Shown here: positions 1 to 64,000 of the stretch, in pieces | How the letters are laid out: every line of letters begins with the position of its first letter | Numbering within the stretch: position 1 is the first letter of the stretch | Assembly: GCA_039621445.1 (NCBI GenBank) | Contig: CP154954.1 | Span: forward strand, 31,706,012-31,770,011 | Source of the DNA: Euglena gracilis | Lineage: Eukaryota | Length of the DNA stretch: 64,000 nucleotides | Direction of reading: 5' to 3' | The notes under the pieces: model-generated | Database searches by the model: none | What the model saw: the letters and a program-made list of their open reading frames with translations, nothing else | Told to the model about the DNA's origin: nothing | Position numbers and translations under genes: made by a program

Positions 1-1151
1 AACGTGACGTTTGACTAGGATGCGGATGCCTTCTTGTGGCAGGAGGACATCATCTGCATCCTGCCATGGAAAGACGCGTTGCTCTGATACAATCATCCCG
101 CGAAAGCCGTAATTTTGTTGGACAGGTGGATTGAGCTTCTGTTCTTCAACGACCAGAAATGGAACTACTATGTTCGCCATGTTTGGCGTTTCTACAGTGC
201 CATTTCGCCAAGGGTGTTTGCCCAGTACTCTGGGGAAACATTTCTTTTGACAATAGGACGGATGGCCAAATTATCAGGCTCTGTACAGTTTGTCACAACA
301 TCCGTAACAGCGCTCTGGCTGTGCACGTCCGTTAAGCGAACACCAAAAGTAAAACATTTCACCACAACGTTTTTGTTCCAAACACAGCCGCATTCATCTG
401 CGGTGACTGTCTCCTTGCTTGGGGACAATTGAAAAACTGTCGATGGTCGGAAGAGGAACGAGCCCGTGACGTACCGGTTTTCTGTGTCAACTGCCTACGG
501 GCAGACATATGGTTGCCCGCAGGTGGCAGAAATCTCAAGGCCGCACCCTGAAGCGAGGAAATTCTAGAAGGTTCCTTGAATTACTTCAAAAAAACCGACA
601 GATGTAACTACACAAAAGATTCAAGAAAGTTGAGCCCCTTGAGCGCAGCGGAATCGCCTTTGACTTCCAAACTGATTCCGGCGGAATCAGACTTGCTGTG
701 TAATGTACAAAAGGGCGATTGCCCCTACTTTTTAATGCCGACTACTGGAAACCAGTCATTTATCCTTTATTCATAAAGGAGACCACTGTCTCGCAAACAA
801 CGCGACCTTGGTTACTCCCTGACTACCCACCAGAACGACGTGGTTATAAATATTTTTTTCGGAAAGAGTTGGCTCCATTCTGAAACCACACGTCACCTGC
901 TGTGCCTGTGCGTCCCGCTCGCACAACGTTGATTTCAACGTTCTTCCTGGGATGCCACCAAAGGTGCCAGCAAACCATCCAAGATGGAACTACTACATAT
1001 GGCCTGCAACTTTTCTGAGAGTTCCATGGAAAAATTTGCAGATTTTCCTTCATAAGCGAGCTGAAACACTAAAAACTGAACTACCAAAGGAAATCCAAGA
1101 AGTCAAAAGCTCGGTTATCCCAGGGATCGTCATGGACGATCCTGATAAGAA

Positions 1152-1757
1152 TCCAGACCTGCGTCCAATGGAGATGACCTTGATAACAGACCAAGACATG
1201 GGTAGGTACTTCAAAGAAACCCGCAAACGCTGAGGGTTCCCTGCCGTGTACACTCAGGCATGGCTGAAATGAGCAGCGTCCCACAGAATGAGCAATACGC
1301 ATGTCATCATCGCCTTCAACTGCGTTTTAAGAATGTGCGGCAGAATCCCCTTAAGTGTGGTCGATAACATGGTTGATGTCAAAGAGTCAAGGCTACAAAG
1401 ACACTACGGTGTCAGTAAGAATACGCACAAAGCACAGCACTCGTGATAAGTACCCCAGACCTCTGTCCAATGGAGGTGACCTTGGTACAAGACCCTGACA
1501 TTGGTAGGTTCTTCAAGGAAACCCGCAAACGCTGAGGGTTCCATGCCGTGTACACTCAGCCACGGCTGAAATGAGCGGCGTCCCACATAATGAACGAGTT
1601 CTCGAGCGTGAATACGCATTTCATCGTCGCCTTCAACTCCTTTTGTAGACTATGCGGCGGAATCTCCTTAAGTGTGGTTGATAACACGTTGATCTCCAAG
1701 GGTCAAGTCTACAAAGACACAACGGTGTCAGTAAGAATACGCACAAAGCACAACACT
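1152..1757. repeat. Two diverged tandem copies of a ~300-bp unit
   Basis: CCAGACCT..GTCCAATGGAG...GTCAGTAAGAATACGCACAAAGCAC occurs at ~1152-1445 and ~1455-1757; no intact ORF. Confidence 0.75.
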
Positions 1758-2339
1758 CGCGCCAGAATTCTTTTGTGCTTTCCCCCGCAAACTCGTTAAC
1801 CGTAATTTGGAAGCAGAGTATCCTGGTACTGTATCTCTTAACCTGGGACTGTGCCTTGCATCCAGACTGGCCGGGTCCGAAAAGGTAAATTAGGAAGAGC
1901 CCTGGAAGGGGGATGTGTACCAGGCTGACATTCTGCCTTGGCACTGTGTACCAGATACCATAGGCTACGTCCTACAAACTGGCAACGGCCGGGCCGTGCA
2001 TAGTGCTATGGTTAATCATAAGACTAATGGAGAATCTCGAGGCCATAGCGAAGGCTTAGCGAAAGTACCTGGTTCCCAATTCAAGCTTATAGGGTTTGCT
2101 GCTTTGCAATTCTCTTTTAGAAAATGTGGGCGAAGTCCCTTTGAATAGAGAACTTTACTACCTCTTTGACAAAGTTCGAACAAGCAGAAGATACTTTCAA
2201 AGAAGGGACTGCGGTCCCACCTTTCCCCCCTGCCTTTGTGATTTGCAGCAAAAGGGGAAAGGGAAAGCAAATTTTATTATTACTCCCCACTCTAAACTTT
2301 CGGGAGAAAGGGATAGTGCAAACGCGAGGGCAGGACGTA

Positions 2340-4772
2340 CACTCAAAGCTCCCTTAAATGGACGATCCTACAGCAAACCAGCAGCAGGCTGCAGGGGAAG
2401 GGAATCCACACCCCCTTGGAACCTCTTCTGCTGGTGCCGACTTCTTTTTCAGGCGAAGACGTCCCAAGTGTGCCCCTTGGACCATCACGGGAGGAAACCT
2501 ACCCTTCCACGCAAAATGGCCCAGGGGTGGGTGGGGTCACAAACAGGTGGCGAAATGGTAAAACTGGGGCAGTTAAATGCAAGAGAATTTGATCAACCGC
2601 GCTTCGCCACACCCCACTGCCGAGACTTTGAATGAGATTCCCACGCAGTAAAAAAACACCCACCGCGGCATTACCACAGGCCTCCAGCGGCCGTGTTGCA
2701 AACATAGATAAATTACTGGGTTTACTGCCCCAACAACAGCCACAGACACAGCACGCGGAATGCCACAAACATCAACCAACTACCTTGAATGTGACCTGTC
2801 CAGCTCGCCATTACTTCCCCTTCATTTTCTTCCTTCTCTTCCTTCTCCTCCCTGTTCTGGGGTTTCCTTCTGTCTGCACCCCCTTGCCGCATATCTCGGT
2901 TGCATTTCTGATTTTTCTGTTTTCGTCTCCAGAATTATCTTCAGCACTTCTGTCCCAAATATTCCCATGTCGAATCTGACATTAAAGTCTTCAGCACGAC
3001 TGCCCAGATCATGCACTTTCTGAGTACCTTGGGCAGAGAACTTGTTTGTATAGGCAGGACTGACTTGTTTGTGAAAGATCCAGGCAGCATGCCACAATTG
3101 CAGTTGATGGCATGCAGATGACACCTTCCGCAACACTGGCATTCCTCACGCTTCAGAATACAGAACTTGCATACCCAGCAGTTCTTGCACAAATTTTCCC
3201 TTGAATTCGCCAAGCACTTGGGACACCCAATTCCGGGGGGACCTTCCCAATTCTTCTTCCCGATGCTACGCAGTATAAGCAAATACCCCAGAAGGCTTGA
3301 GAATTCCAGTCGACATAGCCAAGCAAACAAGATAACCCCCCCCCCCAAATATAAAACCCCCCTGGTTTTATATTTGGGCGGAAATTTAAAGACCCCGAGG
3401 GGGGGTTTTACATTGGGGGGGTTTTTATATTCGGTCGGAAAAATCAACTTCCCGGCGGGCTTCGGTAGTCACTTTTTCGGTCCCAAATCACAAATACGCC
3501 CACCCTTGGGGGTCCAAAAATTACATTTTTCGGGCGAAGGAACAATTTTCACATGTTTTTGGCAAAAATTGCTCCCAAATCTGCCAAAAATCACAATTTT
3601 GGGAGATATTTTGTCGAAGAAATTTTCTTCCGGCGCTTCGCTTATATTCGGGCGGGATTTCAAGGTCCTCAGGGGGGGTTTTATATTTTGGGGGGTTTTG
3701 TATTTGGGGGGTTTTATATTTGGGGGGGGTTTATGAGATTTGCCCCACCCAAAAGATGAATTAGTAACCTCTCTGCTGGAAGTCCTTAATTCACCAATCT
3801 GCAATGCCAAATGTTGTAATGCCACAGTCTCCCTTGCCAAAAACTGCTGGGCAGCGAGGCCACTCACACTGCCCTCTCCGGTCGAGCATTGCTGGGTCCA
3901 ACTGGCAACAAAACGAGTCAAAAAATCAAATGTAGCCTTTGCTGCTGTCACACCCGTAACCCAAAAAAATATGACTTTTGATCATGGTTCGAAGTGTTGC
4001 ATCTGTCTTGGGAAAAAGCCCACTCAAGTGGACGTTCCTACAGCAAACCAGCAGGCAAGCTGCAGAGGAAGGGCACCCACACCCCCTTGGAACCTCTTCC
4101 CTCGGTCACATATTCTCTTTCAGGGGAAGACATCCCAAAGATGCTCCTTGGACCATCACGGGAGGGCACCTACCCTTCCACGCAAAATGGCCCAGGGGTG
4201 GGTGAGGTCCCCCGCAGGTTGCGAAATGGGAAAACTGGGGCAGTAAAGTGAAGGATAATTTGATTCACCGCGGCTCGCCACACCCCACTGCCGAGACTTT
4301 GAAAGAGATTTCCACCCAGTAAAAAAACACCCGCCGCGGCATTACCACTTGCCTTCAGCGACCATTCCGCAAACATAGATGAATTACTGGGTTTACTGCC
4401 CCAAAAACAGCCACAGACACAGCACGTGGCATGCCATGGATTTCGTCAACCTTCAGAATACAGAACTTTCATTCAAAGCAGTTCTTGCACAAATTTCCGC
4501 TTGAATTCGCCAAGCACTTGGGACAACCAAACCCGGAGGGAACTTTCCCAGTTCTTCTTCCCGTTGCTACGCAGTACAAGCAAATTCACCGGAAGGCTTG
4601 TGAATTCCAGTCGACAGAGCCACGCAAACAAGTCATGAGATTTGTTCTACCCGAAAAATGAATTAGTAACCCCTGTGCTGGAATTCCTTAATTCACCAAT
4701 CTGCAGTGCCAATTGTTGTTATGCCACAGGCTGGCTTGCCAAAAATTGCTGGGCAGCAAGGCCACTAACACT
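2340..4772. repeat. Diverged duplicated segments of an unidentified decayed element
   Basis: 2340-2760 resembles 4020-4435; 3150-3330 resembles 4450-4630; 3735-3870 resembles 4635-4770. Minus-strand fragments are Cys-rich (CPKCLANSRENLCKNCWVCKFC) but broken. Confidence 0.65.
3335..3731. mobile_element. MITE with TA target-site duplication (Tc1/mariner- or Stowaway-like)
   Basis: TIRs ACCCC..CAAATATAAAACCCCC / GGGGGTTTTATATTTGGGGGGGGTT flanked by TA at 3333-3334 and 3732-3733. The paralogous empty site is at ~4628-4642 (AAACAAGTCATGAGATTT). Confidence 0.8.
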
Positions 4773-4947
4773 TGAACGGCCACAATGGCCTGATTGGGTT
4801 CTGAGTCGCCGTGTCCATTTAGAAAACTTGAGGGATTCTTGCGGCCTCACCCTTCACCCCTTGGGGGGTGGTGTGATTCAGAAAGGATGAGGATGGTGTC
4901 TCTAACCTTTTCTGCCCCTGCCATGTCCTGTGGGGTCCTGGTGCTGC

Positions 4948-5456
4948 TGAAAAACCTTCTTGGTTGGAAATTTCTTTGGATCCTCGGCCTCGGCTGTTTT
5001 TTGAGGGGGCTGCCGGCCTTCGAAGTCAAAATCATCAAGTTTTGCTTAATTTTTTGCTCTTGAGCTTTTCAAAATCAAACTTCATTCATTTTTTGTCAAA
5101 TTCAGGTTCTTCCAAGCACAATCAATTGATGTTTTTTTGTGGTCTTCACCAGTACATTGTATGGACAATGAACCCTGTGTGTGAGATAGGGTTTGATACT
5201 GCGGAGTTCGATTGGGGCTGTGCTTAACTAGGAATTTGCTCTGTTCCTACCGACCGGAAAAATTCGGCCGACTGATCCAGGAAATCTCGCCAGTTAAGGC
5301 CGGCAAGGCCAAAATAGAGGTTCAGGCTTCAAAGGCCTACCAACAGAACCTTTTCCGATCTTTTAATTCGACTGAAATCCAAAAATGGGAATTTCAGTGA
5401 TTTTCCAAGCCCCAGGACTAATTTAGGTCAAATTGTTGGTTAAGGACCCCTTAACA
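4948..5456 (-). repeat. Gypsy 3' LTR, duplicate copy (509 bp), PPT at 5457-5468
   Basis: TG...CA ends (TGAAAA...TTAACA on +); homologous to 20600-21104; minus-strand purine tract AAAGTGGGGGAG abuts it. Confidence 0.85.
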
Positions 5457-6400
5457 CTCCCCCACTTTGAAAAATCTCGGGGAGATTTTGAAAAATGACA
5501 GTAAAATGAAGGGGTCCGCACGAAAGAAACAAGTTGGGGGGACACATTCACCCGTGGTTTGTGTTGCGGGTGGTCAGTAAGCGTAATATTCAAATAACTT
5601 TCGAGTGTCGAAGGAGAACAGCGACGGGGGTGGGGGCGGTTCGAGGGGCACGCTTACCACGCGACGTGTGGCACGGTGCGGCGCACGGTGCAACGGTGCG
5701 GGCCACGGTGGCGGTCAGCCGCGTGCGTCACCTCCGCATCACCAACGGGCGGAAAGGCTTTAGAGGCCCCGTACCACCCCCACAACCAGTGTTGCGGGTC
5801 TCCTCCATGGTATCTCCTCGGTGAAGGTCCGCGTATGTGTAAGTCGTGAGGTGTTGCAATGTAGCTGGGGGTCGAAAAAACAAACGGGGGGGTGTAATAG
5901 GATATGTCGTTTCACAGCCCGTCTTGCCAAGGGTTGCTTTGCAAATCGAAAGGTGCACGGCAAGCGATAACAAGCTCAAATGCACACTCTCACCTTTCTG
6001 ATTTTGGTCCTTTTGGTGTCTTTCGGGACCTTCTCAATTTTTTTTTTGAGGGTTCTTTTTTGTGTCGTTTCTTAGAACCAAACCTCTTTTGTGGTTTACC
6101 TTCTTTTTTGTTGTTGCAACTTTTGTTTTGCTTTCCACCTCTTAACCCAACCGTTCGAACCTTTTATTGATTTCCTTTGTGTGTGTTCGTGTGTCTCTCG
6201 ACCTGTTACCCGCTGCAGACGACTACCAAAAATCAAAAGATCGAAAAGGAAAGCGACCCCGCAACCCACGGGACCGATTCCCCACGAAACTTGGCGCCTT
6301 GAAAAAAACTGAAAAAATCTGAGAAATGGAGAAGACCCCTGACTTCCTCAAACGGAACCTCCCCGAATTCTCTTTTTGAAATACACCACGAGGTCGATAT

Positions 6401-9360
6401 TCAAATTTGCCTCCTCGGCGTAAACAAACAATTCTCGGGCGTAACGATGGAAAAAATGCCCGATGGGTTCCCAAGGTAATCCCATTCATCCCAACCCTTC
6501 CATTTCACAAGAAATTGCCATTGTCCATTTGCACCTTTTCCATGTGAAATAATTTTTTCCACAACATATTCTCCGGGGGTAGCTTCTACGTCCTCGGTTT
6601 CGCTTTGGCAAAAATTCAATGGTAGGGTTTGTCCAACGAATTTGTCTTCCGCATGCAATTTCAATTGTGTGATGTGCACGCTTTGCATTACACCAGGTTT
6701 AACCTCGATCTGGTATGAACCTTGACCCAAACGTCGTTTAACCTCACAAGGACCCAACCAACGCCTTTTCAAATTTGCTTGCAAATTGGATGGACACAAA
6801 CACCAAACTTTCTGCCCAATGTCCAAAATTGGTTTTTCAGCCCTTTGAGAATTCAAATCCTCAAAACGTTGTAAATGAAGGGAGTTTAATTTTTCAGCAA
6901 TTTTTGAATCCAAGTCGGACATTATTTTGGAAAAATCTGAAGCTTCCTCCGCTTCGCGAGGAATGGGAAAAGGAAAACCAGCCGATGGCATGCTTCGTGC
7001 AAAAACAATTTCATAGAGGGATAAGTCACTTGGCCCAGGGATGTTACGAAATTTCCTCCTCACCAATGGCAAAATTTCAACCCACTTTGTGTCCATCTCG
7101 TCGCAAACTTTCCGAAGCCATGTTTTGAACTCCTTTCCTTGCACCTGCGCCCTACGGTTCGCTTGATGGTGATACGATTGCTCCTTTGCGCTACGTATTC
7201 CCATGCAACCGCACATCGTGAGCCACCATGCCCCTGAATATCGGAGGCCTTGGTCACTCGGGATGACAGTTTGCAAGCCAAATAAATCCAACCACCGATT
7301 AAACATTTCCTTAGCCACCGCCTTAGCAGTACACTCTTTTCTCCTATGTGGTGTTGCTATTGTCCAACCCCTTAGGCGATCTACAAATTTCGGACGGGGC
7401 ATATTAAAGAGGTCGATCGAAACACTTGACCCCAAAAATGGTGGTATGATGGTGGGACGCAAAGGCCCCTTCAAATAAAAACGTGGGGGGCTGTGCGCTT
7501 GACAAATTTCGCTCGTTTTAGAAACCAACAAAGGTATTTCTTTTGCCCCCACCAAGGGTGAAAAATGAAAATGTTTTGTCTAGCCTTTCCCCACAAACGT
7601 GTCCCATGTGGGCGTGGTGCTCCCGGACAAAAGGTCCAGTTATACTGGCGGGTACACAAAAGTCCTTGGAAAAATAGTCGGTTGTCCAAAATTTGAAAAT
7701 TTTCAGGCCAATTTTCCGAATGCGGTTTATGTACCTCCTCCTAAATATCGTTAAAATACGCACACCGTGCATACAAAGTGGACACATCCCGGAGCATAAC
7801 AGCTTTCTTGGACAAATTTTCGTCCTCCCCCCCTTGATTTTCTGGGCTATCAATGGGAACTTGCTGCCCGGGAAGGTTTTTCGTCTCCCCCCCTTCCTCC
7901 ACTTCATTGCCCGTGGTATCCACAAGGGAGATAATTTTTTCCAACACCGAAATCTTCCTGGAAAAATCAAAATCAACAACTGCACCGTTTTTGTGCAAGC
8001 GAACAAACATGCAAGCTCGTTCCATTTTTTTCTCGTTTTCCAAAATTTCAGCCCTTTACCTTTCATCCTCCTCCGACCCATGCCATGAAACGTCTGCAAA
8101 ACTTTGTGATGCGGGGTAAGCCAACCTTGTCATACAATTTGCGGGTAGCTGTTGCTTACCGGGTATATACGCTACGTTTAGCAAAAATTTGCTGAGTTTT
8201 TGGTGCCACCGTGCCCTTCGGCTTGCCACCCTGCCCATTTTCGAAGGCCGGATGCGACCACATATGCCTCCTTATCACGAATATCCCAGGTTTTTTCTTG
8301 GGGGGGGGTCAGTTTCCGTGACACGAATGCCACGGGAACCGTTTTCCCTTCCATGGAATTTTCCTTGCTTAATTCCACCTCACCTACGGGAAGTTGTTCC
8401 AACACCGCACCAATGGACCTACCCGATGCATCCACATTCAAAATAAAAGGTCGGTCGGGGTCAACAACTTGTAACGACAATCCCTTAACCACCACTTTTT
8501 TTGTTTCCTCAAAAGATCTCCTACTTTCATCGTCCCACTTAACCGGGACTTTGGAACCGGCCTTGCCATCCCCACGACCAACCCGAAGTTTGACTTGAAG
8601 GGGGGCTGCCAACTCAGAAAAATTTTCAATGTAGGAACAATAATGGTTGGCAAAATCACAAAACGCACGAAGACCGGTTGTAGTTTGGGGTAGATCCCGT
8701 TTTTCCACGGCCAAAAATTTGCCGGGGGGAGGTTTTCTCAGGCCTTCTTTCAAAGTGTGGCCCAAAAACTCAACCTCCTTTTGGAAAAATTTGCACTTCG
8801 AAAATCTGGCTACCCATTGTTTTTTCACGAAGTAAGTCCAAAATGGTGCGAATTTCAAAATCGTGTCTTCTCAAAAGTTGTTCCGTACCCAAAATTTCTT
8901 GGGGGGTGGCAATGAGAATATCGTCGATATAACCATCGGCGATTTCTAGTGCGGGGGCAAGTGTCGCTTCCAAATTCCTTTGAAAATATTGCACACCATT
9001 TTTCCAACCAGTTACAACCACATTGCACCGATCCTTGGGGGGTGTAAGTGACGGTAATTTGCCTTGAATCGGGACGGAGGGGGATTTGATGAAAAGCATC
9101 CACCAAATCGATTGTTGAAAATTTTTTTTTTTGCCTTGCCCAATCAAAGGCTCCTCCACCCGGTGTAAATGGTATGCATCCTCCATGCATTGGGAATTCA
9201 TGTAGCGGGCATGAACCACCCCCCTCCGTCTTTTGTGTAAGGGGGCTATCGGGGGTACATGCGGTTTTTTCACGGGAAACGAGGGCATACCCCATGGATC
9301 CTCACAAGGCTCTACCTTACCTTGCCTTAACCATTCCGTGGTTATTGCCTTCATTGCATC
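6401..9360 (-). pseudogene. pol: Duplicated Gypsy pol 3' half: RT, RNase H, integrase, chromodomain (frameshifted)
   Basis: GYIDDILI (RT); RPFILNVDASGRSIGAVLEQ and PVAFVSRKL (RNase H); SVSIDLF and IPSDQG (integrase); YVVEKIISH..QFLVKWKGW (chromodomain). Confidence 0.9.
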
Positions 9361-9408
9361 CTCTAAACGTTTCTGCCCCTGCCATGTCCTGTGGGGTCCT
9401 GGTGCTGC

Positions 9409-9917
9409 TGAAAAACCTTCTTGGTTGGAAATTTCTTTGGATCCTCGGCCTCGGCTGTTTTTTGAGGGGGCTGCCGGCCTTCGAAGTCAAAATCATCAAG
9501 TTTTGCTTTATTTTTTGCTCTTGAGCTTTTCAAAATCAAACTTCATTCATTTTTTGTCAAATTCAGGTTCTTCCAAGCACAATCAATTGATGTTTTTTTG
9601 TGGTCTTCACCAGTACATTGTATGGACAATGAACCCTGTGTGTGAGATAGGGTTTGATACTGCGGAGTTCGATTGGGGCTGTGCTTAACTAGGAATTTGC
9701 TCTGTTCCTACCGACCGGAAAAATTCGGCCGACTGATCCAGGAAATCTCGCCAGTTAAGGCCGGCAAGGCCAAAATAGAGGTTCAGGCTTCAAAGGCCTA
9801 CCAACAGAACCTTTTCCAATCTTTTAATTCGACTGAAATCCAAAAAAGGGAATTTAGGTGATTTTTCAAGCCCCAGGACTAATTTAGGTCAAATTGTTGG
9901 TTAAGGACCCCTTAACA
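9409..9917 (-). repeat. Gypsy 3' LTR
   Basis: TG..CA ends; PPT immediately internal; homologous to the 5' LTR but visibly diverged, including a short indel near GGGTTTGATA. Confidence 0.87.
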
Positions 9918-10851
9918 CTCCCCCACTTTGAAAAATCTCGGGGAGATTTTGAAAAATGACAGTAAAATGAAGGGGTCCGCACGAAAGAAACAAGTTGGGG
10001 GGACACATTCACCCGTGGTTTGTGTTGCGGGTGGTCAGTAAGCGTAATATTCAAATAACTTTCGAGTGTCGAAGGAGAACAGCGACGGGGGTGGGGGCGG
10101 TTCGAGGGGCACGCCTACCACGCGACGTGTGGCACGGTGCGGCGCACGGTGCAACGGTGCGGGCAACGGTGGCGGTCATCCGCGTGCGTCACCGCCGCAT
10201 CACCAACAGGCGGAAAGGCTTTAGAGGCCCCGTACCACCCCCACAACCAGTGTTGCGGGTCTCCTCCATGGTATCTCCTCGGTGAAGGTCCGCGTATGTG
10301 TAAGTCGTGAGGTGTTGCAATGTAGCTGGGGGTCGAAAAAACAAACGGGGGGGTGTAATAGGATATGTCGTTTCACAGCCCGTCTTGCCAAGGGTTGCTT
10401 TGCAAATCGAAAGGTGCACGGCAAGCAATAACAAGCTCAAATGCACACTCTCACCTTTCTGATTTTGGTCCTTTTGGTGTCTTTCGGGACCTTCTCAATT
10501 TTTTTTTTGAGGGTTCTTTTTTGTGTCGTTTCTTAGAACCAAACCTCTTTTGTGGTTTACCTTCTTTTTTGTTGTTGCAACTTTTGTTTTGCTTTCCACC
10601 TCTTCACCCAACCGTTCGAACCTTTTATTGATTTCCTTTGTGTGTGTTCGTGTGTCTCTCGACCTGTTACCCGCTGCAGACGACTACCAAAAATCAAAAG
10701 ATCGAAAAGGAAAGCGACCCCGCACCGATTCCCCACGAAACTTGGCGCCTTGAAAAAAACTGAAAAAATCTGAGAAATGGAGAAGACCCCTGACTTCCTC
10801 AAACGGAACCTCCCCGAATTCTCTTTTTGAAATACACCACGAGGTCGATAT

Positions 10852-12080
10852 TCAAATTTGCCTCCTCGGCGTAAACAAACAATTCTCGGGCGTAACGATG
10901 GAAAAAATGCCCGATGGGTTCCCAAGGTAATCCCATTCATCCCAACCCTTCCATTTCACAAGAAATTGCCATTGTCCATTTGCACCTTTTCCATGTGAAA
11001 TAATTTTTTCCACAACATATTCTCCGGGGGTAGCTTCTACGTCCTCGGTTTCGCTTTGGCAAAAATTCAATGGTAGGGTTTGTCCAACGAATTTGTCTTC
11101 CGCATGCAATTTCAATTGTGTGATGTGCACGCTTTGCATTACACCAGGTTTAACCTCGATCTGGTATGAACCTTGACCCAAACGTCGTTTAACCTCACAA
11201 GGACCCAACCAACGCCTTTTCAAATTTGCTTGCAAATTGGATGGACACAAACACCAAACTTTCTGCCCAATGTCCAAAATTGGTTTTTCAGCCCTTTGAG
11301 AATTCAAATCCTCAAAACGTTGTAAATGAAGGGAGTTTAATTTTTCAGCAATTTTTGAATCCAAGTCGGACATTATTTTGGAAAAATCTGAAGCTTCCTC
11401 CGCTTCGCGAGGAATGGGAAAAGGAAAACCAGCCGATGGCATGCTTCGTGCAAAAACAATTTCATAGAGGGATAAGTCACTTGGCCCAGGGATGTTACGA
11501 AATTTCCTCCTCACCAATGGCAAAATTTCAACCCACTTTGTGTCCATCTCGTCGCAAACTTTCCGAAGCCATGTTTTGAACTCCTTTCCTTGCACCTGCG
11601 CCCTACGGTTCGCTTGATGGTGATACGATTGCTCCTTTGCGCTACGTATTCCCATGCAACCGCACATCGTGAGCCACCATGCCCCTGAATATCGGAGGCC
11701 TTGGTCACTCGGGATGACAGTTTGCAAGCCAAATAAATCCAACCACCGATTAAACATTTCCTTAGCCACCGCCTTAGCAGTACACTCTTTTCTCCTATGT
11801 GGTGTTGCTATTGTCCAACCCCTTAGGCGATCTACAAATTTCAGACGGGGCATATTAAAGAGGTCGATCGAAACACTTGACCCCAAAAATGGTGGTATGA
11901 TGGTGGGACGCAAAGGCCCCTTCAAATAAAAACGTGGGGGGCTGTGCGCTTGACAAATTTCGCTCGTTTTAGAAACCAACAAAGGTATTTCTTTTGCCCC
12001 CACCAAGGGTGAAAAATGAAAATGTTTTTTCTAGCCTTTCCCCACAAACGTGTCCCATGTGGGCGTGGTGCTCCCGGACA
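10852..12080 (-). pseudogene. pol: Integrase with C-terminal chromodomain
   Basis: HHAHMGH...EICQ zinc-finger remnant; SIDLF and SDQG acidic motifs; WLGPCEV (GPY/F-like); chromodomain YVVEKIISHGKGANGQWQFLVKWKGW continuing as ITWEP after a frameshift. Confidence 0.9.
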
Positions 12081-12509
12081 AAAGGTCCAGTTATACTGGC
12101 GGGTACACACAAAAGTCCTTGGAAAAATAGTCGGTTGTCCAAAATTTGAAAATTTTCAGGCCAATTTTCCGAATGCGGTTTATGTACCTCCTCCTAAATA
12201 TCGTTAAAATACGCACACCGTGCATACAAAGTGGACACATCCCGGAGCATAACAGCTTTCTTGGACAAATTTTCGTCCTCCCCCCCTTGATTTTCTGGGC
12301 TATCAAGGGGAACTTGCTGCCCGGGAAGGTTTTTCGTCTCCCCCCCTTCCTCCACTTCATTGCCCGTGGTATCCACGAGGGAGATGATTTTTTCCAACAC
12401 CGAAATCTTCCTGGAAAAATCAAAATCAACAACTTCACCGTTTTTGTGCAAGCGAACAAACATGCAAGCTCGTTCCATTTTTTTCTCGTTTTCCAAAATT
12501 TCAGCCCTT

Positions 12510-13871
12510 TACCTTTCATCCTCCTCCGACCCATGCCATGAAACGTCCGCAAAACTTTGTGATGCGGGGTAAGCCAACCTTGTCATACAATTTGCGGGTA
12601 GCTGTTGCTTACCGGGTATATACGCTACGTTTAGCAAAAATTTGCTGAGTTTTTGGTGCCACCGTGCCCTTCGGCTTGCCACCCTGCCCATTTTCGACGG
12701 CCGGATGCGACCACATATGCCTCCTTATCACGAATATCCCAGGTTTTTTCTTGGGGGGGGGTCAGTTTCCGTGACACGAATGCCACGGGAACCGTTTTCC
12801 CTTCCATGGAATTTTCCTTGCTTAATTCCACCTCACCTACGGGAAGTTGTTCCAACACCGCACCAATGGACCTACCCGATGCATCCACATTCAAAATAAA
12901 AGGTCGGTCGGGGTCAACAACTTGTAACGACAATCCCTTAACCACCACTTTTTTTTGTTTCCTCAAAAGATCTCCTACTTTCATCGTCCCACTTAACCGG
13001 GACTTTGGAACCGGCCTTGCCATCCCCACGACCAACCCGAAGTTTGACTTGAAGGGGGGCTGCCAACTCAGAAAAATTTTCAATGTAGGAACAATAATGG
13101 TTGGCAAAATCACAAAACGCACGAAGACCGGTTGTAGTTTGGGGTAGATCCCGTTTTTCCACGGCCAAAAATTTGCCGGGGGAAGGTTTTCTCAGGCCTT
13201 CTTTCAAAGTGTGGCCCAAAAACTCAACCTCCTTTTGGAAAAATTTGCACTTCGAAAATCTGGCTACCCATTGTTTTTTCACGAAGTAAGTCCAAAATGG
13301 TGCGAATTTCAAAATCGTGTCTTCTCAAAAGTTGTTCCGTACCCAAAATTTCTTGGGGGGTAGCAATGAGAATATCGTCGATATAACCATCGGCGATTTC
13401 TAGTGCGGGGGCAAGTGTCGCTTCCAAATTCCTTTGACAATATTGCACACCATTTTTCCAACCAGTTACAACCACATTGCACCGATCCTTGGGGGGTGTA
13501 AGTGACGGTAATTTGCCTTGAATCGGGACGGAGGGGGATTTGATGAAAAGCATCCACCAAATCGATTGTTGAAAAAAATTTTTTTTGCCTTGCCCAATCA
13601 AAGGCTCCTCCACCCGGTGTAAATGGTATGCATCCTCCATGCATTGGGAATTCATGTAGCGGGCATGAACCACCCCCCTCCGTCTTTTGTGTAAGGGGGC
13701 TATCGGGGGTACATGCGGTTTTTTCACGGGAAACGAGGGCATACCCCATGGATCCTCACAAGGCTCTACCTTACCTTGCCTTAACCATTCCGTGGTTATT
13801 GCCTTCATTGCATCCAACCTTTCACCCATGAGTTGCATCGGTCTTTGCTTTTTTGGTTGTGTCCCCGGTTT
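12510..13871 (-). pseudogene. pol: Reverse transcriptase and RNase H (frameshifted); N-terminal part continues at 15173-15390 beyond an insertion
   Basis: FSTIDLVDAFHQIPL, GYIDDILIAT, KCKFFQKEVEFLGH, VDASGRSIGAVL, YIPGK. PPVRGPHCEARIF(L)KPGTQP is split by the insertion. Confidence 0.9.
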
Positions 13872-15172
13872 ATATACAAAAATCGACCGACACTAACAAT
13901 TCCCGCAGGGGAGCCGGGCGGCTCCCTTCGCTCGCTCGCGCCCGGCGCTCCTGCTGAATCTGTGAGTGTCGGTCGATTTTTCTAAAACCTATTTTGTCTG
14001 GGCCCTAGGCCTGTCTTGATATTCATTCGACCGAACCGCCTGGACAGAAATATGGCCAAAAAAGTGGTTTTGGCCCATTATCGGGCTCCTGAATGGAAAT
14101 CGACTGACATAAACGGCGCCTGAATGGATATCGACCGACATAAACGGGGGCCTGAATGGAAATGGAAAACGACCGACATAAAGGGGCGGCTGAATGGAAC
14201 TCGACTGACATAAACGGGCGCCTGATTGGAAATCGACTGACGTAAACGGTTTCCGATGTCTTGGAAATCGACCAACCTTTTGTTTCCTTTTTTTGAATGC
14301 GTTTTTGTTCCGTTTTGGGACATTGTCAGTTTCAGCCTGAAACCCGTTAATGTCGACCAACATTTTGTCTCTTTTTTCAGAATGCTTTTTTTCTTTTTTC
14401 AATCTCTATATCAAAAACTGTGTCTTAAACGCAGACTCTGACCTGGGTCTGCGTCTCGAAACGCAGACTCAGGCCGAATAACAGACTCAGCGTTTCGAAA
14501 CACAGACTCAGGCCAGAGTCTGCGTGTTTTTTAGAAACACAGATTTTAACCAAAGCCATGTTGCTATGAACACAGCCTTGGCCCGAAATCCGATGATGTC
14601 AGTATAATTGCAATACAGGCGTCGAGCCCAGAAAGTAGGTTTGACATTGACAAATCACGCCTCACCCGAAAGCTTTTCTTTCAGATGACCAGTGATGACA
14701 ACTGGTTCAGGACAAATTTGTCGAATGCTTTTTCTGAAGGTCCAGAAAGAAAACAATCTTAAGAACCGTCCTTCCGTCTGTTCCATCCAAAGTTCAGTCA
14801 GCTGTGATCACCTGGCCACAAAATTTGGTTTTTGTCTGATCCATAACTCCTCCACAACCCCATAGGACCAAAAATGTCGAAAAAAAGGGAAATTCAAAAT
14901 GTCCAAAAAGTCACTAAAAATTCCCGATCTGACCAGCAACAGATTTCAGTGGAATGGAAATTGACCGACATAAACGGGCGCCTGAAGGGAAGTCGACCGA
15001 CATATACGGGCGCCTGAATGGAAATCGACTGACGTAAACGGGCGCATGAATGGAAAGCGACCGACATAAACGGGTGCCTGAGTGGAAATCGACCGACATA
15101 AACAATTTCAGCCCGAAATCCGTTAATTTCAGTAGAATTTCAAGACCGGCGTCGGGCCCAAAAAATGGGGTT
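13872..15172. mobile_element. Non-coding 1.3-kb insertion in pol with a terminal hairpin and two arrays of 32-bp repeats
   Basis: Removing it rejoins ARIFLKPG in frame. Hairpin AAAATCGACCGACACT...AGTGTCGGTCGATTTT at ~13878-13980; TGAATGGAAATCGACCGACATAAACGGGCGCC arrays at ~14090-14250 and ~14950-15103. Confidence 0.8.
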
Positions 15173-15779
15173 TAAAAAAATACGGGCCTCACAATGCGGT
15201 CCTCTCACGGGGGGGTTGGGCTTCACCTCATCCCCAAAAACCAAATCTTTGTAATCTTCAAAAATCTTTTGGCGCAACTCATCGACCAAAGGTTGGAACT
15301 CCCCCCACTCACGCGGCTCCGAGTGAGTGGAAATTAGCCGGATTTATTTAGTTCCACCTTCAACCGATTTCTTTAACCGTTCACACACCTCCATTCATTC
15401 CTCCTCACTTAGTTCCTCGCTTTTCTCTCCAACAAAACTTGGAACGTGAAACTGAAATTTTTCCACCTCCTGCACTTGCCCAACTGAAATTTCGTGTATT
15501 GAATCAAACCAGTCGGATTTTGTGCCTTGGAAAAAATCAGCAAGCTGAAAACGTTCGTCGATAGGCCGTCGAACCCATTTTTTCTTCCCTTTCTTTGAAC
15601 GGTGGGAAGAGTCTTGCACAAATCCCTCTTTTCTCACCTTTCGTGAATTTTTCTTGGAAAATCTTTCGATGTTGAACCGGGGGGTAGTGTCTATGATATC
15701 CGTTTCAACCCTCCCCTCAGGTTCCTCTTCAATCAAAAAATGAGCAACGTCAATTTCCTTCCAAGGCAAAGTCCGTATG

Positions 15780-16180
15780 TACCGCACTCCGTCGTTGTCG
15801 GCAAAAAGTCCATTTTCGTGGGGCAACACTCCCAATTTATTTTTCCACATCCATGGATACCCCAAAATCAGGTCAACGTGAATTTCTGCCTCGTGCAAAA
15901 TTCCACAAATTTCCAGGGGGTATTTTCTGTAGTCCCCTTTTTTCGAGCCAAAAAATTCAATTTTAGCTCCAACTCATGCTCCCCACCCGGTAAGGAATCG
16001 CTTTTCACGGTGACCAACCTCAAAGGTTCTTTTGCGGGGAAAATTTGTTTGAGCACCCGTGTCAGCCAAAGCCTTCAAAATTTTGTGTGAACCATCGGGT
16101 GCCGTAACATGAACCGACATCACCGATTGCGTTCGACCTGATTTTTTGTATAATTGACCCATTTCTGAAACTTTCACCGT
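15780..16180 (-). pseudogene. pol: Retropepsin-type aspartic protease
   Basis: LKALADTGAQTN (DTG triad) and the downstream VDLILGYPW motif. Confidence 0.85.
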
Positions 16181-16184
16181 TGTA

Positions 16185-16930
16185 CCAAAAGAAACATTCA
16201 TCGTTTGGGTGGAAACAATTATGGAGTGACGCTAAACCAGAAATATCGAGTCCCTGAAAAATTGGTCAAACGTTTGGTGCAAGGGAAACGTTTGGAGGAG
16301 AAGCACTTTCCAAAGGGGAAGGGTTCGGTGTTGACCCCCCAGGGTACCCCCTCACTGACGACCAATGACCGACATGCACGAAAAAGAAATACTTCTAGAC
16401 CCGAAGCAACTTAACTCACACCAAAACCCGGACACAAACGGTTTGCAACCCCTCCACCCGGACACAAACGGTTTGCAACCCCTCCACCGTTCCCCAAATA
16501 CGGGTGGGCTTTTTGTAGCCCCAAGGGCCAAATTGGCAATAATCAGCATCCAAAAAATACAGCACTTACATAAATTCACGGTCCTTCAAAAGGCCGTTTC
16601 GGGGATTTTCAATGTACCATTTGGGGGGTTGTAGAAAATTGATGATGGAAAGTGTCCTTTTTGCAAGATAATCGGCATACTCCAAATTCCTTTCACGTGT
16701 GGTGAGACTTTGGCTATATTCCGTACAAGGAACGGAGGCGAAAATCAAGTCCACGTCCTCTTTTTTTGAGAAATTTTTCCAAAGGCCATGTCAAAATGTC
16801 GGCCAAAATGTGGGGCTTTGCACGGAGGTTCACATCTAGTGTCAAAACATCAAACCCACATTTTTCAAGCGTTTTGGCCACAGATTTTGTTCCCAAAAAT
16901 AAGTCCAAAGCCTTTGGCTTCTTGGATGAC
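16185..16930 (-). pseudogene. C5 cytosine DNA methyltransferase domain inside the retrotransposon (frameshift, stop, inverted C-terminus)
   Basis: Motif I ALDLFLGTKS, II TLDVN, III ADIL, IV FASVPCTEYS (catalytic PC), VI YIENP, VIII-like DYCQFGPWGYKKPTRIWG. The C-terminal HRLGG..QKYRVPEKLV block lies on the opposite strand. Confidence 0.88.
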
Positions 16931-17039
16931 AAAAAGTTTTTGACTTTTTCCATGGAAATGTTTGACGGTAGCACATAATTTTTCTGCGACAAGTTTTGCG
17001 TGGGGGGCACTTGGCCAGGAGTGCCGCCCCTCAGGCACT

Positions 17040-20000
17040 CCCGGCCCCCCTAACACGAGAGGGACCCACCCTTGGCCCCTTTTCCTTTTCGTCCTTTGTC
17101 ACCACCCTCGCCTTGGCCATTGAAATTCTGCCACCCTTTTCCTCCAAAACTGCCTTTGCCACCCCCCTTGCCGCGTCCTCCCCACCATTGGGCTTGGGGC
17201 TCAAAATTTTGTGTGGGGGGTCCTTGATTTGCATCCGGCAATTTTGCCTAGCACTTAGCGGCAATATGCCCCAACTTACCACAACGTTCACACGGTGCTT
17301 TGATTACACCTTCATTGCTTTTAGTTGTGGGGGTGGGGGTATGGAGTGGTGCTTCTTCCAATTTTTGTATGGAAACGGGGGTATTCAAAATTTTTACTTT
17401 GTCCCCCCTGTCCTTTTTCGTTTGAAAATTTGCAGGAAAATTCTCATTTTCCGTTCCCGTGGGAACTTCTGTCGCCCTCATCCATTGGGGGGTTTGATTC
17501 TGTTCCGGGGGGGGAACCACGCCGCTTAAATTGAAGGGCTTTCTCCTTTTGCGTGAGCAATTTGTGCATCATTCCCATGATTTCCGTGAGGGGTAGTTGA
17601 AAATCTTTGGGGGAAACTTGCAATTTTTGCCCATTTGACAAATTTCGTCCATTGAGTGAAAGAAGCAAGTTTTTTCTCCCTTGCCGACCCAATCGTCACC
17701 TCAAAATGCGTCCCCAAAAACACTACGGAGACAAAATGTAACATGGCTCCCTCCAACGCACTCACCAAAATTCCTTGCAATTGGTGGGGATCCACCAAGG
17801 GCAAATTTCTTACCTCCACCACGTTAAAAAAAAACTTCCCGGTTCTTATTCCCTGACAATTTCCTCGTTGTAAAGTCTGGGAATATCCCGTCTTAGAACC
17901 CGATGCGCGTCGGCGTCGGTCACATCTTTTGCAAAATTTCTCAACATGAGAAAATCTGTCTCAAAACTTTTCCAATCCTCCCTAGTTAGGTTGCTTTTGC
18001 TTGAGGCGGATTTCTTCCAATTTTTGGCTTGCACAATTTCGTGCCCCACTGCAATTTTTTTTCCCAACAAGTCCCAAGCTTGTTAAAAGTTTGTGATCAT
18101 TCCCGTCCCCCTTAAGAGCCTCAAACGGTCTCATCGGTTTCATTTACGGAGGAAATCAAAAGTGACAAGAGGTCTTGGTCGTCGGTTGGACCTCTGGAAC
18201 GTCTTTGCACATATTCTTTCCATCGAAAGCGAAAATCAGGCCAATCTTCGGTGTGGCCAGAAAAATTTTCGAGTTTTGCCTCTTTTGCCACCATGGCACT
18301 CAAGGGGGATCTAACAAAAATTGGATTTTGGCTTCCAAAATTGGTGCCTCTTCCCCCCCCCCCATCCCCACCTCCACCCCAATGGGCAAAATTTGCACCG
18401 GAACAACAACGGTCGGACATTTTTGGGTTGATTCGACGGGAAAGCCCAACACGTTGATGGTGGGGGGCATATGAAAGGGGTACTTTCTGTACGGGGGGTG
18501 CTTGAACACCGGGGGGACCCACTTGTGCGGGGCCGTGGGAATCCGAATTCTGGGTGTGGGGGGTAAAAACGGGTGTTGGTTGGGTCACAGGAACGTGCAG
18601 AGTGTGGCTTTGCCAACAGGGGGTAGAGCCCACCTTATGGTGCTCCTCCCATTTGTGCAAGACCTCCACTCCGGCATGTTGCCCGAAAAAGCCGCTCCCC
18701 TACCTCCGGGCCTAGGTTGCCCGAGTAGGGAGCGACGGGGGGGGATGTTTTGAAAATATTCTAAAACCAACCCACTCACCTCTCGAGAGGGGATTGAGAG
18801 GGTATTGGTTCCCTTCTACCCAAATAGCCAAAATCCAACCCATAGCTGGTGCTTGGGGTTGCCGTGTTGTTGACCTTTCCGATCCTGTTGAGGCCTCCCG
18901 CACCGCCACCACAGCGGTGGGGGGAAAAGGGCCCCCGGACACCGCGAGAGCGGCGGTGCCGGGGTTGGGGGTCTCCCTCCTCATTGGTGGTGTATTTGGA
19001 TTTTGCCCCCGTGGACCATCCAAATTCATGGCTTGGGAAGGGGGGGAGGCTTGTCCACAGGGACCCCCTGCCCCAAAACCTTGGGAGAAAAATCGTTCAC
19101 CCACGTTTTGCATCTCAAAACGACAATTTTTTTGCTCAAGTCCAAAAATGTGAGCGGAAACACATTTTTGAAAATCCTCAACCCTGGACAAAATGGTACC
19201 AAAGGCTTTTTGACTTGCGTTTTCCAAACCAAAAGCTTGACGTTTCACTCCAAAAAGTTCTTGCCGTTTCTCATTTTCATCACGAGAAATCTTTTGGTGA
19301 ATTTGTGCCAAAATCTGATCTTGGTGCTCAAGTGAGCTTTCCAGGTTTTGAATGCGGGGGGGCAAAGTCCATTTTCTTTTCTGGTCATTCCACCCGCATT
19401 TTTTTGATCAATTTCCAACTCCATTGCGGCAATTTGTCCTATAGCCACTTCTATTTGTTCCTCAAAGTTTTGAATCCTCCCAGAAATTTGGTCAAAAAAC
19501 TTTTAATAAAGTTTCCTTTCATTCTTGACCAACTCCACATGTTTATTTAACATTCCTGAAATGATTTCTTGTCTTCCCTCAAGAAAATTAAGTCTTTCTT
19601 CAATTTTCCAGTATCCGTCCCAAGGATCCGCATCACCCCCCCTCCTCCTCCATTGGCTCGGGGGGGGGGGACTTGTGAATTTTCAGCCGGGGAGCTCTCG
19701 TGCATGGGTGTCCCACTTTCCAAAAATTGAGAATGATCATCACCCCCGCCCGTTTCTTGGGAGGGAATCGGGGAAATTTCAATCTTTGGGGGGACTCCAC
19801 ATCTCTCCAACCCACGGGATTGTGGATTTTCCATGGGCGTGGGAAAATTTTGCCCTTCCAAAACTTGCAATGGGGCAGCCAAGGTTTGAACACCGCCAAT
19901 CATGGGGGGGAAATCACCACCACCGCCAGGGATCCTTGGTTGAGATTGCTGAAGTATGAAAAAAATCTTCTGGTAATTGTCCCCTGAAAATTTTTCTTCC
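17040..20000 (-). pseudogene. gag: gag-like region with CCHC zinc knuckle and Gly/Lys-rich tail (fragmented)
   Basis: CERCGKLGHIAAKC (C-X2-C-X4-H-X4-C, ~17251-17292); LENFSGHTEDWPDFRFRWKEY gag-like block; GKGGGKG tail; lies between PBS and pol. Confidence 0.75.
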
Positions 20001-20581
20001 TTCTTCTTTTTGCAACTCCCCCCTCAAACTGTCAGTAAGTTTGGTAAGGCGACGTAATTCATTTTCCACAGAAAATTCGCCTTGTGTGATTTATGGTTTT
20101 TTTTTGCACTTTTTCCGGCACACACGTCCCAAACCATGAGGAAATTCTTTTTTCCACGAAATAGTGGAAGAGGAAGATTCTGATTCTGCTTCAAATTCTC
20201 GGGGGGGGTCTACTTCTTTTCGGGTTCTTTTCAGGTGGTTTTTCTTCGGGGGGTGTGCAGACATGCAGGCATGGGGGGGGTTGGTTTGCTGTCGTGTGTG
20301 GTGTCCGCTTGGTGATGTTCGCCAGCTGCATCAATACGGTGCCCCCCTCACCAGCTGCAGCTGCCAATAAAAACAATGTTCTTGATTCTTCTGTGTCTTT
20401 TTCTTTTTGATTTTCAAACTTCACCATTGCATCTTCTCCATTTGGGAATGCCATCGATGGCATGAGGGGGCCCATGGGCACCACCTCGGGGGGCCTGATG
20501 GCACCACCCCTTCAACTTCTTGATGTTCTTGCTCTTCTTCTTCTTGGCCAGGCCAAGCCTCCCCCGGGCCTTGGCCAGAGG

Positions 20582-20599
20582 ATCCGGGTAGGACCTCCA
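20582..20599 (-). promoter_or_regulatory. Primer-binding site, probably tRNA-Gln
   Basis: Minus-strand TGGAGGTCCTACCCGGAT directly follows the LTR CA; its complement ...GGTAGGACCT-CCA fits the 3' acceptor arm of eukaryotic tRNA-Gln. Confidence 0.7.
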
Positions 20600-21104
20600 T
20601 GAAAACCCTTTATTGGTTCGAAATTCATTCGGATCATTGGCCTCGGCTGTTTTTTGAGGGGGCTGCCGGCCTTCGAAGTAAAAATCTTCAAGTGTTTCGT
20701 TTTTTTTTTTTGATCTTGAGCTTTCCATATCAACCTTCAAATTGATTTTTTTTGTCAAATTCAGGTTCTTCCAAGCACAAACAATTTATTTTTTGTTTGT
20801 AGTCTTCACCAGTACATTGTATGGACAAAGAACCCTGTGTGTGAGATAGGGTTTGATATTTGGGGCTGTGCTTAACTAGGAATTTGCTCTGTTCCTACCG
20901 ACCGGAAAACTTCGGCCGACTGATCCAGGAAATTTCGCCAGTTAAGGCCGGCAAGGCCAAAATAGGGGTTCATGCTTCAAAGGCCTACCCACAGAACATT
21001 TTCCGAACTTTTAATTCGACTGAAATCCAAAAATGGGAATTTCAGTGATTTTCCAAGCCCCAGGACCAATTTAGGTAAAATTGTTGGTTAAGGACCACTT
21101 AACA
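20600..21104 (-). repeat. Gypsy 5' LTR (505 bp)
   Basis: TG..CA ends; homology to the 3' LTRs starts exactly at TGAAAA; PBS adjacent. Confidence 0.87.
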
Positions 21105-23676
21105 CTGGTTGCCACCTTGGCCTTTGTTCCGGCGATTTTTGGTGATGTAGATGCCTTCATGGCTGGTTGTCCAGTCATGGCCTTTGTTTCCTTGGCCTGT
21201 GCAGTTTTGGCAGCCATAGCTCACAGAATGTGTTCTTTGGATTGTTGTCCCTTGGTCCCAATGGGCGTAGTGGGCTGCTGGCCGTTCTGCCTCTTACGGG
21301 GCCTCCTGACCACTGACTGCCAGGGTCCGTGGCCATCACTTTTGGGCGGTTTGGGTTGTGGAAGTTTCTTTTGGGGCAATTTTCATTTAGTGAAGGGGCG
21401 GCCGCGGTGCATGCCGCGACCCATGCCTTCAGGTTGTCAAGCTGCTGCTGCTGCTGCTGCTCCGTCTTGAAGCTCTCCAGCGCTTCTCGTCTTGCAAATA
21501 GCATCTGCCATTGAAAATTTTCTGAAGCTTCAGCAGTATCTGCTCTGGCGTTCTGCAGAGCGTCTTTTTCCGTATAATTCGAAATGATTGAGGGACTTCT
21601 GCTCTTGTAATGGACAAGGCACTTGGCGTTCCTCTCTGACCATTCGGGCTCCACACTGCGAGATGGTGAGGTCCTGCTTTCCTTGCCGGGTGTTCTGTTC
21701 TGGTGTGTTTGTGCGTATGCGGGGGGTGCTTCTTACTGCTTTTTGTTGCCTGAGTTGGCTGATTCCTAATTCTGCCCTTCGACTACAAGGAGAAATAATT
21801 TTAACTCAACGAGTTCCACACAGTTCACTACAGCGACCTATCAATACAGCGGACGAAGAGCAATCCAGACGATAACGAAAAGCGGAGGAAGAAAATTTTG
21901 ATTTCCTGAAAGATGCAACATACCTGGTGTCCAGCGGCCCGACAGAGCAACAAAGAACCCCTGCGAAGGCAGCAGAAGCTGGAGAAGATGGAGTTCCAGC
22001 AGGCGCCGGAGCAACCCACATGGAACCAAGCTGTCATGCAGCATTACAACGAGTTTCAAGGCAGAAACCTGAAGGGGAGAAGAGTGGAGGAGGAGGAGGA
22101 GGAGCAGGAGCTGGAGACGCTGACGGAGCAGGAGCGGAGCACCAGTCCGTGGCCGTCCCCTCCCCACCTTCCAATTTCCCGGAAAGATTTTAATTCCGTC
22201 AGTTCGACGACGGCCATGGACCCTGGACATTGGTGGCCAGAAAGTCGAGGAGACAAATACACCAGCAGCACACAGCCCAGAGGGAGAGAACTGGGCAGAC
22301 AGGTCTGGAAGACTACCCTCCGGTTTCCACATCGCCACCCCCTCACCCAGGGGGAACGTTCCAAGGGGAAATGGACTGCATCAAGGGCATGACCACCCTT
22401 TTCAACAAGGCTATGACAGCCATTATTATCAAGGGCATGGAGCCCAACTGCAAGGCTATGGAAGCCCGAAGCAAGTGCTGCAAACTTGCTCCAGGGGAAA
22501 GGTTGGTCCAACTTACCCCACAGCTCTCTCAAACATGAACCCCTCAGGAGCTGCCCATTAATGCAGCAAGCAGCCCCCCTTTCGGGGACAGAAGGCCAAT
22601 GGAGGCCATTGTATTCAAAAGCAAGAGGCCAATGGGGGCCAGTGGAGGAATCAAGACGCCAAGGCCAGTGCAGGCCATTTCAATCAAAATCAGGAGGCCA
22701 TTGGGGGCCAATATATGATTCAAGATCACCACATCAACCCTTGGGGGGGAGGCCCAAGATTGGCTGCAACAGGGCCCCCCCAGAAGATAATCAGCCCAGA
22801 CACCCCAGCTTTATATGTACCTCCCACTGCAGACACAGACCTTCCCCCATCATTCAAAAACACGGGGAAAGCCTGTCTTTGGAAAGCCCTATGGCAGGGC
22901 CAGCTGCAGCCCCAGTGATGGGGCAGCCAGGGGGCAGGACCCCAGTGATGGGGCCTGTGGAATCCCCAGACACATTACATCCAGGGGTACCCCCTCATAG
23001 GGCCCTGCGGGCCAGCATTCCTCACTGGATCAAGGCAGGAGCCAGCAGAGAGGTATTAAACCTGATAAGGGAGGGGGTTATGGCAGATCTTCCCCTCCCT
23101 ACCCCCAGATAACCTTAAAAGTTCCCTTCAAAACCCCCCAAGAAATAATGACTGCCCAAAAAAATTCTGACAGAATGCGAATGTGCAGGGGCAACCAGGC
23201 AAATTCCCCCAGAGGAGGCAAAACATTTTGTCCCTTACTTCATCATTTCCAAAAAAAGAGGGGGAAAAGACAAAAGGAAAGACAAATTTCAGGCTGTCGA
23301 CAGTTAAATCTCCATTTCACCCAACAGAAGTTCAGACTGGAGCACATGGGGAACATCTTCCCATATTTAAGAAAAGGTTGGTGTTGTTGAAAAATCGATC
23401 TGAAAGAATCTTATTTACATCTGCAGCTGCACAGCAGATTAGAAAAATATGTTTGCATGCAGCTTGTGGCATTGGACATGTCCCTACGCATTCTGCAATA
23501 AAGCCTGGCGCAAATGTCAGCGCGCGCGCAGGCACACTTTTTTTTGTAAAAAATTCTGGTTGTTTGCTTTGCAGGCAATCAGCGTACAACTTTGTCCATG
23601 TTTACCTCCAAGTCTGGTGCAAATGGGATTGCGTGCAGTGGAAGTTACAAGTTATAATATTTTATGAAGAAAAACT

Positions 23677-24681
23677 GTGAAGAAAAAGGGAGATTTTTTT
23701 GAGAAGCCCAGCCCCAGCAAAAGGGCAAGAGCCCTTTTTACACAAAGTTGTATGAGTGTTGCCCATGGAGAAGGACGTGGCCAAGGTGGCGCTGCGCCGG
23801 AGACCTCAGACTGTGTTATGCATGCCAGAGATGGCCATGGGGGTCATGCCAGGAATGGCCATGGGGGCCATGCCAGGAATGGCCATGGGGGCCATGCCGC
23901 AGATGGCCATTGGGGCCATGGCACGGATGGCCATGGGGGTCATGCCGCAGATGGCCATTGGGGCCATGCTACAGATGGCCATGGGGGCCATGGTGCTGAT
24001 GCACATTCCCGTGCACGCCATCGACGAGTGGTGAAGTTGGATGGTGCTGATGCACCTGATGGCCATGGTGATTGTGGACATTCCCAGGAGTGGCATGCAG
24101 GTGAGGATGGTGATGGTGGTGGTGGCCATGGTGGCCAGAGAGATGCCCAGATGTGGCATGGGGCTGAGGGGGATGCTGCAGATGACCAAGTCCGACATGC
24201 CAGTGGAGTCCATGATGCCCGAGGTGGTGATGCCCCTGGTGGACAAGTGTCGACAGCCCTGAAGAACGACGTGAGGCTGAGGCTGCAGCTGGAGAAGGAC
24301 ATCCCCATCCTGGTGCTGTCGCCGGAGGAGTTGGTGCTGCTGCTGTTCCGAGATGCGGACGTGGCCGGCAACCTCCTCCAGTACGGGCAGCTGGACGTGG
24401 CGATGCTGATCCCCAACGTCAACGAGATGAAGACGAGGAAGATGTGGGAGGACCTCCAGCCCCATGTGACAAAGCGGTATTACTATCAGCCGAAGTGGTT
24501 TTCTGGACCGCTTTACAGCCCAACGGGGTACTGGGCCCTGAAGCTGGACTTGAGGACGAGACGAGAGGAGAGAGATGAGTGGATGGAGATTGAGGAAGAT
24601 GGGACAGCCAGATGGAAGACGCCGTCGTCCCGAAGGAGATGGCGAAGGCGGCTGCAGGCCAAAGGGGTCCAGGGCCAGTGA
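23677..24681 (+). CDS. Internal ORF of the small LTR element: His/Gly repeat N-terminus plus unknown C-terminal domain
   Basis: 334-codon open frame. The N-terminal half derives from a GGCCATGGGGGCCAT minisatellite; the C-terminal half looks protein-like (IP..W..L...YYY..W..WALKLD). Confidence 0.35.
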   Translation: MKKKGDFFEKPSPSKRARALFTQSCMSVAHGEGRGQGGAAPETSDCVMHARDGHGGHARNGHGGHARNGHGGHAADGHWGHGTDGHGGHAADGHWGHATDGHGGHGADAHSRARHRRVVKLDGADAPDGHGDCGHSQEWHAGEDGDGGGGHGGQRDAQMWHGAEGDAADDQVRHASGVHDARGGDAPGGQVSTALKNDVRLRLQLEKDIPILVLSPEELVLLLFRDADVAGNLLQYGQLDVAMLIPNVNEMKTRKMWEDLQPHVTKRYYYQPKWFSGPLYSPTGYWALKLDLRTRREERDEWMEIEEDGTARWKTPSSRRRWRRRLQAKGVQGQ

Positions 24682-25154
24682 GGCTCCTGGAGGATGCCCT
24701 GGCCTGGCATGTACGTGGCTGCAATGTCCACTGCCTGTGCTGGCTCCCTGGTGGGATGCCTCGATGTGGCATGTACGCTGCTGCCATGTCCACAGCCTGT
24801 GCCGGCTCCCTGGTGGGATGCCCCGGTGTGGCATGTGCAATTATGATATAATGGTGGACTGGACCTGCAGACTGAACCCCGAACCCCATCAGAGTGTGCC
24901 CTCGCTTTCTGCTGTCGCCCCCCCCGGCGAAGAGTTGGGTGGTAAGGCGGCGTTCGGGTGAAGAACTCGAGCTTTGGGTGGAAGAGGGATCCGAATTAGA
25001 ATTTGATTTCACAGAGAATTGCGAGAATCGTGATTAAAATGCAATTTTTATTTTGGGAAGATTTGCGAGAATCGTGGTTGTGAATGATTTTCGGGGGTGG
25101 GTGCGAGGAGTGTTGGCTCCAGAGGGATGCCCCACCCGACCTTTTTGAAGGTGG

Positions 25155-25445
25155 AGGGGAGAGTTGGCTCACGAGTTGATGCCCCCCCCCCCTTGGAGAA
25201 GGGTGGAGGGGAGAGATGGCTCACGAGTTGATGCCCCCCCCTGTCCAAGAGAGTGGTGGGGAGAGTTGGCTCACGAGTTGATGCCCCCCCCCCCCCTGTG
25301 CAAGGGAGGTGGGGAGAGATGGCTCACGAGTTGATGCCCCACCCCCCCTGAGAAAGAAGTGGGGAGAGTTGGCTCACGAGGTGATGCCCCCACCACGAGA
25401 CAGAGGTGAGGGAGAGTGGCTCACGAGTTGATGCCCCCCCCCCCC
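25155..25445 (+). repeat. Six ~50-bp units with constant core GGCTCACGAGTTGATGCCCC and variable linkers
   Basis: Directly visible; degenerate units near 25110 and 25490; repeated at ~37555-37840. Confidence 0.85.
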
Positions 25446-26907
25446 TGTTTGAGATTCGGTGGCACCCAGTTCGCCAAGTTGGGGTTGGGAGAGTTCGGCT
25501 CTTTCGAGATGCCCCCCCCCCCCTGTGAAGGACAAGTCCAATGGCCAAGGGAGTCAAGTATGGAGACTGGGTCTCCTTTTGGGAAGGGGAGTGTGGCATT
25601 GGACATGTCCCTACGCATTCTGCAATTAAGCCTGGCGCAAATGTCAGCGCGCGCGCAGGCACACTTTTTTTTGTAAAAAATTCTGGTTGTTTGCTTTGCA
25701 GGCAATCAGCGTACAACTTTGTCCATGTTTACCTCCAAGTCTGGTGCAAATGGGATTGCGTGCAGTGGAAGTTACAAGTTATAAGATTTTATGAAGAAAT
25801 ACACTGTGAAGAAAAAGGGAGATTTTTTTGAGAAGCCCAGCCCCAGCAAAAGGGCAAGAGCCCTTTTTACAAGCTGGGGGGAGAAACCTGGCAGTTTCAA
25901 GCTGCATGCTTTGGCACAAGCAGCCTGACACAGAAATTTATGACTCTCATGAGAGTCTGGGAAGGAAAATGGAGAAAGGAAGGAAAGGTAGTTTTCATCT
26001 ACCTGGACGAAATTTTGCTGTTAGCCCCCAGCAAAAAGACAGCAGCCCAACATTTGGCAGAAATGAGAACAGACCTTTAACTGGCAGGTTTCAGATTAAA
26101 CCTCCCCAAATCCTGTCTGGAACCCACACAGGAGATAAAACATCTGGGCCAGTGGATCAATTTGAAAAATGGAAAACTGGCAATTCCTCAGGAAAAACTC
26201 AAATCCTTGAGAAGGGAGCTAGGCAAAGTGCTCACAACACAAAAAATGAGCTGCAGAAACCTCAGTTCTATTGTGGGGCAAATCAGAAGCTATTTAGTAT
26301 CAATGCCATTTCTACGAATTCTTACAGACCAACTTTGCAAAATGGTGGAGCTACACACCAAGTGGGGTTGGGACCACACCCTGACCATTCCACAAGGGGT
26401 CAAGGATCAGATTGTGGAAATAAAGGAAATTTTACAGCCAGGTGTGGGCAGGGCATTTCAATCCCATGCTTCACAGGAACTGTTCTCAGACAGCAGCACC
26501 TGGCAGTGGGGGGGGGGGGGCTGGACAAAAAGTCAGGTCAAAAAACCAAAATTTCTGGAGGGACCTGCATGTCCCTCACATCAATAAAAAATAATTGATG
26601 TCTGCAGTGGAAACTGTAAAGGCTTTAGCAAAACCAAAACAAACCATTGTTCTTCATGTGGACAACCAGGTGGCAGTAAGTTATTTAACAAAATGAGGAG
26701 GCAAAAAGCCATACCTAAACTCCATCCTAAAACCCCTTCTGTACCATTGCCAAGAAAAGCAAATCAATTTGCAGGTGGTTTGGGTTCCCACCCAGGAGCA
26801 ATTGGTAGGCTCCCTGACCAGGGAGCAAAAAGATCCAGGGGATTATACCGTAAACATAAACATTTTTCACCAGATTCTGAAATTTATCAAAACACATCAC
26901 CCCAAAG

Positions 26908-27290
26908 GTGGACATGTTTTGCACACCCAGCAATAAAAAATTCCCCAAGTTCATTTGCCGATACCCCCACCAAGGGGCTTTGTTGGTGGATGCTCTGAAG
27001 GCAGATTTAAGGGGTCTCCCCCCAGTTTATGCACACCCTCCCTGGAGCATCATCCCTCAGTGGGTTCAGAGATTAATGCTAAACCCAGACCTGGTTTGTC
27101 TGTTGATCGTACCCCACTGGGCTTCGACATCATGGTGGCGCCAACTAATGACAGTCAGGCAGCCAGGCAGCAAAGTTTTGCTGGTACCCCCCCAGTGTGG
27201 TCTGTTCACCAACTGCTGGGGGGAGGAGATGCCCCTCCCAAGGTGGAATTTGGCCTGCTTGATTGTGTCAGGCAAATATTACAATCCCGG
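26908..27290 (+). pseudogene. DIRS Dam-like (N6-adenine) methyltransferase domain
   Basis: VDMFCTPSNKKFPKF..DAL..YAHPPWSIIP..LIVPHWASTSWW, the typical DIRS MT pattern (NPPW-like, here HPPW). Confidence 0.8.
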
Positions 27291-28145
27291 GAAGTTTCGA
27301 TGTCCAGTATCGACACTTACATAAAAAATCTTGGAAAATTCAAAAGATATGACTCAGCCTTCAGGGCATTGGTGGGCCAATTGTTGCACAAAAGGGGTGC
27401 CCCTGCAGGACTGCACAGTCCGCAGTATGGCTGAGGCCATCCTTGATCTTGCTGTTCACAGCATCAACACTGCACAAATGCATATGCAGCAGCTTTGTTA
27501 CTCCCAGGGTTTGGGTCATTGAGATTTTCCCCTCTTCTGGCTCCATTGAAAAGAAAGTGGAATTCCAATGTCTGCAAGTATGCCCATTTTTGGGACCCCA
27601 CTGACTTCCTAGAAAACATCCTCAGGGAGTCAAAACCCCTCTCAGAGCTATCTGTGAAAGAGCTCAGAAGCAGACTCGTCATCTGTTGGAGGCTTCTGGC
27701 CCTCCACAGGGGGGTGGATCTAGCCAGAACCCAGCGAAAAATCAGTTTCGTGGGAGAAAAAATTTTCATTTTATTGCACAGGAAAGGTTGGCAATTCCCC
27801 AGGTGGGAGGAAGTTTTGAATTTGCCACCCCCCCCCCCTCATAAGCCCCTGGCATTTATTGAAAGAGCACGTGGAAAGGACAGACTGCATGGTTGAGCAC
27901 AAAAAATAATTTGTTATGGTCTTTGGACGGTAAAAGACCTTTGGCATCAGAGAGAGTGAATTCCCTTACCAAATAAATTCTGCAAGAGGGGGGGGGTGGA
28001 CACCACCCACTGGAAACCCCACAGCACCAGAGGGGCTGGGGTTTTATGGTGGGAAAATGCTGGTTTGAAAGTGGAGGAAGTCTAGCAATTGGGTAGGTGG
28101 AAAATTTTTGGGGCCTTCCAAGCTCATTTTTTGAGACTCGGTGTC
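27290..28145 (+). pseudogene. DIRS tyrosine recombinase (frameshifts, stops)
   Basis: LALHRGVDLAR (catalytic R), KPHSTRGAG (HxxR), LGRW, AHFLRLG (expected catalytic Y reads F). Confidence 0.8.
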
Positions 28146-28923
28146 GTATCCAAAATTCAAAAACTTATGGCCCAAAGGGGGGTGCACAATACCTCACCAT
28201 CTCGCAGTGCGGAGCCCGAATGATCTCGGACTCCCACGACAGAGGAAGGGGAAGGAAGGGACCAAGAGGGCGAAGCACAAGAAGATGGCGAGCCCAACCC
28301 CCCCACCCAAAAAATCAGTGGAAAAAGAAAAACCTTCCAACCAGAAAGGGGACCCCCGACCAAGCAGCCCCAACCGCCCACCCAGAAACACACCAGGAAG
28401 AGACAGCCTTCCTCATCGAGGGGGGGGGGGGCACCAAGCGACCGTGTGAGAAGGGGGGGGGGGCGGGGCCACGACGGTTCAGCTTCGCCAACGAACACGC
28501 GCACCCCCCCCCCACACACGCACCCCCCCACACACGCACACCCCCCCACACACAGGACGCACGCACGCACACACGTACGCACGCACACGCACGCGCGCGC
28601 CATATTGGTCCAGGGGAACACACTCACCAATGACCAGTCAATGGGACGAGAATCTAATTTCTCCAATAATCTCTAAGAGTTACAATTTCGTGCTGACTCT
28701 TTGGGATTGTTTGCGGCATGAATTTGTGGGGATTCTTGCACACTCACGTCCACAGCACACATACAAAAACATACAACGCGCAACGCGCAATCCACATATT
28801 CCAAGCTCTGAAAAATGCGGCGTTAAAACATCCAACAATGAAATTTCCTCATTATAGACGAAGGAATTCACAGCTATGAAATGGACCTGGGAGTCTGCAG
28901 AAACGTTATGGCGGGGGGGGGGG

Positions 28924-29024
28924 TCAGATGGACAGCAGAAGGCCTAAGCGCCCCTTCCGGACGTGCTGGATCGGGTCGCATATCTGGACGACGGTCGGGT
29001 CGGGCTGGCCGGCCTTCATCACCC
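28924..29024 (-). pseudogene. Duplicated orphan copy of the host gene's terminal exon
   Basis: Matches 42383-42483 (VMKAGQPDPTVVQICDPIQHVRKGRLGLLLSI*). Confidence 0.75.
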
Positions 29025-30114
29025 GCCGCCACGGCCCCTTTCGGTGGGCAATGCCCCAGTCCAGCGGGGGGGGGGGGTCACCTCCGCTCCAAGAAACAGC
29101 AACGACTCACCTTTTTCATCAAAACCAGCCATCTGCCACCCAGCCGTCAGCCACCTTGGGAGCCAAGGATTGTGGCCAATTCTTTTCATGGTGAGCCATT
29201 GTTGCCGAGTCACTGGTGGCTTTTTGTGCCCCCCCCCCCCCTCCCCCGGCTCATGGGTCCAGCCCCAAAATCAGTCAATCACTCTGGAACAAAAAGTCAC
29301 CCCCCCTCCCCGGGTCGGCCAATGACAAACCACGGAAGCTCCTTTTGGGCCTTGAATTTGGGTCCCCAAAAATCCGAAAATATTTGTCGTTTTTTGTTCA
29401 AAATTATTCTTCACAATGTTTTGTCATCACTGGGCTTCTTTTTAACTCAGAACACCCACCCCCGGGGTGGGTGGGACCAGGGCCGGACCCCCCCAGGCAG
29501 GGCTGTATGGGAAAGGCCTGGTGGGGGGGGGTCGACCCCCCAACCCACCATGGCACCCGCACAAAGAAAATTCCTTCGGCGCCAAAGGAAAATTTTGACT
29601 TGTCGGCGCGTCCGGAAATACGGGAAGTGGTGGTGGGGGGTCGGACCCACCACCAGCATGGGGTGGGGGGGGGGTGGTCAGGGAAGAACGGGAAGACAGG
29701 GTGGGGGGGGGTGGTCGACCCCCACCCGGGAGGTGGGGGGGGGGGTGGGGGGTCGACCCCCCCAACCCACCACAGCATTTTCACCAATTTTGGGAAAACA
29801 GGGATGTCGGCCGGGGAAATTTTTGAAAAATTTCTTGAAAAACGAACCCAAAATACATGATTTTTTTGATGGAAAAACACATTTTTTTTTCACAGAAAAC
29901 CCTCAAAAAATTTTAGGTTTAAAAATTGGTAGGGTTGGTAGGTTGCGAAGGTCAAAAAAATTGGACCACATTTTGGAACATTCAAATTTTACTGACATTT
30001 TTTCTCTTGGATTTTTTGCTGTACAGCCCTACCTCCGTGCCTGGTTCTCATCAATTTCAAAAAAAACATCACAATTTTTTATGGAGTTTCTCTTTCCATG
30101 GTTCCAGCGTTTCT

Positions 30115-33100
30115 ACACTACGGAGACAAAATGTAACATGGCTCCCTCCAACGCACTCACCAAAATTCCTTGCAATTGGTGGGGATCCACCAAGGGCAAA
30201 TTTCTTACCTCCACCACGTTAAAAAAAAACTTCCCGGTTCTTATTCCCTGACAATTTCCTCGTTGTAAAGTCTGGGAATATCCCGTCTTAGAACCCGATG
30301 CGCGTCGGCGTCGGTCACATCTTTTGCAAAATTTCTCAACATGAGAAAATCTGTCTCAAAACTTTTCCAATCCTCCCTAGTTAGGTTGCTTTTGCTTGAG
30401 GCGGATTTCTTCCAATTTTTGGCTTGCACAATTTCGTGCCCCACTGCAATTTTTTTTCCCAACAAGTCCCAAGCTTGTTAAAAGTTTGTGATCATTCCCG
30501 TCCCCCTTAAGAGCCTCAAACGGTCTCATCGGTTTCATTTACGGAGGAAATCAAAAGTGACAAGAGGTCTTGGTCGTCGGTTGGACCTCTGGAACGTCTT
30601 TGCACATATTCTTTCCATCGAAAGCGAAAATCAGGCCAATCTTCGGTGTGGCCAGAAAAATTTTCGAGTTTTGCCTCTTTTGCCACCATGGCACTCAAGG
30701 GGGATCTAACAAAAATTGGATTTTGGCTTCCAAAATTGGTGCCTCTTCCCCCCCCCCCCATCCCCACCTCCACCCCAATGGGCAAAATTTGCACCGGAAC
30801 AACAACGGTCGGACATTTTTGGGTTGATTCGACGGGAAAGCCCAACACGTTGATGGTGGGGGGCATATGAAAGGGGTACTTTCTGTACGGGGGGTGCTTG
30901 AACACCGGGGGGACCCACTTGTGCGGGGCCGTGGGAATCCGAATTCTGGGTGTGGGGGGTAAAAACGGGTGTTGGTTGGGTCACAGGAACGTGCAGAGTG
31001 TGGCTTTGCCAACAGGGGGTAGAGCCCACCTTATGGTGCTCCTCCCATTTGTGCAAGACCTCCACTCCGGCATGTTGCCCGAAAAAGCCGCTCCCCTACC
31101 TCCGGGCCTAGGTTGCCCGAGTAGGGAGCGACGGGGGGGGATGTTTTGAAAATATTCTAAAACCAACCCACTCACCTCTCGAGAGGGGATTGAGAGGGTA
31201 TTGGTTCCCTTCTACCCAAATAGCCAAAATCCAACCCATAGCTGGTGCTTGGGGTTGCCGTGTTGTTGACCTTTCCGATCCTGTTGAGGCCTCCCGCACC
31301 GCCACCACAGCGGTGGGGGGAAAAGGGCCCCCGGACACCGCGAGAGCGGCGGTGCCGGGGTTGGGGGTCTCCCTCCTCATTGGTGGTGTATTTGGATTTT
31401 GCCCCCGTGGACCATCCAAATTCATGGCTTGGGAAGGGGGGGAGGCTTGTCCACAGGGACCCCCTGCCCCAAAACCTTGGGAGAAAAATCGTTCACCCAC
31501 GTTTTGCATCTCAAAACGACAATTTTTTTGCTCAAGTCCAAAAATGTGAGCGGAAACACATTTTTGAAAATCCTCAACCCTGGACAAAATGGTACCAAAG
31601 GCTTTTTGACTTGCGTTTTCCAAACCAAAAGCTTGACGTTTCACTCCAAAAAGTTCTTGCCGTTTCTCATTTTCATCACGAGAAATCTTTTGGTGAATTT
31701 GTGCCAAAATCTGATCTTGGTGCTCAACTGAGCTTTCCAGGTTTTGAATGCGGGGGGGCAAAGTCCATTTTCTTTTCTGGTCATTCCACCCGCATTTTTT
31801 TGATCAATTTCCAACTCCATTGCGGCAATTTGTCCTATAGCCACTTCTATTTGTTCCTCAAAGTTTTGAATCCTCCCAGAAATTTGGTCAAAAAACTTTT
31901 AATAAAGTTTCCTTTCATTCTTGACCAACTCCACATGTTTATTTAACATTCCTGAAATGATTTCTTGTCTTCCCTCAAGAAAATTAAGTCTTTCTTCAAT
32001 TTTCCAGTATCCGTCCCAAGGATCCGCATCACCGCCCCTCCTCCTCCATTGGCTCGGGGGGGGGGGGACTTGTGAATTTTCAGCCGGGGAGCTCTCGTGC
32101 ATGGGTGTCCCACTTTCCAAAAATTGAGAATGATCATCACCCCCGCCCGTTTCTTGGGAGGGAATCGGGGAAATTTCAATCTTTGGGGGGACTCCACATC
32201 TCTCCAACCCACGGGATTGTGGATTTTCCATGGGCGTGGGAAAATTTTGCCCTTCCAAAACTTGCAATGGGGCAGCCAAGGTTTGAACACCGCCAATCAT
32301 GGGGGGGAAATCACCACCACCGCCAGGGATCCTTGGTTGAGATTGCTGAAGTATGAAAAAAATCTTCTGGTAATTGTCCCCTGAAAATTTTTCTTCCTTC
32401 TTCTTTTTGCAACTCCCCCCTCAAACTGTCAGTAAGTTTGGTAAGGCGACGTAATTCATTTTCCACAGAAAATTCGCCTTGTGTGATTTATGGTTTTTTT
32501 GCACTTTTTCCGGCACACACGTCCCAAACCATGAGGAAATTCTTTTTTCCACGAAATAGTGGAAGAGGAAGATTCTGATTCTGCTTCAAATTCTCGGGGG
32601 GGGTCTACTTCTTTTCGGGTTCTTTTCAGGTGGTTTTTCTTCGGGGGGTGTGCAGACATGCAGGCATGGGGGGGGTTGGTTTGCTGTCGTGTGTGGTGTC
32701 CGCTTGGTGATGTTCGCCAGCTGCATCAATACGGTGCCCCCCTCACCAGCTGCAGCTGCCAATAAAAACAATGTTCTTGATTCTTCTGTGTCTTTTTCTT
32801 TTTGATTTTCAAACTTCACCATTGCATCTTCTCCGTTTGGGAATGCCATCGATGGCATGAGGGGGCCCATGGGCACCACCTCGGGGGGCCTGATGGCACC
32901 ACCCCTTCAACTTCTTGATGTTCTTGCTCTTCTTCTTCTTGGCCAGGCCAAGCCTCCCCCGGGCCTTGGCCAGAGGATCCGGGTAGGACCTCCATGAAAA
33001 CCCTTTATTGGTTCGAAATTTATTCGGATCATTGGCCTCGGCTGTTTTTTGAGGGGGCTGCCGGCCTTCGAAGTAAAAATCTTCAAGTGTTTCGTTTTTT

Positions 33101-33498
33101 TTTTTGATCTTGAGCTTTCCATATCAACCTTCAAATTGATTTTTTTTGTCAAATTCAGGTTCTTCCAAGCACAAACAATTTATTTTTTGTTTGTAGTCTT
33201 CACCAGTACATTGTATGGACAAAGAACCCTGTGTGTGAGATAGGGTTTGATATTTGGGGCTGTGCTTAACTAGGAATTTGCTCTGTTCCTACCGACCGGA
33301 AAACTTCGGCCGACTGATCCAGGAAATTTCGCCAGTTAAGGCCGGCAAGGCCAAAATAGGGGTTCATGCTTCAAAGGCCTACCCACAGAACCTTTTCCGA
33401 ACTTTTAATTCGACTGAAATCCAAAAATGGGAATTTCAGTGATTTTCCAAGCCCCAGGACCAATTTAGGTAAAATTGTTGGTTAAGGACCACTTAACA
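30115..33498 (-). mobile_element. Duplicated 5' portion of the Gypsy element (gag, PBS 32977-32994, LTR 32995-33498)
   Basis: Copy of 17720-21104. Confidence 0.9.
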
Positions 33499-34034
33499 CT
33501 GGTTGCCACCTTGGCCTTTGTTCCGGCGATTTTTGGTGATGTAGATGCCTTCATGGCTGGTTGTCCAGTCATGGCCTTTGTTTCCTTGGCCTGTGCGGTT
33601 TTGGCGGCCATAGCTCACAGAATGTGTTCTTTGGATTGTTGTCCCTTGGTCCCAATGGGCGTAGTGGGCTGCTGGCCGTTCTGCCTCTTACGGGGCCTCC
33701 TGACCACTGACTGCCAGGGTCCGTGGCCATCACTTTTGGGCGGTTTGGGTTGTGGAAGTTTCTTTTGGGGCAATTTTCATTTAGTGAAGGGGCGGCCGCG
33801 GTGCATGCCGCGACCCATGCCTTCAGGTTGTCAAGCTGCTGCTGCTGCTGCTGCTCCGTCTTGAAGCTCTCCAGCGCTTCTCGTCTTGCAAATAGCATCT
33901 GCCATTGAAAATTTTCTGAAGCTTCAGCAGTATCTGCTCTGGCGTTCTGCAGAGCGTCTTTTTCCGTATAATTCGAAATGATTGAGGGACTTCTGCTCTT
34001 GTAATGGACAAGGCACTTGGCGTTCCTCTCTGAC

Positions 34035-37000
34035 CATTCGGGCTCCACACTGCGAGATGGTGAGGTCCTGCTTTCCTTGCCGGGTGTTCTGTTCTGGTGT
34101 GTTTGTGCGTATGCGGGGGGTGCTTCTTACTGCTTTTTGTTGCCTGAGTTGGCTGATTCCTAATTCTGCCCTTCGACTACAAGGAGAAATAATTTTAACT
34201 CAACGAGTTCCACACAGTTCACTACAGCGACCTATCAATACAGCGGACGAAGAGCAATCCAGACGATAACGAAAAGCGGAGGAAGAAATTTTGATTTCCT
34301 GAAAGATGCAACATACCTGGTGTCCAGCGGCCCGACAGAGCAACAAAGAACCCCTGCGAAGGCAGCAGAAGCTGGAGAAGATGGAGTTCCAGCAGGCGCC
34401 GGAGCAACCCACATGGAACCAAGCTGTCATGCAGCATTACAACGAGTTTCAAGGCAGAAACCTGAAGGGGAGAAGAGTGGAGGAGGAGGAGGAGGAGCAG
34501 GAGCTGGAGACGCTGACGGAGCAGGAGCGGAGCACCAGTCCGTGGCCGTCCCCTCCCCACCTTCCAATTTCCCGGAAAGATTTTAATTCCGTCAGTTCGA
34601 CGACGGCCATGGACCCTGGACATTGGTGGCCAGAAAGTCGAGGAGACAAATACACCAGCAGCACACAGCCCAGAGGGAGAGAACTGGGCAGACAGGTCTG
34701 GAAGACTACCCTCCGGTTTCCACATCGCCACCCCCTCACCCAGGGGGAACGTTCCAAGGGGAAATGGACTGCATCAAGGGCATGACCACCCTTTTCAACA
34801 AGGCTATGACAGCCATTATTATCAAGGGCATGGAGCCCAACTGCAAGGCTATGGAAGCCCGAAGCAAGTGCTGCAAACTTGCTCCAGGGGAAAGGTTGGT
34901 CCAACTTACCCCACAGCTCTCTCAAACATGAACCCCTCAGGAGCTGCCCATTAATGCAGCAAGCAGCCCCCCTTTCGGGGACAGAAGGCCAATGGAGGCC
35001 ATTGTATTCAAAAGCACGAGGCCAATGGGGGCCAGTGGAGGAATCAAGACGCCAAGGCCAGTGCAGGCCATTTCAATCAAAATCAGGAGGCCATTGGGGG
35101 CCAATATATGATTCAAGATCACCACATCAACCCTTGGGGGGGAGGCCCAAGATTGGCTGCAACAGGGCCCCCACAGAAGATAATCAGCCCAGACACCCCA
35201 GCTTTATATGTACCTCCCACTGCAGACACAGACCTTCCCCCATCATTCAAAAACACGGGGAAAGCCTGTCTTTGGAAAGCCCTATGGCAGGGCCAGCTGC
35301 AGCCCCAGTGATGGGGCAGCCAGGGGGCAGGACCCCAGTGATGGGGCCTGTGGAATCCCCAGACACATTACACCCAGGGGTACCCCCTCATAGGGCCCTG
35401 CGGGCCAGCATTCCTCACTGGATCAAGGCAGGAGCCAGCAGAGAGGTATTAAACCTGATAAGGGAGGGGGTTATGGCAGATCTTCCCCTCCCTACCCCCA
35501 GATAACCTTAAAAGTTCCCTTCAAAACCCCCCAAGAAATAATGACTGCCCAAAAAAATTCTGACAGAATGCGAATGTGCAGGGGCAACCAGGCAAATTCC
35601 CCCAGAGGAGGCAAAACATTTTGTCCCTTACTTCATCATTTCCAAAAAAAGAGGGGGAAAAGACAAAAGGAAAGACAAATTTCGGGCTGTCGACAGTTAA
35701 ATCTCCATTTCACCCAACAGAAGTTCAGACTGGAGCACATGGGGAACATCTTCCCATATTTAAGAAAAGGTTGGTGTTGTTGAAAAATCGATCTGAAAGA
35801 ATCTTATTTACATCTGCAGCTGCACAGCAGATTAGAAAAATATGTTTGCATGCAGCTTGTGGCATTGGACATGTCCCTACGCATTCTGCAATAAAGCCTG
35901 GCGCAAATGTCAGCGCGCGCGCAGGCACACTTTTTTTTGTAAAAAATTCTGGTTGTTTGCTTTGCAGGCAATCAGCGTACAACTTTGTCCATGTTTACCT
36001 CCAAGTCTGGTGCAAATGGGATTGCGTGCAGTGGAAGTTACAAGTTATAATATTTTATGAAGAAATAAACTGTGAAGAAAAAGGGAGATTTTTTTGAGAA
36101 GCCCAGCCCCAGCAAAAGGGCAAGAGCCCTTTTTACACAAAGTTGTATGAGTGTTGCCCATGGAGAAGGACGTGGCCAAGGTGGCGCTGCGCCGGAGACC
36201 TCAGACTGTGTTATGCATGCCAGAGATGGCCATGGGGGTCATGCCAGGAATGGCCATGGGGGCCATGCCAGGAATGGCCATGGGGGCCATGCCGCAGATG
36301 GCCATTGGGGCCATGGCACGGATGGCCATGGGGGTCATGCCGCAGATGGCCATTGGGGCCATGCTACAGATGGCCATGGGGGCCATGGTGCTGATGCACA
36401 TTCCCGTGCACGCCATCGACGAGTGGTGAAGTTGGATGGTGCTGATGCACCTGATGGCCATGGTGATTGTGGACATTCCCAGGAGTGGCATGCAGGTGAG
36501 GATGGTGATGGTGGTGGTGGCCATGGTGGCCAGAGAGATGCCCAGATGTGGCATGGGGCTGAGGGGGATGCTGCAGATGACCAAGTCCGACATGCCAGTG
36601 GAGTCCATGATGCCCGAGGTGGTGATGCCCCTGGTGGACAAGTGTCGACAGCCCTGAAGAACGACGTGAGGCTGAGGCTGCAGCTGGAGAAGGACATCCC
36701 CATCCTGGTGCTGTCGCCGGAGGAGTTGGTGCTGCTGCTGTTCCGAGATGCGGACGTGGCCGGCAACCTCCTCCAGTACGGGCAGCTGGACGTGGCGATG
36801 CTGATCCCCAACGTCAACGAGATGAAGACGAGGAAGATGTGGGAGGACCTCCAGCCCCATGTGACAAAGCGGTATTACTATCAGCCGAAGTGGTTTTCTG
36901 GACCGCTTTACAGCCCAACGGGGTACTGGGCCCTGAAGCTGGACTTGAGGACGAGACGAGAGGAGAGAGATGAGTGGATGGAGATTGAGGAAGATGGGAC

Positions 37001-40000
37001 AGCCAGATGGAAGACGCCGTCGTCCCGAAGGAGATGGCGAAGGCGGCTGCAGGCCAAAGGGGTCCAGGGCCAGTGAGGCTCCTGGAGGATGCCCTGGCCT
37101 GGCATGTACGTGGCTGCAATGTCCACTGCCTGTGCTGGCTCCCTGGTGGGATGCCTCGATGTGGCATGTACGCTGCTGCCATGTCCACAGCCTGTGCCGG
37201 CTCCCTGGTGGGATGCCCCGGTGTGGCATGTGCAATTATGATATAATGGTGGACTGGACCTGCAGACTGAACCCCGAACCCCATCAGAGTGTGCCCTCGC
37301 TTTCTGCTGTCGCCCCCCCCGGCGAAGAGTTGGGTGGTAAGGCGGCGTTCGGGTGAAGAACTCGAGCTTTGGGTGGAAGAGGGATCCGAATTAGAATTTG
37401 ATTTCACAGAGAATTGCGAGAATCGTGATTAAAATGCAATTTTTATTTTGGGAAGATTTGCGAGAATCGTGGTTGTGAATGATTTTCGGGGGTGGGTGCG
37501 AGGAGTGTTGGCTCCAGAGGGATGCCCCACCCGACCTTTTTGAAGGTGGAGGGGAGAGTTGGCTCACGAGTTGATGCCCCCCCCCCCTTGGAGAAGGGTG
37601 GAGGGGAGAGATGGCTCACGAGTTGATGCCCCCCCCTGTCCAAGAGAGTGGTGGGGAGAGTTGGCTCACGAGTTGATGCCCCCCCCCCCCTGTGCAAGGG
37701 AGGTGGGGAGAGATGGCTCACGAGTTGATGCCCCACCCCCCCTGAGAAAGAAGTGGGGAGAGTTGGCTCACGAGTTGATGCCCCACCCATGAGACAGAGG
37801 TGAGGGAGAGTGGCTCACGAGTTGATGCCCCCCCCCCCCTGTTTGAGATTCGGTGGCACCCAGTTCGCCAAGTTGGGGTTGGGAGAGTTCGGCTCTTTCG
37901 AGATGCCCCCCCCCCCCCCTGTGAAGGACAAGTCCAATGGCCAAGGGAGTCAAGTATGGAGACTGGGTCTCCTTTTGGGAAGGGGAGTGTGGCATTGGAC
38001 ATGTCCCTACGCATTCTGCAATTAAGCCTGGCGCAAATGTCAGCGCGCGCGCAGGCACACTTTTTTTTGTAAAAAATTCTGGTTGTTTGCTTTGCAGGCA
38101 ATCAGCGTACAACTTTGTCCATGTTTACCTCCAAGTCTGGTGCAAATGGGATTGCATGCAGTGGAAGTTACAAGTTATAAGATTTTATGAAGAAATACAC
38201 TGTGAAGAAAAAGGGAGATTTTTTTGAGAAGCCCAGCCCCAGCAAAAGGGCAAGAGCCCTTTTTACAAGCTGGGGGGAGAAACCTGGCAGTTTCAAGCTG
38301 CATGCTTTGGCACAAGCAGCCTGACACAGAAATTTATGACTCTCATGAGAGTCTGGGAAGGAAAATGGAGAAAGGAAGGAAAGGTAGTTTTCATCTACCT
38401 GGACGAAATTTTGCTGTTAGCCCCCAGCAAAAAGACAGCAGCCCAACATTTGGCAGAAATGAAAACAGACCTTTAACTGGCAGGTTTCAGATTAAACCTC
38501 CCCAAATCCTGTCTGGAACCCACACAGGAGATAAAACATCTGGGCCAGTGGATCAATTTGAAAAATGGAAAACTGGCAATTCCTCAGGAAAAACTCAAAT
38601 CCTTGAGAAGGGAGCTAGGCAAAGTGCTCACAACACAAAAAATGAGCTGCAGAAACCTCAGTTCTATTGTGGGGCAAATCAGAAGCTATTTAGTATCAAT
38701 GCCATTTCTACGAATTCTTACAGACCAACTTTGCAAAATGGTGGAGCTACACACCAAGTGGGGTTGGGACCACACCCTGACCATTCCACAAGGGGTCAAG
38801 GATCAGATTGTGGAAATAAAGGAAATTTTACAGCCAGGTGTGGGCAGGGCATTTCAATCCCATGCTTCACAGGAACTGTTCTCAGACAGCAGCACCTGGC
38901 AGTGGGGGGGGGGGGCTGGACAAAAAGTCAGGTCAAAAAACCAAAATTTCTGGAGGGACCTGCATGTCCCTCACATCAATAAAAAATAATTGATGTCTGC
39001 AGTGGAAACTGTAAAGGCTTTAGCAAAACCAAAACAAACCATTGTTCTTCATGTGGACAACCAGGTGGCAGTAAGTTATTTAACAAAATGAGGAGGCAAA
39101 AAGCCATACCTAAACTCCATCCTAAAACCCCTTCTGTACCATTGCCAAGAAAAGCAAATCAATTTGCAGGTGGTTTGGGTTCCCACCCAGGAGCAATTGG
39201 TAGGCTCCCTGACCAGGGAGCAAAAAGATCCAGGGGATTATACCGTAAACATAAACATTTTTCACCAGATTCTGAAATTTATCAAAACACATCACCCCAA
39301 AGGTGGACATGTTTTGCACACCCAGCAATAAAAAATTCCCCAAGTTCATTTGCCGATACCCCCACCAAGGGGCTTTGTTGGTGGATGCTCTGAAGGCAGA
39401 TTTAAGGGGTCTCCCCCCAGTTTATGCACACCCTCCCTGGAGCATCATCCCTCAGTGGGTTCAGAGATTAATGCTAAACCCAGACCTGGTTTGTCTGTTG
39501 ATCGTACCCCACTGGGCTTCGACATCATGGTGGCGCCAACTAATGACAGTCAGGCAGCCAGGCAGCAAAGTTTTGCTGGTCCCCCCCCAGTGTGGTCTGT
39601 TCACCAACTGCTGGGGGGAGGAGATGCCCCTCCCAAGGTGGAATTTGGCCTGCTTGATTGTGTCAGGCAAATATTACAATCCCGGGAAGTTTCGATGTCC
39701 AGTATCGACACTTACATAAAAAATCTTGGAAAATTCAAAAGATATGACTCAGCCTTCAGGGCATTGGTGGGCCAATTGTTGCACAAAAGGGGTGCCCCTG
39801 CAGGACTGCACAGTCCGCAGTATGGCTGAGGCCATCCTTGATCTTGCTGTTCACAGCATCAACACTGCACAAATGCATATGCAGCAGCTTTGTTACTCCC
39901 AGGGTTTGGGTCATTGAGATTTTCCCCTCTTCTGGCTCCATTGAAAAGAAAGTGGAATTCCAATGTCTGCAAGTATGCCCATTTTTGGGACCCCACTGAC

Positions 40001-41062
40001 TTCCTAGAAAACATCCTCAGGGAGTCAAAACCCCTCTCAGAGCTATCTGTGAAAGAGCTCAGAAGCAGACTCGTCATCTGTTGGAGGCTTCTGGCCCTCC
40101 ACAGGGGGGTGGATCTAGCCAGAACCCAGCGAAAAATCAGTTTCGTGGGAGAAAAAATTTTCATTTTATTGCACAGGAAAGGTTGGCAATTCCCCAGGTG
40201 GGAGGAAGTTTTGAATTTGCCACCCCCCCCCCCCTCATAAGCCCCTGGCATTTATTGAAAGAGCACGTGGAAAGGACAGACTGCATGGTTGAGCACAAAA
40301 AATAATTTGTTATGGTCTTTGGACGGTAAAAGACCTTTGGCATCAGAGAGAGTGAATTCCCTTACCAAATAAATTCTGCAAGAGGGGGGGGGGTGGACAC
40401 CACCCACTGGAAACCCCACAGCACCAGAGGGGCTGGGGTTTTATGGTGGGAAAATGCTGGTTTGAAAGTGGAGGAAGTCTAGCAATTGGGTAGGTGGAAA
40501 ATTTTTGGGGCCTTCCAAGCTCATTTTTTGAGACTCGGTGTCGTATCCAAAATTCAAAAACTTATGGCCCAAAGGGGGGTGCACAATACCTCACCATCTC
40601 GCAGTGCGGAGCCCGAATGATCTCGGACTCCCACGACAGAGGAAGGGGGAGGAAGGGACCAAGAGGGCGAAGCACAAGAAGATGGCGAGCCCAACCCCCC
40701 CACCCAAAAAATCAGTGGAAAAAGAAAAACCTTCCAACCAGAAAGGGGACCCCCGACCAAGCAGCCCCAACCGCCCACCCAGAAACACACCAGGAAGAGA
40801 CAGCCTTCCTCATCGAGGGGGGGGGGGGCACCAAGCGACCGTGTGAGAAGGGGGGGGGGGCGGGGCCACGACGGTTCAGCTTCGCCAAGGTGTCGGAGGA
40901 GACCTCATCATCGCCAACTCCGGCAACAAAGGCGCAGTAAGAAGCACCCCCCGCACACGCCCAGAGCAGAACAGCCGGCAAGGCAAGCAGGACCTCACCA
41001 CCTTCTTGTGCTTCGCCCTCTTGGTCCCTTCCTCCCCCTTCCTCTGTCGTGGGGGTCCGATC
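34035..41062 (+). mobile_element. DIRS1-like retrotransposon, copy 2, with complete ITR/ICR architecture
   Basis: Left ITR from 34035; ICR 40588-40690; right ITR 40913-41000 (reverse complement of left); right extension 41001-41060 complementary to the ICR; same RT, RH, MT and YR motifs. Confidence 0.9.
35858..38267 (+). mobile_element. Small LTR element, copy 2
   Basis: LTRs 35858-36137 and 37988-38267; AGCT TSD; PPT. Confidence 0.92.
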
Positions 41063-42382
41063 TTGGGGTCGAAGGGAAAAGTAAGAATCGGCCAACTCCG
41101 GCGACAAAAGCACCAAGCGAGGTCTCCTAACAAAACGCACCAAAAACAATCCGAGCTACACCGCCGACTAGCAAGGCATGGCTGCGCAAGGTCTGTGTGC
41201 TTCGCCCTCGGTATCCCCTCCTCCCCTGTCGGTTCACCTCGAGGGAGTCCGCAAAAGGCACCAAGCGGGAACCCCTAACCCAGCACACTAAAAAGATCCA
41301 GGCAACACGGCCGGCGAGCAAGGTATGGCCTCATGAGGGAACAATGCGGAGCCGGAGGGGTCATTGCCACCCACCCCCTTTTTTTTTTATGGGGAACAGC
41401 GTGAAAAATGAAAACAAAAAAATTGCCACAAGGTGCGTGACGCAAATTGCCTTTAGGACATGTGGTTATTCGGTTCCTCAATGGATTTGTTCTGCCCAAT
41501 TAACAATGCAAGGATTTGGGCCAAAAAAAGATCGGCCCACTAATTAATTATAGGGGCAAAACCATCCGGGGGGTTTTGTTTATCATTGAGCAGGAAAGGA
41601 GCCACAAGGGTTGCTTTTGTTCTCTCAAGCCTCTTCATGTGAAAGACAAGGTTGGCCAAAGATCCACGCTGCAGATAATTTGCGGATCACTCATTTTGCT
41701 CATCCGACCCACAATGTGGGGGGAGTTGCGGAAAAGTTTGAGTCCAGAACAAACGGCAGCTCTCGGCGACGATGAGAAGGCAATCAGGTTCATGATTTCC
41801 CATTGCACCTGGCGACGTTGGGCAGCAACCACACAATTTCATTTAACTAAGCCGAGGGGTTTGGTGCAAAACCAAACCCCTCGGCTTGGTGCCCCCCCCC
41901 AAATTTTGAAAATGCAAACACATGCTAACATACCCGCACACACGCTTGCACGAACACGCGCACCCCCCCCCCACACACGCACCCCCCCACACACGCACAC
42001 CCCCCCACACACAGGACGCACGCACGCACACACGTACGCACGCACACGCACGCGCGCGCCATATTGGTCCAGGGGAACACACTCACCAATGACCAGTCAA
42101 TGGGACGAGAATCTAATTTCTCCAATAATCTCTAAGAGTTACAATTTCGTGCTGACTCTTTGGGATTGTTTGCGGCATGAATTTGTGGGGATTCTTGCAC
42201 ACTCACGTCCACAGCACACATACAAAAACATACAACGCGCAACGCGCAATCCACATATTCCAAGCTCTGAAAAATGCGGCGTTAAAACATCCAACAATGA
42301 AATTTCCTCATTATAGACGAAGGAATTCACAGCTATGAAATGGACCTGGGAGTCTGCAGAAACGTTATGGCGGGGGGGGGGG

Positions 42383-63230
<20,848 letters not shown>

Positions 63231-64000
63231 CTGGGGGTCCCCGCCACGGCGGGCCGCCCCGCGGCGCCGCACCGCGGCTTCAACGGCCGAAAACGTGGCG
63301 GTTTTCCGGCATTTGCTGCGTTGTTCTTGTTCTATTTTTTTTTTGGTTCGGGCATTGACGGACCGTTTTTGTGATTCACAGCCTTTTTTAATCGCCACCA
63401 GTCGCAGACTACGGCCCTATGGTTTCGGTCACAGCCTGAGCTGGCTCATCTGCGGCAGGAATCCCACTCCCATGTGGAAATGAAAGACCCGCAGCAAGAG
63501 CAGCGTAAGGCGAAGAGCATTCGAGTCTCCTCCGTAGTACAATTGGGCATTCAGGTCTACTCCACATTTTTGTTGAATACATGCACTTATTAAATTCAGG
63601 AAGATAAATATTTGCAAATTTTTGTATGTCTTATCACCATCAAACAGCTCCCGAACCCCCCAAAACTTCTAAATCGTCGTTGCTTTCGAAGTGGGTGGTC
63701 CCCCATGTCGGGACATGTTCGGGCCCTTCTCCTCCTGGCTTCCCATCTCATCGACCTCAAAAACGAAGGGCTTCTTCCCATACATCCCTTGATGCAGGGC
63801 GGTGGGGTGCAGGGTTGTTGGTGGGTGGCCAGTTTTCTGAAGGAGCGGGCTGATGGGTCGCTTTCAACAGCCGGCCAACGGGACGCCTGCCGGATTGGCC
63901 CGGCCCCCGAACTGTGCGGAGGTCAAAAGCAAAAAAAATCGATTCTTTTTTTTTGGCCCAAAATCATGTTTTTTTTTTCGCCTCCCGGACCTGGAAACAC

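What the first reader, a model, noticed from the sequence alone, without database searches (positions are those of the whole stretch)
16185..17010. Gypsy retrotransposon encoding its own C5 cytosine methyltransferase between gag and protease
Seen: between the gag CCHC/GKG tail and the DTG protease, the minus strand encodes ordered C5-MTase motifs (DLFLGTKS, TLDVN, ADIL, ASVPCTEYS, IENP, DYCQFG..KKPTRIW). Known: retrotransposon-borne DNMTs were reported in dinoflagellates and a charophyte (de Mendoza et al. 2018). Inference: this compact ENP/KPTRIW enzyme looks more like phage or algal-virus Dcm enzymes than eukaryotic DNMT1/3/5. It may therefore be an independent capture in a probable euglenid, placed so that it could be packaged and methylate new cDNA. 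This copy is dead (frameshift, TAA stop, inversion).
Basis: partly seen in the sequence, partly recalled or inferred. Interest (0 to 1): 0.9.

Follow-up and report, generated by a model that had tools for sequence, protein, structure and literature searches.

The report
Dead jumping gene carrying virus-type DNA methylase
This is a broken copy of a jumping gene (an LTR retrotransposon) whose own protein chain includes a small, virus-like enzyme for methylating cytosine in DNA; the design is shared by a large family of such elements in aquatic microbes, part of which a 2026 preprint has already described.

Summary
On the minus strand, between the gag zinc knuckle and the protease, a Ty3/gypsy chromovirus-type element (about 9409-21104) encodes a compact (~200 aa) C5 cytosine methyltransferase. 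This copy is dead: a frameshift in an A-run, an in-frame TAA, a 30-bp duplication and a 233-bp inversion (16182-16414), plus further stops and an insertion elsewhere.

The domain is a family trait, not a one-off. Intact metagenome polyproteins are collinear with the window (DNMT-PR-RT-RH-IN-chromo). Low-coverage DNA runs of the same organism cover the methylase as deeply as its gag and protease flanks, and some contigs show the un-inverted form.

The closest standalone relatives are ~210-aa genes on virus contigs. These include a contig with giant-virus-type neighbour genes. The best named structural match is a Tetraselmis virus 1 protein.

Novelty is reduced. A May 2026 preprint describes 'EpiLTRs' (LTR elements with chromodomain, DAM and DNMT) in Euglena and Cymbomonas, and a named Cymbomonas protein belongs to this same methylase family.

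What is new here is the DAM-less gag-DNMT-PR form, the module's several positions within pol, and the link to viruses. The host is not identified, and self-methylation of new cDNA remains an inference.

The parts
20600..21104 (-). 5' LTR (TG...CA), followed downstream on the minus strand by a primer-binding-site-like TGGAGGTCC... at about 20581-20599
   Evidence: Self-BLAST and LTR alignment. It is 88% identical to the 3' LTR.
17248..20599 (-). gag region, split into several ORFs; CCHC zinc knuckle at about 17251-17295
   Evidence: ORF list. zf-CCHC E 0.0019, 18.7 bits, below the cut-off of 20.8. No Pfam hit for the upstream gag ORFs.
17050..17250 (-). Gly/Lys-rich linker, in frame with gag and the methylase, bounded by in-frame TAG codons at 17248-17250 and 17050-17052
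   Evidence: Translation of 16714-17568.
16771..17019 (-). Methylase N-terminal part: motif I (DLFLGTKS), TLDVN, ADIL
   Evidence: tblastn P0159 aa 2-77.
16761..16767 (-). A-run where the reading frame breaks
   Evidence: At 16761, 10 contigs in run X1 and 3 in X2 have one letter fewer.
16486..16757 (-). Methylase core: motif IV (ASVPCTEYS), motif VI (IENP), DYCQFG..KKPTRIW; in-frame TAA at 16566-16568
16426..16485 (.). Exact 30-bp tandem duplication next to the inversion breakpoint
   Evidence: the repeat finder.
16182..16414 (+). Inverted segment. On the plus strand it encodes the methylase C-terminus (HRLGGNNYGVTLNQKYRVPEKLVKRLV).
   Evidence: Translation, alignment, tblastn on the plus strand with E 1e-7. 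'Opposite strands' joints 16181/16414 appear in 2 contigs each of X1 and X2 and in 1 RNA read.
15167..16129 (-). Aspartic protease region (ALADTGAQ), with TGA, TGA and TAA stops
   Evidence: tblastn P0159 aa 337-609; stops.
13893..15166 (.). Insertion of repetitive, non-element sequence between protease and RT
   Evidence: Gap in collinearity with P0159, P0095 and P0041; internal repeats.
12679..13892 (-). Reverse transcriptase and RNase H (frameshifted)
   Evidence: tblastn; RT_RNaseH E 5e-11.
10832..12688 (-). RNase H-to-integrase linker, integrase, SH3-like and chromodomain (chromodomain about 10936-11019)
   Evidence: tblastn. Chromo E 3.9e-5, 23.9 bits against a cut-off of 25.1. The relative P0159 passes at 36 bits.
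9409..9919 (-). 3' LTR, preceded on the minus strand by a purine-rich tract AAAGTGGGGGAG

Best explanation
The window holds a decayed copy of a Ty3/gypsy chromovirus-type LTR retrotransposon. Its Gag-Pol polyprotein carries a compact (~200 aa) virus-type C5 cytosine DNA methyltransferase between the nucleocapsid zinc knuckle and the protease.

Shown:
- The element's anatomy: LTRs, gag CCHC, methylase, PR, RT, RH, IN, chromodomain.
- The methylase is a genuine member of the C5-MTase fold, and the family keeps the motif I, IV and VI residues.
- Intact relatives encode the same domain order in one open frame.
- The methylase region is as repetitive in the host's DNA runs as its gag and protease flanks.
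- The methylase diverges almost as slowly as RT and in step with it.
- The nearest standalone relatives sit on virus contigs.

Inferred:
- A viral standalone methylase gene was captured by a chromovirus-like element and then moved within pol. It is now found before PR, after PR, between RH and IN, and after the chromodomain, often next to a DAM adenine methylase.
- Because the enzyme is part of Gag-Pol, it would be packed into virus-like particles, released by the protease, and could methylate the element's new cDNA or fresh insertions. In a host with widespread CpG methylation this could make new copies look like resident DNA or tune their expression.

This particular copy cannot make the enzyme.
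For: Identity of the domain:
- phmmer gave 515 hits at E<=1e-10, and 34 of 50 long relatives hit PF00145.
- The AlphaFold model of relative P0007 has pLDDT 90.4. Foldseek matches DIM-2, DNMT3A/B, DNMT1 and M.HaeIII at probability 1.0 and TMq 0.45-0.56.
- Residues invariant in 21 polyprotein methylases include F and G of motif I, the PC of motif IV, and E and P of ENP. The window keeps these.

Part of the polyprotein:
- P0159 (1667 aa) is DNMT-PR-RT-RH-IN-SH3-chromo and P0095 (2513 aa) has the same order. Both are collinear with the window.
- Of 55 relatives of 500 aa or more, 53 carry the methylase next to PR, RT, RH, IN or a chromodomain.

Family-wide in the host:
- 5154 contigs (X1) and 2281 contigs (X2) were laid on 15200-19400, and all 30 bins are covered.
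- In X1 the methylase bins reach summed depth 55k-92k, against about 22k-61k for most gag bins and 42k-77k for protease.
- Some contigs show the un-inverted joint, and some have one letter fewer at the A-run.

Constraint:
- Median pairwise identity is 43.3% for the methylase against 49.5% for RT over 210 pairs, with r 0.76.

Viral kin:
- Standalone ~205-245 aa ORFs on 76 of 80 metagenome loci score 136-244 bits (full-length ones 186-244) against the HMM built from relatives of the window's methylase (16 sequences, 5 with pol domains shown). Cultured-phage enzymes score 20-85 bits.
- The best BFVD match is the Tetraselmis virus 1 putative cytosine methyltransferase (34% identity, TM 0.79/0.83, E 1e-19).
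- 381 of 474 matched IMG/VR stretches encode relatives, and 4 of the 80 kept contig names are giant-virus MAGs.
- On L155 the gene lies near an Rpb1-type RNA polymerase and a 2C_adapt kinase.

Tree:
- 49 of 52 TE-linked rows fall on one side of a 99/88 branch, with standalone sequences as successive neighbours (98/92 and 98/86).
Against: - No enzyme activity, target sequence or packaging was tested.
- The tree is unrooted. A quick tree rooted on E. coli Dcm put the root among the TE-type sequences, on a very long branch. Transfer from elements to viruses is therefore not excluded.
- Motif I in the window's subgroup reads GTKS rather than GTGS.
- Motif VIII is not the classical QxRxR.
- The window piece alone is below Pfam's cut-off.
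- RNA support is thin: 33 and 51 reads from about 5-6% of two runs, mostly under 95% alike.
- The two LTRs are only 88% alike and no target-site duplication was seen. The copy may therefore be old or a recombinant.
- Summed contig depth is not a copy number.
Confidence: 0.8

Rival explanations
1. The methylase is a one-off: a foreign fragment that landed in this single copy (a nested insertion) and is not a gene of the element family.
For: The copy is heavily rearranged near the domain: an inversion, a 30-bp duplication and a 1.27-kb insertion close by.
Against: Intact collinear polyproteins carry the domain in one frame. DNA contigs of the same organism cover the methylase as deeply as gag and protease. 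The domain is in frame with gag and the linker.
Confidence: 0.02
2. The module came from a host eukaryotic DNMT (sister to DNMT4, as the 2026 preprint's tree suggests for EpiLTR DNMTs) and not from a virus. The viral genes would then be secondary acquisitions from elements or hosts.
For: The preprint places Euglena and Cymbomonas EpiLTR DNMTs sister to DNMT4. The best PDB fold hit is DIM-2. The Dcm-rooted quick tree put the root on the TE side.
Against: Identity to all solved eukaryotic DNMTs is only 11-19%, and the PDB profile search finds only the N-terminal half of DNMT1 at E 5e-5. By contrast, standalone viral genes are 29-45% identical over the whole 200 aa. The same compact size and C-terminal Cys/His region are shared with the viral forms. 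By the passages read, the preprint's tree used representative eukaryotic families; its Supplementary Fig. 2D could not be seen.
Confidence: 0.15
3. The domain is kept but does not methylate the element's own cDNA. It might act on host chromatin at large and add to a genome-wide CpG methylome, as proposed for Symbiodinium. It might protect cDNA from a host nuclease. It might be a DNA-binding pseudo-enzyme.
For: CpG observed/expected is 0.58 outside the element and 0.64 window-wide, with TG/CA excess. This fits a methylated genome. The family is highly repeated in the host runs.
Against: The catalytic Cys, the ENP glutamate and the motif I residues are invariant in 21 polyproteins, which argues against a pseudo-enzyme. 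Nothing here separates the other options.
Confidence: 0.2
4. The in-frame TAA/TAG codons are not damage but sense codons of a variant genetic code, so that much of the gag-methylase frame is really open.
For: Gag, linker and methylase N-part share one frame, interrupted only by TAG codons.
Against: All three stop codons interrupt the element's frames. They lie opposite different residues of the relative (TAA/A, TAG/W, TAA/A, TAA/E, and two TGA in gaps). The frameshift and inversion remain under any code.
Confidence: 0.02

Closest known systems
EpiLTRs of Euglena gracilis and Cymbomonas tetramitiformis (bioRxiv 10.64898/2026.05.21.726589, May 2026; passages and section 7 read)
   Same: They are Ty3/gypsy-like LTR elements with a chromodomain and a C5 DNMT domain in the polyprotein. 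A protein named CYMTET_19743 [Cymbomonas tetramitiformis], with the order IN-chromo-DNMT, is a homologue of this methylase family (E 1e-31 to P0017). Many relatives of the window's methylase carry DAM next to it: 13 of 44 by stored Pfam and 19 of 55 by my own scan.
   Different: The window's element has no DAM domain, and its methylase lies between gag and protease, not at the 3' end of pol. In my tree the Cymbomonas-type rows stand apart from the main TE clade that holds the window, although one clade is not rejected (AU p 0.15). The preprint calls the DNMT sister to DNMT4; here the nearest relatives are viral. No Euglena sequences were available to compare directly.
KnitGypsy-Dnmt3 of Klebsormidium nitens (de Mendoza et al. 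2018, PMC5890265; section 9 read)
   Same: It is a gypsy LTR element with a C5 DNMT inside the polyprotein, with conserved catalytic residues and purifying selection.
   Different: That enzyme is a eukaryotic Dnmt3 type. The one here is a compact ~200-aa viral type, only 11-19% identical to solved DNMT3 structures.
SymbioLINE-Dnmt and SymbioDIRS-Dnmt3 of Symbiodinium (de Mendoza et al. 2018; section 6 read)
   Same: They are retrotransposon-borne C5 DNMTs present in hundreds of copies, with a proposed role in self-methylating retrotranscribed DNA.
   Different: Their backbones are LINE and DIRS. No LINE endonuclease or tyrosine recombinase family appeared among the 12 Pfam families found in 50 relatives. 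The orphan SymbioLINE enzyme could not be compared directly because no sequences were on hand.
Compact standalone viral C5 methyltransferases, for example the putative cytosine DNA methyltransferase of Tetraselmis virus 1 (BFVD A0A2P0VN45) and Bacillus phage Bcp1 'C-5 cytosine-specific DNA methylase I'
   Same: They share the ~205-220 aa size and the same fold and motif order. The Tetraselmis virus 1 protein is 34% identical at TM 0.79/0.83. Bcp1 scores 85 bits against the HMM built from relatives of the window's methylase.
   Different: They are free-standing genes on virus genomes, not domains of a retroelement polyprotein.

Membership tests
C5 cytosine DNA methyltransferase (Pfam PF00145 fold) | Motif I, the SAM-binding FxGxG | tested here: met
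   F and the first G are invariant in 22 relatives and in 21 polyproteins. The window reads DLFLGTKS, where the last G is K, as in its nearest relatives P0159 and P0007.
C5 cytosine DNA methyltransferase (Pfam PF00145 fold) | Motif IV, the catalytic Pro-Cys | tested here: met
   The window has ASVPCTEYS. The catalytic C is invariant and P at least 90% conserved in 22 relatives, and P and C are both invariant in 21 polyproteins.
C5 cytosine DNA methyltransferase (Pfam PF00145 fold) | Motif VI, ENV with the catalytic glutamate | tested here: met
   The window has IENP. E, N and P are invariant in A2.
C5 cytosine DNA methyltransferase (Pfam PF00145 fold) | Motif VIII (QxRxR) and C-terminal motifs IX-X | tested here: inconclusive
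   The family has DYCQFxxWGYxKPTRIW and a C-terminal KYRxPxxL helix instead of the classical wording. The motif names are recalled. Pfam aligns only the first ~120 profile positions.
C5 cytosine DNA methyltransferase (Pfam PF00145 fold) | Profile score over the curated cut-off | tested here: inconclusive
   The window piece scores 19.5 bits against a cut-off of 22. Relatives reach up to 31.4 bits, and 34 of 50 match at E<=1e-3.
C5 cytosine DNA methyltransferase (Pfam PF00145 fold) | Three-dimensional fold | tested here: met
   The model of relative P0007 has pLDDT 90.4. Foldseek probability is 1.0 to DIM-2, DNMT3A/B, DNMT1 and M.HaeIII.
C5 cytosine DNA methyltransferase (Pfam PF00145 fold) | Transfer of methyl to cytosine C5 in DNA | not testable with these tools
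   This needs expression and a bisulfite or nanopore readout.
Ty3/gypsy chromovirus-type LTR retrotransposon | Domain order PR-RT-RH-IN | tested here: met
   tblastn collinearity with P0159 and P0095; RNase H Pfam hit.
Ty3/gypsy chromovirus-type LTR retrotransposon | C-terminal chromodomain after the integrase | tested here: met
   Chromo E 3.9e-5, 23.9 bits, just under the cut-off of 25.1. The collinear relative P0159 scores 36 bits.
Ty3/gypsy chromovirus-type LTR retrotransposon | Flanking LTRs with TG..CA ends, PBS and PPT | tested here: met
   LTR alignment, TGGAGG... after the 5' LTR, and a purine tract before the 3' LTR. The LTRs are only 88% alike.
Ty3/gypsy chromovirus-type LTR retrotransposon | Target-site duplication | tested here: not met
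   The flanks next to the two LTRs differ. The copy lies among duplications.
EpiLTR (chromodomain + DAM + DNMT; 2026 preprint) | DAM adenine methyltransferase domain in the element | tested here: not met
   Only the C5 part of the DAM+DNMT protein P0008 matches the window.
EpiLTR (chromodomain + DAM + DNMT; 2026 preprint) | DNMT homologous to the EpiLTR DNMT | tested here: met
   The named Cymbomonas protein P0205 (IN-chromo-DNMT) is in the same family. DAM+DNMT polyproteins lie inside the window's clade. Euglena sequences were not compared directly.
Dnmt3-type retrotransposon DNMTs (KnitGypsy-Dnmt3, SymbioDIRS-Dnmt3) | Methylase of the eukaryotic Dnmt3 family | tested here: not met
   The PDB profile search finds no DNMT3 at E<=0.01. 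The fold match to DNMT3A/B is at only 11-19% identity.

The most novel reading that the evidence does not exclude
A compact methylase of the kind carried by giant viruses and small virus-like elements of aquatic protists was captured by chromoviruses. The capture happened perhaps once for the main clade and perhaps a second time for the Cymbomonas type. It founded a very large, still-constrained radiation of self-methylating LTR retrotransposons across aquatic eukaryotes. Within this radiation the module has been shuffled among at least four positions in pol and repeatedly paired with a DAM adenine methylase. The DAM-less gag-DNMT-PR form seen here would be an unreported branch, and such elements may contribute measurably to the host's CpG methylome.
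Probability: 0.4. Interest if true: 0.7.

Novelty: new variant of a known kind. Interest (0 to 1): 0.55.

Why it matters
Retrotransposons that bring their own DNA methylase turn the usual host-silences-transposon picture around. Until 2026 only three such families were described, and a preprint now adds DAM+DNMT 'EpiLTRs'.

This window and its relatives suggest four things:
- The EpiLTR methylase belongs to a much larger group of chromovirus polyproteins. 515 clusters at 50% identity have E<=1e-10, though standalone viral genes are counted among them.
- Many of these carry no DAM.
- The module has moved between positions in pol.
- Its nearest free-standing relatives are viral genes, not host DNMTs.

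That gives a concrete donor hypothesis and natural intact sequences for a direct activity test. The window's own copy is only a dead witness.

Tried and rejected
- Whole-genome search was not possible because no genome is held. Earlier notes of this scan hold nothing for this genome or for P0017.
- Host identification failed. Rfam gave no match in 64 kb. The dinoflagellate and Euglena spliced-leader motifs, both recalled from memory, gave 0 matches at up to 3 mismatches. Ten long non-element ORFs gave no Pfam family.
- Sequencing-run search: no RNA holder is listed for the stretch. RNA raw reads were laid instead.
- Nature of the virus-like metagenome contigs:
  - Of ten large ORFs, eight gave no Pfam family and two gave only uninformative repeat or adhesin-type families (Gly_rich_2; Collagen, YadA_stalk, Mtd_N).
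  - Ten large ORFs (eight of them the same) gave no PHROG at E<=1e-5.
  - A profile of a shared ~590-aa protein found nothing in the PDB at E<=1.
  - The Atlas gave only leads: virus clusters, with Nucleocytoviricota the commonest phylum in two of the three best clusters, and 7 of 30 hits with Capsid_NCLDV.
  - Pox_A32 matched weakly at E 0.008, under the cut-off.
  - The genome search could not read the metagenome loci. It held only one of five IMG/VR records, and that one had no PF04451 match.
- The Atlas search on the methylase itself gave only viral clusters of ~213-288 aa, labelled Uroviricota for the few with a known phylum.
- Two independent captures, as the free tree suggests: a single TE clade is not rejected (AU p 0.15), so I do not claim two.
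- Variant genetic code: rejected.
- Rooting on E. coli Dcm: the branch is too long (4.77) to trust.
- Before the quick tree, 26 near-identical rows (75% identity or more) were dropped. For the careful tree I chose 26 of the environmental loci and 8 standalone proteins by hand.
- Literature searches for a prior description of a gag-DNMT-PR gypsy with a viral-type methylase found only de Mendoza 2018, the 2026 preprint, Sarre et al. 2025 (passages) and Hoguin et al. 2023 (passages). None describes this form. Supplements could not be seen.
Full report
**What is there.**

On the minus strand the window carries an LTR retrotransposon of about 11.7 kb.
- Its LTRs lie at 20600-21104 and about 9409-9919 and are 88% alike. 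They begin with TG and end with CA.
- A TGGAGG... primer-binding-like site follows the 5' LTR, and a purine tract precedes the 3' LTR. No target-site duplication is seen.
- Reading down from the 5' LTR, the parts are:
  - broken gag ORFs ending in a CCHC knuckle (zf-CCHC E 0.0019, under the cut-off);
  - a Gly/Lys-rich linker;
  - the methylase;
  - a protease with ALADTGAQ;
  - a 1.27-kb foreign insertion (13893-15166);
  - RT, RNase H, integrase and a chromodomain.

**The observation.**

- DLFLGTKS, TLDVN and ADIL lie in one frame (16771-17019).
- ASVPCTEYS, IENP and DYCQFG..KKPTRIW lie in another (16486-16757).

Piece B alone, with X at its TAA, gave 1299 hits at E<=1e-3, 515 at E<=1e-10 and 3 at E<=1e-30 against 1.84 billion representatives. 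The best hit was 75% identical. Its own Pfam hit is weak (PF00145 E 7e-4, 19.5 bits against 22) and piece A has none. Of 50 relatives of 300 aa or more, 34 hit PF00145; seven of those 50 come from one 90% cluster.

A model of relative P0007 (pLDDT 90.4) matches DIM-2, DNMT3A/B, DNMT1 and M.HaeIII at Foldseek probability 1.0, TMq 0.45-0.56 and 11-19% identity.

**The damage.**

- The frame breaks in the A-run 16761-16767.
- A TAA sits at 16566-16568.
- An exact 30-bp tandem duplication lies at 16426-16485.
- The enzyme's C-terminus (HRLGGNNYGVTLNQKYRVPEKLVKRLV) is on the plus strand. tblastn with the collinear polyprotein P0159 puts aa 199-266 on the plus strand at 16187-16375 (E 1e-7), while everything else lies on the minus strand.
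- Two in-frame TAGs separate the knuckle, the linker and the methylase.
- TGA, TAA and TAG also interrupt the protease and RNase H. They lie opposite different residues of the relative, so this is decay and not a variant code.

**Is the domain a family trait?**

Yes, on three lines of evidence.

First, intact polyproteins from metagenomes carry it.
- P0095 (2513 aa) is N-terminal region-DNMT-PR-RT-RH-IN-chromo.
- P0159 (1667 aa) is DNMT-PR-RT-RH-IN-SH3-chromo.
- A search restricted to proteins of 509-1621 aa found 44 with E<=1e-10 to the methylase. Most have stored RT, RNase H, integrase or chromodomain families, and 13 have Dam.

Second, Logan contigs of two low-coverage DNA runs of the same organism label were laid on 15200-19400.
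- 5154 contigs (X1) and 2281 contigs (X2) were laid, and all 30 bins are covered.
- In X1 the methylase bins have summed depth 55k-92k. Most gag bins have about 22k-61k and protease bins 42k-77k.
- These sums are not copy numbers. They do show that the methylase region is as repeated as its flanks.
- Likeness ranged from over 99% (874 contigs in X1) to under 90% (713 contigs).
- Ten X1 contigs and three X2 contigs have one letter fewer at 16761.
- Joints '16181 to 16414, opposite strands' appear in two contigs of each DNA run and in one RNA read. Other copies therefore have the segment the other way round.
- RNA support is thin: 33 and 51 reads from about 5-6% of two runs.

Third, the methylase is under constraint. 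In 21 polyproteins with both domains it is nearly as conserved as RT (median 43.3% against 49.5% over 210 pairs). The two identities rise and fall together (r 0.76). Motif I F and G, the PC of motif IV, and E and P of ENP are invariant.

**Architecture across the family.**

My own domain scan of 55 relatives of 500 aa or more, together with Pfam on four metagenome loci, shows the methylase in several positions:
- before PR (the window's type);
- after PR and before RT;
- between RNase H and integrase (L001, P0195, P0187);
- after the chromodomain (P0205, P0206).

DAM lies beside it in 19 of the 55. No LINE endonuclease or tyrosine recombinase family appeared among the relatives. The window itself has no DAM.

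**Relatives outside retroelements.**

- Of the 80 loci kept, only L001-L004 have pol.
- The other 76 carry standalone ORFs of about 205-245 aa on mostly low-GC, densely coding contigs. They score 136-244 bits (full-length ones 186-244) against the HMM built from relatives of the window's methylase (16 sequences, 5 with pol domains shown). Four cultured-phage enzymes score 20-46 bits and Bacillus phage Bcp1 scores 85.
- The best BFVD match of the model is the putative cytosine DNA methyltransferase of Tetraselmis virus 1 (218 aa, 34% identity, TM 0.79/0.83, E 1e-19).
- In IMG/VR, 381 of 474 matched stretches encode relatives, and four of the 80 kept contig names are giant-virus MAGs.
- On L155 (a 102-kb contig) the gene lies near an Rpb1-type RNA polymerase subunit and a kinase with a 2C_adapt domain. 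L091 has a D5-like primase-helicase.
- Other neighbours gave no Pfam or PHROG hit, or only uninformative ones. The Atlas gave only leads towards giant-virus-type capsids.
- So the standalone kin are viral. Some are certainly on contigs with giant-virus-type genes, and others are unclassified.

**Trees.**

In a careful tree of 87 rows, 49 of 52 TE-linked methylases lie on one side of a 99/88 branch.
- The window groups with P0159 and P0196 (99/98).
- Standalone sequences are the successive neighbours of the TE clade (98/92 and 98/86).
- The Cymbomonas-type rows (P0205, P0206) and P0207 stand apart, with phage Bcp1 (96/94).
- A single TE clade is not rejected (AU p 0.15).

In the earlier quick tree of 132 rows, a 97 branch also split the standalone environmental rows from the TE-type rows. 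Of the proteins of unknown context, 40 of 51 on the TE side but only 2 of 18 on the viral side have 40 aa or more of flank.

The root is not known. The Dcm outgroup sits on a very long branch.

**Comparison with what is known.**

- de Mendoza et al. 2018 (sections 6 and 9 read) described SymbioLINE-Dnmt, SymbioDIRS-Dnmt3 and KnitGypsy-Dnmt3. These have LINE, DIRS and gypsy backbones, and the last two carry a Dnmt3-type enzyme.
- A preprint of May 2026 (passages and section 7 read) describes EpiLTRs. These are LTR elements with chromodomain, DAM and DNMT in E. gracilis, and a DNMT at the 3' end of pol in Cymbomonas. Its DNMT tree puts both sister to DNMT4.
- The named protein CYMTET_19743 [Cymbomonas tetramitiformis] (P0205, IN-chromo-DNMT) belongs to the family studied here, and DAM+DNMT polyproteins sit within the window's clade.
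- The module is therefore the one just reported, or a very close relative of it.

What I did not find in print is:
- the DAM-less gag-DNMT-PR form;
- the spread of positions within pol;
- the viral affinity.

The searches were made, with passages from two further papers. The preprint's supplementary DNMT tree could not be seen and may bear on the last point.

**Mechanism.**

Shown: the enzyme is a constrained part of Gag-Pol.

Inferred: it is packed into particles, freed by the protease, and methylates new cDNA or new insertions, as de Mendoza et al. proposed for their families.

CpG observed/expected of 0.58-0.64, with TG/CA excess in the window, fits a methylated host but proves nothing.

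**Host.**

The host is not identified. 'Euglenid' remains a guess. It fits the preprint's report but was not tested.

Noticed in passing
window 4900-9361 and 9361-13815: There is a head-to-tail duplication (99.1% identity, 4.46 kb) of the element's RT-RH-IN-chromo-3'LTR part plus 48 bp of flank. As a result a second 3' LTR lies at about 4948-5458. This could be an unequal exchange or an assembly artefact.
   Followed up: partly
window 17720-30113 and 30115-43575: There is a ~12.4-kb tandem segmental duplication at 99.3-99.7% identity. It starts inside gag and includes the 5' LTR and upstream flank. The second unit has an extra 1062 bp at 40888-41950. The methylase lies just outside it and is single-copy in the window.
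   Followed up: partly
window 13893-15166: The insertion between protease and RT contains internal repeats of roughly 90-165 bp (14082-14276 against 14952-15109, 81-86% identity). Its ORFs have reiterated peptide motifs, and it has no match to the element's relatives.
   Followed up: no
window 23668-24681 (and copy 36069-37076): A long ORF with reiterated His/Gly-rich units (HGGHARNGHGGHA...) overlaps an equally long ORF on the opposite strand. Ten of the window's other long non-element ORFs gave no Pfam family; this ORF was not among those scanned.
   Followed up: no
P0188 (NCBI: hypothetical protein M569_12700, partial [Genlisea aurea]): A DAM-PR-DNMT polyprotein fragment of this protist-type family is filed under a carnivorous plant. 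It may be a contaminant from trap-dwelling protists or a transfer.
   Followed up: no
L042 10001-14299 (also L018, L057, L075): On virus-like contigs of about 13-22 kb, a homologous ~590-aa protein (40-49% identity between contigs) lies near the standalone methylase gene. On L042 the order is methylase, a weak Pox_A32-like ATPase, a 307-aa ORF, then the ~590-aa protein. The Atlas places the ~590-aa protein among virus clusters, some with giant-virus capsid families. The gene order is reminiscent of virophages or polinton-like viruses (recalled, not tested).
   Followed up: partly
L001 1-4467; P0195; P0187: In some elements the catalytically intact-looking methylase sits between RNase H and integrase.
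   Followed up: partly
L087 12706-13674: A virus contig with the compact C5 methylase also encodes an N6/N4 DNA methylase (PF01555, E 1e-23) about 2 kb away.
   Followed up: no

Follow-up and report, generated by a model that had tools for sequence, protein, structure and literature searches.

A small retroelement of 2,407 bp (~2.4 kb) occupies positions 23465-25871 of the window, by which we mean the whole 64-kb stretch of DNA analysed. It carries LTRs of 278 and 280 nt with TG..CA ends and is inserted in a DIRS-like retroelement, its insertion host. A target-site duplication, AGCT, and a polypurine tract are both present. The features of the element and two further ones of the window are given below; the two copies of the duplication, the polypurine tract and the TATA-like stretch were read from the sequence, the last of them tentatively.

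4900-13815, minus strand: chromovirus, the only one in the window, with Chromo and RT_RNaseH_2 matches
23461-23464, plus strand: 5' target-site duplication AGCT; these 4 nt recur past the 3' LTR, and uninterrupted host copies agree
23465-23742, plus strand: 5' LTR, 278 nt, TG..CA (TGTGG...TTTTTACA), 98.2% identity to the 3' LTR
23537-23556, plus strand: A/T-rich, TATA-like run, 30-48 nt ahead of the putative self-primer
23585-23595, plus strand: putative self-primer TACAACTTTGT, LTR positions 121-131, presumed start of R, identical in all four LTRs of the window
23719-23738, plus strand: perfect 8-bp hairpin of U5, AAAAGGGC/GCCCTTTT around a 4-nt loop, predicted in MFE and centroid folds
23743-23752, plus strand: putative primer-binding site (PBS) CAAAGTTGTA, adjoining the terminal CA of the LTR; the pairing also takes in A23742
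23752-24681, plus strand: the only long sense ORF, 309 aa
23797-24007, plus strand: 24-bp tandem repeats within the ORF
25135-25523, plus strand: seven tandem repeats of ~47-53 bp, with one spacing of 78, each with a terminal C-run, in the 3' non-coding part
25581-25591, plus strand: polypurine tract GGGAAGGGGAG, abutting the 3' LTR
25592-25871, plus strand: 3' LTR, 280 nt, with the 11-mer repeated at 25712-25722
25872-25875, plus strand: 3' target-site duplication AGCT
35858-38267, plus strand: second copy of the entire element, flanks identical, part of a 12.4-kb segmental duplication

The 5' and 3' LTRs differ by three substitutions and one 2-nt indel. Public sequencing runs contain the empty site: contigs of the host element run from 23461/23462 straight into the sequence after the 3' LTR. 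Such uninterrupted host copies were found in 16 + 15 contigs of run X1, four of X5 and one of X15, and since they occur, the insertion and its flanks are confirmed. The joint 25591>23465, seen in contigs of X1 and X15, is the junction between polypurine tract and LTR. All of this public-run material consists of assembled contigs, which carry no RNA starts, ends or strand. All hallmarks of an LTR element are found here, namely direct LTRs with TG..CA ends, a duplicated target site and, upstream of the 3' LTR, a polypurine tract. Judged by these features the element is an integrase-type non-autonomous LTR retrotransposon, real and fairly young. A preliminary description had already read the near-identical LTRs and the intact AGCT as signs of a young insertion, and the LTR identity and the intact duplication bear this out.

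The internal region is only 1,849 nt long, and in it a Pfam search detected neither gag nor protease, RT, RNase H or integrase, in agreement with the earlier view of the element as non-autonomous. The 309-aa ORF begins with His/Gly-rich repeats of eight residues, followed by a conserved domain of 150 aa with an Arg-rich tail. It matched no Pfam family, gag, protease, RT and integrase included. Relatives of the ORF exist, and the domain is of the DIRS type. Homologous-protein searches with 23668-24678 and with 23668-24000 returned no matches, and none of 599 pattern matches between the C-terminal 146 aa and metagenome contigs was confirmed. A single-sequence AlphaFold model of the domain has a pLDDT of 39 and is unusable.

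The second copy of the element is not independent evidence, because it lies inside the 12.4-kb segmental duplication; a single insertion is the source of all four LTRs and both PBS copies in the window. Sensitive blastn searches of the window with the LTR and with the internal region turned up the duplicated copy only. The pair 2345-2765 / 4015-4436 was considered as further LTRs and rejected, as it shows no LTR hallmarks on reading. No cellular gene was found in the window, since Pfam matches on 79 translated ORFs are to retroelement domains only, and no Rfam family reached its gathering score; the excavate lineage named in the preliminary description thus gains no support from the window. 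The surrounding region is heavily rearranged and consists of repeats only.

Directly after the 5' LTR, the 11 nt ACAAAGTTGTA at 23742-23752 are the exact reverse complement of the LTR bases 23585-23595. The pairing extends to 13 bp, with C23583 opposite G23754 and G23584 opposite T23753, the latter as a G:U pair. Both the exact match and its extension with one G:U pair had been claimed before, and both hold on reading the bases. The claim that the 11-mer lies just past the LTR stands for the complement itself, which is exact, and fails for its first base: A23742, the first paired base, is the last base of the LTR, so that the PBS proper has 10 nt (23743-23752). Because the pairing overlaps the last LTR base, the 3' end of the primer would have to be 23594 to give a correct LTR end. 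Allowing at most one mismatch, ACAAAGTTGTA occurs six times in the window, against 1.31 expected, and all six occurrences are exact. Two are on the plus strand, directly after each 5' LTR (23742 and 36137), and four on the minus strand, one per LTR (23585, 25712, 35978 and 38108). A looser inverted repeat of 22 nt (23574-23595 / 23742-23763) is 77% complementary.

Among dinucleotide shuffles of the LTR, 11 of 20,000 (5.5e-4) give a complement of at least 10 nt at an offset of 0-5 nt past the LTR. The complementarity between LTR and PBS is real, and a chance origin is unlikely. A conventional tRNA-type site is lacking. The earliest TGG downstream of the 5' LTR is at 23766-23768, 23 nt away, so there is no tRNA-type PBS at offset 0-5, as the preliminary description had stated. 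No tRNA gene was found in the 64-kb window. In a survey of plant LTR elements, self-priming was predicted wherever a stretch beginning 0-5 bp past the 5' LTR was complementary to that LTR over 10 bp or more, and the survey assigns 12% of elements to self-priming and 2% to half-tRNA priming, with 6% having no PBS (PMC6317226). In the present element 10 complementary nt begin at offset 0, and counting the last LTR base makes them 11.

We regard it as unlikely that the complement is fortuitous and that priming is done by another binder past the LTR, for instance a half-tRNA (a fragment from inside a tRNA) or a small host RNA. The empirical rate of complements in this repeat-rich window is indeed not negligible: when pseudo-'LTR ends' were placed at all 58,652 other positions, 278 (0.47%) had a complement of at least 11 nt and 592 (1.0%) one of at least 10 nt. 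Against this stands the low frequency among the LTR shuffles. For a half-tRNA, the reverse complement of 23751-23756 is the hexamer characteristic of Met anticodon loops. The 5 nt flanking the hexamer form no anticodon stem, however, with only one of five positions pairing, and counted from the hexamer the site would start 8 nt past the LTR, farther than usual. An Rfam search of both strands of 23465-23830 at E <=10 brought no tRNA-like match, a weak negative for half-tRNA priming. Such priming is known from elements of the copia/Osser/Bianca type and makes up the 2% of plant elements in the survey (PMC6317226).

Folding of the leader gives a picture that varies with the segment chosen. For an RNA starting at 23585, the MFE and the centroid structure both contain the primer/PBS duplex of 11 bp and, next to it, the U5 hairpin of 8 bp, with a predicted stability not above that of shuffles (z -0.26; matched by 79 of 200). 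When 23574-23800 is folded, the MFE structure instead pairs 23580-23612 with 23765-23797 (z -2.25) and keeps the U5 hairpin. The predicted primer/PBS fold is thus dependent on the construct boundaries. The hairpin stops 4 nt short of the LTR end and 5 nt short of 23743, where the PBS proper starts, and it is a possible analogue of a U5-IR stem-loop. The 'pretzel' of Tf1 has three duplexes, that of primer and PBS and two more that join LTR sequences to those next to the PBS. These two flanking duplexes, which Tf1 requires, are here no better than shuffles, with 0.76, 0.78 and 0.88 of 1,000 shuffles at least as stable.

The pairing might have been selected for another role, as a structure of the 5' leader serving packaging, dimerisation or translation control, with priming by some other site or mechanism. 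Retroviral U5-leader stems are a precedent for this. The imperfect complement reaches 22 nt, beyond the need of an 11-nt primer, the ATG of the ORF (23752) sits at the edge of the 11-nt LTR/PBS duplex, and the same LTR segment also pairs with 23765-23797 in the fold with z -2.25. Yet the duplex starts exactly where a PBS must be, and no other PBS candidate lies within 23 nt. Furthermore, the perfect Watson-Crick part is 11 nt long, the same as in Tf1 according to the excerpted source (PMC7175516). We consider such a role, in place of priming, to be quite improbable.

For self-priming of the Tf1 type, in which the primer is the extreme 5' end of the mRNA, the position of the RNA start matters. 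A start near 23583-23585, as put forward in the preliminary description, gains no support from the contigs. The 11-mer lies 121 nt into the LTR, and with the A/T-rich stretch 30-48 nt upstream it is a plausible U3/R border. A second TATA-like motif at 23653-23660 could put the transcription start near 23685, downstream of the 11-mer. A start upstream of 23585 would still be compatible with self-priming by an RNase H-generated primer. A contig of the leaf-litter metatranscriptome X20 (210 nt, 23535-23742) stops exactly at the LTR end; it was rejected as a record of RNA ends, and its ends are read as assembly branch points because a T-run and the LTR boundary sit there. Summed depth of X1 in the 5' region is highest in the two bins with the 11-mer and the PBS, a kind of depth that cannot rank parts.

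That the element is a dead relic, its original PBS lost and the sequence past the LTR functionless, appears very improbable to us. Its location in a heavily rearranged, repeat-only region and its ORF without gag or pol would fit a relic. The LTRs are nevertheless 98.2% identical, with the duplication and the polypurine tract intact. The family is also multicopy and diverse in public runs, with 2,424 X1 contigs matched at 80-100% likeness, a count that includes 165 nt of host flank. In addition, a contig of X5 (record 22, 23574-23821), labelled 'organism B' and so from another organism label, spans both 11-mers and has the same LTR-PBS junction; it differs by one other letter and two gaps, matching known differences elsewhere in the LTR. 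No variant falls within 23585-23595 or 23742-23752 among the 40 differences listed (244 further ones exist), which carries no evidential weight. Independent family copies were also sought by exact pattern in viral, metagenome and genome contigs, with no match.

What was observed is the anatomy, a 5' LTR with no TGG PBS behind it, and a complementarity whose frequency by chance was estimated. On these grounds we consider it rather probable that this non-autonomous LTR retrotransposon starts minus-strand DNA without a tRNA, by self-priming of the Tf1 type. Following the Tf1 model, we infer the transcription start, the cleavage, the priming and a partner that would provide RT, RNase H and integrase. 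The RNA would start in the 5' LTR, at 23585 or slightly upstream, and fold back, with 23585-23595 pairing to the 10-11 nt that abut the LTR (23742/3-23752). RNase H of the partner element would then cut past the duplex, and the short 5' RNA would serve as primer. As the plus strand would copy the primer, each replication cycle would reset the PBS to its exact complement. Such a reset in every cycle would explain a perfect Watson-Crick stretch of exactly such length. The preliminary description had suggested looking for an autonomous partner with the same LTR and testing whether its RT groups with Tf1/sushi. The window's one chromovirus (4900-13815) was rejected as partner, since it shares neither LTR nor primer site: its LTR and post-LTR sequence are different, TGG follows one LTR copy, and no complement of at least 9 nt to its own LTR was found.

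At present, self-priming here is a sequence-level prediction of a known mechanism. To our knowledge, experimental proof of it exists solely for fission-yeast Tf1, and other cases are sequence predictions. Predictions of self-priming already cover fungi, vertebrates and, among plants, 12% of LTR elements, and the present element is a probable further case. Confirmation would widen the range of tRNA-independent self-priming by another host lineage and by an element that is small and non-autonomous, and would make the element a compact natural test case. Because both duplex partners lie within 170 nt, co-variation in the multicopy family could test the mechanism without genetics. Within the literature library searched, no paper joined self-priming, retrotransposons and excavates, and a wider search gave none on self-priming among the matches listed. 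A bolder and rather doubtful reading is that self-priming occurs here in a lineage outside the Tf1/sushi chromoviruses and plant TAR copia elements, in a protist group not known for it, and is carried by a chimeric non-autonomous element whose sole ORF is the C-terminal half of a Dam-like 'methyltransferase' domain more usually found in retroelements with a tyrosine recombinase (DIRS). If true, this would suggest that tRNA-free priming arose independently or spread widely by horizontal transfer, and that protein domains have passed between the two retroelement classes.

Like the present element, Tf1/Tf2 of Schizosaccharomyces pombe and the Tf1/sushi group (Tj1, Tosmo, Tcry1, sushi-ichi, Tcn1) have no tRNA PBS. 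The target-site duplication is 4 bp here, whereas that of Tf1 is 5 bp. The two extra 'pretzel' duplexes are unsupported here, in contrast to Tf1, and the window holds no chromodomain partner with the same LTR. Since the element has no pol, it cannot be placed in an RT/IN tree. The LTRs of Tf1 and its relatives terminate in CA and the PBS comes immediately after; the primer measures 11 nt, and RNase H cleavage falls between bases 11 and 12 (PMC7175516, PMC10085805). The element resembles the Tf1/sushi group in the CA end of the LTR followed by a PBS complementary to ~11 nt in the 5' LTR, and in a stem-loop adjoining the PBS (excerpts of PMC7175516, PMC10085805, PMC4600332). Plant elements of the Tcn1 clade (Ty3/gypsy) and the TAR lineage (Ty1/copia) are captured by the same operational definition of self-priming as the present element, but they are autonomous and classified by their polyproteins (Neumann et al. 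2019, PMC6317226), whereas the element here is non-autonomous, 2.4 kb long and surrounded by a DIRS-like element, which makes a non-plant host probable. Skipper of dictyostelids, an LTR element of a soil protist, likewise lacks a TGG PBS signature; it has a polypyrimidine stretch and, within the excerpted source, no complement to the left LTR, whereas the element here has one (PMC5006619). In its short LTRs, its short interior without RT or integrase and its dependence on a partner, the element resembles TRIM and LARD elements; these are reported with conventional features in the excerpted sources, while the present element combines a self-complementary primer site with a DIRS-type ORF domain (PMC6934838, PMC3532108).

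Sequence reading of positions 22800-26500, combined with a repeat search, delimits a compact LTR element; it is listed here with a chromovirus of the same window.

Features of the small LTR element and of the chromovirus (window positions)
23465-25871: compact LTR element, 2,407 bp
23461-23464 and 25872-25875: AGCT at both flanks
23465-23742: 5' LTR, 278 nt, begins TGTGG, terminates TTTTTACA
23752-24681: single long sense ORF, 309 aa, in the interior
25581-25591: polypurine tract GGGAAGGGGAG, adjoining the 3' LTR
25592-25871: 3' LTR, 280 nt, begins TGTGG, terminates TTTTTACA
4900-13815, minus strand: degenerate chromovirus, two 4,461-nt tandem units, 99% identity

The near-identical LTRs and the AGCT duplication of the preliminary description are borne out, the LTRs sharing 98.2% identity with three substitutions and one 2-nt indel. 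The 23500 A and 23658 T are found only in this 5' LTR, while every contig of the sequencing runs has the 3'-LTR letter; one of these two private changes (23498-23503 and 23658) makes AATAAA. The 1,849-nt interior includes two tandem-repeat blocks.

The flanking sequence is recognizable as a degenerate DIRS-like retroelement. It has an RT motif, YLDEILL, read from the DNA near 26000, an RNase H-like region downstream in the ORF translations, and a weak Dam-like Pfam match at 26881-27324. Empty-site contigs from three public runs match this host up to 23461/23462 and then pass directly into the sequence past the 3' LTR (16 and 15 contigs in X1, four in X5, one in X15); the small element is thus an insertion. 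At 23300-23460 the DIRS-like host is much commoner in public runs than the nested element, with summed contig depths in X1 of ~130,000-665,000 vs ~5,000-45,000. The CT of AGCT in this copy is GT in most host-element copies of these runs.

Four LTR occurrences are found in the window. The second small element (35858-38267), with identical flanks, lies inside a segmental duplication, 17720-28491 matching 30115-40888 at 99.7% over 10,780 columns, so the window records a single insertion event. The whole duplication (~12.4 kb, 17720-30113 and 30115-43575, 99.3-99.7% identity) carries the DIRS-like host with its nested element, and its second copy has ~1.06 kb of additional sequence at 40888-41950. 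Elsewhere, two tandem-repeat blocks with ~162-nt units, 82-88% alike, lie 3.1 kb apart (51234-52157 and 54371-55463), and a long (CA)n microsatellite, for which the repeat search gave 8-nt periods, occupies a G+C-rich stretch at ~59085-59440. X1 contains 2,424 matching contigs, a count taking in host flank as well as small element: 452 at ≥99% likeness, 424 at 95-99%, 865 at 90-95% and 683 below 90%. In its host, the family exists in many diverse copies. This, together with the intact hallmarks, makes it unlikely that the element is a dead relic.

The preliminary description had proposed Tf1-like self-priming in place of a tRNA primer, and the pairing on which it was built is confirmed. No TGG occurs for 23 nt after the 5' LTR. 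LTR bases 23585-23595 (the 11-mer) have their exact reverse complement, ACAAAGTTGTA, at 23742-23752, and the duplicated copy shows this too. The duplex grows to 13 bp with one G:U pair, as claimed, and allowing a 3x3 internal loop extends it to 22 nt. Because the pairing begins at the terminal A of the LTR, the primer-binding site (PBS) itself covers 10 nt from offset 0. The G:U pair (23584/23753) would be Watson-Crick if 23753 were C (ACG, not ATG); a CpG-to-TpG change there could have shortened a once-perfect 13-bp complement. Dinucleotide-shuffling the LTR 20,000 times produced a complement of at least 10 nt at offsets 0-5 in 11 cases. Mock LTR ends at 58,652 other positions, drawn from the same repeat-rich window, gave at least 11 nt in 278 cases (0.47%) and at least 10 nt in 592 (1.0%).

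A half-tRNA or other small RNA is a possible primer, the reverse complement of the site holding the hexamer typical of a Met anticodon loop; however, the bases beside it are unable to form an anticodon stem, and an Rfam search of both strands returned nothing tRNA-like. The layout fits the criterion by which Neumann et al. 2019 (PMC6317226) predicted self-primers, namely at least 10 bp complementary to the LTR, beginning 0-5 bp past the 5' LTR.

For Tf1, the fission-yeast element primed by its own mRNA 5' end, PMC10085805 describes an LTR ending in CA, a PBS downstream of it, and a requirement for a three-duplex 'pretzel' structure. In folds from 23585, the 11-bp duplex is retained in both MFE and centroid, as is a perfect 8-bp hairpin beside the PBS (23719-23738); the stability is not above that of shuffles (z -0.26). 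The two flanking pretzel duplexes are not better than shuffled controls. In a longer construct (23574-23800) the primer region pairs with 23765-23797 instead of the PBS; this alternative partner and the 22-nt reach of the complement make a structural role of the pairing, separate from priming, possible. Upstream of 23585, at a distance of 30-48 nt, the sequence is A/T-rich. Transcription could instead start downstream of the 11-mer, given a TATA-like motif at 23653; if RNase H creates the primer 3' end, a transcript that begins at 23585 or farther upstream would still be workable. We regard self-priming, with somewhat better than even confidence, as the best-supported mechanism for the small element, resting on one insertion event.

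A Pfam search with the 309-aa ORF returned no family. In the representative library its C-terminal 150 aa (24229-24678) have eight genuine relatives from Logan/ENA contigs (one at 94% identity, seven at 32-47%), and a profile search also recovered the proteins P0009, P0010 and P0011. P0011 (359 aa) has a Pfam Dam domain, with the family motifs present after its NPPF motif. AlphaFold with the relatives' alignment gave pLDDT 78 for the domain; Foldseek found no PDB match at E ≤ 0.001, its weak top rows being mostly N6-adenine methyltransferases. The region therefore looks like the C-terminal half of a DIRS-type Dam-like 'methyltransferase' domain, lacking the NPPF motif and having an Arg-rich tail; the ORF is not a gag.

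The preliminary description also called for an autonomous partner with the same LTR. The chromovirus has RT (YIDDILI), RT_RNaseH_2 and integrase with Chromo and weak SH3_Tf2-1 matches; further copies of its ~509-nt LTR lie at 20600-21106 and 32995-33500. Each unit opens within RT, directly past the LTR and a ~80-nt leader; a gag-like ORF appears to lie at 18121-18699 and the matching 5' LTR at 20600-21106. At their ends, its polypurine tract (GGGGAG|TG) and LTR (TTTTTCA) are similar to their counterparts in the small element, but the LTRs are otherwise unrelated. Its post-LTR sequence complements its own LTR over at most 8 nt, and one copy has TGG immediately past CA. The chromovirus is thus ruled out as a self-primer and is not a demonstrated partner.

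Our literature search found no link between self-priming retrotransposons and excavates. Among plant elements, PMC6317226 reports 12% predicted self-primers (Tcn1 and TAR lineages) vs 2% half-tRNA and 6% with no PBS. The small element would gain in interest only if its host lineage or partner turned out unusual. Because self-priming is already known and widespread, it is probably a new example of this known strategy.
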